Part shown: piece after piece, positions 1-64,000 of the stretch
How positions within the stretch are numbered: position 1 is the first letter of the stretch
Layout: every line of letters starts with the position of its first letter
Origin: Chitinophagales bacterium
Lineage (GTDB): Bacteria; Bacteroidota; Bacteroidia; Chitinophagales; CAIODY01
Assembly (NCBI GenBank): GCA_947449695.1
Contig: CANFST010000004.1
Location: 22,555-86,554 of the forward strand
Length of the DNA stretch: 64,000 bases
Direction of reading: 5' to 3'
Position numbers and translations under genes: made by a program
The notes under the pieces: generated by a model
Told to the model about the DNA's origin: nothing
Databases searched by the model: none
What the model saw: the letters and a program-made list of their open reading frames with translations, nothing else

Positions 1-1163
1 ACTGGTTTTTTCTTGATGGCACCCACTGCTAAAATTGCCACTTGTGGTTGATTGATAATTGGTGTTCCCATCAAACTTCCGAAGCTGCCCACATTGGTTA
101 AAGTGAATGTGCCGCCTTGAGTTTCATCAGGTTTCAAACCATTGTTTCTGCCAGCATTTGCCAAGCGATTTACCTCCTTGGTTAAGCCAATTAAATTGCG
201 TTGGTCAGCATTTTTAATCACAGGTACAATCAAATTGCCGCTTGGTGTAGCTGTTGCCATACCAACATTAATATCTTTTTTCAAAATGATATTTGTACCG
301 TCAACACTGGCATTTACAAAAGGAAATTCTTTCAATGCTTTTGCAACTGCTTCAACAAATATTGGTGTGAAAGTGATTTTTTCGCCTTCACGTTTTTCAA
401 AATTCTTTTTCACTTTATCTCGCCATTTCACCAAGTTGGTAACATCGGCTTCGGCAAAAGAAGTTACATGTGGCGAAGTAGCTTTGCTGCGAACCATGTG
501 GTCGGCAATCAACTTACGCATTCTGTCCATTTCAATTATTTCAACATTGCCCGAAACTGGCTGTGAGCTTTGAGTTGTGGGCTGTGAGCTAACTATTACA
601 GGTGCTGATGCGACAACAGGCGAACTTGCTTGTATAGGTGCAGAAGCAGCTACAGGAGCTGAACTACGAGTTTTTACATAATTTAAAATATCACTTTTTG
701 TAACTCTACCTTCCTGGCCTGTGCCTGGCAAAGTTTCCAATTCGCTCATACTGATACCTTCCTGACGAGCAATATTTAGAACCAATGGCGAATAAAATCT
801 ATCACCTGAAACTTTAGCCGCAGGTGTTGCTGATGCAGGTGGAACAAATGGAACCGCAGCTGGTGTTGCAGCCACAGGAGCAGCTTGTTGAGTTGCTACA
901 GGCGCTGAAGCTCCTGCAGATGCAGCATCTTCAATCACAGCAATCACTTTACCAACTGGCACCACAGCATTTTCTTTAAATAAAATTTCAACCAATTTGC
1001 CAGCAGCTGTGCTCGGCACTTCGCTATCTACTTTATCTGTTGCAATTTCCAAAACCATTTCATCCATAGCCACCATATCACCCACATTCTTGCGCCACTT
1101 CAAAATGGTAGCTTCCATAATACTTTCGCCCATTTTGGGCATCACTAATTCAAATCGAGCCAT
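1..1163 (-). CDS. 2-oxo acid dehydrogenase E2 component (dihydrolipoyllysine-residue acyltransferase); 3' end cut by window edge
   Basis: Not in the ORF track because no stop lies in the window. The reverse-strand translation from ATG (cat at 1161-1163) reads MARFELVMPKMGESIMEATILKWRKNVGDMVAMDEMVLEIATDKVDSEVPS (lipoyl domain with the DK lipoyl-lysine context). It continues through Ala/Pro-rich linkers and an E3-binding-like segment (SPLVLNIARQEGISMSELETLPGTGQEGRVTKSDI), then a catalytic-domain start. The plus-strand ORFs 142-573, 201-566 and 997-1197 are its shadows. Confidence 0.85.
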   Translation of the reverse strand, partial: MARFELVMPKMGESIMEATILKWRKNVGDMVAMDEMVLEIATDKVDSEVPSTAAGKLVEILFKENAVVPVGKVIAVIEDAASAGASAPVATQQAAPVAATPAAVPFVPPASATPAAKVSGDRFYSPLVLNIARQEGISMSELETLPGTGQEGRVTKSDILNYVKTRSSAPVAASAPIQASSPVVASAPVIVSSQPTTQSSQPVSGNVEIIEMDRMRKLIADHMVRSKATSPHVTSFAEADVTNLVKWRDKVKKNFEKREGEKITFTPIFVEAVAKALKEFPFVNASVDGTNIILKKDINVGMATATPSGNLIVPVIKNADQRNLIGLTKEVNRLANAGRNNGLKPDETQGGTFTLTNVGSFGSLMGTPIINQPQVAILAVGAIKKKP

Positions 1164-1274
1164 GTTAAATTTGATTTTTATTGAGGTGCAAAGATAGCAG
1201 AATATTGAGTTTTTAATTTCAACTTTATTTTATCTGAAAAAATAGCTTACTTCGTTCGCATAATTGAAAAAGAA

Positions 1275-2975
1275 TTGCAAGCTATCCGTTGGAATATACT
1301 ATCTGTTGAAGAAGAAAAAACAAACAGTTTACAAGCCGAATTAAAAATTCATCCAGTGCTTTGTAAACTACTGGTGCTTCGTGGCATTGAAACATTTGAA
1401 GAAGCCAAAAAATTTTTCCGTCCACAACTATCCGATTTGCACAATCCGTTTTTGTTCAACGATATGGAAAAGGCTGTAAACCGGATACAGCAAGCCATTG
1501 CGAATGATGAACATATTATGGTGTATGGCGATTATGATGTAGATGGAACTACTTCGGTTTCGTTGATGTACGGATTTTTTAAAAATTTCTACGATAATAT
1601 TTCTTACTACATCCCCAATCGCTATGCGGAAGGCTATGGCGTTTCGATAAAAGGAATGGATGAAGCAGCCGACAGAAATGCCAAATTAATTATCTGCTTA
1701 GATTGCGGTATCACTGCCATCGAACAAGTGAAATATGCCAAAGAAAAAGGAATAGATTTTATCATCTGCGACCATCATCGCCCGAGTGAAATTTTACCTG
1801 ATGCTTATGCAATTTTAGATGCTAAACGAATTGACAATACTTACCCATTCGATGAATTAAGTGGTTGTGGTGTGGGTTTCAAGCTCATTCAAGCTTTTGC
1901 ACAAGCTTATGAAATTGATTTTTCGGAAGTAGAAAAATATTTAGATTTAGTTGCTATCAGCATTGCCAGTGATTTGGTGCCAATAACAGGTGAGAACAGA
2001 ATTTTGTGTTATTATGGTCTGAAATTAATCAACGAAAAACCACGAGCTGGCATTAAAACTTTAATTGAAATTGTTGGATTAAAAGGTGAGCTCACTATTA
2101 ATAATTTAGTGTTTGCCATTGGTCCACGAATAAATGCCGCTGGCAGAATTGATGAAGGAACGGATGCAGTAAAATTATTAATTGCTGATAATTTATCAGA
2201 TGCTTGGGAACAAGGTCATGTGTTGAATACACACAATATTGAACGGAAAGGGCATGATAAAGATATTACCACACAAGCGCTAACACTATTAGCAAATGAT
2301 GTGGTTGGCCAATCAAAGAAGACCACGGTGGTTGCTAGCGAAGGTTGGCATAAAGGTGTGATTGGAATTGTAGCTTCACGATTAATGGATACTTATTATC
2401 GCCCAACCATTGTGCTATCAAAAAACAATGGAACAATGATTGGCTCGGCAAGAAGTGTAAGAGAATTTGATATTTATGAAGCATTGAAAAAATGTGAAGA
2501 TTTATTAGAAAAATTTGGCGGACATAAATACGCCGCAGGCCTACAACTGAGTAGTAACAATTTCGAGAAATTCTGTGAGCGATTTGAAAAAGTGGTTAGT
2601 GAATCCATTCTAGAAGACCAATTAATTCGAGAATTAACCATTGATGCGGAATTGGATTTGAATGATATTTCATGGTCGTTTTATAATATACTCCAACAGT
2701 TTGCGCCATTCGGTCCTGGCAATATGACACCACTTTTTATGTCGAGAAATTTAACAAACAGTGGTAGTCGAATTGTAAGCGATAAGCATCTTAAATTTGC
2801 TTTAGCCAATGAAAGCAATACAAGAGTGAATGGAATTGGCTTTGACATGAAGCACCATTTGCCAACTGTTACCGAACAAAAAATTGATGTAGTTTATTCA
2901 TTGGAAATAAACGAATGGCAGGGCAACAAAAATATTGAATGGAGAGTAAGGGATGTAAGAAGAAGCAATTCATAA
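1275..2975 (+). CDS. recJ: single-stranded-DNA-specific exonuclease RecJ
   Basis: DHH-family motifs are present: VYGDYDVDGTTS, LDCGI, ICDHH. The DHHA1-like region is GGHKYAAGL. Length is 566 aa with an apparent TTG start. Confidence 0.9.
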   Translation: MQAIRWNILSVEEEKTNSLQAELKIHPVLCKLLVLRGIETFEEAKKFFRPQLSDLHNPFLFNDMEKAVNRIQQAIANDEHIMVYGDYDVDGTTSVSLMYGFFKNFYDNISYYIPNRYAEGYGVSIKGMDEAADRNAKLIICLDCGITAIEQVKYAKEKGIDFIICDHHRPSEILPDAYAILDAKRIDNTYPFDELSGCGVGFKLIQAFAQAYEIDFSEVEKYLDLVAISIASDLVPITGENRILCYYGLKLINEKPRAGIKTLIEIVGLKGELTINNLVFAIGPRINAAGRIDEGTDAVKLLIADNLSDAWEQGHVLNTHNIERKGHDKDITTQALTLLANDVVGQSKKTTVVASEGWHKGVIGIVASRLMDTYYRPTIVLSKNNGTMIGSARSVREFDIYEALKKCEDLLEKFGGHKYAAGLQLSSNNFEKFCERFEKVVSESILEDQLIRELTIDAELDLNDISWSFYNILQQFAPFGPGNMTPLFMSRNLTNSGSRIVSDKHLKFALANESNTRVNGIGFDMKHHLPTVTEQKIDVVYSLEINEWQGNKNIEWRVRDVRRSNS

Positions 2976-3112
2976 TTCTTAGAGCACTATTAAATTTTCA
3001 ACAGATTTTTCCTTTAAAATTTTTACTTTTGCTCCTTATGCAATTTTTCTATTGAAATTTTGCAAAAACAAAATGACACTTATTTATAAAAATTTAAAAT
3101 CAAAACAAATTA

Positions 3113-4684
3113 ATGGAACCAATCAGCATAGTATTGATGGGAGCCGCCGCTGTGGTGGGTATAGGAATAGGGATATTTGCAGGTAAATCTTTTTTCTCTA
3201 AAAATTTTAATGTACAAAAAGAGCAAGCCGAAAAGGAAGCAACCCTTTTAATTGAGAATGCAAAAAAAGAAGCAGAAAATCTTAAAAAAGAAAAATTACT
3301 TGAAGCCAAAGAAAAATTTCAACAAGCCAAATTAGCCGAGGAAAAAGAAATCAACCAACGCAATATTAAACTAGAAGAAAGGGAACGTCAGCAAAAACAA
3401 AAAGAACAATCACTCAATCAAAAATTAGAGGCAGCTAATAAAAAAGACCAAGAATTAGAAACTTTAAAAGAGAACACAAAGCGCCAATTAGAGCTGGTGA
3501 ATGAAAAAAAATCGGCGTTGGATAAACAGCATGAAACCATGGTGAAAACTTTGGAAAAGGCTGCCAACATGAGCGCCACTGATGCCAAAACCCAATTGAT
3601 TGAATCATTGAAAGCCGAGGCTTCTACTGCGGCTTCAGCACATGTAAAATCAATAATGGATGAGGCGAAATTAACCGCAAATAAAGAGGCAAAAAAAATC
3701 GTTATTCAAACCATTCAGCGCACTGCACAAGAACATGCTATTGAAAACTCAATTAGCAGTTTTCAATTAGAAAGCGATGAATTAAAAGGTCAAATCATTG
3801 GCAGAGAAGGAAGAAATATCAGAGCATTAGAAGCTGCTACTGGTGTGGAGTTTATTGTTGATGACACACCAGATACCATTATTCTTTCTTGCTTCGACCC
3901 TGTTCGCAGAGAAATTGCACGTTTGAGTTTACAACGATTAGTAACTGATGGAAGAATACATCCGGCTCGTGTAGAAGAGGTGGTTGAAAAAACACGTAAG
4001 CAGATGGAAGACCAGATTGTTGAAATTGGCGAACGCACGTGCATAGAATTAGGCATTCATGGCTTACATCCTGAATTGATTCGCATGGTGGGCAGAATGC
4101 GTTTCCGTTCATCTTACGGTCAAAATTTATTGCATCATAGCAAAGAGGTAGCGAACATGAGTGCTGTGATGGCGGCTGAATTAGGCTTAAATCCGAAGTT
4201 GGCAAAACGTGCAGGTTTGTTGCACGATATTGGTAAAGTACCAGATGTCGAACAAGAATTATCGCATGCTTTGTTGGGTGCAAAATTAGCCGAACAATAC
4301 AATGAGCATCCGAGTATTGTAAATGCCATTGGCGCACATCATGATGAAATGGAAATGAAATTTGTGATTTCACCCATCATTCAGATTTGTGATAGTATCA
4401 GCGGTGCAAGACCTGGTGCACGTCGTGATACATACAATCAATACATGCAGCGTATTAAGGATTTAGAAAACTTAGCTCAAAGTTTTGAAGGTGTTGAAAA
4501 AGCCTTTGCAGTACAAGCTGGTCGTGAACTTCGTGTGATTGTAGAAGCTGGGAAAGTGGATGATAAAATGGCTGAGCAAATGAGCTTTGAAATGAGCCAA
4601 AAAATCATGAATGAAATGCAATATCCAGGTCAAATTCGTGTTACAGTAATTCGTGAAACACGAGCTGTAGCAGTTGCTAGATAA
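3113..4684 (+). CDS. rny: ribonuclease Y
   Basis: N-terminal TM helix, a long Lys/Glu coiled coil, a KH domain ([22 protein letters not shown]) and an HD domain (LLHDIGK...GAHH). Length is 523 aa. Confidence 0.92.
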
Positions 4685-4714
4685 TAATTTTCAGAAAAAA
4701 CATCAAAGGAAAAC

Positions 4715-4743
4715 TCTATGGTTCATTACCATAGAATTTTTTT
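4715..4743 (+). terminator. rho-independent terminator after rny
   Basis: Stem TCTATGG (4715-4721) pairs with CCATAGA (4729-4735) around a 7-nt loop. A T7 run follows at 4737-4743. The element overlaps the stop of the convergent gene. Confidence 0.6.
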
Positions 4744-7700
4744 ATTTCTTCATTGCTTGATATAACACTTCCTGAATTCTTGTGCGAATACTCAAGGTAA
4801 TAATTTTGTTATTCCCTGCTTCGGGATAAACACGATTACTTAAAAATACAAATACCAAATTATATTTAGGGTCAGCCCATGCACTTGTTCCAGTAAAACC
4901 TGTATGACCAAAAGTTTCAAGTGAAGCACTTTTGCAAACTGGTGAAGCTGCTTCTGGATTTGGTTCTTGCTTATCAAAACCTAAACCTCTTCTCGATACT
5001 GATGATTGTTTTGTTGTAAATTTATCAACTGTGAATGCTTTAAAATATCTCTTGCCATTTAGTTCGCCTTTATTACAAAGCATCTGCATCAACATAGCTA
5101 AATCCTTTGCATTGCTGAATAAGCCTGCATGACCTTGTATACCACCACACATAGCAGCACCTTGATCATGAACATACCCCCAAACTAATTGATGCCTGAA
5201 ATAATTATCTCTTTCTGTTGGCATTATTTCTTCTTTTTTAAAACCATGTTGCAATGGATTAAAACACATTGTTTTCAAATTCATCGGGTCGTAGAAATTT
5301 CGCTGAACGTAGTCTTCGACAGTTTCCTTTTTTAAAATTTTGTCGCAAATACGTTTCATGAAATATAAATCCAAATCACTGTAAACATATTTGCCAGGCG
5401 TTTTTACATCGCTTTTATAAATATCCTCCCACATTTTATCAATACATGCTGGGCTTTCACATAAATCTTTTGCTACCTGCAACGGATGCTCAGCATCTTG
5501 TTGAGTTGAAAAGTTTTCGTTCAGTTCACCCTTTGTATTAAAACAATTTTTCCAAAACGGAATAAAAGGCACCATCCCGGCCTGATGCAATAACATATCA
5601 CGAATAACTATTTTTTTCTTGTTTGTTTTTTTGGCTTCGGGCAAATAATCACCAATGGTTTTGTTAACATCCAATTTTCCTTCTTCATACAATTTCATAC
5701 AAGCCAAAGTGGTGCAGGCAATTTTTGTGATAGATGCCAAATCATATAAATTTTCATTCTTTACCTCCACACCATTTTCATAGGTTTGATGTCCAAATGA
5801 TTTTTCATAAATCACTTTCCCATCTTTTAATGCAATAATTTCACATCCTGGATAAGCTCTTGCGGCAATGCCTTCTAAAGCGATGGTATCAATTTTTTTC
5901 AATGATTGAATATCAAATCCAGCTGCAATTGCATTTTGCAAAGCTTCGCTTTTAATGTGTTTTTCTAAATGCGAATGCAACTCATTACCCATACCAAATT
6001 TATACACTGATGAAGCCGAAACAGGTAATTTTCCCTTTGTATTAATACTGTTTAATAAATAATTTGCTACTGCTGTTTGCGTAAATTGATTGTCTTCATA
6101 AGCTACAGCGATTTGTTTGCAATTATCAAAAAATTTTAAACTATAAGGATTGCCAAAAAGAACAACACTACAATTTTGCCTAGCTGAAAGTTGCTGAATG
6201 AATTTCTTTGCTGATGAGTTAATTCCATAATCTTTTGATGCAAATCGATTCATGTGATGCATTTCTACCCAGCAATAATCAATGTTTTGAAGCGAATCAA
6301 GCAATTGACTATAGGTTTCATCGCTTTCGTTGTTAGTGATTCTGAATAATTTTATAGATGAATTTTCGCTTAACATTTTTGAAGTAATGCTCATGGTATC
6401 ATTGCCAATACTGATTAATACAACTGATTCAGGCGCTTTAATTTTTTCTTCTCGATTGATACAAGTTAAAGCATTACAATATAAGCTTTTCAGTAATTCA
6501 GCTTTTTCTGTTCGATGCAAATCTTCTTGCAAATTTTGTATAACAATTGGCTGATAATGATTCAACCCTGCTTTGTATTTGTAGTATAAAATTTTACGAA
6601 CACGGTTATCAATTTCTTCTTGTGTAATTAAATTTTTAGATACAGCTTTTAAAATTTCATTGATGCCAGCTTCTAAATTCTGGCTAAATAAAATCATGTC
6701 GTTACCAGCCAAAAGTGCCATAACATCAGCAGTTGCCGATTCATAATTTTTTGTAACGCCATGCATATTCATTGCATCAGTAATTACCAACCCATTATAA
6801 TGTAACTCTGTTTTCAATAAATTTTGCACCAAATTTTGCGATAATGAAGCTGGAATTTTTTCATTTGGTTCTAATTGTGGAATCGCCAAATGCGCCACCA
6901 TTATGCTTGGCACTTTGGATACTATCATTGCTTTAAAAGGTTTCAACTCCAAAGAATCTAATCGCTCACGGCTAAAAGGCAATACTGGCAAGTCTTTATG
7001 TGAATCAACATCTGTATCGCCATGACCCGGAAAATGTTTGGCACAACTTAATATACCAGCTTTGTGCATACCATTCATATAGGCAATTGCTTTATTAGTA
7101 ACCATTTCAGCATTTTCACCAAATGACCTATCATTAATAATCGGATTGTTTGAATTGTTGTTCACATCTACTACTGGTGCAAAATTGAGTTGAATTCCCA
7201 ACCGCTTACATTCATCGCCAACGGCTTCGCCCATTTTAAAAATCAAAGAGTCATTTTGTAAAGCACCCAAGGTGAGTTGATGCGGATATTGCAACGTAGA
7301 ATCTATACGCATGGCTAATCCCCACTCACCATCCAAACCCACTAACAACGGAATTTTTGATAAATTTTGATACCGATTCAAAGCCACTGCATGGCGATAA
7401 GGTGTGCCCTGCATCATGATTATGCCGCCAATATTGTACTTTGAAATCATATCGGGCAATGATTTGCAATTAACTGAATCGTGGTTGGTCCAGGCTGGCA
7501 TCATAAACAACTGCCCAATGCGTTGGGTATCATTCATGCCTTGCATTTGTTGTTCAATCCATCGCAACGTATCGCCGCTGCCCATCACAGGAGTATGATA
7601 CGAAACCGCTTCCATAGCCATTTCTGGCGATTTAGTTTTTTTCTTTTTAGCAGATGAATTTGCTTTTTTTGAATGATGTTTTTTAGGTGAATGCGAATAA

Positions 7701-7768
7701 TTAGCAGCCAATAAAAAGCTGCATACACCGATAAGCATCAACAATACAACAAGATTTTTTTTCACCAT
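4742..7768 (-). CDS. fusion protein: glycoside hydrolase family 3 (NagZ-like beta-N-acetylhexosaminidase) N-terminal part plus serine beta-lactamase/PBP-like hydrolase C-terminal part
   Basis: Signal peptide present. GH3 motifs are KHFPGHGDTDVDSH and VITDAMNM. The C-terminal half carries SITK (SxxK) in LYDLASITKIACTT plus a YSD element. Length is 1008 aa. Confidence 0.8.
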   Translation of the reverse strand: MVKKNLVVLLMLIGVCSFLLAANYSHSPKKHHSKKANSSAKKKKTKSPEMAMEAVSYHTPVMGSGDTLRWIEQQMQGMNDTQRIGQLFMMPAWTNHDSVNCKSLPDMISKYNIGGIIMMQGTPYRHAVALNRYQNLSKIPLLVGLDGEWGLAMRIDSTLQYPHQLTLGALQNDSLIFKMGEAVGDECKRLGIQLNFAPVVDVNNNSNNPIINDRSFGENAEMVTNKAIAYMNGMHKAGILSCAKHFPGHGDTDVDSHKDLPVLPFSRERLDSLELKPFKAMIVSKVPSIMVAHLAIPQLEPNEKIPASLSQNLVQNLLKTELHYNGLVITDAMNMHGVTKNYESATADVMALLAGNDMILFSQNLEAGINEILKAVSKNLITQEEIDNRVRKILYYKYKAGLNHYQPIVIQNLQEDLHRTEKAELLKSLYCNALTCINREEKIKAPESVVLISIGNDTMSITSKMLSENSSIKLFRITNNESDETYSQLLDSLQNIDYCWVEMHHMNRFASKDYGINSSAKKFIQQLSARQNCSVVLFGNPYSLKFFDNCKQIAVAYEDNQFTQTAVANYLLNSINTKGKLPVSASSVYKFGMGNELHSHLEKHIKSEALQNAIAAGFDIQSLKKIDTIALEGIAARAYPGCEIIALKDGKVIYEKSFGHQTYENGVEVKNENLYDLASITKIACTTLACMKLYEEGKLDVNKTIGDYLPEAKKTNKKKIVIRDMLLHQAGMVPFIPFWKNCFNTKGELNENFSTQQDAEHPLQVAKDLCESPACIDKMWEDIYKSDVKTPGKYVYSDLDLYFMKRICDKILKKETVEDYVQRNFYDPMNLKTMCFNPLQHGFKKEEIMPTERDNYFRHQLVWGYVHDQGAAMCGGIQGHAGLFSNAKDLAMLMQMLCNKGELNGKRYFKAFTVDKFTTKQSSVSRRGLGFDKQEPNPEAASPVCKSASLETFGHTGFTGTSAWADPKYNLVFVFLSNRVYPEAGNNKIITLSIRTRIQEVLYQAMKK

Positions 7769-7900
7769 ATAAATTTTGAAAAGATTTGATGGGTAAAGAT
7801 GAAAAGTGATGAAGCAACATTGAAAAACATAGTTGAATTATTATCAACCAAAAAATGTTTTTTGTAGCCGAATGAAAAGAAAAAAACTAAGCACTAAATT

Positions 7901-10306
7901 TTATTTCTTCACCCTCTTCCAAATCGAAATCACAAAACCAATCATGGTGATGATGGTGCCCAACCACAACAAATTGATGTAAGGAAATTCCATCGCTTTC
8001 AAAGTGATGTATTCTAAAGTTGGGGTGGTTTCGGCAATGCCAAATTCAATTTTATTTTCGTTGGGCAAAATTTGATTCACAAAAATTTTCACACCCAAAT
8101 CTTCCACTTTTGCTTCTACAGGCACAGCCATTTGATTGCGAATTAAATAAACTGGCTCGGCTTCAAAACTTTGATTGTCGCTGAATACACGGCATCGCAC
8201 CGAAGCCAAAATATCACCACTTTGTTGCTGAACATCTTTTCTTAAAACTTCATTGCTGATTTTTTCAACCAACACTTTTGCTTTTTTCAACTGAATCGTA
8301 TCGCCCGGTTTTGCTTTGTAAAATTGATATTGCTTGGTATCTGTTGGCTCATCTTTTTTCTTATCCGATGCAGCAGTAACAATGGTATAGATATCACGAC
8401 TGAAATAATGTTTGGTAGATGGATTATTCACCGTTCCCATTTTTTTATTTTCCTGCACATTGGGGTACAAATAAAAATCATCTGCCAAACTGCCGTCGGT
8501 ATTATGTTTCACATAATGTACTTTGTAAAAAGTATTTGGCGCAATGCTGCTATCGCCTACATAAGTGATGTCGTAACCATTTAATTTTTCTGTAGCATTT
8601 TTCACGAGCAACATGTTTTCACGTTTCATGTTATCGTCAAAACCTTTGCCCATCATGCCATTGGTCGGATTGTTTTCCGTCAATATTTTTTGTTTGTAAG
8701 ATGAAATTAAAATGCCCAACAACATCACACCAAATCCAACGTGTGCAATACTTGCACCCGATAATTTGAATTTTGATTTTAGTTTTACTACTAAATAGTT
8801 CACATTGCCAATCACAGCAAACACTGATGCATACAACATTATCCAGTAAGCAACTTTTCCAATTTCAAAATACCAAATACAAAATGCACTGATACTGATT
8901 GAAATTAATTTCACCAACCAAATACTTTTCACAAACAATTTCCATTCAGATTTTTTGAATCGCAAATATTGTGTGGCACCAGTCAAGAAGCCCAATAGGA
9001 TTGCAATCCACACTTGAATTTTGTTGTAATGCTCAACAGGTTTTGATGGTGGTGCCCAATTCAAATTGAAAAATTTGTTGAACACAGGAATTGAAGTGGT
9101 GAAAGTTACTTGAATCACAGAAACCAGCAACACCAAGGCTCCGATGAACATCCAAAATTCTCGAGATAAAATTTCTTCTTCTTTTTCAGGCTCAACTACT
9201 TTTTTAATTCTGAAAATTATCATCAACACAAACAGAATTAGAAACGCAAAAATGTTGAATCCTAATTGCCATCCTAAACCATCATCGGTAAAAGCATGAA
9301 CAGATGACGTGCCCAAAATGCCGCTTCGGGTCAAGAAAGAAGCGTATAACACTAACAGAAAAGTTAAACCGAATAATACAAAAGTTGCCTTTTGTGCATG
9401 TCCGCTATACTTGTATGCCAGCAACGTGTGTAAGCCTGCAATCAGCGTCAGCCAAGGCATCAGCGATGCATTTTCTACTGGGTCCCAAGCCCAATAACCA
9501 CCAAAACTTAATGCTTCATAAGCCCATGCTGCACCCATCATGATGCCTGTTGTTAAAGCAACACCATTAAACAAAGTCCAGCCCAATGCAGGTTTTGTCC
9601 AGCCATCAAAATCTTTTCTCCACCAACCACTCATCGCAAAAGCGAAGGGAACGATGCACGATGCAAAACCCAAAAACAACACTGGCGGATGAATCACCAT
9701 CCAATAATTTTGTAACAACGGATTCAAGCCATTGCCATCTGTTATGAAACTTAAATAGTTGGCTTGTTTGAAAATGGGTGCATTTTGCATCGCATCACGA
9801 AGCATCGTGAAGGGATTGCTGCCCATTCGATAATCGAAAATATAAATGCCCAGCAACATGCTACACAGCAGCATTTGCGCCAAACTCATCCACATCAAAA
9901 CAGGAGTGCGATAACTTTTTGAAAATTTTAAAATGATTAATCCCAACACCGTTTGCCAAAACATCCACAACAAAAAACTGCCTTCTTGCCCTTCCCAAAA
10001 ACTGCTGATGATGTAATAAACAGGCAACTCTAAACTGCTGTGCCTCCATGCGTAATAATATTCAAAGTAGTGGTTGTAAATGATATAGAACAATGTGCTG
10101 AAAATGGCTGCCATACCCAAACTCATGACGATGAAACTCCATTTTCCTAAATTGAAAAACTCAGCTTTTTCTTTTTCATCCGATTTTTTTTCAGCGAAAA
10201 AAAATGACATGGCAGCAATGAGCGATGCCACAAAAACTACGATAATGGCTAATCTGCCGATATTGCCCGGCATTAAATGTTCGCCTTCAAAAATGGTGTT
10301 AAGCAT
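7901..10306 (-). CDS. cytochrome c-type biogenesis heme lyase, CcmF/NrfE/CcsA family
   Basis: Polytopic membrane protein carrying the Trp-rich heme-handling motif WAYEALSFGGYWAWDPVENASLMPWL. Length is 801 aa. Confidence 0.8.
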   Translation of the reverse strand: MLNTIFEGEHLMPGNIGRLAIIVVFVASLIAAMSFFFAEKKSDEKEKAEFFNLGKWSFIVMSLGMAAIFSTLFYIIYNHYFEYYYAWRHSSLELPVYYIISSFWEGQEGSFLLWMFWQTVLGLIILKFSKSYRTPVLMWMSLAQMLLCSMLLGIYIFDYRMGSNPFTMLRDAMQNAPIFKQANYLSFITDGNGLNPLLQNYWMVIHPPVLFLGFASCIVPFAFAMSGWWRKDFDGWTKPALGWTLFNGVALTTGIMMGAAWAYEALSFGGYWAWDPVENASLMPWLTLIAGLHTLLAYKYSGHAQKATFVLFGLTFLLVLYASFLTRSGILGTSSVHAFTDDGLGWQLGFNIFAFLILFVLMIIFRIKKVVEPEKEEEILSREFWMFIGALVLLVSVIQVTFTTSIPVFNKFFNLNWAPPSKPVEHYNKIQVWIAILLGFLTGATQYLRFKKSEWKLFVKSIWLVKLISISISAFCIWYFEIGKVAYWIMLYASVFAVIGNVNYLVVKLKSKFKLSGASIAHVGFGVMLLGILISSYKQKILTENNPTNGMMGKGFDDNMKRENMLLVKNATEKLNGYDITYVGDSSIAPNTFYKVHYVKHNTDGSLADDFYLYPNVQENKKMGTVNNPSTKHYFSRDIYTIVTAASDKKKDEPTDTKQYQFYKAKPGDTIQLKKAKVLVEKISNEVLRKDVQQQSGDILASVRCRVFSDNQSFEAEPVYLIRNQMAVPVEAKVEDLGVKIFVNQILPNENKIEFGIAETTPTLEYITLKAMEFPYINLLWLGTIITMIGFVISIWKRVKK

Positions 10307-10382
10307 GCGGCAAAGATAAGTTTATGCAACTGTAAACAAGCGAAAATGTTTTGGTTTGATTGCCACTAATGCACGAATGTTT

Positions 10383-10622
10383 CTATTGTAAATAATTGCG
10401 AAGCGTAACAGGACATAATTCATAGCCATTATCCCATACTAAAGTTCCAAAATCTACTTTCACTTTTTTGAAATACTCGGGATTGGCTAACGAAGCTGAG
10501 ACACCTTTACCAATAAAGGTTTTGAGGTCAATATCTTTTTCTAAACCATCTTCAAATTTTACCAACACATGGTATTCATGAGTGGGCTGAACGGTGAGTA
10601 TGTTGTAAATTTTGTTTGCCAT
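10383..10622 (-). CDS. DUF2442-like small protein
   Basis: 79 aa. The sequence pattern (VKFEDGLEKDIDL...LVWDNGYELCP) resembles DUF2442. It lies 3 nt downstream of its DUF4160-like partner. Confidence 0.65.
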   Translation of the reverse strand: MANKIYNILTVQPTHEYHVLVKFEDGLEKDIDLKTFIGKGVSASLANPEYFKKVKVDFGTLVWDNGYELCPVTLRNYLQ

Positions 10623-10625
10623 AAT

Positions 10626-10886
10626 TTATATCAATGGTTCAATTTTTTTAGGTTCGTTATCATTTCGCATCAAAGTCCAATCTTCCTTCAATTCGTTTTT
10701 ATGTTCTAATGCCCACTCTACCACCAAGTTGTAAATTCGCTTAGGCAATTTACCCTCTTTTATTTCTAAAGTTTCAATCACAATTTCCGCTTGATGTTCG
10801 TTGTAGTAAGCATGAAAATGTGGCGGATTATGTTCGCTATAAAACATTCGAATTATGATTCCAAGAAAACGACTGATTTCAGGCAT
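10626..10886 (-). CDS. DUF4160-like small protein
   Basis: 86 aa. The N-terminus MPEISRFLGIIIRMFYSEHNPPHFHAYY matches the hallmark DUF4160 motif (EHxPPHFH). Confidence 0.7.
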   Translation of the reverse strand: MPEISRFLGIIIRMFYSEHNPPHFHAYYNEHQAEIVIETLEIKEGKLPKRIYNLVVEWALEHKNELKEDWTLMRNDNEPKKIEPLI

Positions 10887-10950
10887 GGATTATTTTTTAC
10901 AAAATTAATGTTTTTTTAGAAAAAATTATTGCCCTCTATGGCGTTTGATT

Positions 10951-11634
10951 TCACTTCTGCCTCACATCACTTTCAATCAAGCCATCTTTCAATCGAATTA
11001 AGCGATGAGCATAAGCCGCAATATCTTCTTCGTGAGTTACTAAAATTACAGTGTTACCTAATCTATGAATTTCAACCAACAACTCCATAATTTCTTTAGA
11101 TGTTTTTGAATCTAAATTTCCAGTTGGCTCATCGGCTAAAATGATGGAAGGATTATTCACCAACGCTCTTGCAAAAGCCACTCTTTGATTTTGTCCGCCC
11201 GAAAGCTCATTGGGCTTGTGTTTCATGCGTTCGGTCAAACCAACAGCTTCAATTTTTTCTAAAGTTCGTTTTTCTCTTTCTGCTTTTTTCATGCCTGCAT
11301 AAATCAGCGGCAGTGCTACATTTTCAAAGGCAGTTAACCGTGGCAATAAATTAAAAGATTGAAAAACAAAACCAATTTCTTTATTCCGAATATGCGCTAA
11401 TTCGTTGTCAGTGGCTGCACTTGCGTCAGTTCCGTTAATTAAATATTTGCCAGATGTTGGTGTATCTAAACAACCCAAAATATTCATCAGCGTTGATTTT
11501 CCGCTACCGCTTGGTCCCATTAAAGCCACAAATTCATTCTTCTCAATAGTAAGCGAAATGCCGTGCAAAACAGGTAATGCTGTTTTACCCATGAAGTATG
11601 ACTTGGTAATATTTTCGAGTTGAATGACTGGCAC
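10951..11634 (-). CDS. ABC transporter ATP-binding protein (LolD/MacB-type)
   Basis: Walker [10 protein letters not shown], signature [15 protein letters not shown], Walker [12 protein letters not shown], and the H-loop VTHE. Confidence 0.85.
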
Positions 11635-11637
11635 TGC

Positions 11638-11931
11638 TTATTTTTTTTGTAAAACTTTTGGTGTTTTGAAATAATCTGAATCGTGCTGTGGTGCGCTTTT
11701 CAAAGCATCTTGCTTCGATATAATTTGCTCACGAATATCTTTGCGCAAAACATTCACATCTTCATTCACATACACCAAAGGCTCAACGCCATCTGTATTT
11801 AGCTCACTCAATTTTTCAACAAATGATAAAACATTTGTCAAATCATTTTTGATTTCAACTTTTTCTTCGTTTTTAAATTCCAATCGAGCTAAATGGCTTA
11901 ATCGGTCAATCATTTCATCGGTTACTTGCAT
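11638..11931 (-). CDS. gatC: Asp-tRNA(Asn)/Glu-tRNA(Gln) amidotransferase subunit C
   Basis: 97 aa. The sequence DRLSHLARLEFKNEEKVEIKNDLTNVLSFVEKLSELNTDGVEP is typical of GatC. Confidence 0.85.
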   Translation of the reverse strand: MQVTDEMIDRLSHLARLEFKNEEKVEIKNDLTNVLSFVEKLSELNTDGVEPLVYVNEDVNVLRKDIREQIISKQDALKSAPQHDSDYFKTPKVLQKK

Positions 11932-11937
11932 CTGAAT

Positions 11938-12678
11938 TTATTTAGAAAATTTTTCAGGAAATGCTTGTTGCAAATCTTGCTGCAACAAATATCTTACTTT
12001 ATCGCTTAATTCCTTGTATTGTTCGGGTTGTAAATTTTTTGTTTCGATAGGTTCATGTACTTTCACTCGGCTCAAGTGCCAACCTTGCTTCACACCTGTG
12101 CTTGGCATGATTCGCCAATTATCATAAATGGTTAAAACCAAAATTGGTATTTGATGTTGAATCGCTAATCGAAAAGCACCACTTTTAAAATCACGTAAAT
12201 GTGGTGGATTTTTTGAAGTGCCGCCTTCAGGCGCAATGGCAATACTGTCGCCATTTTTCAATGCTTCATCGGCTCGTTGAAATGCACGAGCCGCATCCAT
12301 AGCATCTTCACGGTTCACACTCAAATCAATCGTTCTGAAAAATTTTCCGAAGATGGGCACTTTCGCTAATTCGGCTTTTGCCATGAATCGAATGTACATG
12401 GGTTTCAACACGGCAAACAACAATAAAATATCTAAATGAGAAGTGTGATTGAACACAATCACGTAATTTCTTTTTTTATCAATTTCAGTTTCCCATTCCA
12501 CTTTATAAAAATACAAACACAGCCACAGGCTTAACTTTCCCCACCATATTCGCAAATGATGTGCAGTGCGATACATACTTTCAAAGCTTAGCATTACCCA
12601 AATGACAGGAATAAAAATGATAAAAAATAAAAACATGGATACATGAAAGCAGTAGCCATAAAGGTTTTTGAAAAACAC
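11938..12678 (-). CDS. plsC: 1-acyl-sn-glycerol-3-phosphate acyltransferase
   Basis: Acyltransferase HX4D motif NHTSHLD and the APEGGTS block, preceded by N-terminal TM helices. Confidence 0.78.
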   Translation of the reverse strand: MFFKNLYGYCFHVSMFLFFIIFIPVIWVMLSFESMYRTAHHLRIWWGKLSLWLCLYFYKVEWETEIDKKRNYVIVFNHTSHLDILLLFAVLKPMYIRFMAKAELAKVPIFGKFFRTIDLSVNREDAMDAARAFQRADEALKNGDSIAIAPEGGTSKNPPHLRDFKSGAFRLAIQHQIPILVLTIYDNWRIMPSTGVKQGWHLSRVKVHEPIETKNLQPEQYKELSDKVRYLLQQDLQQAFPEKFSK

Positions 12679-12790
12679 TATGCTGAGATTTTGGTTTCAA
12701 ATTTAGTAGTTTTTGATGGAATAAAATGGAGGAAATGAAATTTGAAGTTTTGCAAAAGATTTTTAATTTTAGGATGTTAAATTTATTGCT

Positions 12791-14311
12791 ATGAATAATA
12801 AAGCCAATCTATTTTTTTTCGTATTTGTATTTTCTTTTAAAATGAGCTTTGGACAATGGTTTGAATCGGGTGGTGGCGTCAACGATGGATTATTAGCTAA
12901 TAATCAAATCCTAAGTTTGTGCACCAATCCTAGTAAAACCGAGATTTATGTAGCTGGGGCTTTTACCGACAATCTTACACATGGATTTGTAGCAAAATAC
13001 TCTGGTACTAATTGGGTTAAAGTTGGGGGAACCTTATTAGCAGCCAATGATAACATAAACGCAATTTGTTCAGATACAGCTGGAAACATTTATGTCGCTG
13101 GTTTTTTTACAAATGCTTCTTCATATCAATATGTAGCAAAATGGGATGGGAATAACTGGAGCGAACTTGGTGGGACGAACTCATCTGGGATAAATGCTTT
13201 TGTATATGCTTTACACAGCGATTACTTAAATAACATTTATGCTGGTGGAGCATTTGTGAATTCAAGTGGGCATCCTTATGTGGCAAAATACAATGGCAGC
13301 TCCTGGTCAGAACTTGGCGGAGCAAACAGTTTGGGAGCAAACAGTGCAATCTATGCAATAAATAGTGATCATATCAGCAACATTTATGTAGCAGGATATT
13401 TTACAAATAGCAGCGGCAAAGAATATGTTGCAAAATTTGATGGGAATAACTAGAGCGAACTTGGTGGAGCGAACAGTTTGGGAGCCAATGGTATTATTTT
13501 TTCGATGTGTATCAACAAGAAAAACGGGGATGTTTATGTGGCTGGAAATTTTACAAATGGTAGTGGTAATAGATATGTTGCAAAATTTAATGGGTCTAAT
13601 TGGACAGAACTTGGTGGAGCGAACAGTTTAGCAGCAAATGGCATAATTAACTCAATAACTATTGATAAAGAGGGCTATGTATATGCAGTTGGTAATTTTA
13701 CAAATAGTAGTGGTAAGTCTTACGTTGCAAAATTTAATGGGACTAGTTGGATTGAATTGGGTGGAGTAAATAGTTTAGCTCCTAATGGTCAAATCAATAC
13801 AATTTGTGCAGATGCTACAAGCAATATATTTATTGGCGGATTATTCAAAAACATTATTAATAATGAATATGTTGCTGAATATAGCTGCAAGACTGATACA
13901 ATTAACTTTTTTCAAACTATACCTAGTGATAGCCAAATAATTTTTGGAGGACAAACTTTGCACTCAGCAGGTAATTATATAGATACCTTACAAAACTATA
14001 ATGGATGCGATTCTTTAATCATTTTGCATCTTACAACTCGACCAACAGGTGTTTCATCAATTTCTAATTACAGAGAAAAAATAAAGATTTACCCAAACCC
14101 TACTAATCAATCATTGGTTGTTAGTCAACAAGAAATAATTAGCAAAATAGAAATAATAAATATTTTTGGAGAAATCATATTCACACAAACTCCATCATAC
14201 AAAACCCAGCATCATTCAGTTGATGTTTCAAATTTAAACTGCGGCATTTATTTTATTAAAGTAACCGATAACAAAGGCAACTCAATTAATAGCAAATTTA
14301 TTAAGCGATAA
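12791..14311 (+). pseudogene. T9SS cargo protein with a 7-blade beta-propeller-like repeat, interrupted by one in-frame TAG (13451-13453)
   Basis: ORFs 12791-13453 and 13478-14311 are in the same frame. Seven ~47-aa repeats follow the pattern NIYVAG.FTN.SG..YVAK..G..W.ELGG.NS. The stop replaces the conserved Trp codon: TGG at the equivalent site of the repeat at ~13156, TAG here. The signal peptide is on the upstream half only. The T9SS CTD (IKIYPNPTNQSLVV...GIYFIKVTD) is on the downstream half only. Confidence 0.6.
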
Positions 14312-14373
14312 TATTGCATTTTATGTTGTTCGGCATTTAATTTTTAAGCCGTACTTTTGCCAAAAATATAAAG

Positions 14374-15042
14374 ATGAATTATATCCATAAAGAAGGCCGA
14401 AAAGAAGTAATAGGTTTGTTTCTCATTTGTTTATTAATTGAATTATTACTAATAAAATTTGTGAACAATAGTTTAGTAATCCTTATTTCATCGTTTGTTT
14501 TAACAATTATTTTTTTAGCAATTTCATCTTTCTTTCGTAACCCAAAGCGAATAGTACTAGCAGATTCCAATTGTGTTTTATCACCATGTGATGGAAAAGT
14601 TGTAGTAATAGAAGAAGTAGAAGAACCTGAGTATTTTAAAGATAAGCGTTTACAGATTTCAGTATTTATGTCACCTGCTAATGTGCACGTTAATCGTTGC
14701 TCAATAGGCGGCGAAGTAAAATATGTAAAATACCATCCTGGCAAATATTTGGTGGCTTGGCATCCAAAATCATCTACCGAAAACGAACGTAACACAGTTG
14801 TATTCAGTAATGGTAGAACAGAAATTTTATTACGCCAAATTGCAGGTGCATTAGCCAAGCGAATTATTTGCTATGTAAAAGTAGGTGATAAGGTTAAACA
14901 AGGTGAAGATTTTGGATTTATTAAATTCGGTAGCCGAGTAGATATCTTTCTACCTATTGGAACAAAAGTGGATGTTCAATTAAATCAAGTTGTTAAAGGA
15001 AATATAACTGTATTAGCAAAATTGCTTAATTCAGATTTTTAA
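14374..15042 (+). CDS. psd: phosphatidylserine decarboxylase family protein
   Basis: N-terminal TM helices followed by a typical short-form Psd core. The self-cleavage region is FGFIKFGSRVDIFLP (GS motif). Confidence 0.82.
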   Translation: MNYIHKEGRKEVIGLFLICLLIELLLIKFVNNSLVILISSFVLTIIFLAISSFFRNPKRIVLADSNCVLSPCDGKVVVIEEVEEPEYFKDKRLQISVFMSPANVHVNRCSIGGEVKYVKYHPGKYLVAWHPKSSTENERNTVVFSNGRTEILLRQIAGALAKRIICYVKVGDKVKQGEDFGFIKFGSRVDIFLPIGTKVDVQLNQVVKGNITVLAKLLNSDF

Positions 15043-15074
15043 GATAACTTTACAATTCTAAAATTTTAGTTAAA

Positions 15075-15275
15075 ATGAAAAAAGTATTTTTATTATCAAG
15101 TTTCGCTTTGTTTTTAGCTGCTTCTTCGGTTATGGCTGGAGACAAAAAAGAATGTGCAAAATCTTGCACTAAAGACCATGGCAGTGCATCATGCTGTAAA
15201 AAGAAAGATGCTGCTTGTTGCAAAAAGCATGAGGCTGAAAAGCCAGCTGCTGCACCAGCGCCTGCAAAAAAATAA
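15075..15275 (+). CDS. small secreted Cys/Lys-rich protein (66 aa)
   Basis: Signal peptide MKKVFLLSSFALFLAASSVMA. The mature 45 aa contain 7 Cys, including two CC pairs (SCCKKKDAACCKKH), and a PAAAPAPAKK tail. A strong terminator follows. Confidence 0.5.
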   Translation: MKKVFLLSSFALFLAASSVMAGDKKECAKSCTKDHGSASCCKKKDAACCKKHEAEKPAAAPAPAKK

Positions 15276-15300
15276 TTTCTTAAATAAAGAAATTCTTTTA

Positions 15301-15342
15301 AAAGCCGTTTCAAACTTATGCTTGAAGCGGCTTTTGTATTTT
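15301..15342 (+). terminator. rho-independent terminator after the small Cys-rich gene
   Basis: A 13-bp stem pairs AAAGCCGTTTCAA (15301-15313) with TTGAAGCGGCTTT (15322-15334), including one G-U pair. A T-rich tail follows. Confidence 0.6.
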
Positions 15343-15400
15343 GTGTATCAAATATCACACATTTCCACAAAATGGATTGCATTGATTAATATGCAAAAAA

Positions 15401-15431
15401 TTGTGTACTCAAATAGCTACCTATACATTTG
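15401..15431 (+). promoter_or_regulatory. Bacteroidetes-type promoter candidate (TTG-N20-TAcaTTTG)
   Basis: TTG at 15401-15403 and TACATTTG at 15424-15431 match the -33/-7 consensus (TTG / TAnnTTTG). The 20-nt spacing is the same as in the queA candidate promoter. Confidence 0.35.
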
Positions 15432-15457
15432 TGTCAGGGTGAATAGTAGTTGATTTT

Positions 15458-15495
15458 AACCCCGATGTAAGTTTATTCTTTATCGGGGTTTTTTA
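15458..15495 (+). terminator. intrinsic terminator hairpin 19 nt upstream of the DUF2721 start codon
   Basis: AACCCCGAT (15458-15466) pairs with ATCGGGGTT (15482-15490) around a 15-nt loop, followed by TTTTATTTTTT. Confidence 0.6.
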
Positions 15496-15513
15496 TTTTT
15501 TAAAAAACTCATC

Positions 15514-15909
15514 ATGGAAATTTCTTTAACCACACCAGCCCTTTTGTTTCCAGCAGTTTCGTTGCTGTTGCTGGCTTATACCAACAGATTTTTAGCCATT
15601 GCTAATTTGATCAGAAATTTGAAGCACGATAAGTTGAAAGAAATTAATCACCCAAATTTGCATGGACAAATTAACAATTTACAAATCAGGATAATTGTAA
15701 TTAGAAATATGCAAGGTTTTGGTATCAGCAGTTTGCTGTTGTGTGTGGTTACTATGTTTTTAATCTATACAGGTTTGCAAATGGCAGCACAAATAACATT
15801 TGGCGTTAGCTTGATTTTTATGATTATTTCACTCACACTTTCGCTTCGTGAAATCATGATGAGCGCAGAAGCTATTAAATTAGAATTAAGCGATATTGGC
15901 AAAGATTAA
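15514..15909 (+). CDS. DUF2721-like membrane protein
   Basis: 131 aa. The N-terminus TTPALLFPAVSLLLLAYTNRFLAIANLIRNL is typical of DUF2721, and two further TM helices follow. Confidence 0.65.
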   Translation: MEISLTTPALLFPAVSLLLLAYTNRFLAIANLIRNLKHDKLKEINHPNLHGQINNLQIRIIVIRNMQGFGISSLLLCVVTMFLIYTGLQMAAQITFGVSLIFMIISLTLSLREIMMSAEAIKLELSDIGKD

Positions 15910-17453
15910 TTGCCGCATTTTGAAGATTTTATTTTATAAATGTAAGTAACGCAATTCACATTGTTTGGGTTGAGTTTGTACATCACATTATCTATAAAAC
16001 TCGGTTGGATAGTGGTTTCATAGCTCAAGTTGAAATGTTTTTCGTACTCAGCTTTTCTTTGGTCTAAATTTTCTGATTGATAAAAAATAATGTAGTTAGG
16101 CTGTTTATCTTTTTTGACTTTAAAAATATTATTGCACTGTTCATCTTTATTAGTCGAATTGCTGATGCCAATTTCGGGCACCCATTTTCTAAGATAAAAT
16201 CTGGGGGATAATTGAAAATCATCCCGATTGCTATCATCTATAATTAAAGCCTGCACATCATTTTTTTGAGCTAAATAACACATGGCCTCCACTCTATTTT
16301 TTTTACTGTATGAAACAGAAATCACACACAGCAAAATTGTGTTGAGCACCCAAAAGAAAATCCAAACTGTTTGTAATATTTTTTTACGTTTTATCCAGAA
16401 TTTTGATTGCTCAGAAAACTCACTCCAGCCAATAGTGCCAAGAATTATAACAAGAGGAATGATTGGTAAAATAAATCGCTCTTGCTTATTTGGAAAATAT
16501 GAATGAAGGACTAAAAATATAAATGATGGCAAAAACAATAATAGGTGTTTTTTGAAACTTCTGAAAAATCCAAATAATAATATTAAGCTGATTGGTGGAA
16601 TCAGAATGCCCATCAATAAAAGTATATAGTTATACCAAGGCTGGTCGAAATAAGTTCGTGAGTTAGCCAAATTGTATCGTACATATTCACCAAACTCAAC
16701 AAACGGATGATGCCAAATAATTAAATCACACAACCCCTGAAAAGCTACAGCGCAAATAGTAAAGCCAATTCCAACCAATATTGCTTGAATTATTTTTCGT
16801 TGAAAAAGTAAAGCTAACCCAAACCCACCAGTAAATAATATAGTTTGAAATCGGATATTAAAACCAATTCCTAATAGTAATCCAATCAATAAATAAATAA
16901 CAATTTTTGGCTTGTCATATTTTAATGCTAGCAATGTAGCAAGCATCAGCGGCGGAATACAAGCCGATTCAACTAAATTTCTAACACTTACAAATGGGAA
17001 AAACCAAAATAAGGCTAACAATAAACCAACCTGTTTGGCAATTTTTTCACCTGCAATTTTCATTGAAATTTTATAACCGCAATAAATGGTAATCATTGAA
17101 TACAAAGCATGTAAAAACCGCACTACATACATTTTGCCTTGCGGATTTTTTAAGCCAAAAAATTCTAAAAATTTGAATAACAGGTAATGCAGACCAGGAT
17201 AAAAAAAACTATGCCCTGATGGCGTTGGAATGGATTGTCCGTCTTTCGGCAACCAACTGTTGTAATCAGTTTTATCTACCCACGATTGCGCTACTTCGAT
17301 GACCAAAAAATGGTCGTCCATCATACCAAATCCTTTTGAAAAAATGGCAGCTAATAATCGAAAAAATAACCCAGCAAAAAGTATGACAGCCAGCGGATTT
17401 TCGCTCCACCATTGCGATACAAAAACTTTTATTTTTGATAACATAAGTTGCAA
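15906..17453 (-). CDS. polytopic GT-C fold glycosyltransferase (mannosyltransferase/Alg9-PigB-like)
   Basis: 515 aa with more than 10 TM helices. The N-terminal FSKGFGMMDDHFLVIEV loop carries a DD-type motif typical of GT-C enzymes. Its stop overlaps the convergent DUF2721 stop in the palindrome TTAA (15906-15909). Confidence 0.5.
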   Translation of the reverse strand: MQLMLSKIKVFVSQWWSENPLAVILFAGLFFRLLAAIFSKGFGMMDDHFLVIEVAQSWVDKTDYNSWLPKDGQSIPTPSGHSFFYPGLHYLLFKFLEFFGLKNPQGKMYVVRFLHALYSMITIYCGYKISMKIAGEKIAKQVGLLLALFWFFPFVSVRNLVESACIPPLMLATLLALKYDKPKIVIYLLIGLLLGIGFNIRFQTILFTGGFGLALLFQRKIIQAILVGIGFTICAVAFQGLCDLIIWHHPFVEFGEYVRYNLANSRTYFDQPWYNYILLLMGILIPPISLILLFGFFRSFKKHLLLFLPSFIFLVLHSYFPNKQERFILPIIPLVIILGTIGWSEFSEQSKFWIKRKKILQTVWIFFWVLNTILLCVISVSYSKKNRVEAMCYLAQKNDVQALIIDDSNRDDFQLSPRFYLRKWVPEIGISNSTNKDEQCNNIFKVKKDKQPNYIIFYQSENLDQRKAEYEKHFNLSYETTIQPSFIDNVMYKLNPNNVNCVTYIYKIKSSKCGN

Positions 17454-17532
17454 AAATAACGGTTGCTATAACAAATTAGGCAGATTTCACCAATAGATAT
17501 TCGTTAATTATTTTAGAATTACTGTAAAATAC

Positions 17533-17563
17533 TTGACATCGGGGGTTAAAAAAGTTACCTTTG
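17533..17563 (+). promoter_or_regulatory. Bacteroidetes-type promoter candidate for queA (TTG-N20-TAccTTTG)
   Basis: TTG at 17533-17535 and TACCTTTG at 17556-17563, about 50 nt upstream of the queA ATG. Confidence 0.4.
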
Positions 17564-17611
17564 CCAACTTTTTAATATTGCCCATCAAGTGGGTTTAATT
17601 TTTTTAACAAC

Positions 17612-18661
17612 ATGAAGTTATCTTCTTTCATTTTTGATGTCCCTCAAAATTTAATTGCTCAAAACCCAACTAAGAATCGTGAAGATTCAAAGCTAATGGT
17701 GGTTGACAAGAAAACCGGAAAAATTCAGCATAAGCATTTTAAAGATATTTTGGATTATTACAGCGATAAAGATGTAATGGTATTAAACAACACCAAGGTT
17801 TTTCCAGCTCGTATGTATGGCAGAAAAGAAAAAACTGGCGCTAAAATCGAAGTGTTTTTACTTCGCGAATTGAACCAAAATCAGCGTTTATGGGATGTGT
17901 TGGTTGATCCTGCTCGAAAAATTCGCGTGGGCAACAAATTGTATTTTGGCGATGATGGTATGTTGGTGGCTGAGGTGGTTGATAATACAACAAGCAGAGG
18001 CAGAACAATTCGTTTTTTATTTGATGGCACAAATGAAGAATTTAAAAAAATTATAACTGAAATGGGCGAAACACCATTGCCTAAATATATCAAGCGCAAA
18101 CCTACCGAAGAGGATGCTGAACGTTACCAAACAGTTTTTGCTAAGCATGAAGGTGCTGTCGCAGCGCCAACGGCTGGCTTGCATTTCAGTAAAACTCTGA
18201 TGAAAAAATTAGAGATAAAAGGTGTTCGATTTGCTGAAGTTACTTTGCATGTTGGATTGGGAACTTTCCGTAGTATTGAAGTAGAAGACTTGAGCAAACA
18301 TAAAATGGACGCTGAATTTTTTGAAGTTGATCTGGAAGCAGTGGATATTATAAATAAAGCAAAAAGTGAAGGCAGAAAAATTTGCTCTATTGGTACCACA
18401 AGTATGAGAGCCATGGAATCATCTGTAACTGCACAAGGATTATTGAAACCCCAAAAAGGCTGGACAAACTTATTCATTCACCCTCCTTATGATTTCAGCA
18501 TTGCTGATTCGATGATTACTAATTTTCATTTACCAAAAACAAGTTTGTTGATTCTTACATCAGCATTTGCTGGCTACGAATTAGCAATGGAGGCTTATCA
18601 GGTAGCGATGAAAAATAAATATCGCTTCTATTCTTATGGGGATGCGATGTTGATTATTTAA
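17612..18661 (+). CDS. queA: tRNA preQ1(34) S-adenosylmethionine ribosyltransferase-isomerase
   Basis: Full-length QueA pattern: [19 protein letters not shown]...[26 protein letters not shown] and [12 protein letters not shown]. Confidence 0.92.
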
Positions 18662-18680
18662 TTATTAAACTATATTTTTT

Positions 18681-18720
18681 AAAATGGTTGCTTACAAAAT
18701 GAGCAACCATTTTTGTTTTG
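18681..18720 (+). terminator. rho-independent terminator after queA
   Basis: A 9-bp stem pairs ATGGTTGCT (18684-18692) with AGCAACCAT (18702-18710), followed by TTTTGTTTTG. Confidence 0.65.
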
Positions 18721-18799
18721 TTTCATTCACAAAAAATTTGCTGTTGTTCCATTTCAAAATTTCTATTTTTACCGTTCAATAAAAATTAAAATAATCTGA

Positions 18800-19801
18800 A
18801 TGAATATAATTGTTCCAATGGCTGGTGCAGGCAAGCGCATGAGACCACACACATTAACCACCCCTAAACCATTGATTCACGTTGGTGGTAAGCCGATTGT
18901 TGAAAGATTGGTGGAAGATATTGCAATGATGAGTAACGAAAAAATTGATGAAATCGCCTTTGTAATTGGTGATTTTGGAGAAGCTGCCGAAAAACAATTA
19001 TTAGCAGTCGCTGAACGATTAGGCGCAAAAGGGAAAATATTTTGTCAGGATATGCCTTTAGGAACAGCACATGCGATTATGTGTGCTGAAGAAAGCCTGA
19101 AAGGCAATGTGATTGTGGCTTTCGCCGATACTTTGTTTTATGCTGATTTTAAAATTAATGCCGAAGATGAAGGAGTAATTTATGTTCAAAAAATTGAGGA
19201 CCCAACTGCTTTTGGTGTGGTGAAAATCAATGCTGAAAATGTGATTACAGATTTTGTGGAAAAGCCAAAAGAATTTGTGAGTGATTTGGCTATCATCGGC
19301 ATCTATTATTTTAAAGATGGTGATTACCTCCGCCATGAACTGAAATATTTATTAGATAATGACATCAAAGAAAAAGGCGAATATCAATTGACAAATGCGT
19401 TGGAAAATATGAAACGCAAAGGCACGAAATTCAAGCCAGGTCAGGTAAAAGAATGGTTAGATTGCGGCAATAAAGATGCAACAGTGTATACTAATCAACG
19501 TGTGTTGGCTTTGAATGAATCAAAATTGAAAATTCCTGCATCGGCTAAAATAGTTAACAGCAGTGTGATACAGCCTTGCTTCATTGGTGAAAATGTGACA
19601 ATTGAAAATTCGGTTATTGGTCCGTTTGTTTCTGTTGGCGAAAAAACCATCATCAAAAAATCGGTGATTGAAAACAGTATTATACAAACAAATTCAAATG
19701 TTGAAAGCAGTTGTACGACAAACAGCATGATTGGAAATTTTGTAACCTTGAAAAACAAAATGCAGGATTTGAGCGTTGGAGATTATACTACTTCAATTTA
19801 A
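18800..19801 (+). CDS. sugar-phosphate nucleotidyltransferase with C-terminal left-handed beta-helix
   Basis: N-terminal NTP-transferase motif IVPMAGAGKRMRPHTLTTPKPLI. The C-terminus has hexapeptide-like repeats (VIGPFVSVGEKTIIKKSVIENSII). Confidence 0.75.
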   Translation: MNIIVPMAGAGKRMRPHTLTTPKPLIHVGGKPIVERLVEDIAMMSNEKIDEIAFVIGDFGEAAEKQLLAVAERLGAKGKIFCQDMPLGTAHAIMCAEESLKGNVIVAFADTLFYADFKINAEDEGVIYVQKIEDPTAFGVVKINAENVITDFVEKPKEFVSDLAIIGIYYFKDGDYLRHELKYLLDNDIKEKGEYQLTNALENMKRKGTKFKPGQVKEWLDCGNKDATVYTNQRVLALNESKLKIPASAKIVNSSVIQPCFIGENVTIENSVIGPFVSVGEKTIIKKSVIENSIIQTNSNVESSCTTNSMIGNFVTLKNKMQDLSVGDYTTSI

Positions 19802-19803
19802 AG

Positions 19804-21555
19804 ATGAAAAAACTATTTTTATTTTTTATCGGCGTTTTGTTTCTAATGCAATCGTGCAGCACTCATAAATCGTTGCAAGCAGATGAAAAATCAAGCACTT
19901 TAAGCAATCAATTAGATACAAAAACAAATGATGAGCAACGTACTTTTTTAGATGCCATCAAAGCCTATAACTTAGGTGATGTGCCTCAAGCCATCAAATT
20001 ATTAAATGAATGTGTAAAGCTGAACCCTACTAATGATGCGGCTTTCTATGAATTGTCGAAAATTTATTTAGAAAGTCAACGTAACGAACCTGCCTTATTA
20101 TTTGCTAATCAAGCAGTGAAATTAGATGCTAAAAACAAATGGTATCAAATGCAATATGCTGATGCTTTAGCTTCATCGGGCAAGCTGAAAGAGGCGGCAG
20201 CAGTGTATGAAACGCTGGTTAAACAAAATCCAGAAGAAGAAGATTATTATTTAAATGGTGCTTATTTATACGAAAAATCAAATCAATGGAGTGATGCTTT
20301 ACGTTTGTTTAATCAATTGGAAAATAAAACTGGAAGCAATGAAGAATTGAGTTTGCAAAAAGAGCAAGTGTATTTGCGGATGGGAAAAGTTGATTTAGCA
20401 GCTGGAGAATTAGAGAAATTAATTTCAGTTAATCCTTCCGAAGTTCGCTACTATGGGATGTTGGCAGAATTATATGAAGCTAACAATCAACCTGAAAAAG
20501 CAATGCAAGCATATGAGAGATTGATGAAAGTAAGCCCCGGCGATGGCAGAGCTTACGTAGCAATGGCGCAATTTTATTTCAGAAAAAATGATTACAAAAA
20601 TTTTATTGATAATTTAGAAAAGAGCATCAACAGCAAAGAATTAGACGCCACTATGAAAATTGGGTTACTTGGTTTGTTGATGCAAAAAGCTGCAATTGAT
20701 TCAACTAAATTGCCAGATGCATTACGAATAAGTACCTTGTTCACACAAACCAATAGCAATGATAGCAGAGCATTTGCGATACATGGCGATGTGAATGTGA
20801 GCATGCACAACAGCGAAACTGCGATGAACGATTACAAAAAAAGTATTGCCATCGAACCAAAAGAATATGCAGTGTGGCAGCAATTATTTTTTGTTTTGAG
20901 CGATTTGAAAAAAAATGATTCGCTCGAAAGTTATAGCAGCAAAGCGATAGAGCTTTTTCCTGAACAAGCATTGAGTTATTACTTCAATGGATTTGCAAAT
21001 TCACAATTGAAAAATTTTGAAAAATCTATCAAAAATTTAAAACGTGGCATTCCGATGTGTGCTGATAACAATGCCTTAAAAGCTCAGTTTTATGCTTCTT
21101 TGGGCGACACTTATCATGCTATGAAACGACACAATGCCAGTGATAGTGCTTATGAAAAAGCATTAGATTTGAAACCCGATGAAGCATTTGTCATGAACAA
21201 TTATGCCTATTATCTATCGTGTAGAAATATGAATTTAGATAGAGCTGAAGAACTTTCAAAAAAATCGAATTTGCTGCAACCAAAAAACAATTCATTTCAA
21301 GATACTTATGGATGGATATTGTTTCAGCAAAAAAAATATACTGATGCAAAAGAATGGATTGAAAAAGCGTATAATAACGGCGCAGCTCAAAACTCCACTA
21401 TTTTAGAGCATTTGGGTGATGTTTACTTTTTTTTGAATGATGAAAATAAAGCCATTAATTTTTGGCAACAAGCAAAACAAAATGGAAGCAAAGGAATGAT
21501 GCTTGATAAAAAAATTGCTGAAAAAAAATATTTTGAAACCACCGAAGCCGAATAA
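19804..21555 (+). CDS. TPR-repeat lipoprotein
   Basis: I prefer the ATG at 19804 (MKKLFLFFIGVLFLMQSCS, a lipobox-like signal) over the track start at 19711, which overlaps the upstream gene. Multiple TPR-like A..Y/A..P helical repeats are present. Confidence 0.7.
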   Translation: MKKLFLFFIGVLFLMQSCSTHKSLQADEKSSTLSNQLDTKTNDEQRTFLDAIKAYNLGDVPQAIKLLNECVKLNPTNDAAFYELSKIYLESQRNEPALLFANQAVKLDAKNKWYQMQYADALASSGKLKEAAAVYETLVKQNPEEEDYYLNGAYLYEKSNQWSDALRLFNQLENKTGSNEELSLQKEQVYLRMGKVDLAAGELEKLISVNPSEVRYYGMLAELYEANNQPEKAMQAYERLMKVSPGDGRAYVAMAQFYFRKNDYKNFIDNLEKSINSKELDATMKIGLLGLLMQKAAIDSTKLPDALRISTLFTQTNSNDSRAFAIHGDVNVSMHNSETAMNDYKKSIAIEPKEYAVWQQLFFVLSDLKKNDSLESYSSKAIELFPEQALSYYFNGFANSQLKNFEKSIKNLKRGIPMCADNNALKAQFYASLGDTYHAMKRHNASDSAYEKALDLKPDEAFVMNNYAYYLSCRNMNLDRAEELSKKSNLLQPKNNSFQDTYGWILFQQKKYTDAKEWIEKAYNNGAAQNSTILEHLGDVYFFLNDENKAINFWQQAKQNGSKGMMLDKKIAEKKYFETTEAE

Positions 21556-21648
21556 TAAATTAGTTTTATAGATTCTTCGAGCAATTTTTTGTGCAATTAT
21601 TCATCATTTTATTTTAAGTTTGCTCATTCATTTTCAAAACAACTTTTG

Positions 21649-23250
21649 ATGAAGAAAATTATATTTCTTTTACTTACTTCAGCAATTTCTTTTTTTTCAA
21701 ATGCTCAAAATCTTGGTCGAATAACAGGTTCTCTGCAATACAATCAAAACTTTTATCAACGCGATAGCACAATTGGTGCAAGCGGAAATCCGCTTTATGA
21801 CAATCGCTTGAGCGGCGGAGAAGGCTGGTTGAATTTGAATTACACCAATAACGAAATGGGGCTAAGTAGCCAATTCAGGTTAGATATTTTCAATAATTCA
21901 AATCTGCATAATCCCATTTCGCCTTATAGTTCGCAAGGTATTGGATTTTGGAATGTGAGTAAACAATTTGAAAACCTAACAGTAACTGGTGGTTATTTTT
22001 ATGACCAATTTGGCTCTGGCATTGTATTTAGAGCCTATGAAGACAGAGGTTTGGGTATTGATAATGCAATATATGGTTTGCAATTAAAGTATAAATTATT
22101 CAATGATAAGATTTTTATCAAGGCATTTACTGGTCAGCAAAAAAGCTTATTTAGTGTCTATGCCCCTATTGTAAAAGGCGTTAATGTTGAATCATTTTTT
22201 GACGCTAATCAAGTTCAATTTTCGCCAGGGATTTCAATTGTAAACAGAACTTTGGATGATGTGAATTTCAATTCAATAAAGCAAGAAATAATAAACATGA
22301 CTTCTTATGATAGCAAGTTTATTCCTAAATATAATGCTTATGCTTATTCAATTTATAATACCACTAACTTCAGTAATTTCAGTTGGTATGCTGAATATGC
22401 TGGGAAAACAAGTGAAGCAATCAGAGATTATAATGGGAATCTTATAAATAAACCGGGTTCAGTTATTTTTTCAACTTTAAATTATTCGGTGAAAGGATTT
22501 GGTGCAACAGTTCAATACAAGCGAACTGATTATTTCAAATTTAGAATTGACCCTAATGAGAATGAAGTTTTATTGAAAGGTATGGTTAGTTTTCAGCCGC
22601 CAATTTCACATCAAAACTCATTGCGTTTGTTAGCTCGTTATATGCCTGCAACACAGGAACTAGGTGAGCAGGCAGCCGAGACTGATGTGTTTTGGAATCC
22701 GTCTAAAGGCTATAAATTGAGTGGCAATTACACACACATTGACGATAACCATGGCGGATTTTTATACCAAGAAGGTTATGGTGATATTGAAATTAAGAAA
22801 CTTCGTAAATCAACTATAGATTTAGGTTTGCAAGCTGTTGATTATAATTTAGCAGTATATCAAGGTCATCAGGGAAGACCGATTGTACATACGTTTGTTC
22901 CTTTTGCGGAATTCAGTCATAAATTTTCTGATACCAAATCTATTCGTACTGAATTACAATATATGTTTAGCAAACAAGATTATGGTTCCTGGGCTTATGC
23001 ATTGGTTGAGTATAGCATTGCGCCTCATTATTCATTTGCTGTAAGCGATATGTATAATACAGTTGTAAGTACTGACAACCCCCATCCGCAAGCTCATTAC
23101 TATAATTTCTTTGCAAGCTATACCGAACATAGCACAAGATTCACTGTGGCTTATGTAAAACAAGTAGCAGGCGTAGTTTGCACAGGTGGTGTATGCCGCC
23201 AAGAACCTGCATTTAGCGGTGTGAAGATGAGTATATCGACAGTATTTTAA
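21649..23250 (+). CDS. outer-membrane beta-barrel protein (DUF6029-like)
   Basis: I prefer the ATG at 21649 (MKKIIFLLLTSAISFFSNAQ signal). The pattern is alternating and aromatic-rich, ending with a terminal F (ISTVF). The family name is from memory of its synteny with Omp28-related genes and was not verified. Confidence 0.45.
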   Translation: MKKIIFLLLTSAISFFSNAQNLGRITGSLQYNQNFYQRDSTIGASGNPLYDNRLSGGEGWLNLNYTNNEMGLSSQFRLDIFNNSNLHNPISPYSSQGIGFWNVSKQFENLTVTGGYFYDQFGSGIVFRAYEDRGLGIDNAIYGLQLKYKLFNDKIFIKAFTGQQKSLFSVYAPIVKGVNVESFFDANQVQFSPGISIVNRTLDDVNFNSIKQEIINMTSYDSKFIPKYNAYAYSIYNTTNFSNFSWYAEYAGKTSEAIRDYNGNLINKPGSVIFSTLNYSVKGFGATVQYKRTDYFKFRIDPNENEVLLKGMVSFQPPISHQNSLRLLARYMPATQELGEQAAETDVFWNPSKGYKLSGNYTHIDDNHGGFLYQEGYGDIEIKKLRKSTIDLGLQAVDYNLAVYQGHQGRPIVHTFVPFAEFSHKFSDTKSIRTELQYMFSKQDYGSWAYALVEYSIAPHYSFAVSDMYNTVVSTDNPHPQAHYYNFFASYTEHSTRFTVAYVKQVAGVVCTGGVCRQEPAFSGVKMSISTVF

Positions 23251-23274
23251 TTTTTTTGAAAAAATATTTTTACG

Positions 23275-24174
23275 ATGAAAAAAGTTTTTGGCTCAATTGT
23301 TTTAGCAGCAATTTTTGTATTGAATGGATGCAAAGAAATTGGTCCGCCAATCGTATTGCAAGCGCCTCCAGTTGTAAAAGGAACTAAACCAAGTGGATTA
23401 ATTTCTGATTCAACATACATTGAAACAAGCATTCCAGCAGCAGATGTAAAACGGGTTATGATAGAAGAATTTTCAGGACAACATTGCCCTAATTGTCCGA
23501 AAGGCCACGAGGCAGTTGACCAATTGATTGCGACTAATCCAGGCTTAATTTCATCGGCAACTTTGCATACTTCATTTTTCAGTCCCCAAAGCGACCCCAT
23601 TGCTCCAGTAGATTTCAGAACATCTTTCTCAACTGATATCATCAATGATTATGGCGCTGGCGCAATTGGAATTCCTTGTGCAATGATGGATAGAGTTTTA
23701 TTCTCTGGACAAAGCAGCACAGCTTTACTTTCCCCAACTTCATGGTCTGGTTTTGTAGCAACTGAATTAGCAAAAACTTCCTATGTTAACATTAAACTTA
23801 ACAGCTTTTGGGATGCTCCAATTAACCAAGATTCAGTAACAGTTGAATTACATTTTACTTCCGCATCAAGTGATAATATTAATTTAAGCTTAATGCTTAC
23901 CGAAGATAATATCATTGCAGGGCAAGATTCAACAGGTATAATTTTACCTAATTATACACATAATCGGATCTTGCGCACTATGCTAACACCATCAACAGGT
24001 ATAAATATTACGCCAAGCAAAGTAGCAGGTAGAGTGGTTATTTACAAATTCCGCTCTGATGTTATTGATACTTCAAAATGGAAATTGAATAATTTAAAAT
24101 TGATTGCTTTTGTTCATAAACAAAATATTGGAGTTTATGACATCATTCAAGTTTCAGAAAAAAAGGTACAATAA
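23275..24174 (+). CDS. Omp28-related / thioredoxin-fold outer-membrane lipoprotein
   Basis: Lipoprotein signal (LNGC). EEFSGQHCPNCP is a CxxC motif in a thioredoxin-like context. Length is 299 aa. Confidence 0.45.
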   Translation: MKKVFGSIVLAAIFVLNGCKEIGPPIVLQAPPVVKGTKPSGLISDSTYIETSIPAADVKRVMIEEFSGQHCPNCPKGHEAVDQLIATNPGLISSATLHTSFFSPQSDPIAPVDFRTSFSTDIINDYGAGAIGIPCAMMDRVLFSGQSSTALLSPTSWSGFVATELAKTSYVNIKLNSFWDAPINQDSVTVELHFTSASSDNINLSLMLTEDNIIAGQDSTGIILPNYTHNRILRTMLTPSTGINITPSKVAGRVVIYKFRSDVIDTSKWKLNNLKLIAFVHKQNIGVYDIIQVSEKKVQ

Positions 24175-24215
24175 AGTTTAAAAAATCTGACAACCACCAA
24201 AAAAGAAGAGCTTTC

Positions 24216-25106
24216 TTATTTAATCATTTTCAAATAATGCTCAATAGCTGCCGCCATACTAGGCATACCGTGTTTAGGCGCTTCTATATGCAATTTAAAT
24301 CCTGATTCTTTAACAGCCAAGCAAGTGGTTGGGCCAAACGCACCAATACGAATATTTTTCTGCTTAAACTTAGGAAAATTTTTCGTTAGCGCTTCAATTG
24401 CAGAAGGGCTAAAAAATACCATCATGTCAAAAGAATCTAATTGCAAATGTTTTATTTCGCTAGGGGTAGTTCTGAACAATACAGCCTCAAAGTATTTGAA
24501 CTTATTTTTTTTAAGATGGCTCACGATTTCAGTATTTGGTGTTTCGCTACAAGGCAATAAATAACTTTCGCCTTCGATGTGTTTGTTCAAAACATTTAAT
24601 AAATCCTTGGTTGTACCATCGCCAAAAAACACTTTTCTTTTACGATATTGAATAAACTTTTGCAGATATAATGCAATAGACTCAGTAGTGCAAAAATATT
24701 TGGTTTCGCTACTCATTTGTGTTTTTAATTCACCCAATAACCTAAAGAAGTGGTCAACTGAATTACGGCTGGTTAAAATAACAGCTGTAAATTCATGCAA
24801 GTGAATTCGATATCGCCTAAATTCTTTGGCAGTAATACCGTTGATTTCGAAGAATGGCTGAAACTCAATATTTATTTTAAATCGTTTAGCTATTTCAAAA
24901 TAAGGTGACCTATCACCTTCAACAGGCTTAGGTTGAGTAATCAACAATCTTTTTACAGGTTCACCTTTTATCACTTCTACCTGAACAGGCTTAGATTTTG
25001 GGGCTTCAATTAATTTTTTCTTTTTTGCTGTAGCTGATTTGGCAGGCTTTGCTTTGCTAATAACAACTTTTTTTGCAGCAACTTTCTTTTTAACAATAGT
25101 AGGCAC
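24216..25106 (-). CDS. hemD: uroporphyrinogen-III synthase (HemD)-like protein with a Lys/Ala/Pro-rich N-terminal tail
   Basis: The core LLITQPKPVEGDRSPYFEIAKRFKINIEFQPF...AVILTSRNSVDHFFRL...KYFCTTESIALYLQKFIQYRKRKVFFG matches the Bacteroidetes HemD-like family. The first ~50 aa are KKKVAAKKVVISKAKPAKSATAKKKK. Confidence 0.65.
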   Translation of the reverse strand: MPTIVKKKVAAKKVVISKAKPAKSATAKKKKLIEAPKSKPVQVEVIKGEPVKRLLITQPKPVEGDRSPYFEIAKRFKINIEFQPFFEINGITAKEFRRYRIHLHEFTAVILTSRNSVDHFFRLLGELKTQMSSETKYFCTTESIALYLQKFIQYRKRKVFFGDGTTKDLLNVLNKHIEGESYLLPCSETPNTEIVSHLKKNKFKYFEAVLFRTTPSEIKHLQLDSFDMMVFFSPSAIEALTKNFPKFKQKNIRIGAFGPTTCLAVKESGFKLHIEAPKHGMPSMAAAIEHYLKMIK

Positions 25107-25139
25107 TTTGTCGAGTTGTTTTAGTTTAAATATTAAAAA

Positions 25140-26102
25140 TCATTTTAAGATAGACAATTGTTGCACTAATTTAATCAGTATCAATATAGGCGCAACTTCA
25201 ACGGTGCAAATATACAAAATAAAATGGAAGAAATTTGCAAACATTATATTTCCTCCGATTCGCCAAGCAATAACAATTCGATAAATTGTCATTCCTGATA
25301 GCAAAATATAACAACCTATCCACAAAAAATTGATAATTGAAGGGCTACCAAATGCTAATACCAAATTTAGTGGGACAAAGATAATTCCTGCAAACTCTAA
25401 TTGCATCAGATCTAAGTAGCTTAGAGTTTCTAAATCATTTTTTTGATTAAACAAATTAACGGCTAACCGATAAATCGTCATTCGACATATCACAAACCCA
25501 ATAATACCAATCATCAAAATTGGTATTAAGAACAATTCATTAAAGGAAATCTGTACTTTTTGACGATGTAAATGCAAAAAAAGTAAAATTGCAAAAGCCA
25601 CGTAAAAATTGATAGCCAATAACAAGCCTGGTACTGAAAAAGAAATATCCTGCTGCCGCATCATCTGCATTGCATTGTTCAAATTAAAATAGGATTTCCA
25701 TAATTCAATAAAAAATCTAGCAAAAAACGATTTCACAAAAACAACTATTGCTGCCAAAAACAAAATGATATAAAAAAGCCATTTTTCAGGCATTGCCGGA
25801 CGAAGTTGCGCAAATTCTGTTTTCGTATCATCAGCTTTAAATAGCTGACTATTCTCTACCACAATTGGTTTATGGCGCAATGAATCGAACTGATAATAAT
25901 TTTGTGATTGGGAATAATTATACCCAGAATCGGGCAATATATAAGGGAAAAATGCCGATGAACTGCTGGTGTCGTGATGAGGTAAAAAGAAGTTTGAAAA
26001 TTTTGATAAACTATCTACTTTAAGCATAGGAGCCGGCATTAATGGTAAGTGTATTGCTACAAGTAGAAAAAATAAAATCCAATTTTTTCTTAAGTTCAAC
26101 AT
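25140..26102 (-). CDS. DUF4271-like polytopic membrane protein
   Basis: 320 aa with about 6 TM helices. It lies immediately upstream of the HemD-like gene, a synteny I recall for DUF4271. The family assignment was not verified. Confidence 0.5.
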   Translation of the reverse strand: MLNLRKNWILFFLLVAIHLPLMPAPMLKVDSLSKFSNFFLPHHDTSSSSAFFPYILPDSGYNYSQSQNYYQFDSLRHKPIVVENSQLFKADDTKTEFAQLRPAMPEKWLFYIILFLAAIVVFVKSFFARFFIELWKSYFNLNNAMQMMRQQDISFSVPGLLLAINFYVAFAILLFLHLHRQKVQISFNELFLIPILMIGIIGFVICRMTIYRLAVNLFNQKNDLETLSYLDLMQLEFAGIIFVPLNLVLAFGSPSIINFLWIGCYILLSGMTIYRIVIAWRIGGNIMFANFFHFILYICTVEVAPILILIKLVQQLSILK

Positions 26103-26536
26103 GCAAGATTAGTGATTTTATCTACTCGGTTTTGATGCCGCCCACCTTCAAAAGCAGTAGCAAAAAATAATTCAACACACTCCCATGCATCAGCTGGATT
26201 GATAAACCGGGCTGGCAAACAAATAATATTGCTATTATTATGTTGTCGGGTAAGTTTTGCTATTTCAGGAAGCCAGCAAATAGCTGCACGAACAAATGGA
26301 TATTTATTAGCGGTAATGGCAACGCCTTGTGCACTTCCACAAATTAAAATAGCTTTTTCAAATTCGTTGTTGCCTAAAGCTTTACAAAGTGGGTGAACCA
26401 CATCAGGATAGTCCATTGAATCTGCTGAATGAGTACCAAAATCTTTTATTGTGTAGCCATGTTGTGTTAGATGTTGAACAATAAATTGTTTCAATTCAAA
26501 CCCAGCATGGTCGGCGGCAATAGCGATAGTTGACAT
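26096..26536 (-). CDS. rpiB: ribose-5-phosphate isomerase B
   Basis: IAIAADHAGFELKQ, ILICGSAQGVAITANK and GGRHQNRV are typical of RpiB/LacAB. Confidence 0.88.
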   Translation of the reverse strand: MSTIAIAADHAGFELKQFIVQHLTQHGYTIKDFGTHSADSMDYPDVVHPLCKALGNNEFEKAILICGSAQGVAITANKYPFVRAAICWLPEIAKLTRQHNNSNIICLPARFINPADAWECVELFFATAFEGGRHQNRVDKITNLAC

Positions 26537-26563
26537 ATCTTTCAGTAAAATTAGTAGCTAAAA

Positions 26564-27691
26564 TTAATAATTTCCACTCAGCATAATAGGCATTATCAGC
26601 ATCAACAAGTTTTCGTTGGTGGCTTGTTGTTCGGGCACAACAATACCTGCACGTGATGGTGAACTCATTTCGAAACGAATATTATCACAGTTTAATGCCG
26701 AAAGCATATCAATCAGAAATTTTCCATTGAAGCCAATTTCTAAATCAACGCCGTTATAATTACAAACTAAAGTTTCATCAGCCTCGTTAGAAAAATCTAA
26801 ATCTTGTCCTGTAATATGCAATTGACTGCCCTTTAAATTAAATGCTACTTGATTAGTGGTTTTATTACTAAAAATACAAACCCGTTTTAACGCTCCCAAC
26901 AAATCATCTTTAGCAATGCTCAATACATTTGGATTTTCAGTTGGTATCACCGCTTCATAATCAGGATATTTCGCATCAATCAGTCTGCATACTAATTGAA
27001 TATTGCCACAATCGAAATAAGCATTGTTCTTGTCATAAGCTATTTGAGCTGGCGTTAAATCGTTGGGTAATATATTTTTTACAATGCCAATTGATTTACG
27101 AGGCACTATAAAATTAGCAGATTCCTCATGTTTCAAATCACTTCTTTTAATGCTTACCAAACGATGAGCATCCGTACTGACAAAATTGCATCCATCTTTA
27201 CCCAACTGGAAATATAATCCTGTCATTGCAGGGCGAAGTTCCTCTTGTCCTATTGCAAAAAAACAACTATTGATGATGTGTGCTAACTCCGATCCTGCAA
27301 TTGTGATGCCTTTAGTGCCCTCAGTTGCTTTAGGTATTTTAGGGAAGTTGTCACCATCTTCGCCGTTCAATTTATAAATTCCATTATCAGAAGTAATCTC
27401 TACCGAAAAGTTTTCTTCATCTACTTTAAAGGTAAGGGGCTGTTCGCTCAAATTTTTCAATACCTCCATCAATTGTTTGCCTTCGATAGCAACCTTAATT
27501 ACATCTTTGCATTCTACTTCTAAGCTAGTGACCATGCTTGTTTCCAAGTCGCTGCTGCAAAGCACTAAGTTATTTTTTTTAATATCGAATAAGAAATTAT
27601 CTAATATAGGCAATACTTTGTTGCCAGCTAATGCGCCGCTGATGCTTTGCAATTGTTTCAATAAGGCTGAAGTGGATACAATAAATTTCAT
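26564..27691 (-). CDS. dnaN: DNA polymerase III beta sliding clamp
   Basis: 375 aa. MKFIVSTSALLKQLQSISGAL, PRKSIGIVKNIL, VIPTENPN and the C-terminal LMLIMPIML are typical of DnaN. Confidence 0.92.
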   Translation of the reverse strand: MKFIVSTSALLKQLQSISGALAGNKVLPILDNFLFDIKKNNLVLCSSDLETSMVTSLEVECKDVIKVAIEGKQLMEVLKNLSEQPLTFKVDEENFSVEITSDNGIYKLNGEDGDNFPKIPKATEGTKGITIAGSELAHIINSCFFAIGQEELRPAMTGLYFQLGKDGCNFVSTDAHRLVSIKRSDLKHEESANFIVPRKSIGIVKNILPNDLTPAQIAYDKNNAYFDCGNIQLVCRLIDAKYPDYEAVIPTENPNVLSIAKDDLLGALKRVCIFSNKTTNQVAFNLKGSQLHITGQDLDFSNEADETLVCNYNGVDLEIGFNGKFLIDMLSALNCDNIRFEMSSPSRAGIVVPEQQATNENLLMLIMPIMLSGNY

Positions 27692-27865
27692 TCTGAATAC
27701 TGATTAATTCATTAAAAAAAACAAAGATAAATGACGCGACAAATAATAAGGTAAAGGAATTGGTTTTATTTTCCACATCAATGTAGATAAATGATAAATG
27801 CAGTAATTAGTTTCACAATCATTTCATTTTAGCAACTCAAAATTACAATTATCTTGCAGGCGCAA

Positions 27866-28873
27866 ATGAAAACAAAATCATTACTTGTATTAGGTTGTTT
27901 GTTGTTGAGCTTTAACAAATTCAGCTCGGCTCAATTGCTACCCAAATATGGCGATAGCCGAAGCGGCACAACGGGTTTTCAATTTTTAAAGATTGCTCCC
28001 GATGCTCGTTCAGTGGGTATGGGCGAAGCTTTTACTGCTGTAGTAAATGATATGAGTGCAGTATATTGGAATCCTGCTGGTATTGCTCAATTAGATAGTT
28101 CGATTATACATGCACAAGTTGGGCAAACTAACTATTTTAGTCATATCAATTTGCAACAAATTGCTATTGCAAAAAAAATCAGACCTTCCGTTTTTTTAGC
28201 TGCACATCTCGAATATCTGAGCACTGGTTATATGAATGTAACTACTGAATTTGCACCTACCGGCAACGGACAACAATTTAATTTTTCTGATTTGGCTTTA
28301 GGCATAAGTATGGCTAAAACCCTTACTGATAATTTTAGTTTTGGTTTTACAGCAAAATATATTCGTGAAGGAATTGCAACTGTGTACACCAAAAATATAG
28401 TGGCTGATTTTGGTTTTCAATACAATATTGGCAAAGGCAATACAAGATTTGCAGTAGGGGTCAGCAATTTTGGTTCGCCTACTTCGGCTGGTGGAAGTTT
28501 TACCAAGCTTACATTTGGAGGAGATGCAACCTATAAAAATTTTGAAAAAATAAATGTCCCTTCTGTTTTCAGATTAGGCGTTGCAACAGATGTGATTAAA
28601 AAGAATAATCAATTGCTAACTATTGCTGCACAATTAAATCACCCAACTGATAATAATGAATCAGTAAATGTGGGGGTGGAATATGGCTGGCATAAAACCT
28701 TATTTGGCCGAATGGGTTATCAATTCGGAACAGATGAAAGCTACCTGCCTTCTTTCGGCATCGGATTATTGGTGAAACGTAAATTTGGCAATATCCGCTT
28801 CGACTATGGTTTTCAGGCTAAAAAATTATTAGGCGTAGTGCATCGCATCAGCCTTACTGCCGATTTGTTTTAA
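27866..28873 (+). CDS. PorV/PorQ-family T9SS-associated outer-membrane beta-barrel protein
   Basis: I prefer the ATG at 27866 (MKTKSLLVLGCLLLS). FQFLKIAPDARSVGMGEAFTAVVNDMSAVYWNPAGIA is the family's N-terminal signature. Confidence 0.62.
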   Translation: MKTKSLLVLGCLLLSFNKFSSAQLLPKYGDSRSGTTGFQFLKIAPDARSVGMGEAFTAVVNDMSAVYWNPAGIAQLDSSIIHAQVGQTNYFSHINLQQIAIAKKIRPSVFLAAHLEYLSTGYMNVTTEFAPTGNGQQFNFSDLALGISMAKTLTDNFSFGFTAKYIREGIATVYTKNIVADFGFQYNIGKGNTRFAVGVSNFGSPTSAGGSFTKLTFGGDATYKNFEKINVPSVFRLGVATDVIKKNNQLLTIAAQLNHPTDNNESVNVGVEYGWHKTLFGRMGYQFGTDESYLPSFGIGLLVKRKFGNIRFDYGFQAKKLLGVVHRISLTADLF

Positions 28874-29295
28874 AGCATTTTTTTTAATAATTTCAATTGC
28901 TTGTCTTCAGCCAATCGCATATCGGCTTTATCTTTTTTTGTTTTGTCTTTACAACCACACAAATGCAATATGCCATGTATCATCACCCTGTTCAGTTCTT
29001 CTTCAAATGTGATTTTTAAAGTATTTGCATTTTCTTTCACCCTATCAATGCTGATATAAATTTCGCTTTCTATTTCATTTTTTGTTGAATAATCAAACGT
29101 AATTATATCGGTATAAAAATCGTGTTGCAAAAAGCCCTGATTGATTTCTAACAAATATTCATCGCTGCAAAACACATAAGTGATGCTGTTTAAGTTTTTT
29201 TTGTATTGCTTAAAAGCCCCTGCTATCCAAAGCTTCAGCTTGGTTTTGTTTTTTAATTGAAATTTTATTTCGTGTGTGAAAAACTGAATTGACAT
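28870..29295 (-). CDS. ybeY: rRNA maturation RNase YbeY
   Basis: Zinc motif HGILHLCGCKD. I prefer the internal ATG at 29295 (MSIQFF...), which gives a typical ~141-aa length. Confidence 0.85.
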   Translation of the reverse strand: MSIQFFTHEIKFQLKNKTKLKLWIAGAFKQYKKNLNSITYVFCSDEYLLEINQGFLQHDFYTDIITFDYSTKNEIESEIYISIDRVKENANTLKITFEEELNRVMIHGILHLCGCKDKTKKDKADMRLAEDKQLKLLKKML

Positions 29296-29417
29296 GTGTT
29301 TTGAGTTTATATAATGCAAAGGTAAGCCATGATAAACTATCCTGTTCATCTATCTAGCGCTATTTGGAATAGCGTACAAACTTAGTGAACAGCTGCCGCC
29401 AGAATGATGCAGCCCAA

Positions 29418-30656
29418 TTACTCTTTCACAAACTTAGCTGTATGCACAAAACCTTTTTCATCCGTAGCTTTTATAAAATAGATGCCGCTTGATAAATCAC
29501 TCACCTCTATTTGTATTGCATTTTCTAATCTACTCATCTTCAAATCTTCTAATTTTCTGCCTACCACATCATATACTTCTATTGTTTTTACTAATGACTG
29601 CTGATTGACTATTGTTAAATTGGTATTTGCTGGATTCGGATATACTTCCAACTGCCTATTGTTATTGGTTAATTGGTTGATGCCCACATTACTGACAATT
29701 ACTGTTACTGTGTCATAATAAGTAGTATTACAAATAGTGGATTGCAAAACATAAGTAGTGGTTTGCTGAGGTTGCACCCATATACCGCCTGTGTTTTGCT
29801 TAATAAGGCTACTGCCCACATACCAGTTATTTTGCACACCCGGCACTTGTTCTATACCTAAATACACACTATCACCTTTGGCTATGGTGGTATCCTTACC
29901 GGCGTAGGCACCGGCTTCAATGACAAATACATCGTCTATTAAATAACCACTGCCATATCCAGGATAACTTTGATTTATCAATATTGTATCTGTTAAAGAA
30001 TCTGAATGAAAATTACTAATAATAGCATATTTTTCGCTGCCATGAGCTTGATAAATACCAGCTATAGGTGTCCAGTTCATTGTATCTGTTATTACAGGAT
30101 TACCTTGCTTCATGATGTGTGATGGCAACTGAACTAAATCATGAAAATATTGTGTCCCACCATACGGACCAGCAGGTAAAGCTGTATCGCTTATGCTTAT
30201 GGCTATGTTATTACATGCAGTGTAATCAGAAAATAAATTAACATAAAAATAAACAATATAACAATTATTTGCTTTTAAAGTATCAGCAAAAGGTACTTGA
30301 ATATAATCTCTATAGTCAGCTCCTTTATTAAAATCATTAAACCACATACCAACCATTTTTTTTCCTGTTCTTGGGCATTGATAAGCTAAACCCGAAAAAA
30401 GCGGAGCTAAACATGATGAAGTTGAAGGAGCATCGGTATGAAAAATTTCTGCAAAGTTTGTAACTGGTGAATTCCAAGGTTTCGCCAAATGCATTCTCCC
30501 CCCCCAACATAATTCATTAAATGGGCTAGGAAAAGAATCAACAAGCTCAAAACTATAATTAGGAATAAGATTGGTTTGCGCTTTGCAGTTGACAGAATAA
30601 AATAAAAAAGCCAACAGCAACAGCTGCTGGCTTTTTTTAATAAAATTATTTATCAT
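29418..30656 (-). CDS. secreted protein with T9SS type A C-terminal sorting domain
   Basis: Signal peptide present. The C-terminal LEVYPNPANTNLTIV...SGIYFIKATDEKGFVHTAKFVKE is a T9SS CTD pattern. Confidence 0.7.
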   Translation of the reverse strand: MINNFIKKSQQLLLLAFLFYSVNCKAQTNLIPNYSFELVDSFPSPFNELCWGGRMHLAKPWNSPVTNFAEIFHTDAPSTSSCLAPLFSGLAYQCPRTGKKMVGMWFNDFNKGADYRDYIQVPFADTLKANNCYIVYFYVNLFSDYTACNNIAISISDTALPAGPYGGTQYFHDLVQLPSHIMKQGNPVITDTMNWTPIAGIYQAHGSEKYAIISNFHSDSLTDTILINQSYPGYGSGYLIDDVFVIEAGAYAGKDTTIAKGDSVYLGIEQVPGVQNNWYVGSSLIKQNTGGIWVQPQQTTTYVLQSTICNTTYYDTVTVIVSNVGINQLTNNNRQLEVYPNPANTNLTIVNQQSLVKTIEVYDVVGRKLEDLKMSRLENAIQIEVSDLSSGIYFIKATDEKGFVHTAKFVKE

Positions 30657-30753
30657 GTTGTATTACTATCTTTTTAAAACTTTTTTCATTATTGCTTGTA
30701 TTGGTCATACTTAATAAATAAGTACCGCTTTGCAAAGTACTTGTATTGCAGCC

Positions 30754-30814
30754 GTTGTCGGAGTTTGTCCTCCGACAACTTCCTTTGAATCGTTGGTGAA
30801 CAAACACCAACGAT
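30754..30814. repeat. two adjacent perfect 10-bp hairpins
   Basis: GTTGTCGGAG (30754-30763) pairs with CTCCGACAAC (30770-30779), loop TTTGTC. ATCGTTGGTG (30789-30798) pairs with CACCAACGAT (30805-30814), loop AACAAA. Confidence 0.9.
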
Positions 30815-30824
30815 GGCTGAACTT

Positions 30825-30987
30825 GTTTCCGTCAAGAAACATTTTGTTTCCACATGGAAACAACTTTTTTCCACATGGAAAACTTTCTTTTCCGCATGGA
30901 AAGATTTCTTTTCCGGATGGAAAAGTTTTATTTCCACCCGGAAACTTTTTGTTTCCGAACGCTAACAAGTTGTTTCCGAACGGAAAA
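30825..30987. repeat. tandem array of 8 units with an exact 21-nt period, each a TTTCC-N(4-6)-GGAAA dyad
   Basis: Unit starts are 30825, 30846, 30867, 30888, 30909, 30930, 30951 and 30972. In order the units read GTTTCCGTCAAGAAAC, GTTTCCACATGGAAAC, TTTTCCACATGGAAAA, TTTTCCGCATGGAAAG, TTTTCCGGATGGAAAA, ATTTCCACCCGGAAAC, GTTTCCGAACGCTAAC and GTTTCCGAACGGAAAA. Confidence 0.9.
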
Positions 30988-31004
30988 ATCACCCAGCTCG
31001 TCCT

Positions 31005-31057
31005 CCTCTGCCGCCGAGCCTTTGCGTTGCGGACGAGGATGCAGAGGCTTTTTGTTT
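31005..31057 (+). terminator. terminator-like GC-rich hairpin plus T-run on the plus strand, with no plus-strand gene upstream
   Basis: CCTCTGC (31005-31011) pairs with GCAGAGG (31041-31047), with an inner CCGC/GCGG pairing. CTTTTTGTTT follows at 31048-31057. Confidence 0.35.
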
Positions 31058-31252
31058 CTAACAAATTTATAATTTTTCATTCTTCTGGTCGGTATTTATT
31101 TTCGTCATAGATGAAATTCCACTTGCATCCTCGTTTCCTGCGCTCATATCGCTGCTACAAACGAGGCCGAGCTAGGAAAATTTGGCTCAGTTTAACTGCC
31201 ATTCTTTACTCGTTTTTTCACCTGCTTCAATTAATAAAATGACAGAAAAGTA

Positions 31253-32620
31253 TCAAAACAACAATTGATAAACCTGTTCCAATTTTGAACAAGTGATTAC
31301 TTCAATATTATATCTCGAGGTGTCTAATCCTTTTTTATTGTAAGATGAAATTACAATTTTTTCGAAGCCTAACTTATCAGCTTCGGCAATGCGTTGGTCT
31401 ATTTTATTTACAGCCCGTATTTCACCACTCAAGCCAACTTCGCCCACAAAACAAATGTTGGCAGCCAATGGTTTGTCTTCGTAACTACTTAATAATGCGC
31501 TACAAATTGCTAAATCTAAAGCTGGGTCATCAATCTTTAATCCGCCAGCTAGATTCACAAAAACATCTTTTGTTCCGAATGTAAATCCACCACGTTTTTC
31601 TAAAACAGCCAACAACATATTTAATCTTCGCAAATCAAAACCTGTTGCTGTGCGCTGCGGTGTGCTGAAATGCGTTTGCGTAACCAATGCTTGTGTTTCA
31701 ATCAACATTGGTCGTAGGCCTTCCATTGTTGCAGCGATTGCAATTCCACTCAATTGCTCTTCACGTTGTGTAATTAAAATTTCGCTTGGGTTATTTACCT
31801 GTCGCAAACCATTGGGTTGCATTTCATAAATGCCCAATTCACTGGTTGAACCAAATCTGTTTTTTAAAGTTCGTAAAATTCGGTAAGTATAATGTTGGTC
31901 GCCTTCAAACTGCAAAACCGTATCTACCATGTGTTCCAACACTTTTGGCCCAGCAATGCTACCATCTTTTGTAATATGCCCAATCAAAAAAACAGGCACA
32001 TTGGTTTCCTTTGCATAACGCTGCCATTCGCCTGTACACTCCCTAATTTGCGACACACTGCCCGGCGTTGATTCAATCAAATTGCTGTGCAAAGTTTGAA
32101 TAGAATCAATAATAATTACATCAGGCTGAATTTGTTCAAGTGCTTTAAATATATGCTGGGTGCAAGTTTCGGTGAGCAAATACATTTCTTGTTGCGATGA
32201 AATTCTATCAGCTCTCATTTTTATTTGCTGCTCACTTTCTTCACCGCTGATGTACAAAACCTTCTTGGGATGCAGTTGCAGAGCCAATTGCAAAAACAAA
32301 GTTGATTTGCCAATGCCCGGTTCGCCAGCCACTAAAACCAATGAACCTGGCACAATTCCACCGCCCAACACTCTGTTTAATTCAGCGTCGGGCGTAATTA
32401 ATTTGAATTCTAAACTCGGCACAATTTCATTCAAAGCCACAGGTTTGGCTATGGTGGCTGATTTCCGAACATCACTTTTCCATTCGTAAGGTTTTTGTTC
32501 TTTCGAAATTAATTCTTCCACAATCGTATTCCACTCACCACACGATGTGCAGCGCCCAACCCATTTAGAATAATTTGTGCCACAACTCTGGCAGCTATAA
32601 ACTGTTTTTGTTTTACTCAT
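31253..32620 (-). CDS. radA: DNA repair protein RadA/Sms
   Basis: N-terminal zinc finger CQSCGTNYSKWVGRCTSCGEW, Walker A GEPGIGKST, the KNRFG motif, and a Lon-like C-terminal domain. Confidence 0.92.
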   Translation of the reverse strand: MSKTKTVYSCQSCGTNYSKWVGRCTSCGEWNTIVEELISKEQKPYEWKSDVRKSATIAKPVALNEIVPSLEFKLITPDAELNRVLGGGIVPGSLVLVAGEPGIGKSTLFLQLALQLHPKKVLYISGEESEQQIKMRADRISSQQEMYLLTETCTQHIFKALEQIQPDVIIIDSIQTLHSNLIESTPGSVSQIRECTGEWQRYAKETNVPVFLIGHITKDGSIAGPKVLEHMVDTVLQFEGDQHYTYRILRTLKNRFGSTSELGIYEMQPNGLRQVNNPSEILITQREEQLSGIAIAATMEGLRPMLIETQALVTQTHFSTPQRTATGFDLRRLNMLLAVLEKRGGFTFGTKDVFVNLAGGLKIDDPALDLAICSALLSSYEDKPLAANICFVGEVGLSGEIRAVNKIDQRIAEADKLGFEKIVISSYNKKGLDTSRYNIEVITCSKLEQVYQLLF

Positions 32621-32625
32621 TTTTT

Positions 32626-33105
32626 TTAGTCCAATCTGCTTGTATCTTCCTTTTCAGAAAGTTCGGTAAAAAGTTTTCGAATTAATTTAAAATTATCGTA
32701 GCGGTATTCCTGCAACAATATTTGTTTGCCGGTTTTTAATACCAATAATAATTTTTCATTTTGAGAATCACCTTGGAGGGGTGAAATACCTTTAAAATTA
32801 GGATCTTTATAGATATCAGTTCGTAAATTTAAATCAGCTAAATCTTTATAATAAACTTTCTCTGTTTCAGATTTAAAACTATTTTTTATTTCAAAATACT
32901 CATTGTAAAAAGTGTAAGATGGGATGGTTAAATATTTCAAAATCAAATATCCATTGAATATTACCAAGGCAATTGATGAACTGTAGCCAATCCAATCATT
33001 AAAACTCAAAAACCAATTGATAACAAAAATGCTAATAATGGGAATCAGTATTGCTCCCAATAAAGTGGAAATACTTTTTTCAGATTTTAATACCGGTTCT
33101 TCCAT
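32626..33105 (-). CDS. hypothetical membrane protein (2 TM helices plus a soluble C-terminal domain)
   Basis: 159 aa ORF lying 5 nt upstream of radA on the same strand. No family recognised. Confidence 0.45.
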   Translation of the reverse strand: MEEPVLKSEKSISTLLGAILIPIISIFVINWFLSFNDWIGYSSSIALVIFNGYLILKYLTIPSYTFYNEYFEIKNSFKSETEKVYYKDLADLNLRTDIYKDPNFKGISPLQGDSQNEKLLLVLKTGKQILLQEYRYDNFKLIRKLFTELSEKEDTSRLD

Positions 33106-33116
33106 TTCTGTCTTTT

Positions 33117-33596
33117 TTATTTATTAATAAATTTAGGATGCTCCTTATACGACATGGTATAACCTAGGTAAATTGCAAAGCCATACAAAACAATACTTGA
33201 TGGACGAAGCCTGTCTAACATAGCATGAGCAATAAAACTCAATTCAGCATGACGTGAATCACCTGGAATAATTTCATTAATATCTGTATTGTAATTGGCA
33301 ATTAGAACATACAAAAAATTAGCAAAAAAACAACCGCAAAATGCAAAGAAGGCGCCCATCATCCCAAACCGTAATCCATAACCATTCCCTTTCACTTTAT
33401 GAATCACTTTGCCCACTAAATAACCAATCCCAGGCAACAAATAGCCAGCCCGATAAGCAATAAAAAAAACTAAAGCTACCCACACCAATGCTCCTACAAA
33501 GGCAGCAATGGCAGCGCCAATTATTGCCAACAAAACATTTCCTGGTTCATTGTTTTCTTTATCAATTGTATTAGCTGTATTGTCAGATTCTGTCAT
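33117..33596 (-). CDS. hypothetical polytopic membrane protein
   Basis: 159 aa with about 4 TM helices, 11 nt upstream of the previous gene. No family recognised. Confidence 0.45.
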   Translation of the reverse strand: MTESDNTANTIDKENNEPGNVLLAIIGAAIAAFVGALVWVALVFFIAYRAGYLLPGIGYLVGKVIHKVKGNGYGLRFGMMGAFFAFCGCFFANFLYVLIANYNTDINEIIPGDSRHAELSFIAHAMLDRLRPSSIVLYGFAIYLGYTMSYKEHPKFINK

Positions 33597-33713
33597 TTTT
33601 TAAAAATAATTCATCGGTTAAATTTGAAAGATAATTATTTCAGCCAATTCAAAAAAAATAATTGTGCTGCTTTATTTGTTGGTTATCTTGGTGGCTAATT
33701 TTAAAGCAAAAAT

Positions 33714-34304
33714 ATGTACGCCTATATCAAAGGAAAATTGGTAGAAAAAAATCCGGCATTTGTAATCCTCGATAACAATGGCATTGGTTATCTTATTAAT
33801 ATTTCCATAAACACTTATACCAAAATTCAAAATGAAACGGATGTAAAGCTGCATGTTCATCAGCAAATAACCGAAGATGCTCATACTTTTTATGGCTTTG
33901 CAGAAGAAAGTGAAAAGCAATTATTTCAGCAACTCATAAGCGTTTCGGGCGTTGGTTGCTCAACTGCCCGAATGATTTTATCAGCCATGCAAGCCAGCGA
34001 TATTCAGCAAGCCATTGTAAATGAAAATGTGAGTGTATTAGAAAAAGTAAAAGGCATTGGGCCAAAAACTGCCAAACGAATGATTTTAGAGCTGAAAGAT
34101 AAAATGATGAAAATGGGTGATGGCAAAGGTGTGCAACCATCGTCATTTGCACACAATAATATCCGAACTGAAGCGTTGAATGCCCTAATGGCATTGGGTT
34201 TTTCACGTGTGCAGGCAGATGCAAGTATTCAAAAAGCTATGAAAAACACACCTTCAGTTAATACAGTAGAAGCTTTGATTAAAGAAGCTTTGAGAACCAT
34301 GTAA
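33714..34304 (+). CDS. ruvA: Holliday junction branch migration protein RuvA
   Basis: MYAYIKGKLVEKNPAFVILDNNGIGYLINIS, HhH motifs (VSGVGCSTARMILS, VKGIGPKTAKRMILEL) and a C-terminal domain III. Confidence 0.9.
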   Translation: MYAYIKGKLVEKNPAFVILDNNGIGYLINISINTYTKIQNETDVKLHVHQQITEDAHTFYGFAEESEKQLFQQLISVSGVGCSTARMILSAMQASDIQQAIVNENVSVLEKVKGIGPKTAKRMILELKDKMMKMGDGKGVQPSSFAHNNIRTEALNALMALGFSRVQADASIQKAMKNTPSVNTVEALIKEALRTM

Positions 34305-34370
34305 TTGAATAAACAAAAAAAATATTAACTTGCTTTATATTCTATAAAATCTGAAAAGATTGTACAACTG

Positions 34371-36143
34371 ATGTTTCGAATATTGAAAATATTAATTCTG
34401 ATTTTATTTCCATTGCTCAGCTTTTCTCAAGCAGCGGTGCATTTGAATTGCGTAAGTAATTTACAAAATGGCGATGTGGTTATAAATTGGAATGTGCCTG
34501 CGCAACCTTGCCCTGCTGGGTGTTTTGTAGGGTATAATATTTTTGTATCAACCAATGGCGGAGCCTTTACTTTGTTAACCAATATTAATAATGCTGCAAC
34601 TACAACTTTCACACAAGTTGGTGCTGCAGGCGGAACCAACAATCTTAATTATTTTATTCAAACTGAATGCAATTGTGGTGGTGGTAGCATTTATGCCTAC
34701 TCCGACACAGTTAGTAATCAACAAATTCCAAAACCATCTATTAATTTCATTACTGCCAATAGTAATGGTACTACAATGAATTGGGCGCCGAGCACATCTA
34801 TTCAAACCTTTGCCTATATAGTTTATTTCTACGATCCATCATTATCGCAATATTTCATTTTGGATACAATTTATGGCTATAACAATACTACTTACACCGA
34901 TTTAATTCATAATCCGAATAATAGTTCTGTTGCACTCTCTGTAGCTGGAATGGATAGTTGTTTTTCATTAGGTCAATTTAACACAACGCCACAAAACACG
35001 ATATTTTTGCAGCTTTCACAAGACCGATGCAATCATGCCATTACTTTAAGCTGGAATGATTATAAAAACTGGCAGAAAGGAGTGAAGGAATATGAAATTT
35101 ATGAAAGCATGAATGGTGGTCCATTTGCAAAAGTTCAAACTTTAAATTCAGCTACACTTACTTATACTTTCAATAGTGTGCACGATGGTGATTCGCTTTG
35201 TTTTTTTGTAAAAGCCCGTGAAAATATTTTGAATGATACTTCTATTTCAAATGAGGTTTGCATAAAGATAAATGTGGTGCAGCCTCCAGCCTACACCATG
35301 TATCAAAACGCTTCTGTTTATCAAAACAATTCTGTGCAAATTACTTTTGTGCCTGATGTTACAGCTGATTTAAAATCGTTTAATATTTTACGAAGTACCA
35401 CTAATAGTAACTATAGTTTTATTCAATCAGTCAATTCTGCAAAACCTTTATTGTCACCTATTACCAACAATGATGGAACTGCGTTGGTTCATCAACAGGC
35501 GTTTTATTATTTTATTGAATCTGTTGATAGCTGCGGAAAAGTTTTTGCAGGTACGCATTGCAACACCATTTTTTTAAGTGGAGATATTGATGGCAATAAT
35601 TTAACTACTTTAAGATGGAATCCATTTCATGTTGATAGTGCAATTGTTCATTCTTATGATATTTTGCGAAGCAATAATGGTGGACAAACTTTTGTGCAAA
35701 TTGGAAATGTAGATTCTACAAAATTTATTTTCATTGATAATTTACAACAATATGCTACATCATCTGATAGCTTCTGTTATAGAGTAGAGGCGCATTTTAA
35801 CTTCGCCAATAAATTATTTGTACCAAGTAATAATATTAGTTTGTCAAATGATTGGTGTGCTCATTGTTATTCTGAATTTTTTGCACCAAACACAATTTTC
35901 CCGAAAGGAAAAAATAATTTGTTCAAACCCATCATCACTTTCCCCGATATTGAAAATTATCAAATGATTATTTTTAATCGTTATGGTGAAAAAATTTTTA
36001 TCAGTAATGATTACAGCACAGGCTGGAACGGCACTTTCAGCGGTACAGAAGTACCACAAGGCAACTATACTTATTTAATTACTTTCCAAAAACCTGATGG
36101 TAAAAAATTTGTACAGCAAGGAAATGTGGTGGTAATTTACTAA
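34371..36143 (+). CDS. secreted protein with gliding-motility-associated / T9SS type B C-terminal domain
   Basis: Signal peptide, then Ig/FN3-like repeats. The C-terminus is FAPNTIFPKGKNNLFKPI...MIIFNRYGEKIF...GWNGTFSGTEVPQGNYTYLITFQ (CHU_C-type). Confidence 0.7.
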   Translation: MFRILKILILILFPLLSFSQAAVHLNCVSNLQNGDVVINWNVPAQPCPAGCFVGYNIFVSTNGGAFTLLTNINNAATTTFTQVGAAGGTNNLNYFIQTECNCGGGSIYAYSDTVSNQQIPKPSINFITANSNGTTMNWAPSTSIQTFAYIVYFYDPSLSQYFILDTIYGYNNTTYTDLIHNPNNSSVALSVAGMDSCFSLGQFNTTPQNTIFLQLSQDRCNHAITLSWNDYKNWQKGVKEYEIYESMNGGPFAKVQTLNSATLTYTFNSVHDGDSLCFFVKARENILNDTSISNEVCIKINVVQPPAYTMYQNASVYQNNSVQITFVPDVTADLKSFNILRSTTNSNYSFIQSVNSAKPLLSPITNNDGTALVHQQAFYYFIESVDSCGKVFAGTHCNTIFLSGDIDGNNLTTLRWNPFHVDSAIVHSYDILRSNNGGQTFVQIGNVDSTKFIFIDNLQQYATSSDSFCYRVEAHFNFANKLFVPSNNISLSNDWCAHCYSEFFAPNTIFPKGKNNLFKPIITFPDIENYQMIIFNRYGEKIFISNDYSTGWNGTFSGTEVPQGNYTYLITFQKPDGKKFVQQGNVVVIY

Positions 36144-36145
36144 AT

Positions 36146-36180
36146 AAAAAAAATCCGCCAGGCAACCACAACCCAACGGA
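36146..36180 (-). terminator. possible minus-strand terminator (G-U-rich stem plus U8)
   Basis: The minus strand reads UCCGUUGGGU...GCCUGGCGGA followed by UUUUUUUU. About 10 pairs form, including 4 G-U, so the element works on the minus strand only. Confidence 0.4.
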
Positions 36181-36291
36181 CTTTCAAAAAGTGTTACTTT
36201 TTAATTATAACCTCAATGCAAACATACGTTGCTGAAGAGGCTTTAATTGTAAGCGTTCGCTCCCATTTTTTTAAGTTAAATTACTGATTGT

Positions 36292-37293
36292 TTAATCCAT
36301 CACTCTCACTTTCACTTTATAAGTGCCTGAGTTAGCAGCATTAAAAACTGTTTCATAAATAGCTAAATACAAAATGCCAGATGAATTAGCCTTACCTCTG
36401 TAGCTGGCTCCTGCTTTTGTGATTTGACCATTTTCGCCAATTTTAAAAACCACATGCCCATACGAAGGGGCATTGGTGCCGCCATCGCTGGGTGCTGGTG
36501 CGCCATTCACACCGCCATCGGGTGTGTATGAATTGTTTGAAAGGCTTGCCAATACTACTTTCCCGTTGGCGGTGATGATAACTGTTTTGCCTTCTTTCAC
36601 ATTGATACCCGTGTTAAAAAATCCACCATCAGCATTACCCGAAATATTTTTATTGGCGTTTAAAATGAAAGTTTTGGTATTGCCTTCATCAGGCATTTCG
36701 CTTGCAACATCAATGCTGATAATACTTTTGCGTTGCAATTCAATATTTCCGTAAGCAGTTTCTAACTGAATATTTCCTGAAAAATTACAAACGCCTTCTA
36801 CCAAATAATTGTCATCAAACTTTACCACGTCATCCATTGGAGATTTTTCATCCACATTATAAAACGAAACTAATTGCTGCAAAGCTGCTTCAACACTATA
36901 TTCGGCGCATGAGGTTGGGGTATAATTTTCGCTATTCATGTAATCTTTAATTACAGCAATTGCACTGGGCTCTTGCTGCATCAAGCTTTCAAAGGCACTT
37001 TTTTGCACTTCAGGTTTCATGTTATACAATTGGTCTAGCAATTTGGTGATGCCTTCTTTATCCAATTCAGGATTATAAATACCTACTTTAATATTGTTGA
37101 TAGCAGTAATTGGAAAAGCCAACGGACCGTAAGATGTGCTAACAATCAGCGTTCGGATAGATGTTGTACCCGAAATAACATCGCCATTTCGCATGTGAAC
37201 GGTGAAAGTAACTTTTTCTTTTTTTGTGGTTTTATCAGCAAAAACATGAGCAAATAAAAAAACTGAAAACAGCAACAAGAATATTTTTTTCAT
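36292..37293 (-). CDS. secreted hypothetical protein; the C-terminal ~120 aa may be PA-IL/LecA-like
   Basis: Signal peptide present. The C-terminal pattern TVIITANGKVV...PDGG...YGHVVFKIGENGQI...GILYLAIYE...NSGTYKVKVRV resembles the LecA jelly-roll layout. This is a visual impression only. Confidence 0.4.
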   Translation of the reverse strand: MKKIFLLLFSVFLFAHVFADKTTKKEKVTFTVHMRNGDVISGTTSIRTLIVSTSYGPLAFPITAINNIKVGIYNPELDKEGITKLLDQLYNMKPEVQKSAFESLMQQEPSAIAVIKDYMNSENYTPTSCAEYSVEAALQQLVSFYNVDEKSPMDDVVKFDDNYLVEGVCNFSGNIQLETAYGNIELQRKSIISIDVASEMPDEGNTKTFILNANKNISGNADGGFFNTGINVKEGKTVIITANGKVVLASLSNNSYTPDGGVNGAPAPSDGGTNAPSYGHVVFKIGENGQITKAGASYRGKANSSGILYLAIYETVFNAANSGTYKVKVRVMD

Positions 37294-37370
37294 TGAAAAG
37301 ATTTATTGAAATAAAATGAAACGCAAAGTTGGTGAAATATTTGAGAAAGAAAATTTTTCTTCGTCATCAA

Positions 37371-38309
37371 TTACGCAGGCAATTTAATAGTGTAAGACTT
37401 GTGTTTTAAATTTTTTAAATAAGGCTTACGCAGCCATGGATTCAGCATTTTCAGCATTTTATAGTTAGTTCCATTGTCAATGGCAAATTGCGCCAAATCT
37501 TCAATAGTTGAATTTACCTCTACATTTTTAAAACTATAAGGTGGATAAAAATCCGATTCATTCAAATTAAATCCATAACGCGATGGATGCGTATAAATTT
37601 CTTTTATCGCCAAAATTCTAAAAACATAACGCATCGTTTCTTCAGGCAACAACAAGTCGTAGTAATTATTTTGATGTTGTTGCGCCATAAATCTTTGCGT
37701 CCCACCTTCACCGCAATTGTAAGCCGCAGCAGCCAATGTCCAGCTTCCGAGCATATTTTTTATTTTACTTAAATAAGCGCAAGCTGCCTCGGTTGATTTT
37801 TCTACATTATACCTTTCATCCACTTCGTCATTAATTTCTAACCCATATTTCCTTCCTGTTTCGTCCATGAATTGCCAAAAGCCAGCTGCGCCAACTCTTG
37901 ATGCAACGGGCTGCAAAGCACTTTCAGCCATACATAAGTATTTGAAATCATCGGGCAAACCATAAGAACTAAGTGTGTTTTCGATTTGCGGAAACCAACG
38001 AGTAGTTTGTTTTAAATTTAAAATTGCACTGGCTTGCAAGTAGGCATTAATAGTGAGTTCACGGTCGAATCGCTCACGAATATCTGGTTGATTTAATGGC
38101 ACTATTTCACCAGCAAATGATGCCGATTTCGGGAAAATTGGCGGATGAATATTGATGGCATACACCGAATCTTTAGGCTCGGAAGATGGCGCAAATGCCA
38201 CTTTTTTTTCGTTATTTAAAAATGCATTTACAGTTGAGACAATAAAAATTGAGACAACTGCTAAGCTGCCTAAAAATATTTTTTTTGAAATGACTAAATG
38301 GTTTTTCAT
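37371..38309 (-). CDS. lytic murein transglycosylase (SLT domain)
   Basis: Catalytic MAESALQP, then GAAGFWQFM and AAYNCGEG motifs. An N-terminal signal anchor is present. Confidence 0.8.
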   Translation of the reverse strand: MKNHLVISKKIFLGSLAVVSIFIVSTVNAFLNNEKKVAFAPSSEPKDSVYAINIHPPIFPKSASFAGEIVPLNQPDIRERFDRELTINAYLQASAILNLKQTTRWFPQIENTLSSYGLPDDFKYLCMAESALQPVASRVGAAGFWQFMDETGRKYGLEINDEVDERYNVEKSTEAACAYLSKIKNMLGSWTLAAAAYNCGEGGTQRFMAQQHQNNYYDLLLPEETMRYVFRILAIKEIYTHPSRYGFNLNESDFYPPYSFKNVEVNSTIEDLAQFAIDNGTNYKMLKMLNPWLRKPYLKNLKHKSYTIKLPA

Positions 38310-38348
38310 GTTATTCTTTTACGAGCTTAAAATTAAACTGTTTCAAAA

Positions 38349-39371
38349 TTATGCACCACTAAACTGCCTCAAAAATCTAACATCATTTTCGCTGAATAAT
38401 CTCAAATCGTTGATTTGATATTTCAACATCGTTAAGCGTTCGATGCCCATACCAAATGCAAAACCTGAATATTTTTCTGCATCAATTTTACAATTGGTCA
38501 AAACATTTGGATGCACCATTCCACAACCTAATATTTCAACCCAACCACTTTGCTTACAAACACTGCAACCGCTTCCACCACATATTTGACAGTCAATATC
38601 CATTTCAGCCGATGGCTCTGTAAAAGGAAAATAACTTGGACGAAAACGCACTTTCACATGGTCGCCAAAGAATCTTTTCACGAAATAATAAAGCGTTTGT
38701 TTCAAATCAACAAACGAAACTTTTTCAGCAATGTATAATCCTTCCACCTGATGAAAGTAGCAATGGGCACGGGCTGAAATGGTTTCATTTCTGTAAACCC
38801 TACCTGGCATGATGCTGCGAATTGGTGGTTGTGTATGCTCCATTAAGCGAACCTGTACGCTGCTCGTATGTGTACGCAACATCCAATCTGGATTTTGATT
38901 CACAAAAAAAGTATCCTGCATATCACGAGCAGGATGGTCGGCTGGTAAATTTAATGCGGAGAAATTATGCCAATCATCTTCAATTTCTTGTGCTTCGGAA
39001 ACATCAAAACCAATCTCTCCAAAAATATCGATGATTTTATTTTGAACGATTGAAATTGGATGCCGACTGCCTTCAAAATTTTCAATAGGCAAACTCAAAT
39101 CAGGTTTTATTTGCGCTGATGATTTTTCTTCTTTCAAAGTTTTGAATTCTTCAAACTTGGCTTCTGCTAATTGTTTCAGGTCGTTCATCAACACACCGAA
39201 ATCTTTTTTGTGTTCGTTCGGAATGTTTTTTATTTCGCCGTATAAATCTTTCAAAATGTTTTTTGCGCCGAGAAAGCGAATGCGAAATTTTTCCAACTCA
39301 TCTGATGAATTGGCTCTAAATTCGGATACTTCGCCTTTTAATTTTTCGATTAATTCTTTTTGTGATTGCAT
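38349..39371 (-). CDS. pheS: phenylalanine--tRNA ligase alpha subunit
   Basis: Class II motifs HPARDMQDTFF, RTHTSSVQ and FRPSYFPFTEPSAEMD, plus GFAFGMGIERL. I prefer the ATG at 39371 (MQSQKELIEKLK). Confidence 0.9.
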   Translation of the reverse strand: MQSQKELIEKLKGEVSEFRANSSDELEKFRIRFLGAKNILKDLYGEIKNIPNEHKKDFGVLMNDLKQLAEAKFEEFKTLKEEKSSAQIKPDLSLPIENFEGSRHPISIVQNKIIDIFGEIGFDVSEAQEIEDDWHNFSALNLPADHPARDMQDTFFVNQNPDWMLRTHTSSVQVRLMEHTQPPIRSIMPGRVYRNETISARAHCYFHQVEGLYIAEKVSFVDLKQTLYYFVKRFFGDHVKVRFRPSYFPFTEPSAEMDIDCQICGGSGCSVCKQSGWVEILGCGMVHPNVLTNCKIDAEKYSGFAFGMGIERLTMLKYQINDLRLFSENDVRFLRQFSGA

Positions 39372-39468
39372 TATTTTCAATAAAAAACAAAGATACGGAT
39401 TCAATTAGAAAAAATATTTTCATCTTGCTGTAACTTTTTGAATTAGTCAAACGACTTAATTAGCAACG

Positions 39469-39954
39469 ATGACGATAAACGATTACAATTTTTGTGTTAC
39501 CGCTTATGCCGACCATCTGTTTCGATTCATTTTTAAACATACCCAGCATGAAGAAAATGCAAGAGATGTGGTTCAAAATGCTTTTGAAATTTTATGGAAA
39601 AAACGTGATGAGATAGAAATGGAAAAAGCGAAATCGTTTTTGTTTAGTGTGGCTTATAAAAATAAAATTGACCAGTTTAGAAAGCAAAGCAAGGTGAATT
39701 TGGTAGATGAATTTTCGGCACAAACAAAAATTATCAACGAACACAAACCAGGATTGAAAGAAGTTTTGGAAAAGGCTTTGAACACTTTGCCTGAAATTCA
39801 AAAATCTTGTGTGTTGTTGAGAGATTATGAGGGATATGATTACAAAGAAATAGGTGAAATTTTGAATTTAAATGAATCGCAGGTGAAGGTGTATATTTTC
39901 AGAGCAAGGCAAAGTTTGAAAAATTATTTAGTGAGCATCGAAACAGTTTTATAA
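39469..39954 (+). CDS. ECF-type RNA polymerase sigma-70 factor
   Basis: Region 2 (ARDVVQNAFEILWKKRD) and a region 4 HTH (LRDYEGYDYKEIGEILNLNESQVKVYIFRARQSL). Confidence 0.85.
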   Translation: MTINDYNFCVTAYADHLFRFIFKHTQHEENARDVVQNAFEILWKKRDEIEMEKAKSFLFSVAYKNKIDQFRKQSKVNLVDEFSAQTKIINEHKPGLKEVLEKALNTLPEIQKSCVLLRDYEGYDYKEIGEILNLNESQVKVYIFRARQSLKNYLVSIETVL

Positions 39955-39955
39955 C

Positions 39956-40798
39956 ATGAACATCAACAGAAGCAATTACGAAGAATATGTTATCAGCTAC
40001 ATTGAAAATGTGTTGAGCGATGCTGAACGCCTTGCTGTAGAAAGTTTTGTAAACGAAAATATAGATTTGAAAAATGAATTAAGATTATTTCAGCAAACAA
40101 AATTAGTAGTCGATGAAAAAATAATTTTTGCTAATAAGGAAAGGTTGTTACATAAACATCCAACAAAAATTATTGCTGGGCAATGGAGTTTAAACACTTG
40201 GGCAGTTGCCGCCATGCTGCTTTTGGCAGTAGGTTTGGGTTGGTGGATGTTTAGTGGAAAGTTGAAAGTTGAAAGCGAAAAACTAGAAGCAAAAAAAGAG
40301 TCCCCAGTTGTCAGTCATCAGTTGTCAGTTCAAGAAAACAAAAATGATGGCTGTTTTCGAAAATCAGTTTCAGTGAAAAAAAATGTAGCGCAAAAAGTAT
40401 TCGCCTCCGTAAAAAAAGAAATGCCTAAAACTATTGACACTACTGATTTACCGAATTCACGGAGAAACAGAAAATTATGGAATGAAACACATGAAATAGC
40501 TGTTGTACAAGAAATTAAACCTGAAGAAATTGTTGTTCAATCACAAAAAAAAGCGGAGCAAATGGACACGATAAAATCAATTGTACAAAATTCAATTTCA
40601 ATTCATTCAACTAAAAAACAAGAGGAAAAAATAATCGTTCAAATTCCTTTTAAAACTAACAAAAATGAAAGACAGATTTTAAAAATGTTGGCTTGGGCAA
40701 GTGGTAAAGTTTTGGGCAAAAAAACCAACAATGGCAATTTTGATGTCAGCATTGGTTTTGCTGAAATTAGCCACAAACAAGCATTACAAGATAATTAA
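39956..40798 (+). CDS. putative single-pass anti-sigma factor
   Basis: It starts 2 nt after the sigma gene. It has an N-terminal anti-sigma-like helix region and one TM helix (WAVAAMLLLAVGLGWWMF). Confidence 0.5.
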   Translation: MNINRSNYEEYVISYIENVLSDAERLAVESFVNENIDLKNELRLFQQTKLVVDEKIIFANKERLLHKHPTKIIAGQWSLNTWAVAAMLLLAVGLGWWMFSGKLKVESEKLEAKKESPVVSHQLSVQENKNDGCFRKSVSVKKNVAQKVFASVKKEMPKTIDTTDLPNSRRNRKLWNETHEIAVVQEIKPEEIVVQSQKKAEQMDTIKSIVQNSISIHSTKKQEEKIIVQIPFKTNKNERQILKMLAWASGKVLGKKTNNGNFDVSIGFAEISHKQALQDN

Positions 40799-40834
40799 AG
40801 CATAAATTTTAACAATAATAAAAATCAAATCAAG

Positions 40835-41725
40835 ATGAAAAGTTACTTTTTTTTAGCTGCGTTGCTAATAATATCAATTGCTACACGAGCTCAAAACAAT
40901 TCAACAGTTATTGAAAACAACAACAAAATTTTAATTACTGGTAAACGTAATGGAGATAGTACTTATAAGCAAATGGATACTACTGTAATTAAAATTGGGA
41001 GAACAAAATTCAAAATCAATTCTAAAAATATTGTTTTGGAAAGGGATAGTTCAAAAGTTGAACGCAGAAAACATAAGAATATCGAAAACAATTGTTTGGG
41101 GCTTGATTTAGGATTTTGTAATTATAAAGTAATGAACAGTGCAATTAGTCCTTTTGATTTGCATCAATCAAAATCAATTAACGTAAAATTATACGTATTT
41201 CAACAACGAATTAACTTGATTCAACACCATCTGAATTTTCGTTGGGGTTTAGGCGTGACTTGGGATAATTATCGTTTTAATGGAAATAATAAAAATACAG
41301 ACTTGCTTAAAAATAAAACTGACGGAACACTTTATGCCATAGATGATCCAGTGAACTATACCAAAAATAAATTCGTTACAAAATATTTAACTGTGCCTAC
41401 TATGCTTGAATTTTCATTTGGTAAAAAAGATAGTTGGAAATCATTTCGATTGGGTGCTGGATTAGAATTCAATTTATTATTAGAAGGGTGGCAAAAACAA
41501 GTTAGTGCTGAAAGAGGCAAGGAACATAGGTTTTCGGGCGATTATAATTTATCGCAAATGCCTATTAATTATGTTGTGCGATTAGGAATTGGTAAATTGA
41601 ATTTTTATGGCACTTATGCTTTAACACCAATGTTTAATGCTTCTCAACAAACATCTTCAATCACTAATTACACAATGCCTAAAATGTATCCTTGGGCTGC
41701 AGGTATTCAGCTGAATGGTTTGTAA
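40835..41725 (+). CDS. outer-membrane beta-barrel protein (porin-like), third gene of the sigma/anti-sigma unit
   Basis: Signal peptide, alternating beta-strand pattern, and an aromatic C-terminus (AAGIQLNGL). Confidence 0.5.
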   Translation: MKSYFFLAALLIISIATRAQNNSTVIENNNKILITGKRNGDSTYKQMDTTVIKIGRTKFKINSKNIVLERDSSKVERRKHKNIENNCLGLDLGFCNYKVMNSAISPFDLHQSKSINVKLYVFQQRINLIQHHLNFRWGLGVTWDNYRFNGNNKNTDLLKNKTDGTLYAIDDPVNYTKNKFVTKYLTVPTMLEFSFGKKDSWKSFRLGAGLEFNLLLEGWQKQVSAERGKEHRFSGDYNLSQMPINYVVRLGIGKLNFYGTYALTPMFNASQQTSSITNYTMPKMYPWAAGIQLNGL

Positions 41726-41743
41726 AATAAATTAAGGCGAATT

Positions 41744-41790
41744 AAAAAAGGGCTGATTTCAAATCGATGAAATCAGCCCTTTCAATTATT
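41744..41790. terminator. bidirectional rho-independent terminator
   Basis: An 11-bp stem pairs GGGCTGATTTC (41750-41760) with GAAATCAGCCC (41769-41779). It is flanked by an A-run and a T-rich tail, between convergent genes. Confidence 0.7.
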
Positions 41791-41803
41791 TAAGTTTAAT
41801 GTA

Positions 41804-42529
41804 TTAACCAAACAATTCGTAGTGAACGCTTTCTTTGCCATAACCCATAGCAGCCAAACGGTCTTTAGCTTCGTTAATCATAGCTGTCCAGCCACATAAC
41901 ATAAATTTGGTTGGGCGTTTATCAGCAAAAATTCTTTCATAAACTGCATGAACATAACCCGTTTCGCCTTTCCAGTTTTCATCACCACGAGATAAAACAG
42001 GAATATAAGTAAAATTAGGCATTTCTTTGGACAACTGTTCTAATTCTTCTCGATACAAAATATCTGATTCAACACGGGTTCCAAAAATCATGTATAGATT
42101 TTTGTAGGGAATATTATTGCGTTTTATATGTTTTATCATACTGCGAAATGGCGCTATACCAGTTCCTGTGCAGATGAAGCATAAATCTTCAATAGTCTCT
42201 GGGATAGTGAATTTACCCAAAGGTCCTCTCATTGGCACCTCCATTCCTTCTTTTATTTCATTGAATAAATATGTTGTGCCAGCACCATTTACCGCTAAAA
42301 CTATTACTAATTCTAACTTATTAGTTCCATCAGGATTAGATGCTATAGAATAACTACGCCAGCGTAAATTTTTCTTTTCATGGATAGGCAAATCCATTGT
42401 TACAAACTGACCAGGTATAAAATCGAAGTTTTCAACTTCAGGAAATTCGATGTAAAACCTACGAGTGTTATGCGTTTCTTGTTCTATTTTATAAAAAACG
42501 CCTTTTTTCCAAGTTAAATCTACTGCCAT
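41804..42529 (-). CDS. ferredoxin--NADP(+) reductase-type FAD/NAD(P)-binding oxidoreductase
   Basis: The RSYSIAS motif (RxYS, FAD binding) and GTGIAPFRSM (NAD(P) binding). Confidence 0.75.
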   Translation of the reverse strand: MAVDLTWKKGVFYKIEQETHNTRRFYIEFPEVENFDFIPGQFVTMDLPIHEKKNLRWRSYSIASNPDGTNKLELVIVLAVNGAGTTYLFNEIKEGMEVPMRGPLGKFTIPETIEDLCFICTGTGIAPFRSMIKHIKRNNIPYKNLYMIFGTRVESDILYREELEQLSKEMPNFTYIPVLSRGDENWKGETGYVHAVYERIFADKRPTKFMLCGWTAMINEAKDRLAAMGYGKESVHYELFG

Positions 42530-42680
42530 TTTTTTTGATTAAAATTATTTTGTGAGTTTTAAAAAGTGCCCGAAAATAGTTAAAATTTTAAAGCCTCGAA
42601 AAAATAAATTGCCAAAATTTATTTCCTAAAAAAACAAAACGAACACTTATCTTTGGCACTCAAAAATTTTTTTTATCAAA

Positions 42681-43640
42681 ATGAAAAAGTTTATATCTGT
42701 ATTAGCAGCATCGTTTTTGTTTGCCTCAGCCATTGCTCAAACCAATAATCAAGATGGTGATGTATATCCACCAAATGCTGAACCAGGGAAGTGTTACGCC
42801 AAATGCTTAAAGCCTGATGTATTTGAAACAGTTACTGAAAAGGTAATGATTGAACCTGAAAAAAAAGCGTTTCGTGTTATTCCAACCACTTATAAAAATG
42901 TTACTGAACAATTAATGGTAAAATCTGAAACTAAACGTTTGGAAATTATTCCAGCAGTTTATGAAACTCAAACTGAGCAAGTGAAAGTGAAAGATGAAAC
43001 AAAAAGAATTATAAATATTTCGGCTACTTACAAAACAGTTACTGAGCAAGTCTTGGTAAAATCTGAAGGACAAAAATGGGTAAAGAAAAAACAAACAGGT
43101 TGCTTAAGCGACAACCCTGATGATTGCATTATTATGTGTTTAGAAAAAACACCTGCTGAATATAAAACTGTTACTAAACAAGTTTTAGAAAATCCTGCTA
43201 CAACGAAGGAAGAAGTGATTCCTGCTGAATATAAAACTGTTACTAAAACTGTGGTTAAAACACCTGCAAGCACTAAAGAAATTGTGATTCCTGCCGAATA
43301 CAAAACGGTTATAAAACAAGTGGTAGATGTTGCAGCTCATACACAAGAAGTGATTACACCAGCTGAATATCAAACTGTTTCTAAAAGAGTTTTAAAAACA
43401 AAAGGTGGCTATAGTGAATGGAAAGAAATCGTTTGTGATAACAAAGTAAATACAGACATTGTTAGTCAAATACAAGCTGCATTAAAAAAGAAAGGTTATG
43501 ATATTGGTCCAAAAGGAGTTGATGGTGTTTTGGGCACAGATACAAAAGCGGCTTTAGTTAAGTATCAAAAAGATAATAGTTTGCCAGTTGGTAATTTGAA
43601 CATTGAAACCATGAAATCTTTAGGTATCAAATTCGATTAA
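42681..43640 (+). CDS. secreted repeat protein with C-terminal peptidoglycan-binding domain
   Basis: Signal peptide, then about 9 tandem ~19-aa repeats (IPAEYKTVTKQV......TKE.V). The C-terminal PG_binding_1-like sequence is LKKKGYDIGPKGVDGVLGTDTKAALVKYQKDNSLPVG. Confidence 0.65.
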   Translation: MKKFISVLAASFLFASAIAQTNNQDGDVYPPNAEPGKCYAKCLKPDVFETVTEKVMIEPEKKAFRVIPTTYKNVTEQLMVKSETKRLEIIPAVYETQTEQVKVKDETKRIINISATYKTVTEQVLVKSEGQKWVKKKQTGCLSDNPDDCIIMCLEKTPAEYKTVTKQVLENPATTKEEVIPAEYKTVTKTVVKTPASTKEIVIPAEYKTVIKQVVDVAAHTQEVITPAEYQTVSKRVLKTKGGYSEWKEIVCDNKVNTDIVSQIQAALKKKGYDIGPKGVDGVLGTDTKAALVKYQKDNSLPVGNLNIETMKSLGIKFD

Positions 43641-43656
43641 TTTTTAAAAAAAACTT

Positions 43657-43691
43657 AAAAGGACTTCTACAAAAATAGAAGTCCTTTTTTT
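43657..43691. terminator. bidirectional rho-independent terminator
   Basis: A 9-bp stem pairs GGACTTCTA (43661-43669) with TAGAAGTCC (43676-43684). An A-run precedes it and T7 follows. Confidence 0.7.
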
Positions 43692-43695
43692 ATTC

Positions 43696-44406
43696 CTAAA
43701 TGTTTGAGATAAATTGAACCAAACTTCTTTTTGCAACTGGTAATAGGGTTTCACGATAAGGAATGTTTTCTTTGAATTCAACCACAAAAGTTGCAGGAGT
43801 AGGATTGTGCTTATCGGCTTTGATTAAATCGTATTTTATTTTTTCATAAGTATTGCTGATACTCAATTTATAAGATTTCACAAAATTTGTTTTTACCGCT
43901 CGATATTGGTGTAAAGCATTTGCAAATATGGTAAATTGATATCGATACAATAAGATATTACGTTTTATAAAATCGCTGATTAAAAAATAGCCTTCATCTT
44001 TATACATTGGTATTAGCCCAAGTGAAAATACATGTAATTTGTGTTCTACTTCTTCATAAATTTCTACTCCATGTTTAATTTTTGTTTCCATTTCAGGCAA
44101 TGCAAAATTGATAATGTTTTCAATTTCTTCCATTGTTTTATCTTCTTTCATTTTCTCATATAACAGTTGCATCTGTTTCAAATCAACTTCGGTTAATTCC
44201 TTTGGAAATTTCTCTTCCATCAACTTTAACTGATGGCGCAAATGCAACAAATTCCGATGATGCTGAATTAAATCAGAAAAAGGAGGGTATAATTTTTCAT
44301 CTTTAAAATACAAGTCAATATCTCGAAGATATGCCAGCAACAAATATTTTTTATATTCAAAATCAATTGTACCTTCTGTAATCCAATTATCTGAAAGATT
44401 ATACAT
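43696..44406 (-). CDS. hypothetical protein (236 aa, helical)
   Basis: Long ORF with good coding appearance. No family recognised. Confidence 0.5.
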   Translation of the reverse strand: MYNLSDNWITEGTIDFEYKKYLLLAYLRDIDLYFKDEKLYPPFSDLIQHHRNLLHLRHQLKLMEEKFPKELTEVDLKQMQLLYEKMKEDKTMEEIENIINFALPEMETKIKHGVEIYEEVEHKLHVFSLGLIPMYKDEGYFLISDFIKRNILLYRYQFTIFANALHQYRAVKTNFVKSYKLSISNTYEKIKYDLIKADKHNPTPATFVVEFKENIPYRETLLPVAKRSLVQFISNI

Positions 44407-44565
44407 AGTTAAATTTGTTTCATTGTTATACTTGTAATTTTACGAAAAAAAAATAAAAAAGTTTTAAGGTGAAATACCTACAACTTGTTTTTAACAAACA
44501 TTGAACAAGCAAGGATATTTATTTTGCGTTTATTGTTTAATTTCGCCATCTCAAAAAAAAAAATT

Positions 44566-45132
44566 ATGACTGCAGATGATGCTCAAATTTTTGTAGATGA
44601 TGCAAGTGAAACTATGCAAAAAGCATTGGAACATTTAGAAAGTGAATTATCAAAAATTCGTGCAGGAAAGGCTTCGCCAGCCATGTTGGAAGGAATAGTA
44701 GTAGATTATTATGGTGTGCCATCACCTATTAATCAGGTGAGCAACATAAACAATTCAGATGCTCGAACTTTAGTAATTCAGCCTTGGGAAAAAAACATGT
44801 TGGCTCCTATTGAACGAGCAATTTTGGGTGCAAACATTGGTGCAACGCCATTAAATGATGGAATTTTGTTGAGAATCATAATGCCACCATTAACCGAAGA
44901 ACGCAGAAAAGAATTAGTAAAAAACACTAAGGCTGTTGCCGAACATAGCAAAGTAGCTATTCGCAACATACGACGCGATGCCATTGAAGGTTTGAAAAAA
45001 TTACAAAAAGACGGATTATCGGAAGATATTGTAAAAGATGCCGAAGCTGACGTGCAAAATTTAACTGATAAGTACATCAGCTTGGCTGATAAACACATTG
45101 AACAAAAAGAAAAAGAAATTATGACTGTATAA
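44566..45132 (+). CDS. frr: ribosome recycling factor
   Basis: I prefer the ATG at 44566 (MTADDAQIFVDD...). MQKALEHLESELSKIRAGKASPAMLEGIVVDYYG and IRNIRRDA are typical of Frr. Confidence 0.9.
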   Translation: MTADDAQIFVDDASETMQKALEHLESELSKIRAGKASPAMLEGIVVDYYGVPSPINQVSNINNSDARTLVIQPWEKNMLAPIERAILGANIGATPLNDGILLRIIMPPLTEERRKELVKNTKAVAEHSKVAIRNIRRDAIEGLKKLQKDGLSEDIVKDAEADVQNLTDKYISLADKHIEQKEKEIMTV

Positions 45133-45154
45133 TTCAATTTAGAATATATACCAC

Positions 45155-45188
45155 AAAAAAAGGAGTGAAAATTTCACTCCTTTTTTTG
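45155..45188. terminator. bidirectional terminator between frr and ssrA
   Basis: AAAAAAAGGAGTGA-AAATT-TCACTCCTTTTTTT is a 7-bp stem flanked by A7 and T7. Confidence 0.65.
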
Positions 45189-45557
45189 TGGACTTGCCGG
45201 GAGTCGAACCCGGGTGCAGACAACGACACCATAAACTTTCTACATGTTTAGCTGACGCTTGATTTTCGATTATTGCAGGGTGCGTTAGCGAACCAACGCA
45301 ATAACTTAGCTGCTATAATTTTCGTTTGTTGCACACAGCGATGCAACAACTTATCTATTCATTGATAAAGTGCAGTCCAACCGCCGAAGAGCAGGCAATC
45401 AGAGGCACTATGGTGGTTAATCCTCTGGATTAAGCAGCCATTGCGAAAGAAGTTTCGCCATTTGAAAATTTGTGAAAGTTTAGTTTAACGGGCAATGCTT
45501 TCAACGCCCGACATGCTTATTTACAAAGAACATTGCTGTCAATTCCGGTACAAGCCC
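45189..45557 (-). ncRNA. ssrA: transfer-messenger RNA (tmRNA)
   Basis: The minus strand starts with 5' GGGCTTGTACCGGAATTGACAG and ends with GGTTCGACTCCCGGCAAGTCCA (T-arm plus acceptor). The acceptor pairing GGGCTTG/CAAGTCC includes a G3-U pair. The internal tag ORF GGC GAA ACT TCT TTC GCA ATG GCT GCT TAA encodes GETSFAMAA*. CCA is not encoded. Confidence 0.88.
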
Positions 45558-45692
45558 TTTATTTATCAGCGTTTGTAAAGGTAGTAAAATTATCATTGCC
45601 ATTTTTCATTCTCCGAAAAAATGTATTTTCAACAAATCTCATGGTTTAAGATTATTGCATAATGAGCTTTTCGTAGACAATTTTAAATAAAT

Positions 45693-47090
45693 TTGTTCAT
45701 CAAAATTTGTGTGTTGAGAAAATTAGTTGTCAAAATATCTTTATTAATTGTCGTTATTTTTTGCACCACAAAAAATATTTCTAAGGCTCAATCATTTACA
45801 TCGCCTAAGGAACTTACTCGGATTTTATTTTTGCTAGATGCATCCCAAAGCATGGGAAATAGCTGGGATAGAGGAAGCCGAATGGAAGAAGCAAAAAGAG
45901 TTCTAGCAACATTGGCTGATAGTTTAAGTAAACTAAATAATGTTGAAATTGGTTTAAGGGTTTATGGTCATCAATCAGACCAATCGATGAACAACTGCCA
46001 CGACACAAAGTTAGAAGTGGCTTTTGGAAAAAACAATTTCAGATTTATTCGCAAGAAATTGGAAAGCATTCATCCTCAAGGCATTACACCAATTGCATTA
46101 TCTCTTCAAAAATGTGCAGTTGATTTTCCGAAATCCACGGTTAGTAAAAACGTGGTGGTTATCATTACCGATGGTATTGAATCATGCGGTGGCGACCCAT
46201 GCGCTATTGCAAAAGATTTGCAAGCCAAAGGCATCATTTTAAAACCATTTATTATCGGATTGGGAATGGATGAAAAAATGGATAATAGTTTAGATTGCAT
46301 TGGCAAATACGACAATGTGCCCGATGGTAAAGCATTTGAAGCCGCTTTGCACAAAACGGTTTACACCATTCTTACAAGAACAACCGCCGAAATTGATTTG
46401 TTGGATGCCGACAAAAAGCCAGTTGAAACGGCTGTGAATATGACTTTTTATGATGCTCAAACAATGAATTTAAAATACGATTTGTATCATACTTTAAATG
46501 TGAGAGGCAACCCCGATACTTTGATTTTAGACCCGATTGTGAAATATAATTTAGATGTGCATACCATTCCGCCAATTGAGTTAAATAACTTGATTTTGAA
46601 AACCGATTCACACAATGTTTTTAAATTAGATTCGCCCCAAGGTTGGCTCAGGATAGGCTCTTCGAACAAAACCAATGTAAAATGTTTGATACGAAAAGCA
46701 GGCACACAAAACACATTGCACGTTCAAAATTTAAACACTATCGAAAAATATTTGTGTGGAAAATTCGATTTAGAAATTTTAACGTTGCCCCGAATAAAAA
46801 TGAATAATGTGGAAGTGTCGCAAACCAAAACTACCAACATTCAAATTGCGCCACCAGGTAATTTAAACTTAGATAAAAATGGTGAAATTTATGGCGGCAT
46901 TTTTTATTTAACCGAAAATAGCTGGGTAAAACTATACGAGTTAAAAACGAATCTTTACATAGAGAATTTAAAACTTCAACCTGGCAATTATCGCATCATT
47001 TATCGGAATAAAGCGAACAAGCGTATGAAGCAAACGGTTAATAAAGACATTGTAATCAAGAGCAACCAAACGTTGAATGTTACACTATAG
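45693..47090 (+). CDS. von Willebrand factor A domain-containing secreted protein
   Basis: MIDAS motif LLDASQSMG, followed by TDGIESCGGDP. The start codon is uncertain: TTG 45693, GTG 45711 or TTG 45714. Confidence 0.7.
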   Translation: MFIKICVLRKLVVKISLLIVVIFCTTKNISKAQSFTSPKELTRILFLLDASQSMGNSWDRGSRMEEAKRVLATLADSLSKLNNVEIGLRVYGHQSDQSMNNCHDTKLEVAFGKNNFRFIRKKLESIHPQGITPIALSLQKCAVDFPKSTVSKNVVVIITDGIESCGGDPCAIAKDLQAKGIILKPFIIGLGMDEKMDNSLDCIGKYDNVPDGKAFEAALHKTVYTILTRTTAEIDLLDADKKPVETAVNMTFYDAQTMNLKYDLYHTLNVRGNPDTLILDPIVKYNLDVHTIPPIELNNLILKTDSHNVFKLDSPQGWLRIGSSNKTNVKCLIRKAGTQNTLHVQNLNTIEKYLCGKFDLEILTLPRIKMNNVEVSQTKTTNIQIAPPGNLNLDKNGEIYGGIFYLTENSWVKLYELKTNLYIENLKLQPGNYRIIYRNKANKRMKQTVNKDIVIKSNQTLNVTL

Positions 47091-47161
47091 GTTACATTGA
47101 TTTTTATCATCTTTTTCCGCATTTCAAATCTTATCTTCGCCGTTCAATTTTTCACTACATC

Positions 47162-48415
47162 ATGCATTTTGAAAATTCATTGTCATTTGCTCAGCAACTT
47201 GATTCACAAGATTCATTAAAACATTTTCGTGACCGATTTTTTATACCGAAAGTGAATGGTAAAGATTCCATTTATCTCTGCGGAAATTCTTTAGGCTTGC
47301 AACCCAAATCGGCAATGGAACATATTGATGTTGAATTGGATGATTGGGCGAAACTTGGTGTAGAAGGGCATGTTCACGGAAAAAATCCTTGGTTGTATTA
47401 TCATCATTTCACACAAGATGCATTGGCAAAATTAGTTGGCGCTAATAAAAATGAAGTAGTGGCAATGGGTTCATTGACTAACAATCTTCATTTGTTGATG
47501 GTATCCTTTTATCGTCCGACAAAAGAGCGATATAAAATCCTGATTGAAAATCGTCCTTTCCCAAGTGACCAATACGCTGTTACTTCTCAGGCAAAATTTC
47601 ATGGTTTTGATGAGAGTGCAATTATTGAAATGCAGCCTCGTGAAGGGGAATACGCTTTGCGTACTGAAGATATTTTAGCAAAAATTGAAGAACACAAAAA
47701 TGAATTAGCATTGGTGATTTTGGGCGGTGTTCATTTCTATACTGGGCAATTGTTCGACATGAAAGCCATTACTAAAGCGGCTCACAACGCTGGTGCAAAT
47801 TGTGGTTTTGATTTAGCGCATGCAATGGGAAATATACCGATGCAATTGCACGACTGGAATGTTGATTTCGCTTGTTGGTGTAGTTACAAATATTTGAATA
47901 GCGGTCCGGGTGGTGTAGCTGGAATTTTTGTGCATGAAAAACATCACAAAAATGATTCGCTACCAAGATTCAATGGTTGGTGGGGACACAATGAAAAAGA
48001 CCGTTTTAAAATGGAAGCAACTTATGAAAGTATGTATACTGCTGAATCATGGCAAATGAGTAATGCGCCTGTGTTTGCAATGGCAATTCATAAAGCCTCT
48101 TTAGAAATTATCGACGAAGCTGGCATTTACAACATGCGTAAAAAAAGTTTGCAGCTTACAGCTTTCTTAGAATATTTATTGATTGAAAAAAGAAAAGAGA
48201 AAAATTTACAGTTCGATATTTTGACACCTTCAAATGAAAATGAACGAGGTTGCCAAATCAGTTTGTCATTTAAAGAAAATGGAAAACAGATTTTTGATAA
48301 ACTCACCAAAGCTGGTGTGATAGCTGATTGGAGAGAGCCAGGTGTAATTCGTGTTGCACCAGTGCCGTTGTATAATTCGTTTGAGGATGTGTTCAATTTC
48401 GTAAATCAGTTTTAG
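47162..48415 (+). CDS. kynU: kynureninase
   Basis: Full-length KynU pattern: YLCGNSLGLQPK, FDLAHAMGN and WCSYKYLNSGPGG (PLP lysine). Confidence 0.9.
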   Translation: MHFENSLSFAQQLDSQDSLKHFRDRFFIPKVNGKDSIYLCGNSLGLQPKSAMEHIDVELDDWAKLGVEGHVHGKNPWLYYHHFTQDALAKLVGANKNEVVAMGSLTNNLHLLMVSFYRPTKERYKILIENRPFPSDQYAVTSQAKFHGFDESAIIEMQPREGEYALRTEDILAKIEEHKNELALVILGGVHFYTGQLFDMKAITKAAHNAGANCGFDLAHAMGNIPMQLHDWNVDFACWCSYKYLNSGPGGVAGIFVHEKHHKNDSLPRFNGWWGHNEKDRFKMEATYESMYTAESWQMSNAPVFAMAIHKASLEIIDEAGIYNMRKKSLQLTAFLEYLLIEKRKEKNLQFDILTPSNENERGCQISLSFKENGKQIFDKLTKAGVIADWREPGVIRVAPVPLYNSFEDVFNFVNQF

Positions 48416-48444
48416 TCGTAAGTCAATAGTCATAAGTCGTAAGC
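48414..48444. repeat. left arm of a 31-nt imperfect inverted repeat bracketing the four-helix-bundle gene
   Basis: AGTCGTAAGTCAATAGTCATAAGTCGTAAGC. The reverse complement of 48824-48854 is AGTCGTAAGTCGTGAGTTGTTAGTCGTAAGC. Identity is 25/31, with perfect 11-nt and 10-nt ends. Confidence 0.85.
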
Positions 48445-48810
48445 ATGCAAATTCAGAAGTTTGAAGATATTATTGCTTGGCAAAAAGCACAGAATTTTTC
48501 TGTTGCCATTTATCATGCTTTTGAAAAAACTAAGGACTATGCTTTCAAAGACCAAATTTGCAGGGCATCTGTTTCTATTTCAAACAACATCGCTGAAGGC
48601 TTTGATAGAAGCAGTGATGCCGACTTTGCAAGATTTCTTTACATGGCTTTAGGTTCTTCAAGCGAAGCAAAATCAATGTTATATTTAGCAGTTCAACTAA
48701 ATTATATTTCAGAAGAAACAAAGAATGAATTGATTGAACAATCAAATGAAATTTCAAAAATCATAAGAGGATTCATAAAAGTCCTTTCACAAAAAAATAA
48801 AAAAGTATGA
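48445..48810 (+). CDS. four-helix-bundle protein (23S rRNA intervening-sequence protein family)
   Basis: 121 aa. FEDIIAWQKAQNFSVAIY...SISNNIAEGFDRSSDADFARFLYMALGSSSEAKSMLYLA is the typical family signature. Confidence 0.8.
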   Translation: MQIQKFEDIIAWQKAQNFSVAIYHAFEKTKDYAFKDQICRASVSISNNIAEGFDRSSDADFARFLYMALGSSSEAKSMLYLAVQLNYISEETKNELIEQSNEISKIIRGFIKVLSQKNKKV

Positions 48811-50195
48811 CTAACAACTCTTCGCTTACGACTAACAACTCACGACTTACGACTTCTAAAAATATTTCCATCGTAGGTTCAGGTTTAGTAGGCAGTTTGC
48901 TATCTGTTTATTTAGCTAAACGTGGTCACCATGTTACTATGTTCGAACGCCGACCAGATATGCGTTCTACAAAAATATCAGCAGGAAGAAGTATTAATTT
49001 GGCGTTGAGTGATAGAGGCTTACGTGGCTTGAAAGCAGCTGGTATTGCTGATGACATCATGAAAATTGCTATCCCGATGTATGGACGTCAGATTCATCAT
49101 CAGGATGGAACGCAAACTTTTCAACCATATGGAAAAGAAAATCAGGCGATTTATTCTGTGAGTAGAAGCGGCATCAATATGGCTTTGATGAGCTTGGCTG
49201 AAAAATTTGAAAATGTAAACATCAAATTTGAGCATAAATGCACTGATATTAATTTACGACAATCAACTGCAAAATTTGTTGATGAAAAAACAGGTAATCC
49301 AGTTGTATCGAACGCTGATATTTTATTGGGAACAGATGGTGCTTTTTCCCCTGTTCGTTTGGCTATGCAAACATCTACGGATATGTTTAACTATTCACAA
49401 ACATATTTAGAACATGCTTACAAGGAATTGTTGATTCCAGCAAATGAAGACGGTAGTTTCAGAATGGAGAAAAATGCTTTACATATTTGGCCAAGAAAAA
49501 GTTTTATGATGATTGCTTTGCCAAATATTGATGGCAGCTTCACTTGCACATTGTTTTTACAATTGAAAGGAGAGGAATCATTTGAGACGTTGAAAGATGA
49601 AACTTCAATGATGAATTTCATGCAAAAATATTTTGCTGATGTAATTGCATTAATGCCAACATTAAAACAAGATTTTTTCGCCAATCCAACTTCAACTTTG
49701 GTAACAGTTCGTTGCTTTCCTTGGAGCTTTGAAGACAAAGCTTGTTTGGTAGGTGATGCTGCACATGCTATTGTGCCATTCTTTGGGCAAGGTATGAATT
49801 GTGGTTTTGAAGATTGTGTGGTGTTTGATGAAATGATGGAAAAACATGGCGACAATTGGAAAGCACTGTTTGAAGAATATCAAACACTTCGCAAACCGAA
49901 TGGCGATGCGGTGGCGCAGTTGGCTTTGGATAATTTCATTGAGATGAGAGACAAAACTGCTGACCCGAAATTTTTGTTACGTAAAAAAATTGAAGCCCGG
50001 ATTGCAACTGAGCATCCTAACTTTTTAAGCATGTATGCACAAGTAACATTCAGTCCGCAAATAAGCTACCATACTGCATATAATGAAGGTCAGAGACATG
50101 GCGTTCATTTAGATAAATTAGCCAACATTGAAAATGTATTCGACAAATGGAATACTCCTGAGGTGCAAGATGTGGTGAAGGAATTGGTGGGGTAA
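48807..50195 (+). CDS. kmo: kynurenine 3-monooxygenase (FAD-dependent)
   Basis: FAD fingerprint IVGSGLVGSLLSVYLAKRGHHVTMFERR, then GDAAHAIVPFFGQGMNCGFED. The ATG overlaps the upstream stop (ATGA). The N-terminal MTNNSSLTTNNSRLTTSK is encoded by the repeat element. Confidence 0.88.
   Translation: MTNNSSLTTNNSRLTTSKNISIVGSGLVGSLLSVYLAKRGHHVTMFERRPDMRSTKISAGRSINLALSDRGLRGLKAAGIADDIMKIAIPMYGRQIHHQDGTQTFQPYGKENQAIYSVSRSGINMALMSLAEKFENVNIKFEHKCTDINLRQSTAKFVDEKTGNPVVSNADILLGTDGAFSPVRLAMQTSTDMFNYSQTYLEHAYKELLIPANEDGSFRMEKNALHIWPRKSFMMIALPNIDGSFTCTLFLQLKGEESFETLKDETSMMNFMQKYFADVIALMPTLKQDFFANPTSTLVTVRCFPWSFEDKACLVGDAAHAIVPFFGQGMNCGFEDCVVFDEMMEKHGDNWKALFEEYQTLRKPNGDAVAQLALDNFIEMRDKTADPKFLLRKKIEARIATEHPNFLSMYAQVTFSPQISYHTAYNEGQRHGVHLDKLANIENVFDKWNTPEVQDVVKELVG
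48824..48854. repeat. right arm of the inverted repeat, lying inside the first 16 codons of kmo
   Basis: GCTTACGACTAACAACTCACGACTTACGACT. A local direct repeat GACTAACAACTC is also present at 48809-48820 and 48830-48841. Confidence 0.85.
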
Positions 50196-50200
50196 AAGCT

Positions 50201-51265
50201 ATGGAAAAGAATTTTCACAGAAATATAATTTTTACTAAAGCTCATTTAAAAACGAATTTTAGGTTTAAAGATGTTTTTCAAATTTATCCTTGTGATTTTG
50301 CCGATGCTCCAAAATCTGAGTATGCGTTGGATAATCCTGTTGTTATTGAATATTTTACCGATTCAACAAAAAATCCAGAAGTATATTCTTGGATTAAGCA
50401 AAAGAACTTGATTTCTGGATTGGCAAATCAAACAAGCCAATTAAATAAGATTACAAGGTTATTGTCAGCAATCACTAAACACCGTTTTTTTAGCTACTCG
50501 ACTTCTGACTCAAAATGGGGAATTATACCAAAAGAAAATAATGATGAATCAGAATTTAATGCAAGTAAAATTTTCTTTCCATTTTTTTATTATCCTAATT
50601 CAAAAAATGACTTAAGAGGTAATGAATTTGCCGCTCAAAGACATTTAAATTCAAATTTTATATCGCATCAAAATTATTATTTACAAGGTTCAATTGATAA
50701 TTTGGTTGATGACAATACACAGGAGATTTCATTTTCAGATTTAACAGAAAAAATTTTAGAAAACTATTTTAATCTTGACGAAGAATCTCAAAAAATAGTC
50801 GATGCAGTGGCTCATTTAATCTGCAATGGGATTGACATTAAACAATCAATGAAAAGTTTATCGTTTATCTCATTCGTTTCAAGCATTGAAACTTTGGCGA
50901 ACTATTATTTTAGGAATCATAAAGTAGAACTTCATTGCGAATCATGTAAAACCATTAAGGAATCTAGCTTTACTTGTAATGAATGTGGAAGACCGATTTG
51001 GGGCGTAACAGCAAAGTTTAAAACTTTTTTAAGCACTTATATTTCAAATGAGGAATCAACGAAATCCAAGTACAATAAGATTTATAATATGCGTAGCAGA
51101 ATTGTTCATAATGGAACTCTTTTGCTTGGCGACGAACAATTAAATTGGAAAGAATCAAAAAAAGAGGATAGTGAGTGGAGAATACATTTTGAGACAATGC
51201 AGATGGCACGAGCCGCCTTGGCTAATTGGTTGATATGGGGACCTGATTTAAAACCAAGGGATTAA
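50201..51265 (+). CDS. hypothetical protein with a C-terminal HEPN-like Rx4H motif and an inserted CxxC...CxxC zinc ribbon
   Basis: 354 aa. The motifs are HCESCKTIKESSFTCNECGRPIWG followed by KIYNMRSRIVHNGTLLL, where RSRIVH fits R-x4-H and the -HNG context resembles RNxIAHG-type HEPN families. The N-terminal ~220 aa are unrecognised. Confidence 0.45.
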   Translation: MEKNFHRNIIFTKAHLKTNFRFKDVFQIYPCDFADAPKSEYALDNPVVIEYFTDSTKNPEVYSWIKQKNLISGLANQTSQLNKITRLLSAITKHRFFSYSTSDSKWGIIPKENNDESEFNASKIFFPFFYYPNSKNDLRGNEFAAQRHLNSNFISHQNYYLQGSIDNLVDDNTQEISFSDLTEKILENYFNLDEESQKIVDAVAHLICNGIDIKQSMKSLSFISFVSSIETLANYYFRNHKVELHCESCKTIKESSFTCNECGRPIWGVTAKFKTFLSTYISNEESTKSKYNKIYNMRSRIVHNGTLLLGDEQLNWKESKKEDSEWRIHFETMQMARAALANWLIWGPDLKPRD

Positions 51266-51313
51266 ATTTATTTTACAGTTCCTCAACTATAATTTTTTAA
51301 CCGAATATTCTCC

Positions 51314-51376
51314 TTGAAACAAAAAATCCATTATCACTTTCTTCAAATAGCAAATGACAAAGTTTAATTGCTACAA
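51314..51376 (+). repeat. 63-nt relic copy of the 5' end of the gene at 52195 (direct repeat of 52201-52263, 57/63 identical)
   Basis: Position-by-position alignment shows 6 mismatches. The relic translates as LKQKIHYHFLQIANDKV* versus LKQKIHSHFLQLATDKVQ in the intact gene. Confidence 0.85.
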
Positions 51377-51454
51377 TCTTGATTAGTAAGAATAAAGTTT
51401 AATCCTTTACCTCTCTAAATCTTCATAGCTTTGAAAAACTTTATTGAATAGCAA

Positions 51455-52198
51455 TTGCAACATTTATACTTGTTTATTTTACTGGCTTTATTATCCGAAA
51501 TTTTAGGAACGGTTGGTGGGTTTGGTTCGTCATTATTCTTTGTGCCCATCGCCAGTTACTTTTTAGATTTTTACTCGGTATTGGGCATCACTGCATTGTT
51601 TCATGTATCCAGCAACTTAACTAAAATTTATTTTTTCCGAAAAGGCGTTGATAAGAAATTAATTTTTTCAATCGGCATTCCTGCTGTCATTTTTGTAATC
51701 ATCGGAGCAATGTTAAGCAAATATGTGAATGTGCAAATTTTGCAAATTGCCTTGTCTGTATTTCTGATTTCAATAAGTTTGTTGTTGCTGTTTTTCAATA
51801 AATTAATTATTGAACCAACAATTATTAATTCAGTTAGTGGCGGTGTGCTATCGGGATTGGTGGCTGGTTTGGTAGGCACTGGCGGCGCAATCAGAGGAAT
51901 GGTGCTGGCTGCTTTTGATTTAAAAACTGAAATTTTTATTGCCACATCCGCATTAATAGATTTAGGAATTGATTGCAGTAGAAGCGGTATTTATGTTTGG
52001 AATGGCTATGTGCATCAACATGACTTATACTTGATTCCAATTTTGTTTGTGGTGAGTATTTTAGGCACATTTATCGGCAAGAAAATTTTAGAAAAAATTT
52101 CAGCAAAACATTTCAAAACATTAGTGCTTGCTTTAGTTTTGATAACTGGTCTGCTTTCCTTATTGAAAATATTTTTTCCATCGCTCTCAATGATTTGA
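51455..52198 (+). CDS. TauE/SafE-family sulfite/anion exporter
   Basis: 247 aa with 7-8 TM helices. The N-terminus LSEILGTVGGFGSSLFFVP and a repeated GxGGG-type segment (GLVGTGGAIRG) are typical of the family. The start appears to be TTG. Confidence 0.75.
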   Translation: MQHLYLFILLALLSEILGTVGGFGSSLFFVPIASYFLDFYSVLGITALFHVSSNLTKIYFFRKGVDKKLIFSIGIPAVIFVIIGAMLSKYVNVQILQIALSVFLISISLLLLFFNKLIIEPTIINSVSGGVLSGLVAGLVGTGGAIRGMVLAAFDLKTEIFIATSALIDLGIDCSRSGIYVWNGYVHQHDLYLIPILFVVSILGTFIGKKILEKISAKHFKTLVLALVLITGLLSLLKIFFPSLSMI

Positions 52199-52644
52199 AA
52201 TTGAAACAAAAAATCCATTCTCATTTTCTTCAATTAGCAACTGACAAAGTTCAATTGCTGCAAAAGCGTTTGAATGATTTAAAAGAAAGTGGTGCCAACG
52301 AAACCAAAAGCACCGCCGGCGATAAACATGAAACTGCTTTGGCTATGGTGCAAATTGAGCAAGCAAATATTCGTCAGCAATTGGAAGAAGCTTTAGCACA
52401 AAAAGCAATTTTAGAAAAAATAAATCCACAAATCACAACTGAAAAAATTATAAACCGAAGTTTAGTAAAAACCAACAAAGGCTATTTTTATGTGAGTGTT
52501 GCATTAGGTAAAGCAATTGTTGATGGCGTTCAAATCTTTGCTGTATCAGAATTTTCGCCTTTAGGTAAAAAAATGTTGGGATTAAAAGTTGGCGAACAAA
52601 TTCAACTAAACGAACAGGTTTATATCATTGAATTGGTGCAATAA
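52195..52644 (+). CDS. GreA/GreB C-terminal-domain-like protein
   Basis: 149 aa with an N-terminal coiled coil carrying KSTAGDKHETA. The C-terminal VSEFSPLGKKMLGLKVGEQIQL resembles the GreA C-terminal domain. The TTG start overlaps the TauE stop. Confidence 0.5.
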   Translation: MKLKQKIHSHFLQLATDKVQLLQKRLNDLKESGANETKSTAGDKHETALAMVQIEQANIRQQLEEALAQKAILEKINPQITTEKIINRSLVKTNKGYFYVSVALGKAIVDGVQIFAVSEFSPLGKKMLGLKVGEQIQLNEQVYIIELVQ

Positions 52645-52701
52645 AATCTTCAACAGCATAATTGCTTTCATTTAATTTGCAGCTTCAAAACTTAATTTTG
52701 A

Positions 52702-53904
52702 ATGTCGAAAAAATCTATTGCCATTATCGGAGGAGGCGCATCAGCGTTGATGTTAGCAGCGCATTTGGATGAAACCAAATTTGATGTCACCATTTATGAA
52801 CGCAATGCGGCATTAGGAAGAAAATTTTTAGTGGCAGGCGATGGTGGTTTGAATTTAACTCATTCGGAATCATTGGAACAATTCATTCAACGCTACATTC
52901 CATCTGAATTTATTAAACCGATGCTTCAACAATTTTCCAATCAGGATTTAATGGAATGGCTGAAAAACATTGGTATTCCTACGTTTGTTGGCACAAGTGG
53001 CAGAGTGTTTCCTGAAAAAGAAATAAAGCCTATTGTAGTTTTGAATGCAATTGTTAATGTGTTGAAGCTGAAAAATGTTCAAATCAAAACGCAACATTTT
53101 TGGAAAGGCTGGAATGAAAAAAATGAATTGCAATTTGAAACTAATAATAGAGTCGAAAATATTTCAGCAGATAAAGTAGTTTTTGCTTTAGGCGGTAAAA
53201 GCTGGTCAATTACAGGCTCTGATGGGAGTTGGATAAATTATTTTGAAAAAGAAGGAATTCAAATCGTTCAATTTCAAGCTTCAAATTGTGCTGTAAAAAT
53301 TGATTGGAAAAATGATTTTCTGAATGTTGCCGAAGGACAATCACTCAAAAATATTTCAATAAAATGTGGCGATAAAGAACGCAAAGGCGAAGTGGTGATT
53401 ACAAAATCCGGAATGGAAGGTGGAGTGATTTATGCTTTGATTGCTCCAATCCGAAATCAATTAAATCAAAACTCGGAAGCTACCATTTATATTGATTTCA
53501 AGCCTATTTACAGCCATGAAGAAGTTGTAGAAAAATTGAATCAACCGAAAAGAAATTCATGGAGCAATCATTTAGAAACCAAAATTGGATTGAGTAAAAC
53601 TGCCATTCATTTGTTGAAATTTTATTTGAGCAAAGAAGAGTTTACCAATGTGAATGCACTTGCAAATGCGATTAAAAACTTCGCCATAAAAATAACTGAC
53701 CTAGCACCAATTGATGAAGCCATCTCAACTGTTGGTGGAATTTCTTTGGATGAAATCAATGCTGATTTTGAATTAAAAAGACTACCACAGCACTTTTGCA
53801 TTGGCGAAATGTTAGACTGGGATGCGCCAACTGGTGGCTATTTGCTGCAAGCGAATTTTAGCATGGGTTATTGTTTAGCAAAGCATTTAAACAAGCAACT
53901 ATGA
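52702..53904 (+). CDS. BaiN/HI0933-like NAD(P)/FAD-dependent flavoprotein
   Basis: Dinucleotide fold IAIIGGGASALMLAAHL, then FLVAGDGGLNLTH and C-terminal GEMLDWDAPTGGYLLQ. Confidence 0.72.
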   Translation: MSKKSIAIIGGGASALMLAAHLDETKFDVTIYERNAALGRKFLVAGDGGLNLTHSESLEQFIQRYIPSEFIKPMLQQFSNQDLMEWLKNIGIPTFVGTSGRVFPEKEIKPIVVLNAIVNVLKLKNVQIKTQHFWKGWNEKNELQFETNNRVENISADKVVFALGGKSWSITGSDGSWINYFEKEGIQIVQFQASNCAVKIDWKNDFLNVAEGQSLKNISIKCGDKERKGEVVITKSGMEGGVIYALIAPIRNQLNQNSEATIYIDFKPIYSHEEVVEKLNQPKRNSWSNHLETKIGLSKTAIHLLKFYLSKEEFTNVNALANAIKNFAIKITDLAPIDEAISTVGGISLDEINADFELKRLPQHFCIGEMLDWDAPTGGYLLQANFSMGYCLAKHLNKQL

Positions 53905-56900
53905 TAAATGCTTGAAAATTTTCTCTTTCAATTCTTCTGGATTAAATGGTTTGCTGATGTAATCATTCATGCCCTCTGATAAAACTTTTTCCTTTTCATT
54001 GTCAATAGCGGCTGCTGTTAAAGCAATGATTGGAATATTTTTCAACGATTCGTTTTCGTGATTACGAATTATTCTGCAAGCCTCTAAGCCACTCATTTCG
54101 GGCATGTGCAAGTCCATCAAAATTAAATCGTAATGATTTGCATCCAATTTTTTTAGCGCTTCTTTCCCGTTGATAGCAGTTTCTACATTCAAATTCCACT
54201 TATTTAAAAATTTTGTAGCTACAATTTTATTGATGTGATTATCTTCTACCAATAAAATTTTTCTTGAAGCTGATAAATCATTTTTTATTCCATCAATTTC
54301 GATTACTGAGAATTTTTGTTGCGGTGCAACTTCAAAAACTAAATCAAAATAAAAAGTAGAACCTTTATCAATTTCACTTTCAACATAAATTTCACTGCCA
54401 AATAATTGAATCAATTTTTTGGTGATGGTCAATCCCAAACCTGTGCCACCAAACCTTCTTGAAGTGTCTAATGCTGCTTGCGAAAAACTATCAAAAATAA
54501 GTTGTCGTTTTTCTTTCGGGATACCGATGCCTGTATCAATTACTTCAAATCTGATTTTTACTTCTGCATCTTTTACATGTTGAATTTTGCGAAGTGAAAT
54601 TTCTACAAACCCTTTATCGGTAAATTTAATGGCGTTTGAAATTAAATTGTTTAACACCTGTCCGAGCCTCATTACATCGCCAAGCAACATGTTTGGAATT
54701 TCGTTATCAATAAAAGTATTGATGAAAATTTCTTTCGAATCAGCTTTGAATTTATAGCTGCTACGAATGTTATAAATCAACTGACGAATTTCAAATGGCG
54801 ATTTTTCTAAATCAACTTTTCCTGCTTCAATTTTGCTATAATCCAATACGTCATTCACTAGTAACAATAAATTTTCTGCTGAAAATTTTAAGGTGTTTAA
54901 TTCGCTGATTTGGTCTTCACGTGGATTTTCCATCAGCAATAAATTACTCATGCCAATCACTGCATTCAATGGTGTTCGGATTTCGTGACTCATAATGCTG
55001 GTGAAATGCAATTTTTCAGTGGCAGCCATTTCAGCTTTTTCTTTTGCTTTAATTAATTCAGTTTGTTTTTTGTTTACCAAAATTCTATTTTGAACTTCGC
55101 TGGTAATGTCTTCACAAACGATTAAATAAATGTTTTCTCCTTTCTGATTTTTAGTAATTCTTGCTGTTTCTTTTACCCAAATTATTTCACCCGATTTTTT
55201 AATTTTTCGAGCTTCCCATTGCATATAATTTTTTGGTGAAAGCTTTAATAATTCAAGGTTTTTAGCAACCGAATATTTATCGGATGGATGGAATAAAATG
55301 GAATGATATTGATCGATTAAATCAGTTTTTTTATACCCCAAAGTATCTGCTCCAAATTGATTGACAGAAACAATTGTTCCTTGTTCATCCATGATGAAAT
55401 ACATAGATGGTGTGTTTTCAAACAACATCCTGAATCGCTCTTCGCTTTGATGCAAAGCTTTATCTTTTTCATGTTGTTCGGTTACATCTTGAAAGTTGCC
55501 TTTGTAAAATTTTTTGTCGTCTGATAACTTACCTGTTACTTCAAAGTAGCGATGTGTTTTATCGGCAAATTTTAATTTCACAATTTCCTTTACTGGCAAA
55601 TTGTTTTCTAATTTTTCAATAAAGGCATTGTAGTAGGCTAATCTGGTAGTTTCAGGCAAGTAGTTAAAAAATTCAGTTGCTGAAAATTGCTTAGGTAATT
55701 TGTTATTTAAAATTTCTAAAACTTCATCTGAAACGGTTACGAATTTGGTTTCCATATCTAATGAAAAAGTTCCATTACGGAGCAGCAAACTGGCTTCTTT
55801 TAAGCGTTGTTGATTTTCTTCCATCCAGATTTCTTGCAATTTCTTTTCAGTGATATCTCTGAATGTGCCTAATAATTTTTCAGCCACACCATCTTTAAAA
55901 ACGACTTTTGAAACAATTTCTAGGTAACGAACATTTCCATTTCTAGTCAACATTTTTCTGTCAACTTTATTGCCGATAAGTTTACCTTCAATTAAACTTT
56001 TAATATAAATTCCTGTTTCAATTTTTTCATCAGGATGAACACAATCAATGAAATCTGAAACAGATTGCATCATGACTGGCTCTTCAAATTCAAGTATATC
56101 GCATAGTTCGGGCGAATGTTCAATTTTGCCTTGCAATAAGTCCATCTCAAAATTACCCATGCGAAGCATATTTTGTGCTTCCAGCAATTTGATTTCGGTA
56201 TTAATTAAATTAATTTCTTGTTGTTTTCTGGCAGTGATATTTCTGAATGTACCAGTAATTTTTGTGACCTTTCCGTTTTCATAAACAGGGTTTCCAGTTA
56301 TTTCAACATACTTATCAATTCCTTTAGCGGTAGTTATTCTGCGATCCTTTGTAAATGGTGTACCATGCTCAATTAATTGCACAAATGTTTCTTTCGATTC
56401 TTTTTGCTCATCTTTTTGAATGTATTTAAAGTAATCATCCAAAGTAAATTCTATTGTATCTTCAGGCAAATCATACAATTCATTGATGTTTAATTCTGAT
56501 GTTATTTTTTTTGTGATCAAGTCAACTGTATAGGCACCCATATCTAACAACTCATGAGCTTCATTCAGCATTTTTAAAGTATTGCTCAATTTCTTTTCAG
56601 TTTCCTGTAGCTTTATCTCAGCCAATTTTCTTTCTGTGATGTTTCGGAAAGTGCCTAAAAATTTTGTTACAATACCATTTTCATAAATTGGCTGACCTGT
56701 TAGTTCTATGAATTTGGTGTTTCCTTTTTCAGTAATAATTTTTCTTTCTGATGAAAACGGTTTGCCTTGGTTTACTAATTCTTTTAAATTTTCAGCTGCT
56801 GCTATTTTATCTTCGGGGCTTAAATATTTATAGTAGTCTTGAATCGTGTAGTAAGGTTTCTTTTCACTTAATTCATAGACTATTGAGAAGTCGTAATTAG

Positions 56901-58983
56901 TATGATTGATGCCAGTTTTCAAGTCTGTCACAAAAGTGCACATGTCTAAAATTTTATGTGCATGTTCTGTGAGTTGTAAACTCTCTTCTAACTTTTTTTG
57001 TGTCTCAATTAGCAGTTGCTCTTCTTTTTTCTTTTGAGTTATATCCCTTAAAGTACCAATAAATTTAACGCCCTTGCCTTTCTCAATGATTGGGTAACCA
57101 GTAATTTCGGCAATGATTTCATTGCCTTTACCAGTAATCATTCGGCGCTCTAAAGTATAAGGCGTATGTTCAAATAAATTTTTCTTTAATCGTTCAGCAG
57201 CTTCTGTTTTTTCATCAGGATGAATTAAATTCAAATAGTCGCTAAATGAAATTTGGTTTTGATTAATTGGTAACTCTAGAACATTGGCAAGATTTTGAGA
57301 AAAATAAATTGTTTTTGTTGTTAAATCTATCTGATAAGTTCCCATTTTTAAATATCCATGGGAAATTTCTGTGAGTTTGTTGTTTTCGATTAATCTTTTT
57401 TCCGTTTCAAGTAAAAACAACTCTTCTTCCTTTCGCTTTGTAATGTCTCTGAATATGCAAAATAGTTTAGTGTATTCATTGTTTTCCATCATTGGCAAAA
57501 CATTGAACTCTAAATATTTTGTATTGCCTTTGGCTGTGATTAATTTTCTTTCACGAGTAAATGATTGTCCAGTCTTTATAGCATTTTCAATATCAATTCT
57601 TGAACTATCTATATCTTCCTTGTCTAAAAATTGTCTTAAATATTCCAACGTGATAGGAGTTGGGTAATCATTTGTTTCAAATACTTTTGTGAAATCATAA
57701 TCAGTAGTAACAAATCCTGTCGTAATGTCAATGGTATAAGCAGCCATGTTTAAGTATTCGTGCGCATATCTAATCAGTTGCGCATTTTGAATATTTTTTC
57801 TTTCTGCTTCTAATAATAAAAGTTCCTCTTTTTTTCGCTTTGTAATATCTCGAAAAGTACCGACAACATGAACGCATTTACCATCTTCAAATATAGCTCT
57901 GTCTGCTATTTCAACATATTTAATATTGCCTTTGGCAGTAGTAATTTTTTTCTCCTTAATAAAAACATTACCATCACCATTTAATATTCGTTGTTCATTA
58001 GCTTTTATTTCTTCTTGGTCTTTTGCATCGAAAAAACTCATCAATGTTGGAATGGTAAATGGCTCATCGCTTTTGGGCATTTCAAAAAATTCTTGAAAAT
58101 CAAAATCAGAATGCATGATACCAGTTGCCATATCAATTTTAAATATTGTCATGTTTAAAAGGCGATGAGCCTCTCCCAACATTTTTGATTTTTCAATTAA
58201 TTTTTCCTCGGTTTTTTTAATTAAAATTTCTTCAACTTTTTTTGCTGTGATGTCTCGAATGGTGCCCAATAACTTGATGAATTTATCATTTTCCAAAATT
58301 GGTTTGCCAGTTATTTCGACATACTTAACATTCTTTTTAGGGGTAACAATTTTCCTTTCAACTTTGAATGATTGACCAGTTTTAATCAATTCACTATAAT
58401 GTTGTATAGAAATTTCTTTATCTGTTGGAGCTAAATATTGTTGGTAGTCATCAAATGTGAAAACTGTTTTCTCAGCAGGAAACTCAAACATCTCATTCAA
58501 ATTAATGGAAGTGTTGATGATTCCAGTTTGCATATCTATGTTGAAAGTACCCATGTTAAGCAGCTTGTAAGCCTCTTTCAACATCAAATCTTTATCTAAC
58601 AATTCTTTTTCAATTTGTTGGGATGATTTATTGTTCTTAAATTTTATAATGACATAATTTTGAAATTTCAACAATTGAGTATCTAAAAAAAGTTCTCCCA
58701 TTTTCTGGATTTCAGCCTTAATCAAAAACTCTTTTGCTTGCCCATTTTCAAAAACTTCTTTTGTCAATTGTACCAAATCATCATTCAGTAATTCAGGAAA
58801 AAAATCCTGAGGTTTCACATATAAAGGCTTGGAGGCTTTAATTTTAAAATGCTCTCGAAATCTGTCATTCAGATAAACCACCTGAATTTCTGGTTCAACA
58901 TTTTTGCTTTTTACTTGTTTGCAAATACAAATACAGTGTGTAGATTGATTAAAATAAGATAGGGTTTCGGCATTCAGTTTCAT
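53899..58983 (-). CDS. cytoplasmic hybrid sensor histidine kinase/response regulator with ~9-10 tandem PAS modules
   Basis: HisKA H-box SHEIRTPLNAVIGMSNLL. HATPase motifs DTGIGIP and GGTGLGLTITKKL. REC domain ILLVEDNHINK...DLILMDLHMPEMSG...KPF. The upstream PAS modules are periodic, each ending in GTFRDIT.(K/R)K. No TM segment is evident. Confidence 0.85.
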   Translation of the reverse strand: MKLNAETLSYFNQSTHCICICKQVKSKNVEPEIQVVYLNDRFREHFKIKASKPLYVKPQDFFPELLNDDLVQLTKEVFENGQAKEFLIKAEIQKMGELFLDTQLLKFQNYVIIKFKNNKSSQQIEKELLDKDLMLKEAYKLLNMGTFNIDMQTGIINTSINLNEMFEFPAEKTVFTFDDYQQYLAPTDKEISIQHYSELIKTGQSFKVERKIVTPKKNVKYVEITGKPILENDKFIKLLGTIRDITAKKVEEILIKKTEEKLIEKSKMLGEAHRLLNMTIFKIDMATGIMHSDFDFQEFFEMPKSDEPFTIPTLMSFFDAKDQEEIKANEQRILNGDGNVFIKEKKITTAKGNIKYVEIADRAIFEDGKCVHVVGTFRDITKRKKEELLLLEAERKNIQNAQLIRYAHEYLNMAAYTIDITTGFVTTDYDFTKVFETNDYPTPITLEYLRQFLDKEDIDSSRIDIENAIKTGQSFTRERKLITAKGNTKYLEFNVLPMMENNEYTKLFCIFRDITKRKEEELFLLETEKRLIENNKLTEISHGYLKMGTYQIDLTTKTIYFSQNLANVLELPINQNQISFSDYLNLIHPDEKTEAAERLKKNLFEHTPYTLERRMITGKGNEIIAEITGYPIIEKGKGVKFIGTLRDITQKKKEEQLLIETQKKLEESLQLTEHAHKILDMCTFVTDLKTGINHTNYDFSIVYELSEKKPYYTIQDYYKYLSPEDKIAAAENLKELVNQGKPFSSERKIITEKGNTKFIELTGQPIYENGIVTKFLGTFRNITERKLAEIKLQETEKKLSNTLKMLNEAHELLDMGAYTVDLITKKITSELNINELYDLPEDTIEFTLDDYFKYIQKDEQKESKETFVQLIEHGTPFTKDRRITTAKGIDKYVEITGNPVYENGKVTKITGTFRNITARKQQEINLINTEIKLLEAQNMLRMGNFEMDLLQGKIEHSPELCDILEFEEPVMMQSVSDFIDCVHPDEKIETGIYIKSLIEGKLIGNKVDRKMLTRNGNVRYLEIVSKVVFKDGVAEKLLGTFRDITEKKLQEIWMEENQQRLKEASLLLRNGTFSLDMETKFVTVSDEVLEILNNKLPKQFSATEFFNYLPETTRLAYYNAFIEKLENNLPVKEIVKLKFADKTHRYFEVTGKLSDDKKFYKGNFQDVTEQHEKDKALHQSEERFRMLFENTPSMYFIMDEQGTIVSVNQFGADTLGYKKTDLIDQYHSILFHPSDKYSVAKNLELLKLSPKNYMQWEARKIKKSGEIIWVKETARITKNQKGENIYLIVCEDITSEVQNRILVNKKQTELIKAKEKAEMAATEKLHFTSIMSHEIRTPLNAVIGMSNLLLMENPREDQISELNTLKFSAENLLLLVNDVLDYSKIEAGKVDLEKSPFEIRQLIYNIRSSYKFKADSKEIFINTFIDNEIPNMLLGDVMRLGQVLNNLISNAIKFTDKGFVEISLRKIQHVKDAEVKIRFEVIDTGIGIPKEKRQLIFDSFSQAALDTSRRFGGTGLGLTITKKLIQLFGSEIYVESEIDKGSTFYFDLVFEVAPQQKFSVIEIDGIKNDLSASRKILLVEDNHINKIVATKFLNKWNLNVETAINGKEALKKLDANHYDLILMDLHMPEMSGLEACRIIRNHENESLKNIPIIALTAAAIDNEKEKVLSEGMNDYISKPFNPEELKEKIFKHLS

Positions 58984-59089
58984 GAGTGAATTGGGATTTA
59001 TGAGCCGTTAAAAAATGGAATAGCTTTCCAAATTTAGGAATTAATTTACAAATAGGCCATAAATTAAAAATTAATTTTAGTTGAATAAT

Positions 59090-59728
59090 TTATCTCCAAC
59101 TCAAACAAAATTCATCTTCAAATTTCGTTTGTACTTTTACATCGTCATAGAATGCAGTATTCATCAATATTTCAGCAGCTTCAAGTTTTTTTAATAACAT
59201 ATCTTGTTTAAACTCAACGCTGTCTTTACCCATCCATTTAAAAACAGTTTCTTTAACACACCATATCATGCTGTACCATTTTAGTTTTTCGTTTTCACTA
59301 CTAAAATGATTTTTCAATAACACAATTTCTTCATCGTTCAAAAATTTGTCTGCCACTCTGAAAATTTTTTCAGTGGGACAAAAAATATCAATCCCCACTT
59401 TATTTTTGGAAATAATTACCGCTGCCCAGTTTTCATCGTGTGAAATAGAAATTTGTAAATTAGAATTTCTGATAAAAGGTCTTCTATCTTCAGCATTTGC
59501 AAATTGCGAAGCATCAAAAATATTGGTGAGCAATGCAGCCACATAACGGCTTGCAGCAAATTGTAGTTTCCGTTTTTCACTTTTTATTTGATGAAAATCA
59601 TTTTGCCAATTCGATAATTTTTCTTCAAAAAAAATTATCGGTTCAGTAATTTTCCAAACCATCAAATGAGAATAAGCAGTTTTTATTTCTAAATGTTGTG
59701 GCATTATTTCGTCAAAATTATCAATCAC
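59090..59728 (-). CDS. 4'-phosphopantetheinyl transferase (Sfp-type)
   Basis: ISISH...GIDI and the WCVKETVFKW motif (W/F-x-x-K-E-x-x-x-K). Confidence 0.68.
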   Translation of the reverse strand: MIDNFDEIMPQHLEIKTAYSHLMVWKITEPIIFFEEKLSNWQNDFHQIKSEKRKLQFAASRYVAALLTNIFDASQFANAEDRRPFIRNSNLQISISHDENWAAVIISKNKVGIDIFCPTEKIFRVADKFLNDEEIVLLKNHFSSENEKLKWYSMIWCVKETVFKWMGKDSVEFKQDMLLKKLEAAEILMNTAFYDDVKVQTKFEDEFCLSWR

Positions 59729-59769
59729 AATTCATTTACTCTATTTTTGCAACTCAATTAATTTTCAAA

Positions 59770-61296
59770 GTGGCTTTACACGTTTATAATTCACTCACTC
59801 GTCAGAAGGAAAAGTTTGAACCCATTCATGCACCACATGTGGGTTTGTACGTATGCGGACCAACCGTTTACAGCGAACCACATGTTGGAAATTTGAGAAC
59901 ATTTTGTTCGTTTGATATGATTTATCGCTACCTCACTTATTCAGGTTATAAGGTTCGTTATGTCCGCAATATCACTGATGCTGGGCATTTGACGAACGAA
60001 CGTGGCGAAGGTGTGAACAGAATGGAAGCTGCTGCAAAATTGGAAAGCATCGAACCAATGGAAATCGTGCAAAAATATACGGTGAGTTTTCATCGCATCA
60101 TGGATGCTTTCAACACGATTCCTCCAACAATTGAACCCACAGCAACAGGGCATATCATTGAACAAATTGAAATGATTGAAACATTGTTGAAAAATGGTTT
60201 TGCGTATGAAGTGAATGGCTCAATTTATTTTGATGTAAAAAAATATAACGCTGAACATGGCTATGGTGCTTTATCTGGAAGAAATATAGATGAGTTGATT
60301 GCTGGCTATAGGGATTTGGATGGACAAGATGAAAAGCGAAATTCAATTGATTTTGCCTTATGGAAAAAAGCATCGCCCGAACATATCATGCAGTGGAATA
60401 GCCCGTGGGGAAAGGGTTTCCCAGGCTGGCATTTAGAGTGTTCAGCCATGAGTACAAAATATTTGGGCGAAACTTTTGATATTCATGGTGGTGGAATGGA
60501 TTTGAAATTTCCGCATCATGAGTGTGAAATTGCACAAAACGTTGGAAGCTGCAATCATGGTGGTGCCAAGTATTGGTTGCATACCAACATGCTCAATTTC
60601 AATGGACAAAAAATGAGTAAGAGTTTGGGAAATTCAATTTTGCCCATGGAATTTGTGAATGGAAATCATCCGCTTTTAGATAAAGGTTATGCGCCGAGTG
60701 TGTTGAGGTTTTTGTTTTTGCAATCACATTATTCTGCTGAATTGGATATTAATATTAAAGGATTGCAAGATGCTGAAAAAGGCTTGCAAAAACTGATGAA
60801 TGCTTATGAGTTTTTAAAGGGTGGTAAATTAGCAGATTCAAAGGTTATTACTTTGGAAAACGAAAAAAACAGAAATCCGTTGTTACAAAATCTTGCAGAT
60901 ATTGAACTTAACAAACTATGTGACGACTGTGAAAAATTCATGAATGATGATTTTAATACCCCAATGGTTATTGCCAATTTATTTGAAATAAGCAGCAAAG
61001 TACATGCAATTAAAAACAATCAAATTCCTGCCGCCAATTATTTTAGAGCGACTTTTGAAAAAATGGAAAAAACTTTGGAAGATTATTTATTTGATGTGTT
61101 TGGATTGAAAAATGAAAACACGAATGCTGGCAACAATAAATTAGATGATGCTTTACAGGTTTTAATCCAACTTCGCAAAGAAGCCAAAGCAAAAAGAGAT
61201 TTTGCAACCAGCGATGCCATCAGAAATCAACTAGTTGAAAAAGGAATTCAATTAAAAGATGAAAAAGACGGAACAGTAAGTTGGTCAACTATTTAA
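59770..61296 (+). CDS. cysS: cysteine--tRNA ligase
   Basis: Class I HIGH-type motif [10 protein letters not shown] and KMSKS (QKMSKSLGN). I prefer the GTG at 59770 ((M)[17 protein letters not shown]) over the track start at 59698, which overlaps the divergent gene. Confidence 0.9.
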
Positions 61297-61349
61297 ATCA
61301 AACTTTCATTCATCGTAAATGTTTTATTAAATTATCTTTGAGCCGCATT

Positions 61350-61694
61350 ATGCAAATAGAAATTTTAAAATCAAAAATTCATCGAGCTACTGTAACAGAT
61401 GCTAATTTGAATTATGTAGGAAGTATCACTATTGATGAAGCATTGATGAATGCTGCTAATTTAATTGAACATGAAAAAGTTCAAGTGGTTAATAACAACA
61501 ATGGCGAACGTTTTGAAACATACATTATCAAAGGCGAACGCAATAGCGGTGTGATTTGCTTGAATGGTGCCGCAGCCCGAAAGGTGCAACCAGGCGATGT
61601 TGTGATCATTGTGAGTTATGCTACAATGGATTTTGAATTAGCTAAAAACTTCAAACCAAGCGTTATTTTTCCAGACTCAAAAAACAAAATTTAG
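61350..61694 (+). CDS. panD: aspartate 1-decarboxylase
   Basis: I prefer the ATG at 61350. [33 protein letters not shown] contains the G-S self-cleavage site. Confidence 0.9.
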
Positions 61695-61704
61695 TTTTCA
61701 TTTT

Positions 61705-62712
61705 ATGAATAAACGCATCAAAACTATTCTGCAGTTTGTAATTTTTTTACTCTTAGGAATAGGAATTGTTTGGTGGATTTTTCACAAAATGAGTGATGAA
61801 CAATTGGCACAATGCAAAAATGCTTTGTTGAATGCCAACCCATATTTAATTGCTGTAGCCTTTTGCTGTGGCTTATTAGCGCATTTCTTCAGAGCTTTGC
61901 GCTGGAAATTATTGATGGAACCATTAGGTTATCATCCAAAAATAACGAACACTTATGCGGCGGTTTTAATTGGTTATTTAGCCAATTTGGCTTTTCCCAG
62001 ATTGGGCGAAGTAACACGATGTGGAGTTCTAACGAAGTACGAAGAAATACCTTTTGAAAAAAATTTTGGAACTGTCATCGCCGAAAGAATTTTTGATACG
62101 CTATGTTGGTTGGTATTGGTTGTAATAACTGTATTGATTGAGTTCGACAGAATTTATGCTTATTTCAAAACAACAATTATTGATGCCATTGTAATGAAAT
62201 GGCAAAACAGCAGCAACTTGAAATGGTTGCTGGTTGTAGCTTTCATTATTTTTTGTGTAATTGGATTTCTTGTCGTTAAAAAAATATTGAATAAAAACGA
62301 AAAGATAAAATCGTTTTTAGATGGTTTGGGCAGCGGCTTAAAAGCGATTTTAAATTTGAAAAAAAAATCAGCATTTTTTCTATACACCATTTTAATTTGG
62401 GGCAGTTATGTTTTCACTCAATACATTGGTTTGTTATGTGTACATGAAACATCACATCTTACTATTTTCGCTGCTTTAACCTGCATGTCGTTTGGGAGTT
62501 TTGGCTTCATTTTGCCTACGCAAGGCGGCTTGGGTGGTTATCATGCTATCATTCCACAAGTATTAAAATTATACAACATCCCCGAAGGAATTGGCTTGGC
62601 ATCAGCCTGGGTAAATTGGGGAGTTCAACAAATTGCTGTGGTGATTGGCGGATTTTTATCTTTCATTTTCTTGCCTATTCTTAATAAAAACAAATCGAAT
62701 GAACACGTTTGA
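61705..62712 (+). CDS. flippase-like / lysylphosphatidylglycerol-synthase TM-region (UPF0104) membrane protein
   Basis: 335 aa with about 8 TM helices. FFRALRWKLLMEPLG and FPRLGEVTRCGVL are typical of the family. Confidence 0.65.
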   Translation: MNKRIKTILQFVIFLLLGIGIVWWIFHKMSDEQLAQCKNALLNANPYLIAVAFCCGLLAHFFRALRWKLLMEPLGYHPKITNTYAAVLIGYLANLAFPRLGEVTRCGVLTKYEEIPFEKNFGTVIAERIFDTLCWLVLVVITVLIEFDRIYAYFKTTIIDAIVMKWQNSSNLKWLLVVAFIIFCVIGFLVVKKILNKNEKIKSFLDGLGSGLKAILNLKKKSAFFLYTILIWGSYVFTQYIGLLCVHETSHLTIFAALTCMSFGSFGFILPTQGGLGGYHAIIPQVLKLYNIPEGIGLASAWVNWGVQQIAVVIGGFLSFIFLPILNKNKSNEHV

Positions 62713-63109
62713 TAAAATTGAACATATTGGCATTGCAGTTAAAAATTTAGAAGAAAGTAACCTGCTCTATGCAAAAATTTTAAATACACCATGCTATAAA
62801 GTGGAAGAAGTTGAATCGGAAGGTGTTAAAACATCATTCTTTGAAAACGGCCCTAATAAAATCGAGCTGCTACAAGCCACCAGAGCCGATTCACCTATTG
62901 CTAAGTTTATCGAAAAAAAGGGTGAAGGAATACATCACATTGCATTTTCGGTAAAAAATATTAGAGAAGAAATGCAACGATTAAAGGCTGAAGGTTGTCT
63001 TTTATTGAACGAAGTGCCAAAGGTGGGTGCTGACAACAAATTGGTTTGTTTCATTCATCCAAAATCGTCAAATGGGGTGTTAATTGAACTGTGTCAGGAT
63101 ACAAATTAA
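62699..63109 (+). CDS. methylmalonyl-CoA epimerase (VOC/glyoxalase family)
   Basis: I prefer the ATG at 62699. IEHIGIAVKNLEES...GEGIHHIAFSV...GVLIELCQ is typical of the family. Confidence 0.82.
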   Translation: MNTFDKIEHIGIAVKNLEESNLLYAKILNTPCYKVEEVESEGVKTSFFENGPNKIELLQATRADSPIAKFIEKKGEGIHHIAFSVKNIREEMQRLKAEGCLLLNEVPKVGADNKLVCFIHPKSSNGVLIELCQDTN

Positions 63110-63210
63110 CAGTTGATAGTTGGTATTTTATAAAGTGACAGAAAAACTTAGTAAAAACCTCACACTACTTTTAGGGTTAAGAAAAATTTTCTTCAAATAT
63201 ATTTTATCTT

Positions 63211-63627
63211 ATGAAACAAAAAAAATCATTAGTGGCCATTCTTGCATACATAGCCGCTGCTATCTTCGTGGTTAATGGTATCTGCAAAATCTTAAACATT
63301 TTGCCTGATTTTGATTTTATGGAAAAAATGAATTTCTCAAAACCAGGTTCTCATAATCAAACAGCTGCCATTATTGTTGGCATTTTAGAAATCGCTGGGG
63401 CAATTGGTTTAACGCTTCAATCTTCAAGAGCCACAGTTAGTTTTCTATTAATATTATTAGTGGTAGGAGCTATCGGTTCCGAAATTGGAGCTGGCTTTCA
63501 AATAACTAAAGTATTATTGCCTGCCGCTGTTTTTGTTTTGTTAGCTGCCATTGCTTATTATGATAATATGATTGCAGCCGAAGAGGAAGAAGAAGCAATA
63601 GAACATCGTTTCGACAACGCCAAATAA
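63211..63627 (+). CDS. small membrane protein (DoxX-like?) with an acidic C-terminal tail
   Basis: 138 aa with 3-4 TM helices, ending in AAEEEEEAIEHRFDNAK. The family assignment is uncertain. Confidence 0.4.
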   Translation: MKQKKSLVAILAYIAAAIFVVNGICKILNILPDFDFMEKMNFSKPGSHNQTAAIIVGILEIAGAIGLTLQSSRATVSFLLILLVVGAIGSEIGAGFQITKVLLPAAVFVLLAAIAYYDNMIAAEEEEEAIEHRFDNAK

Positions 63628-63680
63628 TTATTTAGAGCGTTAAACTTTTTATCCGAAATTTTATCTACCTTATTTATTAT

Positions 63681-63709
63681 CGAAACAATTTATGTTTCGG
63701 TTATTTTTT
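63681..63709 (+). terminator. rho-independent terminator candidate
   Basis: CGAAACA (63681-63687) pairs with TGTTTCG (63693-63699), followed by GTTATTTTTT. Confidence 0.45.
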
Positions 63710-63747
63710 GTTGTAAAAAAACTACTTTTACTTTTTTGAAACACCCA

Positions 63748-64000
63748 ATGCTTAAAAGGCTTACAACCATTTGCTTTATTTTTATTTCTGTCTCATCAAC
63801 ATTTGCACAAACAAAGAAATTGAGTGGGAAGATTATTGACCAACACACCCAAGAACCCATAGAATTTGCTACAATTTATCTGAAAGGCACTACCAATGGT
63901 GCAACTGCGGATGCTTCGGGCAGTTTTAGTTTATTGTATAATGAAAAATGTGATTCAGTTGAATTTTCATCAGTTGGATACAATAAAATAAAAATGAAAT
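63748..64000 (+). CDS. carboxypeptidase-regulatory-like domain protein (TonB-dependent receptor / DUF5686-like N-terminus), 3' end cut by window edge
   Basis: Not in the ORF track because no stop lies in the window. MLKRLTTICFIFISVSSTFAQTKKLSGKIIDQHTQEPIEFATIYLKGTTNGATADASGSFSL is the CarboxypepD_reg pattern following a signal peptide. Confidence 0.6.
   Translation, partial: MLKRLTTICFIFISVSSTFAQTKKLSGKIIDQHTQEPIEFATIYLKGTTNGATADASGSFSLLYNEKCDSVEFSSVGYNKIKMK

What the first reader, a model, noticed from the sequence alone, without database searches (positions are those of the whole stretch)
30657..31252. 596-bp gene-free, locally GC-rich, densely structured spacer between radA and a T9SS cargo gene: candidate undescribed ncRNA or regulatory locus
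Genes elsewhere in the window are separated by 0-190 bp. Here ~600 bp lie between two same-strand (minus) genes, with no credible protein gene. The spacer contains, in order: a small AAGTAC/GTACTT hairpin, two perfect 10-bp hairpins, eight 21-nt-phased dyad units, and a GC-rich block with several mutually exclusive pairings. After these come a plus-strand terminator-like hairpin, an AT-rich stretch and a 43-codon ORF. In a genome this AT-rich, runs such as GCTCGTCCTCCTCTGCCGCCGAGCC stand out by eye. I do not recognise it as RNase P RNA, SRP RNA or 6S RNA. The tmRNA is elsewhere, at 45189-45557.
Basis: partly seen in the sequence, partly recalled or inferred. Interest (0 to 1): 0.72.

Follow-up and report, generated by a model that had tools for sequence, protein, structure and literature searches.

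The report
Strain-variable palindromic repeat spacer upstream cargo
The 596-bp gap is real non-coding DNA that goes with the downstream secreted-protein (T9SS cargo) gene, and it holds a 21-bp palindromic repeat array that gains or loses units between near-identical strains; it is most likely a tunable control region, not a known RNA gene.

Summary
No Rfam family matches and no ORF in the gap looks coding.

The spacer does not go with radA. Relatives with 90-98% identical RadA lack it. It goes with the downstream T9SS cargo gene.

Near-identical strains in ENA metagenomes show one difference across 8.6 kb on the cargo side. In the spacer core they differ only by one extra 21-nt unit, 9 versus 8. 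The array is therefore a hypermutable minisatellite.

Within units, the TTTCC/GGAAA half-sites are almost invariant. The 4-nt centre and 7-nt linker vary freely, and the spacing is exactly 21 bp with no indels. That pattern fits phased sites for a dimeric DNA-binding protein.

The two perfect 10-bp hairpins behave differently: conserved RACAAA loop and GGCT flank, with covarying stems. The same module occurs twice upstream of a paralogous cargo gene, very likely in the same genome. That locus has its own 42-nt dyad array.

Both paralogs also carry a terminator-like hairpin about 20 nt inside the ORF.

Best reading: a contingency-type cis-regulatory region. An RNA leader or selfish MITE/REP-like DNA remain live rivals. 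Moderate interest.

The parts
30604..30637 (-). Terminator-like hairpin T inside the cargo ORF, at nt +20 to +52 in the signal-peptide codons. It has a 15-bp stem with one G.U pair on the sense strand, followed by a U-rich tail.
   Evidence: The terminator scan called it. Sense strand folds at -25.5 kcal/mol against -17.7 for the antisense strand. It is the lowest MFE among 55 ORF starts in the window: -27.3, against mean -12.6, sd 4.7. The paralog has an equivalent 13-bp hairpin plus U-run at L088 6021-6052, with a different sequence.
30657..30748 (-). Proximal leader or promoter zone of the cargo gene. It includes the weak AAGTAC/GTACTT hairpin (30720-30742). There is no exact TAnnTTTG box here.
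   Evidence: One sister strain (L116) has a substitution at 30742 that breaks the outermost pair of the small hairpin.
30749..30819 (.). U module: two perfect 10-6-10 hairpins in inverted orientation, closed by CAGCC/GGCTG. U1 is 30754-30779; read on the minus strand it has loop GACAAA and flank GGCTG. U2 is 30789-30814; read on the plus strand it has loop AACAAA and flank GGCTG.
   Evidence: I1, I21, I22. The module folds as a three-way junction on either strand, z about -7 to -8. U1+GGCT is 30/30 identical to L088 5832-5861. Across the four U copies, 4 of 10 stem pairs change on both sides and 100% stay paired, while loop and GGCT flank are conserved. No further copy was found in the window plus 34 loci.
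30797..30821 (+). Block B, TGAAnnAACACCAACRATGGCTGAA, which overlaps the 3' half of U2. It is conserved at both module copies of the paralogous locus.
   Evidence: The ATG inside B opens ORFs of 50, 25 or 6 codons in the three copies, so it is not a conserved start (read directly from the sequences).
30823..30990 (.). Minisatellite of 8 x 21-nt units, each a TTTCC-N4-GGAAA palindrome plus a 7-nt linker. Sister strains have 9 units.
   Evidence: The extra unit TCTTTTCCGTACGGAAAAGTT appears in all seven ENA contigs that span that part of the array. The window's unit 5 is a hybrid of their units 5 and 6. Deviations from consensus are 3/90 at half-site positions against 37/99 elsewhere, Fisher p = 2e-9. 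There are no indels.
30985..31185 (-). GC-rich long imperfect inverted repeat. The arms are about 52 nt, with a perfect core ACGAGGATGCA/TGCATCCTCGT enclosing an 80-nt AT-rich segment. On the minus strand it ends in GGGUGAUUUUUCC. It is probably the radA terminator, and it is unique to this locus.
   Evidence: I4, I16. Fold is -65.3 kcal/mol (z -4.0) on the minus strand and -59.3 (z -2.7) on the plus strand. There is no counterpart in the paralogous spacer.
31062..31069 (-). TAAATTTG, the only exact match in the spacer to the Bacteroidota -7 promoter consensus TAnnTTTG. It points toward the array and the cargo gene.
   Evidence: The same octamer sits upstream of the module and array in the paralog (L088 5315-5322). 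The background rate is 1.7 per kb, so the evidence is weak.
31111..31242 (+). 43-codon ORF; not a gene.
   Evidence: No Pfam hit. A 1-nt indel at 31196 in sister strains shifts its frame.
30813..30965 (+). 50-codon ORF through the array (heptads FxSxWKx); not a gene.
   Evidence: No Pfam hit was found for the two other array-spanning ORFs; this ORF itself was not scanned. An exhaustive HMMER search gave only weak, repeat-driven matches, best E = 3e-7. The one checked (L106) is an unrelated 21-nt repeat read with another genetic code. All six frames are open across the array. Conservation comes in 5-nt blocks, not in codon periodicity.

Best explanation
The 596 bp are non-coding DNA and form the upstream control region of the T9SS cargo gene 29418-30656. 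They are not an appendage of radA. Read in the direction of transcription (minus strand), the region has four parts.

1. A GC-rich 200-nt imperfect hairpin with a U-run. It probably terminates radA.
2. A hypermutable minisatellite of 8 palindromic units (9 in sister strains), TTTCC-N4-GGAAA, spaced exactly 21 bp. That is two turns of B-DNA, so all sites face the same side of the helix. I infer that these are binding sites for a dimeric, or higher-order, DNA-binding protein. Slippage or unequal exchange adds and removes whole units, changing the number of bound proteins. This would tune transcription of the secreted-protein gene, as a contingency or rheostat locus.
3. A pair of perfect 10-bp hairpins (U module). 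Their conserved loop and flank with covarying stems indicate recognition as a folded hairpin, in RNA or in single-stranded DNA.
4. An intrinsic-terminator-like hairpin 20 nt inside the ORF. It would make full-length mRNA depend on read-through, i.e. attenuation.

Shown: the region is non-coding; copy number varies; constraint is position-specific; the phasing holds; module and architecture are shared with a paralogous cargo locus.

Inferred: protein binding, the effect on expression, and attenuation.
For: - Not coding and not a known RNA.
- Linked to the cargo gene, not to radA: relatives with 98% and 90% identical RadA have other genes directly after radA. The U module recurs 139 nt upstream of a 67%-identical paralog (L088), against 92 nt here, in the same orientation.
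- The paralog is very likely in the same genome. It comes from the same samples, and both proteins list a longest contig of 615,671 bp.
- Same architecture at the paralog: a 1007-bp gene-free spacer; two U+B modules flanking a 4.6 x 42-nt array of AAACAC-N4-GTGTTT dyads with 0% indels; and GGAAGTTTCCGATT twice at exactly 42 nt.
- Hypermutability: window versus L108 shows one difference in 22,000-30,656, and the only change in the spacer core is an in-register 21-nt unit.
- Constraint on half-sites: 3/90 against 37/99 deviations, p = 2e-9. An invariant half-site sequence, a variable centre and strict 21-bp phasing form the signature of operators in double-stranded DNA.
- A viral contig carries three GTTTCCAnnTGGAAAC palindromes in an intergenic region, two of them 21 bp apart. 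This shows that such a dyad is used operator-style elsewhere.
- T hairpin in both paralogs, with different sequences.
Against: - No binding protein is identified, and no regulator gene lies nearby.
- No transcription data exist.
- The promoter position is uncertain. The only exact -7 box lies upstream of the array, which would place the array in a transcribed leader.
- The array sequences of the two paralogous loci are unrelated, as expected for fast-turnover or selfish repeats.
- The repeat units are related by descent, so the Fisher test overstates independence.
- The 8-versus-9 difference rests on short-read assemblies. However, the units are individually distinct, and every ENA contig that spans the extra-unit site (seven of seven) carries it.
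- The nearest other species lacks the cargo gene and spacer after radA. Any function is therefore lineage-specific.
- The paralogs show gene conversion in their C-terminal halves. Some identity between the two loci may therefore reflect exchange, not selection.
Confidence: 0.4

Rival explanations
1. RNA-level element. Transcription starts at the TAAATTTG box (31069-31062, minus strand) and produces a leader of about 400 nt. Alternatively, it produces a stand-alone RNA that ends at the U hairpins or at hairpin T. The 8-9 small hairpins and the U three-way junction would then act in the RNA, through stability, binding or titration of an RNA-binding protein, or attenuation at T.
For: - The only exact -7 box lies upstream of the array, and the same octamer sits upstream of the paralog's module and array.
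- The sense strand folds better than the antisense strand: whole spacer -197 vs -181 kcal/mol; array -55.8 vs -48.6; T -25.5 vs -17.7, thanks to a G.U pair.
- The U copies have a conserved loop and flank with compensatory stem changes.
- In the paralog's 42-nt array, three of the four intact dyads carry a G.U pair, which the fourth replaces by A-U. The G.U pair is allowed only on the sense strand (sequences).
- T is a canonical terminator on the sense strand in both paralogs.
Against: - In the array the stems are invariant in sequence and the loops vary. This is the opposite of what RNA hairpin recognition usually shows.
- Strict 21/42-bp phasing has no obvious meaning for RNA.
- U2 is in the opposite orientation to U1.
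- TAnnTTTG occurs 1.7 times per kb by chance.
- No Rfam relative was found.
- No antiterminator partner for T was seen.
Confidence: 0.2
2. Selfish or neutral repeat DNA. The spacer would be a patchwork of low-copy palindromic (REP/REPIN-like) units and a minisatellite, similar to a MITE with an internal minisatellite. It would have been carried along with, or inserted next to, the cargo genes. Any regulatory effect would be incidental.
For: - Copy-number variation is present, and assemblies break at the array, at B and at U1.
- The U units occur in both orientations and as an inverted pair.
- The arrays at the two loci are unrelated in sequence.
- The element is absent from the nearest other species.
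- There is a precedent in Bacteroidota: the BrickBuilt MITE of P. gingivalis has 23-nt repeats, a leader and a tail, varies between strains and often sits next to T9SS CTD genes (PMC4596501).
Against: - No further U copy exists in the 64-kb window or in 34 related loci.
- There are no convincing terminal inverted repeats or target duplications.
- Both known loci place U in the same orientation, 92-139 nt before the start codon of paralogous genes.
- The strong, symmetric, position-specific constraint inside units is not expected of neutral repeats.
- There is no match in phage or plasmid collections.
Confidence: 0.25
3. Invertible promoter (inverton). The 80-nt AT-rich segment 31044-31123 carries TAAATTTG and is flanked by the inverted cores ACGAGGATGCA/TGCATCCTCGT. 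It would flip to switch the cargo gene on and off.
For: An inverted repeat with an 11-nt perfect core flanks the only -7 box (I16). Invertible promoters upstream of surface-protein genes are common in Bacteroidota (own knowledge).
Against: - All seven independent assemblies have the same orientation.
- No recombinase gene is nearby.
- 80 bp is very short for site-specific inversion.
- The paralogous spacer has no equivalent.
Confidence: 0.05
4. One of the ORFs that cross the array encodes a small heptad-repeat protein. The candidates are the 50, 72 and 126 codon ORFs on the plus strand and the 50, 82 and 117 codon ORFs on the minus strand.
For: All six frames are open across the array. Gene callers annotated the 50-codon minus-strand ORF in the ENA contigs.
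Against: - The five spacer ORFs scanned have no Pfam hit: the 43, 50 (minus-strand), 82, 117 and 126 codon ORFs.
- The exhaustive HMMER search gave only repeat-driven hits.
- Conservation comes in 5-nt blocks with no synonymous variation.
- The 43-codon ORF is frameshifted in sister strains.
- The paralogous spacer has no homologous ORF.
Confidence: 0.03
5. Replication- or partition-type iteron array: an origin, a DnaA-box cluster or a centromere-like site.
For: The units are about 21 bp, tandem and in helical phase. Two units contain (T/G)TTTCCACA, which resembles a DnaA box. dnaN lies 3 kb away.
Against: - DnaA-box-like 9-mers are not enriched: 15 found against 21.9 expected, with only one in the array.
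- GC skew follows gene orientation and shows no switch.
- No rep or par gene is adjacent.
Confidence: 0.02

Closest known systems
BrickBuilt MITE with internal 23-nt minisatellite (Porphyromonas gingivalis; PMC4596501)
   Same: It is an intergenic composite in Bacteroidota. It has a tandem array of about 20-nt units flanked by non-repeat 'leader' and 'tail' segments with inverted repeats. [quoted passage not shown] Unit number differs between strains, and it causes assembly breaks. It often lies next to T9SS CTD protein genes and has promoter activity.
   Different: BrickBuilt has 19 dispersed copies per genome and terminal inverted repeats. Here only two loci are known, both upstream of paralogous genes, and no terminal inverted repeats were found. 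The unit sequence is unrelated (AGAYCATARTATCCTCTCRTRTG). Our units are individually palindromic, with invariant half-sites and exact 21-bp phasing.
Promoter-proximal repeat tracts of contingency loci (e.g. 7-bp repeats upstream of H. influenzae hmw1A/hmw2A; TAAA tract upstream of N. meningitidis nadA) - own knowledge
   Same: A tandem repeat tract lies upstream of a surface or secreted protein gene. Its unit number changes faster than point mutation, and unit number tunes transcription.
   Different: The unit is long (21 bp) and internally palindromic, and a gain or loss keeps the helical face. No expression data are available. Only one step (8 vs 9) was observed.
ARG-box type operator arrays (ArgR/AhrC: 18-bp palindromes TGAAT-N4-ATTCA, 21 bp centre to centre) and CRP/FNR-type 5-N4-5 sites - own knowledge
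   Same: The geometry matches: 5-nt half-sites separated by 4 nt. For ARG boxes the 21-bp centre-to-centre spacing also matches, so neighbouring sites face one side of the helix and are bound cooperatively.
   Different: The half-site sequence differs (TTTCC, not TGAAT or TTGAT). There are 8-9 sites where ARG boxes come in 2-4. No cognate protein is known.
REP / REPIN / BIME palindromic elements (PMC3733652 abstract; own knowledge)
   Same: The hairpins are short, perfect and about 26 nt, with a conserved flanking tetranucleotide. They occur as an inverted pair a few nt apart, and their stems covary.
   Different: Copy number appears low. The flank is GGCT/AGCC, not GTAG or CGTC. No RAYT is known. 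Position and orientation relative to the paralogous start codons are conserved.
Multi-hairpin protein-titrating RNAs (CsrB/RsmZ type) and leader attenuators (pyrBI type) - own knowledge
   Same: The region has tandem small hairpins containing GGA, and a terminator hairpin placed where a translating ribosome could suppress it.
   Different: The GGA lies in the stem, not in the loop. CsrA is not known in Bacteroidota. No transcript has been mapped, and no antiterminator was found.

Membership tests
Any Rfam 15 RNA family | Covariance-model score at or above the family's gathering threshold | tested here: not met
   The only hit in the window above gathering is the tmRNA at 45186-45557. In the spacer the best sub-threshold hits are Thr_leader-like matches to the T hairpin, 35 bits against 55. 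The paralogous spacer also has none.
MITE with internal minisatellite (BrickBuilt type) | Tandem ~20-nt repeats flanked by distinct non-repeat leader and tail segments | tested here: met
   The GC-rich inverted-repeat segment, the 8 x 21-nt array and the U module lie in that order.
MITE with internal minisatellite (BrickBuilt type) | Terminal inverted repeats (and target-site duplication) at the element ends | tested here: not met
   Only an AT-rich 13-nt match of 85% joins the spacer ends (30672-84 with 31246-58). No duplication was seen.
MITE with internal minisatellite (BrickBuilt type) | Many dispersed copies in one genome | tested here: inconclusive
   Two loci are known, here and at L088. 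There is no other U copy in the 64-kb window or in 34 loci. The whole genome is not available.
MITE with internal minisatellite (BrickBuilt type) | Sequence relatedness to the BrickBuilt 23-nt unit | tested here: not met
   The BrickBuilt consensus is AGAYCATARTATCCTCTCRTRTG. Ours is TTGTTTCCGCATGGAAACATT.
REP / REPIN | 20-40-nt palindrome, often as inverted doublet | tested here: met
   U1 and U2 are 26-nt perfect hairpins, inverted and 9 nt apart.
REP / REPIN | Conserved GTAG or CGTC tag at one end | tested here: not met
   The conserved flank is GGCT(G), i.e. (C)AGCC on the other strand. The tag definition comes from the PMC3733652 abstract.
REP / REPIN | High copy number and a cognate RAYT transposase | not testable with these tools
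   Only 64 kb plus about 13 kb of the genome could be read. None was found there.
Contingency locus / promoter VNTR | Repeat tract upstream of a surface or secreted protein gene | tested here: met
   The array lies 170-335 nt upstream of the start codon of a Por_Secre_tail protein gene.
Contingency locus / promoter VNTR | Unit number differs between otherwise near-identical strains | tested here: met
   There are 8 units in the window and 9 in seven ENA contigs. Only one other difference occurs in 22,000-30,656.
Contingency locus / promoter VNTR | Unit number changes expression | not testable with these tools
   No expression data are available.
Phased operator array for a dimeric/oligomeric DNA-binding protein | Palindromic half-sites conserved in sequence, centre and linkers free | tested here: met
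   Deviations are 3/90 at half-site positions against 37/99 elsewhere, p = 2e-9.
Phased operator array for a dimeric/oligomeric DNA-binding protein | Spacing an integral number of helical turns | tested here: met
   The period is 21 nt with 0% indels here, and 42 nt with 0% indels at the paralog.
Phased operator array for a dimeric/oligomeric DNA-binding protein | A cognate protein that binds the sites | not testable with these tools
   No regulator gene was found among the neighbours scanned.
ARG boxes specifically | Half-sites matching TGAAT-N4-ATTCA | tested here: not met
   The half-sites are TTTCC/GGAAA. The ARG-box consensus is recalled from own knowledge.
Intrinsic terminator / attenuator (hairpin T) | GC-containing stem followed by a U-run on the sense strand | tested here: met
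   Window 30637-30604 and L088 6021-6052 were both called by the scan.
Intrinsic terminator / attenuator (hairpin T) | Alternative antiterminator pairing or mapped 3' ends | tested here: inconclusive
   No convincing competitor for the 5' arm was seen by eye in the leader. 3' ends cannot be mapped here.
Invertible promoter (inverton) | Both orientations present in the population | tested here: not met
   Seven assemblies all have the same orientation. Read-level data are not available.
CRISPR array | Repeats separated by unique spacers of similar length | tested here: not met
   The units are head to tail, with only a 7-nt linker.
oriC / iteron origin / centromere | DnaA-box enrichment, skew switch, or adjacent rep/par gene | tested here: not met
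Protein-coding gene | Homologs, a frame kept between strains, codon-periodic conservation | tested here: not met

The most novel reading that the evidence does not exclude
The spacer is one copy of a dedicated control cassette that travels with a small family of T9SS cargo genes. The cassette has three parts: a helically phased array of palindromic sites whose number is reset by slippage, acting as a heritable rheostat; a conserved hairpin module; and a terminator placed inside the signal-peptide codons, so that output depends on transcription-translation coupling. In the more radical version, the array is transcribed as a multi-hairpin RNA that titrates an RNA-binding protein, a functional analogue of CsrB in a phylum where none is known.
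Probability: 0.12. Interest if true: 0.7.

Novelty: new variant of a known kind. Interest (0 to 1): 0.42.

Why it matters
Little is known about how individual T9SS cargo genes are regulated in environmental Bacteroidota. This locus offers a concrete, testable hypothesis: that an array of phased palindromic sites sets the expression of a secreted protein, and that the array changes length between otherwise near-identical strains. A paralogous locus provides an internal comparison, with the same architecture but a different repeat. The terminator-like hairpin inside the signal-peptide codons of both paralogs is also an unusual place for an attenuator. If instead the element proves to be a MITE/REP-like family, it adds a second example, after BrickBuilt, of minisatellite-bearing repeats next to T9SS genes. 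It would also explain the assembly breaks at these loci.

Tried and rejected
- Rfam, at gathering and at permissive E-value thresholds, on the window, the spacer and the paralogous spacer gave only chance-level hits.
- radA synteny: the 80 GTDB genomes found have RadA at most 70% identical, and none shows similarity to the spacer by blastn or nhmmer. Closer RadA relatives (98%, 90%) have no spacer.
- A JGI metagenome scan for the U1 arms gave 7 hits, all in 48-56% GC contigs. Five are one family in which the palindrome lies inside an ORF (MSAFATIVGRLGELSESELRQ...). There is no protein-level relation to any spacer ORF, so these are unrelated.
- Viral scans: the U arms gave none. The double-dyad pattern gave 2 contigs, which are analogies only.
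- blastn of the spacer against the phage and plasmid collections gave no match.
- An exhaustive HMMER search with the 50-codon ORF gave only repeat-driven junk.
- A covariance model of the U hairpin found no further copies. The one E = 0.007 hit (L021) is an ordinary hairpin between converging genes.
- oriC or a DnaA-box cluster was rejected.
- An H-type pseudoknot in the GC-rich block was rejected on geometry: only 1 nt would have to span a 7-bp stem. The pairings are therefore alternatives.
- A literature search for the TTTCC-N4-GGAAA motif found nothing.
- More distant cargo homologs (51%, 39%) have short upstream regions with no such elements.
Full report
**Observation**

The gap lies between radA (31253-32620, minus strand) and the next minus-strand gene (29418-30656). 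That gene has only a Por_Secre_tail domain.

- a weak AAGTAC/GTACTT hairpin;
- two perfect 10-bp hairpins (30754-30779 and 30789-30814);
- eight 21-nt units from 30823 to 30990;
- a GC-rich block with pairings in X-Y-X'-Y' order that cannot coexist;
- an AT-rich stretch;
- a 43-codon ORF.

The dyad TTTCC-N4-GGAAA occurs six times in the array and nowhere else in 64 kb, against 0.11 expected. The spacer folds far better than shuffled sequence, with z = -10.4 on the minus strand and -8.9 on the plus strand.

Gaps of 701, 644, 560 and 303 bp exist. The 560-bp gap holds the tmRNA, and the 644-bp gap holds two small genes.

**Not a known RNA, not a gene**

No Rfam family reaches threshold on either strand. 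The best sub-threshold matches are terminator-like hits to a hairpin just inside the cargo ORF.

The ORFs in the gap do not look coding:

- The five spacer ORFs scanned have no Pfam domain.
- The 43-codon ORF is frameshifted by a 1-nt indel in sister strains.
- The 50-codon ORF through the array found only repeat-driven matches in an exhaustive HMMER search. The one hit I inspected is an unrelated 21-nt repeat read in another genetic code.
- All six frames are open across the array, because the conserved pentamers contain no stop codons.

**Where it belongs**

The organism is a Chitinophagales-like member of Bacteroidota with no close GTDB representative. The best RadA match is 70% identical. 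None of the 80 loci fetched there resembles the spacer.

Closer RadA relatives exist in the protein collection, but their radA is followed directly by other, convergent genes. The 98% relative is L081 and the 90% relatives are L082-L084. Only radA itself aligns to the window. The spacer is therefore not a radA feature.

The cargo protein has few homologs. The closest is 67% identical (P0121/P0148). It sits in a different neighbourhood, but is preceded by a 1007-bp gene-free spacer. That spacer contains, in order:

- a terminator for the upstream gene;
- GGAAGTTTCCGATT twice, exactly 42 nt apart;
- a 76-nt module;
- a 4.6 x 42-nt tandem array whose units carry the dyad AAACAC-N4-GTGTTT;
- about 180 nt of unique sequence;
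- the 76-nt module again, 88% identical to the first copy.

The module starts with the hairpin GTTGTCGGAG-RACAAA-CTCCGACAAC-GGCT. This is 30/30 identical to the window's U1 read on the minus strand. The module ends with AACACCAACAATGGCTGAA, which matches the 3' half of the window's U2.

This locus is very likely a paralog in the same genome, not an ortholog in another species. It comes from the same samples as contigs that are syntenic with the window. In addition, both its cargo protein and the window-identical YbeY list a longest contig of 615,671 bp.

The two cargo proteins are about 45% identical in the N-terminal half and almost identical from AYAGKDT to the end. The loci therefore exchange sequence.

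More distant homologs (51%, 39%) have short upstream regions without these elements.

**Population data**

A YbeY identical to the window's led to ten ENA contigs, L107-L116. They are syntenic with window 18.9-39.3 kb.

Against L108 there is one difference in 22,000-30,656. There are no substitutions in dnaN, the PorV-like gene, ybeY or the cargo gene.

In the spacer core the only change is one additional, in-register 21-nt unit, TCTTTTCCGTACGGAAAAGTT. This gives 9 units against 8. The window's unit 5 is a hybrid of their units 5 and 6, the signature of slippage or unequal exchange.

The three small differences at 31195-31238 belong to a replaced radA allele (see 'In passing').

Four of the ten contigs begin inside the spacer: at the array edge, at block B, inside U1 and at the start codon. 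This is consistent with repeat-induced assembly breaks.

The array is therefore a minisatellite that mutates faster than the surrounding point-substitution rate.

**What the conservation patterns say**

Across the nine units, the ten half-site positions (TTTCC and GGAAA) show 3 deviations in 90 cells. The other eleven positions show 37 in 99, Fisher p = 2e-9. This overstates independence, because the units are related by descent.

The 4-nt centre and the 7-nt linker vary freely, there are no indels, and the period is exactly 21 bp. The paralogous array has a different sequence, but again dyad units, no indels and a 42-bp period. Both 21 and 42 bp are whole numbers of turns of 10.5-bp DNA.

An invariant half-site sequence with a free centre and helical phasing is what operators for a dimeric DNA-binding protein look like. 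RNA hairpins recognised by proteins usually show the opposite pattern: conserved loops and covarying stems.

The U hairpins show exactly that opposite pattern. The four copies share the 10-6-10 geometry, the RACAAA loop and the GGCT flank. Yet 4 of 10 stem pairs differ on both sides, with 100% pairing retained. U therefore looks like an element recognised as a folded hairpin, in RNA or in single-stranded DNA. No further U copy exists in the window or in 34 related loci.

**A further element outside the given coordinates**

Twenty nucleotides into the cargo ORF, in the signal-peptide codons, lies a 15-bp hairpin followed by a U-rich tail (30604-30637).

- It is the most stable 5' end among 55 ORFs in the window: -27.3 kcal/mol, against a mean of -12.6 with sd 4.7.
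- It is much stronger on the sense strand, -25.5 against -17.7, because of a G.U pair.
- The paralog has a 13-bp perfect hairpin plus U-run at the same place, with a different sequence.

This is an intrinsic-terminator-like structure that every cargo transcript must read through. I take it as a candidate attenuator.

**Mechanism proposed (confidence 0.4)**

On the minus strand, I read the parts as follows:

- The GC-rich 200-nt imperfect hairpin ending in GGGUGAUUUUUCC probably terminates radA.
- The array is a set of 8-9 same-face binding sites for an unidentified dimeric or oligomeric regulator. Unit gain and loss changes occupancy and so tunes cargo transcription.
- The U module and hairpin T add hairpin-level control.

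What is shown: the non-coding nature, the variation, the constraint, the phasing and the sharing with the paralog. What is inferred: binding, the effect on expression and attenuation.

**Rivals**

1. RNA leader or ncRNA (0.2). The only exact Bacteroidota -7 box, TAAATTTG at 31069-31062 on the minus strand, lies upstream of the array. The same octamer lies upstream of the paralog's module and array, although the motif occurs 1.7 times per kb. The sense strand folds better throughout.
2. Selfish or neutral MITE/REP-like DNA (0.25). The closest precedent is the BrickBuilt MITE of P. gingivalis, which has a 23-nt minisatellite, a leader and a tail, varies between strains and often lies next to T9SS CTD genes (PMC4596501). 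Here, however, no terminal inverted repeats or dispersed copies were found, and the unit is unrelated.
3. Inverton (0.05). All seven assemblies share one orientation.
4. Small protein (0.03).
5. Origin or iterons (0.02). DnaA-like boxes are not enriched and there is no skew switch.

**Novelty and interest**

Repeat tracts that vary upstream of surface-protein genes are known, and so are minisatellite-bearing intergenic elements in Bacteroidota. What is new here is the combination:

- palindromic units with invariant half-sites in strict two-turn phasing;
- a covarying hairpin module shared by paralogous T9SS cargo loci;
- a terminator-like hairpin inside the signal-peptide codons of both paralogs.

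I rate it a new variant of a known kind and of moderate interest (0.42). Function is unproven, and the element is so far confined to one lineage.

**In passing**

radA is a hot spot of allele replacement. It differs by 10% from the sister strains, and those strains differ from each other by 5%. The flanks are near-identical, and one boundary lies in the radA-proximal 60 nt of the spacer.

Noticed in passing
window 31253-32620 (radA) and 31195-31238: radA is replaced by divergent alleles in otherwise near-identical strains. Window vs L107 shows 140 substitutions (10.2%). L107 vs L114 is 95.4% identical. The flanking genes differ by 0-0.6%. One boundary of the replaced tract lies in the radA-proximal 60 nt of the spacer. 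Other divergent islands lie at about 19-20 kb and 36-39 kb.
   Followed up: partly
window 30604-30637; L088 6021-6052: A terminator-like hairpin plus U-run lies inside the signal-peptide codons (nt +20 to +52) of both paralogous cargo genes. The sequences differ but the position is the same. It is the most stable 5' end of 55 ORFs in the window.
   Followed up: partly
window 29418-30656 vs P0148 (L088 6001-7230): The two paralogous cargo proteins are mosaic. The N-terminal half is about 45% identical. The C-terminal ~170 residues, from AYAGKDT onward, are nearly identical. This suggests gene conversion between the loci.
   Followed up: no
L088 5168-5181 and 5210-5223: GGAAGTTTCCGATT, containing the dyad TCGGAA-GT-TTCCGA, occurs twice exactly 42 nt apart in the paralogous spacer. 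It shares the GTTTCCG motif with the window's units.
   Followed up: no
L085 5978-6100 (IMG/VR contig): Three GTTTCCAnnTGGAAAC palindromes lie in a ~700-bp intergenic region of a viral contig, two of them 21 bp apart. The layout is operator-like, and the binding protein is unknown.
   Followed up: partly
L100, L101, L103-L105 (JGI contigs, ~55% GC): The U1 arms occur inside an ORF (MSAFATIVGRLGELSESELRQ...) of unrelated organisms. They are followed by ACCAACRATGG, the same 11-mer that follows U in the window and in L088. I treated this as coincidence, but it remains unexplained.
   Followed up: partly
window 32626-33105 and 33117-33596: Two tandem 159-codon ORFs without any Pfam domain lie directly upstream of radA. 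They are conserved in the 90% RadA relatives.
   Followed up: no
window 10307-10950: This 'gap' holds two small genes that resemble a DUF4160/DUF2442-type pair, judged by eye from the translation. They were not scanned against Pfam.
   Followed up: no
window 43152-43327: There is a 69-nt tandem repeat, 2.6 copies at 77% identity, inside the ORF 42681-43640.
   Followed up: no
window 574-1274: This 701-bp stretch has no ORF of 100 codons or more. It is the largest such gap in the window and was not examined.
   Followed up: no

What the first reader, a model, noticed from the sequence alone, without database searches (positions are those of the whole stretch)
30825..30987. Eight tandem units with an exact 21-nt period, each an imperfect palindrome TTTCC-N4-6-GGAAA
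Unit starts (30825, 30846, 30867, 30888, 30909, 30930, 30951, 30972) are spaced by exactly 21 nt. Units 2-6 and 8 are 16-nt dyads (for example GTTTCCACATGGAAAC and TTTTCCGGATGGAAAA) separated by 5-nt T-rich spacers, and the units are diverged rather than identical. Twenty-one bp is about two helical turns, so as DNA all eight dyads face the same side, resembling an iteron or operator array for a dimeric binding protein. As RNA on either strand, each unit folds into a 5-6-bp stem with a tetraloop, giving a beads-on-a-string array. That layout is reminiscent of protein-titrating sRNAs. I know of no described Bacteroidota element with this architecture.
Basis: seen in the sequence. Interest (0 to 1): 0.7.

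Follow-up and report, generated by a model that had tools for sequence, protein, structure and literature searches.

The report
Phased array of eight DNA dyads
Between a DNA-repair gene and a secreted-protein gene of an uncultured Bacteroidota bacterium lie eight copies of a short mirror-image DNA word, spaced exactly two helical turns apart and kept intact by selection, which most likely form a docking platform for a still unknown DNA-binding protein.

Summary
There are eight units with an exact 21-nt period at 30825-30992. Six carry a perfect TTTCC-N4-GGAAA; chance expectation is 0.11 per window.

The array is non-coding. All six frames are open, but synonymous sites inside the arms never vary, although the loops and spacers are nearly saturated (56% pairwise difference against 7.5% in the arms). 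The arms show no covariation and the array has no indels. Selection therefore acts on the arm sequence and on the phase. That fits dimeric protein binding to double-stranded DNA better than RNA hairpins.

The array lies about 125-295 bp upstream of a candidate promoter of a T9SS cargo gene. It also lies downstream of a second, canonical -7 box.

Relatives do not conserve it. The closest radA loci lack it. A 67%-identical cargo homologue keeps a flanking 26-bp hairpin exactly but has an unrelated 42-nt array.

Similar 21-bp TTTCC/GGAAA arrays occur in intergenic DNA of eight phylum-level groups by record title. In Tannerella they carry a shared leader at unrelated loci, like the BrickBuilt minisatellite element.

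Best reading: a phased operator-like DNA array, possibly the core of a dispersed minisatellite element. The binding protein is unknown. There is no Rfam or literature match.

The parts
30825..30992 (.). Array of eight 21-bp units. Consensus GTTTCCGCATGGAAACATTTT. Dyad arms occupy unit positions 2-6 and 11-15.
   Evidence: Deviations from consensus are 3/80 in the arms against 33/88 elsewhere (Fisher p = 3e-8). No indels.
30846..30950 (.). Units 2-6: five consecutive perfect TTTCC-N4-GGAAA dyads. Units 2 and 3 are perfect 7-2-7 inverted heptads.
30951..30971 (.). Unit 7, degenerate, with its right arm changed to GCTAA.
30749..30819 (.). Two perfect 10-bp-stem palindromes enclosed by CAGCC/GGCTG: hairpin A at 30754-30779 and hairpin B at 30789-30814. 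They are inverted paralogues with 4 compensatory stem differences and mutually complementary loops.
   Evidence: I1, I21, I22. (-39 to -40 kcal/mol, z about -8 on both strands). Searches show them unique in the window. Searches show 30750-30779 identical 30/30 in L116.
30999..31041 (.). G+C-rich imperfect long dyad or hairpin on the radA side of the array.
   Evidence: -24.8 kcal/mol on the + strand, z = -2.0; weaker on the - strand. (56% G+C against 24-32% in the flanking spacer DNA).
31062..31069 (-). TAAATTTG, the only exact Bacteroidota -7 promoter box (TAnnTTTG) in the intergenic region, 413 nt upstream of the cargo ATG. It has no -33 TTG.
30706..30736 (-). Candidate proximal promoter of the cargo gene: TTTG (30736-30733), a 19-nt spacer, then TAAGTATG (30713-30706, one mismatch to TAnnTTTG). 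This would place the array at about -126 to -293.
   Evidence: The spacing rule is from general knowledge of Bacteroides promoters. Inferred, not shown.
29418..30656 (-). Downstream gene: a 412-aa secreted protein with a signal peptide and a T9SS C-terminal sorting domain.
   Evidence: Por_Secre_tail, 1.7e-15.
31253..32620 (-). Upstream gene: radA/sms.

Best explanation
The array is a non-coding DNA element made of eight dyad-symmetric recognition sites. Each site has half-sites TTTCC/GGAAA, extended to a 7-2-7 inverted heptad in the best units. The sites are spaced at exactly 21 bp, which is two helical turns, so all of them face one side of the double helix.

The most likely mechanism is as follows. 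Dimers of a sequence-specific DNA-binding protein occupy the sites cooperatively. They form a one-sided protein filament or a wrapped nucleoprotein complex in the control region of the downstream T9SS cargo gene. Relative to the candidate proximal promoter, the array lies at about -126 to -293, an upstream activating, silencing or insulating position. Relative to the distal -7 box, it lies at about +63 to +230, where it could act as a roadblock.

Shown:
- The array exists and is far beyond chance.
- It is not coding.
- Selection preserves the arm sequence and the phase, but not the loops or spacers.

Inferred:
- The selected property is protein binding to duplex DNA.
- The target is the cargo gene.

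Unknown: the binding protein.

The array may at the same time be the minisatellite core of a dispersed intergenic element of the BrickBuilt kind. The two readings do not exclude each other.
For: - Statistical reality.
- Arm deviations are 3/80 against 33/88 outside the arms (p = 3e-8). Pairwise difference is 7.5% against 56%.
- No arm pair covaries in any unit, whereas the neighbouring hairpins A and B differ by 4 compensatory pairs. The arms are therefore read as sequence, not merely as a helix.
- Seven intervals of exactly 21 bp persist despite near-saturated spacers.
- The related locus L116 has a different dyad array with a 42-bp period, again a whole number of helical turns.
- TAnnTTTG marks promoters in this window: 26 intergenic hits, most of them 5-110 nt upstream of a gene start. 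A near-consensus -33/-7 pair sits about 90 bp below the array.
- In 7 of 7 other Bacteroidota arrays with a recognisable -7 box, the array lies roughly 100-340 bp upstream of that box.
- Of 19 arrays of at least 3 units with both flanks called, 18 lie upstream of at least one gene and 1 lies between convergent genes.
- A two-unit version (TTTTCC-N4-GGAAAA, 21 bp apart) is conserved between a divergent XRE/cupin regulator gene and its neighbour in at least 8 alpha-proteobacterial genomes. That is a textbook operator position.
- In a Bacillota genome, seven identical units directly follow a GerE/LuxR-type regulator gene.
Against: - No regulator gene lies within about 15 kb, and no other TTTCC-N4-GGAAA site occurs in the 64-kb window. 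The site is not part of a visible regulon.
- The array is not conserved. Genomes with 90% and about 82% radA nucleotide identity lack it downstream of radA. The cargo homologue locus has a different array.
- The only perfect -7 box lies upstream of the array, so the array may be transcribed.
- Similar arrays in Tannerella behave like a dispersed repeat with a shared leader, inserted even between murE and mraY. That argues for a selfish element rather than a gene-specific operator.
- Nothing here shows protein binding.
Confidence: 0.45

Rival explanations
1. The array is the minisatellite core of a dispersed, MITE-like intergenic element, of the same kind as P. gingivalis BrickBuilt or PgRS. 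Replication slippage expands and contracts it. It persists or spreads for its own sake, and any effect on neighbouring genes is incidental. Hairpins A and B and the G+C-rich dyad would be its 'leader' and 'tail'.
For: - BrickBuilt has 23-nt tandem repeats with conserved and variable positions, leader and tail segments, and a strictly intergenic location. [quoted passage not shown]
- The Tannerella 21-bp TTTCC/GGAAA arrays share a conserved leader of about 60 nt at unrelated loci (neighbours).
- Several arrays occur per MAG, and several sit at contig ends.
- The window array is absent from the syntenic place in close relatives.
- The region is a G+C island in A+T-rich spacer DNA.
- L116 keeps the flanking hairpin but has a different array.
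Against: - No terminal inverted repeats or convincing target-site duplication were found. The 12-nt direct repeat at 30682/31073 (D4) is within chance by my estimate.
- The BrickBuilt/IS5-type TIR is at chance level in the window.
- The unit sequence is unrelated to the BrickBuilt unit AGAYCATARTATCCTCTCRTRTG.
- There is only one copy in 64 kb.
- Neutral slippage does not explain invariant arms beside saturated spacers. The element itself would still need a sequence-specific partner.
Confidence: 0.25
2. The array acts as RNA. It would be transcribed on the - strand from the -7 box at 31069, as a leader of about 400 nt for the cargo mRNA or as a separate sRNA. It would fold into eight short hairpins separated by A-rich linkers, followed by a three-way junction with kissing loops. 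This RNA would control mRNA stability or translation, or titrate an RNA-binding protein.
For: - The only exact TAnnTTTG in the intergenic region is on the - strand upstream of the array, and none is on the + strand.
- Each unit can fold (-3.5 to -8.6 kcal/mol).
- The whole region folds far better than shuffles (z = -8.9 and -9.4).
- Hairpins A and B show 4 compensatory differences and complementary loops.
- The region is a G+C island, as is typical of structured RNA in A+T-rich genomes.
- The spacers have a strand bias.
Against: - No Rfam family matches, even at E <= 10.
- Folding is equally good on both strands, as expected for any palindrome.
- The five arm pairs never covary, although the rest of the unit is saturated.
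- The loops vary and are not stable tetraloop types, and an exact 21-nt spacing is not needed for beads on a string.
- The minimum-free-energy fold pairs units with each other rather than forming separate hairpins.
- In L116 and in 7 of 7 other Bacteroidota arrays, the recognisable -7 box lies between the array and the gene, so those arrays are not in the leader.
- No intrinsic terminator was flagged after the array on the - strand.
Confidence: 0.15
3. The array is, or is the remnant of, a protein-coding heptad repeat. Candidates are the 50-aa ORF at 30813-30965 (+), which gives an amphipathic FSxWKxF repeat, and the 117-126-aa FPxG(K/N) ORFs on either strand.
For: - All six frames are open across most of the array.
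- The period is a multiple of 3.
- The ATG-started + strand ORF would form a neat amphipathic helix (my own reading).
Against: - Positions in the arms that would be synonymous in each frame never vary: TTT, GGA, TCC, AAA, TTC and GAA are the same in 7-8 of 8 units, while non-arm positions differ in 56% of pairs.
- No homologue was found for the peptide and there is no Pfam hit.
- The long ORFs start only with TTG.
- The ATG lies inside the 10-bp stem of hairpin B.
- In L116 the conserved ATGGCTGA opens a 6-codon ORF.
- In other genomes the open frame differs from array to array, and many arrays have stops in every FPxG frame.
Confidence: 0.03
4. The array is a replication or partition site: plasmid-type iterons, part of oriC (dnaN lies 3 kb away), or a ParB/Noc-type centromere-like cluster.
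For: - The 21-22-bp phasing is typical of iterons.
- TTTTCCACA in units 2 and 3 resembles a DnaA box.
- The half-site ATTTCC resembles the Noc binding site, and TGTTTC...GAAACA resembles parS (general knowledge).
- dnaN is at 26564-27691.
Against: - DnaA-box matches are at or below chance in the window, and only one lies in the array.
- No canonical parS was found.
- No rep, parA or parB gene lies nearby.
- There is no similarity to plasmids or phages, and only 2 pattern hits in 2.9 million viral contigs.
- There is no skew switch at the site.
- The array is absent from close relatives.
- Iterons are normally direct repeats, not dyads.
Confidence: 0.04

Closest known systems
BrickBuilt and MITEPgRS minisatellite elements of Porphyromonas gingivalis (Klein et al. 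2015, PMC4596501)
   Same: They occur in Bacteroidota and are strictly intergenic. They are head-to-tail repeats of about 20-40 nt (23 and 41 nt) with conserved and variable positions within the unit, flanked by non-repeated segments. They are predicted to form stem-loops, have no Rfam match, and often lie next to T9SS CTD genes. The Tannerella arrays found here have the same leader-plus-array layout.
   Different: The unit sequence is unrelated. The period is 21 bp, not 23 or 41 bp. The window units are dyads. No IS5-type TIRs are present. No second copy is seen in the window. Mobility was not shown.
Tandem operators on one helical face. Examples: ArgR ARG boxes (18-bp dyads 3 bp apart, which gives 21 bp centre to centre) and BvgA~P arrays on the fha and ptx promoters (inverted heptads TTTCCTA, one dimer per 22 bp). 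From general knowledge.
   Same: The dyad geometry is 5-N4-5 or 7-2-7. The centre-to-centre distance is two helical turns. Several adjacent sites lie upstream of a promoter. The half-site TTTCC resembles the BvgA heptad.
   Different: Eight sites is far more than the usual two to six. No ArgR-, NarL- or FixJ-type gene lies nearby. No binding has been shown. The arginine-box and BvgA consensus sequences do not match as a whole.
Plasmid iterons and repeat centromeres, such as F sopC (12 x 43 bp, each with a 16-bp dyad). From general knowledge.
   Same: They are regular arrays of protein-binding repeats, and sopC units contain a dyad bound by a dimer.
   Different: The context here is chromosomal, with no rep or par genes. 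There is no similarity to plasmids or phages. Iterons are direct repeats.
Protein-titrating sRNAs such as CsrB, RsmY and RsmZ. From general knowledge.
   Same: They contain many short hairpins in a row.
   Different: In those RNAs the conserved GGA lies in loops and linkers, and the stems covary. Here the loops vary and the stems are invariant. There is no Rfam hit, no terminator, and transcription is unproven.
REP/BIME arrays of enterobacteria and pseudomonads (for example PMC3733652)
   Same: They are short extragenic palindromes, sometimes in regular arrays, and they bind proteins such as gyrase and IHF.
   Different: REPs are high-copy, alternate in orientation, carry a GTAG or CGTC tag, and mostly sit in 3' regions. 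Here there is one locus per 64 kb, the units are head-to-tail, and the array lies upstream of a gene.

Membership tests
BrickBuilt-type MITE with internal minisatellite | Head-to-tail repeats of about 20-40 nt without spacers, in an intergenic location. | tested here: met
BrickBuilt-type MITE with internal minisatellite | Sequence similarity of the unit (AGAYCATARTATCCTCTCRTRTG) and IS5-type TIRs (GAGACCTTTGCA). | tested here: not met
   The unit is unrelated. TIR-like matches number 49 against 56 expected by chance, and none bounds the element properly.
BrickBuilt-type MITE with internal minisatellite | Many copies per genome that share leader and tail segments. | tested here: inconclusive
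   Only 64 kb of the genome is available, and it holds one copy. L116 shares hairpin A but not the array. This feature is met for the Tannerella arrays.
Phased operator array for a dimeric DNA-binding protein | Dyad-symmetric sites with conserved half-sites and a free central spacer. | tested here: met
   arms 3/80 deviating, N4 and spacers 33/88.
Phased operator array for a dimeric DNA-binding protein | Spacing equal to an integral number of helical turns. | tested here: met
   Seven intervals of 21 bp. L116 has 42 bp.
Phased operator array for a dimeric DNA-binding protein | Position in a promoter region. | tested here: inconclusive
   The array lies upstream of a near-consensus -33/-7 pair but downstream of the only exact -7 box. 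No transcription start data are available.
Phased operator array for a dimeric DNA-binding protein | A cognate protein that binds the sites. | not testable with these tools
   No regulator gene lies within about 15 kb. Testing needs a pull-down or EMSA.
Plasmid or chromosomal replication iterons / oriC | An adjacent initiator gene, or a DnaA-box cluster with an A+T-rich unwinding element. | tested here: not met
Structured non-coding RNA (any Rfam family; CsrB/RsmZ-like) | A match to a covariance model, or covariation that supports the helices. | tested here: not met
   There is no hit above chance. There is no covariation in the five arm pairs across eight units.
Structured non-coding RNA (any Rfam family; CsrB/RsmZ-like) | Its own promoter and terminator on one strand. 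| tested here: inconclusive
   There is a -7 box on the - strand at 31069, but no terminator after the array on that strand. Weak hairpin-plus-U features are seen only on the + strand.
Heptad-repeat protein-coding sequence | Substitutions concentrated at synonymous positions, a start codon, and homologues. | tested here: not met

The most novel reading that the evidence does not exclude
The window array would be one member of a widespread and so far undescribed class of bacterial cis-elements: arrays of TTTCC-N4-GGAAA dyads phased at 21 bp. Arrays of 4-8 exact units were found in intergenic DNA of Bacteroidota, Verrucomicrobiota, Planctomycetota, Spirochaetota, Actinomycetota, Acidobacteriota, Bacillota and a Thiotrichales MAG. 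They would load a conserved family of dimeric DNA-binding proteins, for example a NarL/FixJ-type or a ParB/Noc-like clamp, into one-sided filaments. They would then act as enhancer-, silencer- or insulator-like modules that can move between promoters.
Probability: 0.12. Interest if true: 0.85.

Novelty: new variant of a known kind. Interest (0 to 1): 0.58.

Why it matters
Arrays of eight or more phased dyad sites under purifying selection are unusual in bacterial chromosomes. If a protein polymerises on them, this would be a compact and portable way to build large nucleoprotein structures next to promoters.

The same dyad and period recur in distant phyla. Together with the leader-plus-array organisation in Tannerella, this suggests a family of mobile regulatory or architectural modules that annotation pipelines ignore and that break metagenome assemblies.

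For Bacteroidota, the link to T9SS cargo genes echoes BrickBuilt in P. gingivalis. Such elements could help explain the rapid rewiring of secreted-protein expression.

If the array proves to be only a selfish minisatellite, it is still a clean example of selection acting on a repeat's internal dyad.

Tried and rejected
- **Rfam:** gathering thresholds on the whole window, and E <= 10 on 30500-31300. Only tmRNA elsewhere and chance-level hits.
- **Peptide homology:** search for the 50-aa ORF found nothing. Pfam on three small ORFs found nothing.
- **Synteny through radA:** the source genome is not in the collection. Relatives with 98%, 90% and 79% RadA identity have other genes downstream of radA and no array.
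- **Synteny through the cargo protein:** only L116 was informative. P0122 was not retrievable. L117, L125 and L126 have no array.
- **Metagenome scan for hairpin A:** it returned only unrelated G+C-rich contigs. In those, the palindrome lies in an ORF (ELSESELRQL). I briefly took the shared 'SAIVG...LSExxLRQ' reading for protein homology. I rejected it because the palindrome gives the same peptide on both strands, and because the 18-nt shared piece (window 30803-30820) lies in the opposite orientation relative to hairpin A in L116.
- **BLAST against plasmids and phages:** no hit.
- **Viral contig pattern scan:** 2 hits.
- **oriC and parS:** rejected.
- **BrickBuilt TIRs:** at chance level.
- **Similarity between the window array and the L116 array:** none beyond shuffles.
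- **Shared neighbour gene among arrays:** none found.
- **Regulator gene near the window array:** none found.
- **Literature searches for the motif and for 21-bp repeats in Bacteroidetes:** nothing specific.
- **Strand assignment by folding energy:** uninformative.

Full report
**Observation**

The sequence shows eight head-to-tail units starting at 30825, 30846, 30867, 30888, 30909, 30930, 30951 and 30972. The repeat finder gives five successive spacings of 21. Tandem Repeats Finder reports a period of 21, with 42 and 63 as multiples. The pattern TTTCC-N4-GGAAA occurs six times in the 64-kb window, always in this array. Dinucleotide-preserving shuffles give a mean of 0.11 and never more than 1. 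Allowing one mismatch adds unit 1 but nothing meaningful elsewhere. Units 2, 3 and 5 are perfect 16-nt dyads. Units 4, 6 and 8 are perfect 14-nt dyads. Unit 1 is TTTC-N6-GAAA. Unit 7 has lost its right arm. Units 2 and 3 are perfect 7-2-7 inverted heptads (GTTTCCA-CA-TGGAAAC).

**Setting**

The window comes from an uncultured Bacteroidota bacterium. Its RadA protein is 98% identical (90% at the DNA level) to that of MAG GCA_046051225.1, and the next named relatives are Chitinophaga. The array lies in a 596-bp gap between two minus-strand genes. One is radA (31253-32620). The other encodes a 412-aa secreted protein with a type IX secretion sorting domain (29418-30656).

The array is flanked on the cargo side by two perfect 10-bp-stem palindromes, hairpin A (30754-30779) and hairpin B (30789-30814), enclosed by CAGCC/GGCTG. 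On the radA side it is flanked by a G+C-rich imperfect dyad (30999-41). The stretch 30700-31050 has 40-56% G+C, whereas the rest of the spacer has 24-32%. Hairpins A and B are unique in the window.

**Not coding**

All six frames are open over most of the array, which yields tempting heptads: FSxWKxF from an ATG at 30813, and FPxG(K/N)xx on both strands. The pattern of variation rules them out. The ten arm positions deviate from consensus at 3 of 80 sites, the other eleven positions at 33 of 88 (Fisher p = 3e-8). Pairwise difference is 7.5% in the arms and 56% elsewhere. In each frame the arms include positions that would be synonymous (TTT, GGA, TCC, AAA, TTC, GAA). These never vary, although unconstrained positions are close to saturation.

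Other evidence agrees:
- The peptide has no homologue and no Pfam hit.
- The long ORFs start only with TTG.
- The ATG lies inside the stem of hairpin B.
- The conserved ATGGCTGA in the related locus opens a six-codon ORF.
- In other genomes the open frame changes from array to array.

**DNA or RNA**

The same numbers show that the array is not a decaying neutral minisatellite. Selection keeps the arm sequence and the exact phase, with no indel across seven intervals, while the loops and spacers are free. If only pairing mattered, arms this old should covary. The neighbouring hairpins A and B do exactly that, with four compensatory differences in ten pairs. The array arms never do.

RNA-binding proteins usually read loops, and here the loops vary and are not stable tetraloop types. 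Folding is equally good on both strands. The minimum-energy fold pairs units with each other rather than forming beads on a string. No Rfam family matches, even at E <= 10.

Invariant half-sites, a free centre and spacing of two helical turns are what a dimeric protein bound to duplex DNA requires. From general knowledge, this is the geometry of tandem ARG boxes (21 bp centre to centre) and of BvgA~P arrays (inverted TTTCCTA heptads, one dimer per 22 bp).

**Promoters**

The Bacteroidota -7 box TAnnTTTG is a good promoter marker in this window. There are 26 hits in about 5.9 kb of intergenic DNA, and most lie 5-110 nt upstream of a start codon in the right orientation. In the radA-cargo spacer the only exact box is TAAATTTG at 31069-31062 on the minus strand, 413 nt upstream of the cargo ATG, and it has no -33 TTG. 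No exact box is on the plus strand.

A one-mismatch scan finds TTTG (30736-30733), a 19-nt spacer and TAAGTATG (30713-30706) about 50 nt upstream of the ATG. If this proximal promoter is used, the array lies at about -126 to -293, and hairpins A and B lie at about -67 and -102. If the distal box is used, the array is transcribed, at about +63 to +230. I cannot decide between these without transcript data.

In seven other Bacteroidota loci with such arrays and a recognisable -7 box, the array always lies roughly 100-340 bp upstream of the box.

**Relatives**

The array is not conserved by position. In the genome with 90% radA DNA identity, radA is followed by a convergent SMC gene after 75 nt. 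More distant relatives have yet other neighbours.

The best cargo homologue (67% identity) lies on a 4-kb lake metagenome contig, L116. Its upstream region keeps 30 of 30 nt of hairpin A plus AGCC, collinear with the window's minus strand. It also keeps 17 of 18 nt of the right arm of hairpin B plus GGCTGA, but in the opposite relative orientation. Instead of the 21-nt array it has at least 3.6 copies of a 42-nt unit with a different dyad (GAAACAC-AAAA-GTGTTTT), running into the contig end. The two arrays share no similarity beyond shuffles.

So the flanking palindrome is strongly constrained, while the array is replaceable. What persists is a dyad array with a whole number of helical turns.

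A metagenome scan for hairpin A found only unrelated G+C-rich contigs.

**The wider picture**

A scan of 185,579 species genomes for two units 21 bp apart gave 108 loci. They are heterogeneous.

- *Two-unit sites.* These include likely operators. In at least 8 alpha-proteobacterial genomes, TTTTCC-N4-GGAAAA pairs sit between a divergent XRE/cupin regulator gene and an FAD oxidoreductase gene. They also include terminator-like hairpin pairs and large palindromes in Desulfobacterota.
- *Longer arrays.* Twenty-one loci carry 4-8 exact units, with spacings almost always 21, 42 or 63. By record title they come from Tannerellaceae, Prevotellaceae, Segatella baroniae, Verrucomicrobiota, Planctomycetota, Treponema, Bifidobacteriaceae, Pyrinomonadaceae, a Bacillota genome and a Thiotrichales MAG.
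- *Coding status and position.* These arrays are mostly outside long ORFs and have no consistently open frame. They lie upstream of at least one gene in 18 of 19 cases where both flanks could be called (crude ORF calling).
- *Neighbours.* The flanking genes are unrelated housekeeping genes: pstS, leuA, murE|mraY, fumarase, nifU, dapA and porP. Occasionally there is a regulator: GerE-type in L010, XRE in L056, and a sigma-54 activator in L060.
- *Tannerella.* The arrays share a conserved leader of about 60 nt at unrelated loci in three MAGs. That is the leader-plus-minisatellite layout of BrickBuilt.

I searched only for this one dyad. L116 and Parapedobacter L088 show that other dyads also form 21- or 42-nt arrays.

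**Comparison with known things**

- *BrickBuilt / MITEPgRS.* This is the closest described kind in the phylum. It has intergenic 23- and 41-nt minisatellites with leader and tail, conserved and variable unit positions, and predicted stem-loops. It has no Rfam match and a frequent association with T9SS CTD genes (PMC4596501). Membership fails on unit sequence and on TIRs, and copy number cannot be tested in 64 kb.
- *Iterons and oriC.* These fail. There is no initiator gene, DnaA boxes are at chance level, there is no parS, and there is no similarity to plasmids or phages.
- *Titrating sRNAs.* These differ in which positions are conserved.
- *Mechanism.* The best analogue is a phased operator array, but no binding protein is known and no regulator is encoded within about 15 kb.

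**Verdict**

The array is a selected, non-coding, phased dyad array.

| Reading | My probability |
|---|---|
| Works as DNA, as a one-sided docking platform for a dimeric protein in the control region of the cargo gene | about 0.45 |
| Primarily the core of a dispersed BrickBuilt-like minisatellite element (not exclusive of the first) | about 0.25 |
| RNA leader or sRNA | about 0.15 |
| Coding | about 0.03 |
| Replication or partition site | about 0.04 |

It is a new variant of known kinds rather than a new category. Its recurrence with the same dyad and period in distant phyla is unexplained and worth following up.

Noticed in passing
L071 6860-7130, L075 2780-2930, L082 3835-3985, L084 1807-1957, L101 5853-6003, L064 about 6150-6360: 21-bp TTTCC-N4-GGAAA arrays in three termite-gut Tannerella MAGs share a conserved leader of about 60 nt (...GTAAA..TTTTAAGGATAAAAAC..GTTTGTACAGGGCAAATTTCC). 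They lie at unrelated loci: between murE and mraY, upstream of porP/sprF, and upstream of leuA. This is a dispersed leader-plus-minisatellite element with BrickBuilt-like architecture.
   Followed up: partly
L116 2-151: Upstream of the 67%-identical cargo homologue is a 42-nt tandem repeat of at least 3.6 copies, cut by the contig end. Its dyad GAAACAC-AAAA-GTGTTTT is unrelated to the window's unit. The contig also carries hairpin A, conserved 30/30.
   Followed up: yes
L004, L023, L034, L055, L058, L059, L067, L083, L105, L107 (positions): Two TTTTCC-N4-GGAAAA dyads 21 bp apart are conserved in many alpha-proteobacterial genera. They lie between a divergent XRE-HTH/cupin regulator gene and a DAO-family FAD oxidoreductase gene. 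This is probably that regulator's operator.
   Followed up: partly
L074 3055-3330 and L098 6125-6345: Orthologous arrays in two Tannerellaceae MAGs lie between a TonB-dependent receptor/lipoprotein pair and pstS. They differ in number of units and show a 42-nt higher-order alternation. Next to the pstS -7 box, direct repeats TAACAAAAYSG with an 11-nt period look like the real Pho box.
   Followed up: partly
L088 6400-7376 (Parapedobacter composti): About 1 kb of non-coding DNA is filled with 21-nt-period repeats of several unit types, including CCGTACGG cores and TTTCCATATGGAAA. It lies between two minus-strand genes.
   Followed up: no
L010 6318-6457: Seven identical 21-bp units (TATTTCCGTTAGGAAAAAACG) begin 7 nt after the stop of a 490-aa GerE/LuxR-type regulator gene in a Bacillota genome.
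   Followed up: partly
L119, L120, L122, L123, L124 (JGI metagenome contigs of 1.4-1.8 kb): G+C-rich contigs carry the stems of hairpin A inside a 233-234-aa ORF (…GELSESELRQLYL…). They also carry ACCAACAATGG a few bases away, as in L116. No Pfam family matches. The resemblance to the window is unexplained and probably coincidental.
   Followed up: partly
window 30728-30737 and 20992, 43919, 59496: The palindrome TTTGCAAA recurs in the window. The copy at 30728-30737 supplies the candidate -33 TTTG of the cargo gene.
   Followed up: no
window 45186-45557 (-) and 45151-45191: A tmRNA gene (114 bits) lies next to a perfect 20-bp-stem hairpin.
   Followed up: no
window 43152-43327: A 69-nt tandem repeat of 2.6 copies lies inside the ORF 42681-43640, which has a peptidoglycan-binding domain. 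It is probably a coding repeat.
   Followed up: no
window 31033-31043 and 31124-31134: An 11-nt perfect inverted repeat (ACGAGGATGCA / TGCATCCTCGT) brackets the A+T-rich stretch that holds the distal -7 box. Its fold has a z-score of about -4 on both strands.
   Followed up: no

What the first reader, a model, noticed from the sequence alone, without database searches (positions are those of the whole stretch)
48414..48854. Four-helix-bundle (23S-IVS-type) gene bracketed by 31-nt inverted repeats, inserted between kynU and kmo and donating the kmo N-terminus
The 121-aa four-helix-bundle ORF (48445-48810) is flanked by AGTCGTAAGTCAATAGTCATAAGTCGTAAGC (48414-48444) and its imperfect reverse complement (48824-48854). 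Identity is 25/31, with perfect 11-nt and 10-nt ends. The left arm begins inside the kynU stop codon. The right arm lies inside kmo codons 6-16, so the odd N-terminus MTNNSSLTTNNSRLTTSK of KMO is repeat-encoded, and the kmo ATG overlaps the cassette stop (ATGA). This family was first seen inside 23S rRNA intervening sequences, where flanking repeats form an RNase III-processed stem. Here the same architecture would form a ~30-bp stem enclosing 379 nt inside a metabolic operon mRNA. It therefore looks like a discrete, possibly mobile or processing-competent cassette rather than an ordinary gene. DGR Avd proteins share this fold, but no reverse transcriptase is in the window.
Basis: partly seen in the sequence, partly recalled or inferred. 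Interest (0 to 1): 0.58.

Follow-up and report, generated by a model that had tools for sequence, protein, structure and literature searches.

The report
Four-helix-bundle gene cassette in heptamer hairpin
A small conserved gene of unknown function sits between two tryptophan-breakdown genes, wrapped in mirror-image arrays of 7-base repeats; its relatives in many bacteria, and apparently the version inside ribosomal-RNA intervening sequences, have the same wrapping, and close relatives carry a different small gene at the same spot, so it is a discrete, swappable cassette.

Summary
ORF 48445-48810 is a PF05635/TIGR02436 four-helix-bundle (FHB) gene. It is bracketed by 31-nt arms that are 25/31 complementary. 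The kynU stop overlaps the left arm, and the kmo ATG overlaps the FHB stop (ATGA).

- Period 7 is the best tandem period in 63/82 upstream and 63/82 downstream flanks of Bacteroidota homologues.
- Arm polarity is fixed.
- 66/81 arm pairs are complementary beyond shuffled controls.
- 69/81 fold with a long-range closing stem.
- Xanthomonadales homologues sit between accB and accC inside inverted GGGAATC arrays.
- The Coxiella 23S intervening sequence (IVS) has heptamers before its ORF.

Relatives with 88-98% identical KMO carry divergent GxxExxY genes at the same junction. These have their own inverted arms and a normal kmo start (MKKNISIVG or MQKNISIVG). So the cassette is discrete and replaceable, and the KMO leader is repeat-encoded.

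The FHB gene is under purifying selection. The window has no reverse transcriptase, transposase or integrase.

RNase III-type processing is inferred, not shown; a G·U wobble test gave no support. This is a new variant of the IVS-type element.

The parts
47162..48415 (+). kynU (kynureninase), the upstream host gene. The last two bases of its TAG stop are the first two bases of the 5' arm.
   Evidence: TIGR01814 at 2.4e-141; PF22580 KYNU_C matched to residue 416 of 417. Sequence.
48414..48444 (+). 5' arm: about 4.3 degenerate heptamers (AGTCGTA AGTCAAT AGTCATA AGTCGTA AGC). It is G>C ('R-type') and abuts the FHB ATG with no spacer.
   Evidence: TRF period 7; inverted repeat I1; motif enrichment. 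The same R-type array lies upstream of 54/58 homologues that have a TRF-detected array.
48445..48810 (+). Four-helix-bundle protein gene, 121 aa (PF05635 23S_rRNA_IVP / TIGR02436). This is the cargo of the cassette.
   Evidence: Pfam 9.1e-34 and TIGR02436 1.8e-32. PDB 2GSC at 8e-11 and 2RLD at 5e-9. 26 synonymous against 5 non-synonymous codon differences to L081.
48807..48860 (+). New kmo start (ATG overlapping the FHB TGA) plus an 18-codon leader MTNNSSLTTNNSRLTTSK read through the 3' heptamer array. The ancestral start (MKK/MQK-NISIVG) is gone.
   Evidence: This frame is the only one of three left open across the region. It stays open in the diverged alleles L081 and P0122.
48824..48854 (+). 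3' arm: C>G ('Y-type') heptamers (GCT TACGACT AACAACT CACGACT TACGACT), the imperfect reverse complement of the 5' arm. The array extends back to about 48809 with a 21-nt super-period.
   Evidence: I1, I2, D2; 48809-48854 period 21; 48825-48855 period 7. A Y-type array lies downstream of 51/58 homologues.
48861..50195 (+). Core of kmo (kynurenine 3-monooxygenase), the downstream host gene. It is colinear with relatives from codon 19 (NISIVGSG...).
   Evidence: PF01494 at 2.7e-21. 97-98% identity to P0121/P0366, which JGI names kynurenine 3-monooxygenase for related clusters.

Best explanation
This is an IVS-type cassette living in an operon instead of in a 23S rRNA gene. A promoterless four-helix-bundle (FHB) gene sits in the loop of a long-range hairpin. 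The two strands of the hairpin are inverted arrays of degenerate heptamers.

Shown:
- The cassette fills the whole kynU-kmo spacer.
- It is co-oriented with both neighbours.
- It shows no Bacteroidetes-type -7 promoter motif (TAnnTTTG) of its own.
- It encodes a protein under purifying selection.
- It belongs to a family-wide architecture found in Bacteroidota and Xanthomonadales; the Coxiella 23S IVS appears to share it.
- Relatives carry other small inverted-repeat-flanked genes (GxxExxY) at the same junction.
- Its arrival removed the original kmo start codon. kmo now begins at an ATG overlapping the FHB stop and reads through the 3' array.

Inferred:
- The cassette is transcribed as part of a kynU-FHB-kmo message.
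- In that message the arms pair into a stem of about 24-31 bp.
- By analogy with the RNase III-cut stems of S23p-bearing IVSs, this stem is a processing or insulating element. It would separate or stabilise the FHB segment and let such cassettes be tolerated inside essential transcription units.
- kmo translation is coupled to FHB translation by termination-reinitiation at ATGA.

The biochemical role of the FHB protein remains unknown. The most economical guess is a nucleic-acid-binding factor that acts on heptamer-array hairpins.
For: Anatomy.

Family-wide architecture in 80 Bacteroidota loci:
- Period 7 is the best tandem period in 63/82 upstream and 63/82 downstream flanks, against 154/1251 control windows.
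- Period-7 arrays occur at 53 per 100 kb, against 12.6 per 100 kb in unrelated KMO loci.
- Polarity is R-type upstream in 54/58 and Y-type downstream in 51/58.
- Arms are complementary above the shuffled 95th percentile in 66/81.
- The MFE fold pairs the two flanks by at least 10 bp in 69/81. The median is 29 bp and the window gives 24 bp; control ORFs have a median of 4.5 bp.

Operon embedding:
- The upstream neighbour is co-oriented in 70/75 cases, the downstream neighbour in 70/77, and both in 63/74. Background adjacent ORF pairs are co-oriented in 216/282.
- Median gaps to neighbours are 66 and 64 nt.
- No TAnnTTTG motif lies in 46900-48900.

Arms change in concert: in orthologous rfb loci with 81-94% identical flanking proteins, the units differ but both arms of a locus mostly share the change. 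Examples are AGTAGTA/TACTTAC, AGTCGTA/TACGACT and GAGTCGT/ACGACTC; L045 is a partial exception.

Other phyla:
- Xanthomonas and Pseudoxanthomonas have accB-FHB-accC, with GGGAATC-type heptamers 5' and CCCCATT-type heptamers 3'.
- The Coxiella IVS has GACAGAT heptamers before the S23p ATG, a 28-bp terminal stem and RNase III cleavage shown in vitro (PMC4990558).

Cassette replacement and ancestral kmo start.

Purifying selection: 26 synonymous against 5 non-synonymous differences.

No RT, transposase or integrase in the window.
Against: - There are no RNA data for this or any non-rRNA FHB cassette.
- Among non-Watson-Crick positions in aligned arms, G·U-compatible pairs on the sense strand (78) are fewer than A·C pairs (116), p = 0.008. 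The expected signature of selection on a sense-RNA helix is therefore absent. This may reflect A-richness selected upstream of start codons, so the test is inconclusive rather than contrary.
- The window stem has a 10 x 10 internal region with only 4 pairs, flanked by helices of 11 and 10 bp. That is weaker than typical RNase III substrates.
- In Coxiella, S23p is reported as probably not translated. There the arrangement may serve the RNA rather than the protein.
- Complementarity could instead be maintained at the DNA level.
Confidence: 0.55

Rival explanations
1. A DNA-level mobile element. The inverted heptamer arrays are terminal inverted repeats. Cassettes (FHB, GxxExxY) move or are swapped by recombination at the arms, or by a homing-like process. 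Gene-less R-loop-Y heptamer hairpins are MITE-like derivatives. RNA pairing is a by-product.
For: - The cargo turns over at one junction. Besides the FHB gene there are three GxxExxY variants only 63-68% identical to each other, while flanking kynU and kmo are 88-94% identical.
- Both 90%-identity KMO clusters contain both allele types.
- FHB alleles are 96% identical where KMO is 87% identical.
- Gene-less heptamer hairpins are frequent in the same loci. Rehm et al. report 70 inverted GGGAATC pairs in X. campestris (PMC4692102).
- Other arrays in a locus share the FHB arm unit within one mismatch in 46% of cases, against 8.7% for arms from other loci.
- There is no G·U excess.
- GxxExxY has a PD-(D/E)XK nuclease fold by Pfam assignment.
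Against: - No empty site, no target-site duplication and no recombinase were found in the window.
- Arm units vary between loci, which argues against a sequence-specific transposase.
- The rfb-locus cassette has been inherited vertically across genus-level divergence. The accB-accC cassette is conserved across Xanthomonas and Pseudoxanthomonas. Movement is therefore rare at best.
- A 121-aa helical bundle has no known catalytic motif.
Confidence: 0.25
2. A protein-binding array. The FHB pentamer, or a host single-strand-binding factor, binds the heptamer units as RNA or DNA. The arms would be an autoregulatory operator, and the gene-less hairpins would be further targets. Complementarity is secondary. 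This rival is compatible with the best explanation.
For: - There is a strict 7-nt periodicity with degenerate units.
- Units are genome-specific.
- The 5' array abuts or overlaps the FHB start codon, in the window and in Xanthomonas, where a GTG start lies inside the array.
- A family member, Avd, works as a partner of a nucleic-acid enzyme in DGRs (PMC10053308 in the hit list; the role itself is from established knowledge).
- FHB genes recur next to nucleases in cas loci (PMC3936711).
Against: - No binding data exist.
- Covariation between FHB sequence and unit was not tested, because it is confounded by host phylogeny.
- GxxExxY cassettes have inverted arms that are not heptameric. Inverted arms therefore do not depend on FHB.
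Confidence: 0.2
3. Nothing special: an ordinary small gene in an operon. Its short spacers happen to hold slippage-generated heptamer microsatellites, and the 25/31 complementarity is a by-product of both spacers using the genome's commonest unit.
For: - Heptamer simple repeats are reported as over-represented in bacterial genomes (cited in PMC4692102).
- Arms from different loci also align fairly well (null median 11, 95th percentile 22), because many share AGTCGTA-like units.
- Other heptamer runs in the window lie inside ORFs at 560-590 and 40253-40330.
Against: - Chance does not explain the fixed polarity (R upstream 54/58, Y downstream 51/58).
- It does not explain the concentration of arrays at FHB genes: 124 of 186 arrays of at least 21 nt.
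- It does not explain the concerted change of both arms in orthologous loci.
- It does not explain recurrence in Xanthomonadales or in the Coxiella IVS.
- It does not explain the clean replacement of the whole unit by another inverted-repeat-flanked gene in relatives.
Confidence: 0.05
4. An Avd-type accessory gene of a diversity-generating retroelement.
For: It shares the fold family PF05635.
Against: - No reverse transcriptase was found among the window ORFs of 277 aa or more.
- No template/variable repeat pair was seen.
- The neighbours are kynU and kmo, and the same architecture recurs in rfb and acc operons.
Confidence: 0.02

Closest known systems
23S rRNA intervening sequences carrying an S23p/PF05635 ORF (Leptospira, Coxiella, Xanthomonas-type; Ralph & McClelland 1993; Warrier et al. 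2016, PMC4990558)
   Same: - The ORF belongs to the same family.
- The ORF is enclosed by terminal inverted repeats that form a stem of about 28-31 bp.
- Tandem heptamers lie directly upstream of the ORF start and vary in copy number.
- The element is embedded in, and transcribed with, a host transcription unit.
- The element has no recombinase of its own.
   Different: - The host site is an intercistronic spacer of a protein-coding operon (kynU-kmo), not helix 25 or 45 of 23S rRNA.
- The 3' arm is translated as part of the downstream gene.
- The ORF is clearly under purifying selection here, whereas the Coxiella ORF is reported as decaying and probably untranslated.
- RNase III cleavage has not been demonstrated here.
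Heptamer simple-sequence repeats: GGGAATC of Xanthomonas (Rehm et al. 2015, PMC4692102), TAACTGA of Beggiatoaceae, Cyanobacteria and some Bacteroidetes (MacGregor 2015, PMC4679880), and cyanobacterial STRR (recalled from memory)
   Same: - They are tandem degenerate 7-nt units in intergenic spacers close to start codons.
- They often occur as convergent (inverted) pairs.
- Copy number varies between strains.
- In Xanthomonas they are the very repeats that flank the FHB gene between accB and accC.
   Different: Term searches of those two papers found no mention of four-helix-bundle, S23 or intervening-sequence genes. The papers discuss G-quadruplexes or translational regulation. Here the arrays form the two arms of a gene-bearing hairpin.
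GxxExxY / PDDEXK_3 small genes (TIGR04256, PF13366)
   Same: - They occupy the identical kynU-kmo junction in close relatives.
- They are of similar size (131-133 aa).
- They are also bracketed by imperfect inverted arms partly built from short tandem repeats.
   Different: - The fold is unrelated (PD-(D/E)XK nuclease-like).
- The arms are not heptameric.
- The kmo start codon is left intact.
DGR accessory protein Avd
   Same: Same Pfam family and four-helix-bundle pentamer fold (PDB relatives).
   Different: There is no reverse transcriptase and no template or variable repeats. The context is a housekeeping operon.
MITEs, free-standing homing-endonuclease genes and integron cassettes
   Same: - It is a small discrete unit with inverted ends.
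- It is inserted between conserved co-oriented genes.
- The occupant differs between close strains.
- Gene-less derivatives exist.
- Expression is promoterless and depends on host transcription.
   Different: - There is no transposase or integrase, no target-site duplication and no attC/attI.
- The ends are variable tandem heptamers rather than a conserved recognition sequence.
- FHB has no nuclease motif.

Membership tests
PF05635 / TIGR02436 four-helix-bundle protein (23S_rRNA_IVP, 'S23p') | Whole-protein HMM score above the curated cut-off | tested here: met
   PF05635 scores 116.3 bits against a cut-off of 33.8. TIGR02436 scores 111.8 bits against a cut-off of 24.
PF05635 / TIGR02436 four-helix-bundle protein | Sequence similarity to members with solved pentameric four-helix-bundle structures | tested here: met
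   2GSC (XCC0516) at 7.9e-11 and 2RLD at 4.6e-9. The conserved motif SISNNIAEG aligns to SIPSNIAEG. No structure prediction was run.
23S rRNA intervening sequence (IVS) element | Located inside a 23S rRNA gene (helix 25 or 45) | tested here: not met
   It lies between kynU and kmo. Rfam finds no match in 47000-50300.
23S rRNA intervening sequence (IVS) element | Terminal inverted repeats that enclose the element in a long stem | tested here: met
   31-nt arms, 25/31 complementary. They are paired in both MFE and centroid folds, z = -4.1.
23S rRNA intervening sequence (IVS) element | Carries an S23p-family ORF in the loop | tested here: met
23S rRNA intervening sequence (IVS) element | Excised from the precursor by RNase III | not testable with these tools
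   Needs RNA end mapping. The indirect G·U test gave no support.
Diversity-generating retroelement (Avd component) | Adjacent reverse transcriptase and a template/variable repeat pair | tested here: not met
   Pfam scans of the window ORFs of 277 aa or more show housekeeping or T9SS proteins only. No such repeat pair appeared.
Insertion sequence / MITE | Terminal inverted repeats plus target-site duplication, with a transposase in cis or trans | tested here: inconclusive
   Inverted ends are present. No direct duplication is visible at the borders (TAG|TCGTAAG ... CGACT|TCTAAA), but no empty site is available to define them. No transposase is in the window.
Integron gene cassette | A single attC at the 3' end, and an array next to intI/attI | tested here: not met
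   The arms lie on both sides of the ORF. No integrase is present, and the neighbours are housekeeping genes.
Bacterial heptamer simple-sequence repeats (LSSR/STRR type) | Tandem head-to-tail 7-nt units, at least 3 copies, degenerate | tested here: met
   TRF period 7, with 4.3 and 4.4 copies. The same holds in homologous loci.

The most novel reading that the evidence does not exclude
PF05635 four-helix-bundle genes and heptamer-array hairpins are two halves of one self-perpetuating element family spread across bacterial phyla.
- The FHB-bearing hairpin would be the autonomous form.
- The gene-less R-loop-Y heptamer hairpins would be its non-autonomous derivatives. These include the roughly 70 inverted GGGAATC pairs of Xanthomonas.
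- The classical S23p-bearing 23S rRNA IVS would be the special case of insertion into rDNA.
- The FHB protein would be the trans-acting factor that recognises, maintains or regenerates arrays of its own unit.

This would explain the genome-specific units and the concerted change of both arms.
Probability: 0.2. Interest if true: 0.85.

Novelty: new variant of a known kind. Interest (0 to 1): 0.62.

Why it matters
Two old puzzles become one testable question.

First, the origin and purpose of ORF-bearing intervening sequences in 23S rRNA have been open since 1993. This locus and about 85 related ones show that the same gene-in-a-hairpin unit lives mostly in ordinary operons such as kynU-kmo, rfb and accB-accC. 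rDNA would then be just one target among many.

Second, the over-representation of heptamer repeats in bacterial genomes has lacked an explanation. Examples are Xanthomonas GGGAATC and the cyanobacterial, Beggiatoa and Bacteroidetes heptamers. Here the arrays are the paired arms around a specific gene family, and gene-less hairpins nearby share the same unit.

Practical consequences:
- Gene callers will mis-start neighbouring genes. The KMO here has an 18-residue repeat-encoded leader, and XCC0516 starts inside an array.
- The cassettes mark strain-variable spots inside otherwise conserved operons.
- Xanthomonas accB-XCC0516-accC offers a genetically tractable model, with a crystal structure already available.

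Tried and rejected
1. G·U against A·C mismatch asymmetry, as a signature of selection on a sense-RNA helix. The result was 78 against 116. It gives no support and is possibly confounded by A-richness before start codons.
2. The idea that the 5' arm closes all reading frames and the 3' arm is open in all. The 5' half holds: 42/55 arrays close all three frames, and 51/81 against 79/328 controls do so in the 45 nt upstream of the start. The 3' half is false: only 10/50 arrays are open in all frames. In the window only the kmo frame is open, and the window's own 5' arm closes two of three frames.
3. Metagenome scan with KMO to find empty kynU-kmo junctions. The best hit was 60% identical, so it was useless for the junction and served only as a background set.
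4. Search for further cargo families among small ORFs with long-range flank pairing. Apart from GxxExxY (L039, L084), the hits were ordinary genes lying between neighbouring arrays.
5. Rfam, PADLOC and sigma-70 promoter / intrinsic terminator scans found nothing informative.
6. Eight of the ten allowed full-text literature searches. None found a paper linking PF05635 genes to flanking heptamer arrays, apart from the incidental Coxiella description. Ralph & McClelland 1993 is not held.
7. DGR/Avd reading: rejected, no RT.
8. Second four-helix-bundle gene in the window: none by tblastn.
9. DNA for the P0122 allele (FHB allele in the 87%-identical KMO clade) was unavailable. Nucleotide-level dating of the cassette against its flanks across clades was therefore not possible.

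Full report
**1. The observation**

- The kynU ORF (47162-48415) ends with TAG at 48413-48415.
- The 31-nt left arm AGTCGTAAGTCAATAGTCATAAGTCGTAAGC occupies 48414-48444.
- A 121-codon ORF runs from ATG 48445 to TGA 48808-48810.
- The next ORF starts at ATG 48807, so the two overlap as ATGA.
- The right arm GCTTACGACTAACAACTCACGACTTACGACT occupies 48824-48854, which is codons 6-16 of that ORF.

The repeat finder returns exactly this pair: 31 nt, 81% complementary, 379 nt apart. The 9-mer AGTCGTAAG occurs four times in the 64-kb window, all in the arms, against 0.05 expected. Folding 48400-48870 as RNA pairs the arms in both the MFE and the centroid structures, with z = -4.1 against shuffles.

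The family assignments hold.
- The enclosed ORF is a clear PF05635 / TIGR02436 four-helix-bundle (FHB) protein. It has solved relatives 2GSC and 2RLD.
- The upstream gene is kynureninase, TIGR01814 at 2e-141.
- The downstream gene is an FAD monooxygenase whose close homologues are labelled kynurenine 3-monooxygenase.

**2.

Tandem Repeats Finder reports period 7 for both arms, with 4.3 and 4.4 copies.
- The left arm reads AGTCGTA AGTCAAT AGTCATA AGTCGTA AGC.
- The right arm region reads AACAACT CTTCGCT TACGACT AACAACT CACGACT TACGACT.

The inverted repeat is therefore a pair of inverted arrays of one degenerate 7-nt unit.

**3. This is a family-wide architecture**

A scan of one genome per species returned 80 loci with FHB homologues. 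All but one, a contig binned as Azovibrio, carry Bacteroidota-type names, and identity to the query is 59-76%. Printing 70 nt either side of the 82 genes shows heptamer arrays in nearly all. The upstream array is, for example, (AGTCGTA)n, (AGTAGTA)n, (AGGCGTA)n or (CAGTGGA)n, and the downstream array is its reverse complement.

The numbers:
- Period 7 is the best tandem period in 63/82 upstream and 63/82 downstream flanks, against 154/1251 control windows from the same loci.
- Period-7 arrays occur at 53 per 100 kb in these loci. In 80 unrelated KMO loci the figure is 12.6 per 100 kb, and most of those are two-copy chance matches.
- 124 of the 186 arrays of at least 21 nt lie next to an FHB gene.
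- Polarity is fixed. The upstream array is G>C in 54/58 cases and the downstream array is C>G in 51/58.
- The two flanks are complementary above the 95th percentile of shuffled controls in 66/81 loci.
- The MFE fold of gene plus 80-nt flanks pairs the two flanks by at least 10 bp in 69/81. The median is 29 bp and the window gives 24 bp. Other ORFs of 90-200 aa have a median of 4.5 bp.

The cassettes sit in tight spacers, with median gaps of 66 and 64 nt. Both neighbours are co-oriented in 63/74 cases. Background adjacent ORF pairs are co-oriented in 216/282, so about 59% would be expected for both neighbours.

**4. The architecture crosses phyla**

I rebuilt most of the XCC0516 sequence from the PDB alignment and searched with it. 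The Xanthomonas and Pseudoxanthomonas homologues all lie between accB (biotin carboxyl carrier) and accC (biotin carboxylase).
- Upstream, directly after the accB stop, is GGGAATC GGGAGTG GAGAATG GGGAATC.
- Downstream, ending at the accC ATG, is TCCCACT CCCCATT CTCGACT CCCTATT CCC.

These are the GGGAATC repeats studied by Rehm et al., who report 70 convergent pairs in X. campestris. Term searches of that paper found no mention of four-helix, S23, intervening sequence, XCC0516 or accB/accC (PMC4692102).

For Coxiella, Warrier et al. describe a 28-bp terminal stem, RNase III cleavage in vitro, and two to four tandem GACAGAT heptamers immediately upstream of the S23p ATG. The 5' cut lies at the start of the first repeat (PMC4990558). 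The classical S23p-bearing IVS therefore looks like one instance of the same unit.

**5. It is a discrete, replaceable cassette, and the KMO leader is repeat-encoded**

The window's own FHB and KMO proteins are on record as P0379 and P0378, on an NCBI contig of 97,080 nt.

Relatives with 97-98% identical KMO (P0121, P0366; loci L084, L085, L174-L178) carry a different gene between kynU and kmo. It is 133 aa and belongs to PF13366 / TIGR04256 (GxxExxY). The three-way alignment shows that homology to the window stops right after the kynU TAG. It resumes at AAAAATATTTCC, which is kmo codon 3.

The GxxExxY gene has its own imperfect inverted arms.
- In L084 the upstream arm is GAACGCAGATGGCGCAGATTTT, and the reverse complement of the downstream arm is GAACGCTGATTACGCTGATTTT.
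- In L180 the arm is ATAGAACGCAGATTgTTATGATT, with its complement downstream.
- A GxxExxY gene in the unrelated locus L039 also has inverted arms.

More distant members of the lineage (KMO 88-91% identical; L179-L181) also hold GxxExxY genes at this junction. Those proteins are only 63-68% identical to each other, while kynU and kmo are 88-94% identical.

FHB alleles occur in the window, in P0370 and P0373, in L081-L083, and in P0122/P0380. Both 90%-identity KMO clusters contain both allele types. The FHB proteins are 96% identical where the KMOs are 87% identical. No empty junction was found.

KMOs next to GxxExxY start MQKNISIVGSG or MKKNISIVGSG, as do 70%-identical KMOs elsewhere. In the window the corresponding codons read ...ACT TCT AAA AAT ATT TCC. 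No in-frame ATG, GTG or TTG lies between 48807 and the GxGxxG motif. The 18-codon leader is therefore the translated 3' array.
- Its frame is the only one of three left open.
- It stays open in the diverged alleles L081 (MTNNSSLSTNDLRLTTAK) and P0122 (MTTNSSLTTNDLRLTTTK).
- Among 70 other loci, no downstream ORF starts within 5 nt of the FHB stop. This capture of the neighbour's start is specific to this locus.

**6. The gene is functional and mostly inherited vertically**

Between the window and L081, the FHB gene shows 26 synonymous and 5 non-synonymous codon differences. The last 600 nt of kynU show 37 and 7.

Nine loci from Flavipsychrobacter and Chitinophagaceae MAGs have the FHB cassette immediately upstream of the same rfbA-like gene (an ORF starting MKGIxLAGG); eight of them also share the upstream gene.
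- RfbA is 79-99% identical across the nine, the upstream gene is 81-99% identical across the eight, and FHB is 52-98% identical, with a congruent pattern.
- The arm unit differs between these orthologous loci: AGTAGTA/TACTTAC, AGTCGTA/TACGACT and GAGTCGT/ACGACTC.
- In most of them both arms of a locus share the change; in L045 they match only partly.

This concerted change argues that complementarity is maintained. It does not say whether that happens at the RNA or the DNA level.

**7. Stand-alone hairpins and genome-specific units**

The same loci contain R-array/loop/Y-array hairpins without any gene. Examples are L016 1820-1937, L037 2578-2639, L041 1701-1758, L042 687-860, L048 2142-2311, L061 4049-4136 and L078 151-317.

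Other heptamer arrays in a locus match the FHB arm unit within one mismatch in 46% of cases. For arms from other loci the figure is 8.7%.

An R-loop-Y hairpin is its own reverse complement. Its polarity therefore says nothing about the direction of transcription.

**8. Mechanism**

Shown:
- The cassette fills the spacer and is co-oriented with its neighbours.
- It has no TAnnTTTG -7 motif in 46900-48900. Sigma-70-type promoter-like hits over 46900-51400 are no more frequent than in shuffles, and no terminator-like site lies at the junction.
- It can fold into a long-range stem.
- Its stop overlaps the new kmo start.

Inferred:
- kynU, FHB and kmo are co-transcribed.
- The arm stem acts as an RNase III-type processing or insulating element, as in S23p-bearing IVSs.
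- kmo translation is coupled by reinitiation at ATGA.

The one indirect test I could run for an RNA-level constraint was negative. Sense-strand G·U-compatible mismatches number 78, against 116 A·C mismatches. DNA-level maintenance, whether by a mobile element with tandem-repeat termini or by gene conversion between arms, therefore remains a serious rival. So does a protein-binding role for the heptamers.

The window holds no reverse transcriptase, transposase or integrase among the ORFs of 277 aa or more that were scanned. Rfam and PADLOC give nothing.

**9. Comparison with the known, and novelty**

- It is a member of PF05635 / TIGR02436.
- It works like an ORF-bearing 23S IVS, but it fails that family's defining location, so it is not an IVS in the strict sense.
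- It is not a DGR component, an IS, a MITE or an integron cassette by their defining features.

Eight full-text searches found no paper that connects FHB genes with flanking inverted heptamer arrays, or that places such cassettes in operons. They returned only the incidental Coxiella observation and two heptamer-repeat papers that do not mention the gene. The library lacks most subscription journals, so prior description cannot be excluded.

I rate it a new variant of a known kind.

**10. Verdict**

- Observation: confirmed.
- Interpretation: partly supported. The discrete cassette, the repeat-encoded KMO leader and the IVS-like architecture are supported. Processing and mobility remain inferred.
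- Interest: 0.62. The single locus is modest. Its value is that it exposes a cross-phylum gene-in-heptamer-hairpin architecture, which ties the IVS problem to the heptamer-repeat problem and can be tested in Xanthomonas.

Noticed in passing
window 560-590 (minus-strand ORF 3-1163): A 4.4-copy heptamer array (GCTGTGA on the + strand) lies inside a 2-oxoacid dehydrogenase E2 acyltransferase-like gene. It encodes the linker segment SSQPTTQSSQPVS between the peripheral-subunit-binding region and the catalytic domain. So heptamer arrays in this genome also occur inside coding sequence.
   Followed up: partly
window 40253-40275 and 40305-40330 (ORF 39956-40798, downstream of an ECF-type sigma factor gene at 39469-39954): Two heptamer runs of the same polarity (AGTTGAA x3.3 and CAGTTGT x3.7) lie 29 nt apart. 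Both are translated within a 280-aa ORF that has no Pfam match and is probably an anti-sigma factor by position. The unit resembles the FHB arm unit (AGT[CT][GA]T). No FHB gene is nearby.
   Followed up: partly
window 50201-51265: A 354-aa ORF directly after kmo has no Pfam, NCBIfam or PADLOC match. In relatives with 97-98% identical KMO this position holds hicA-hicB plus a Z1/ResIII protein (L174). In others it holds unrelated 324-aa and 148-aa ORFs (L179). There is therefore a second strain-variable spot on the other side of kmo.
   Followed up: partly
window 30824-30957: A tandem array with a 21-nt unit, 5.8 copies (GAAACATTTTTTTTCCACATG; also scored as 42-nt and 63-nt periods). The units contain the short palindrome TGGAAA...TTTCCA. 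It lies between ORFs 29418-30656 (-) and 31253-32620 (-, RadA-like). Its function is unknown.
   Followed up: no
L168 1925-2381, L170 1925-2372, L173 1985-2445 (Xanthomonas, Pseudoxanthomonas): The crystallised protein XCC0516 belongs to a gene wedged between accB and accC and flanked by inverted GGGAATC arrays. Its probable GTG start lies inside the 5' array, which fits residue numbering in 2GSC. In L168 the annotated ORF reads through the 3' array past the accC ATG.
   Followed up: yes
L181 1329-1866: The GxxExxY cassette of this relative has a complex 3' flank. It holds a direct copy of part of its own 5' arm (CACACGGATTTTTTATGATTAAAAAG), followed about 60 nt later by an inverted copy (CTCTGTGCTATC). 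This looks like the scar of a nested or repeated insertion.
   Followed up: no
P0365 (KMO allele, 471 aa): One KMO allele is annotated with the N-terminal extension MSSCLCGIITNHNNQRHQRSININ before MKKNISIVG. This looks like read-through of a GxxExxY-type 3' arm (AATCAGCGT repeats). It may be an annotation artefact, or a second case of arm sequence captured into kmo.
   Followed up: no
L063 (three FHB genes within 6.4 kb); L026/L030 (two on one contig): Some genomes carry clusters of FHB cassettes. All three in L063 use the same unit (TAGTTGT/AACAACT), and one lies on the opposite strand.
   Followed up: partly
one search hit table: Many FHB homologues are recorded only on very short contigs (0.5-3 kb). 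This would be expected if the flanking heptamer arrays break short-read assemblies, although the collection's median contig is also short.
   Followed up: no
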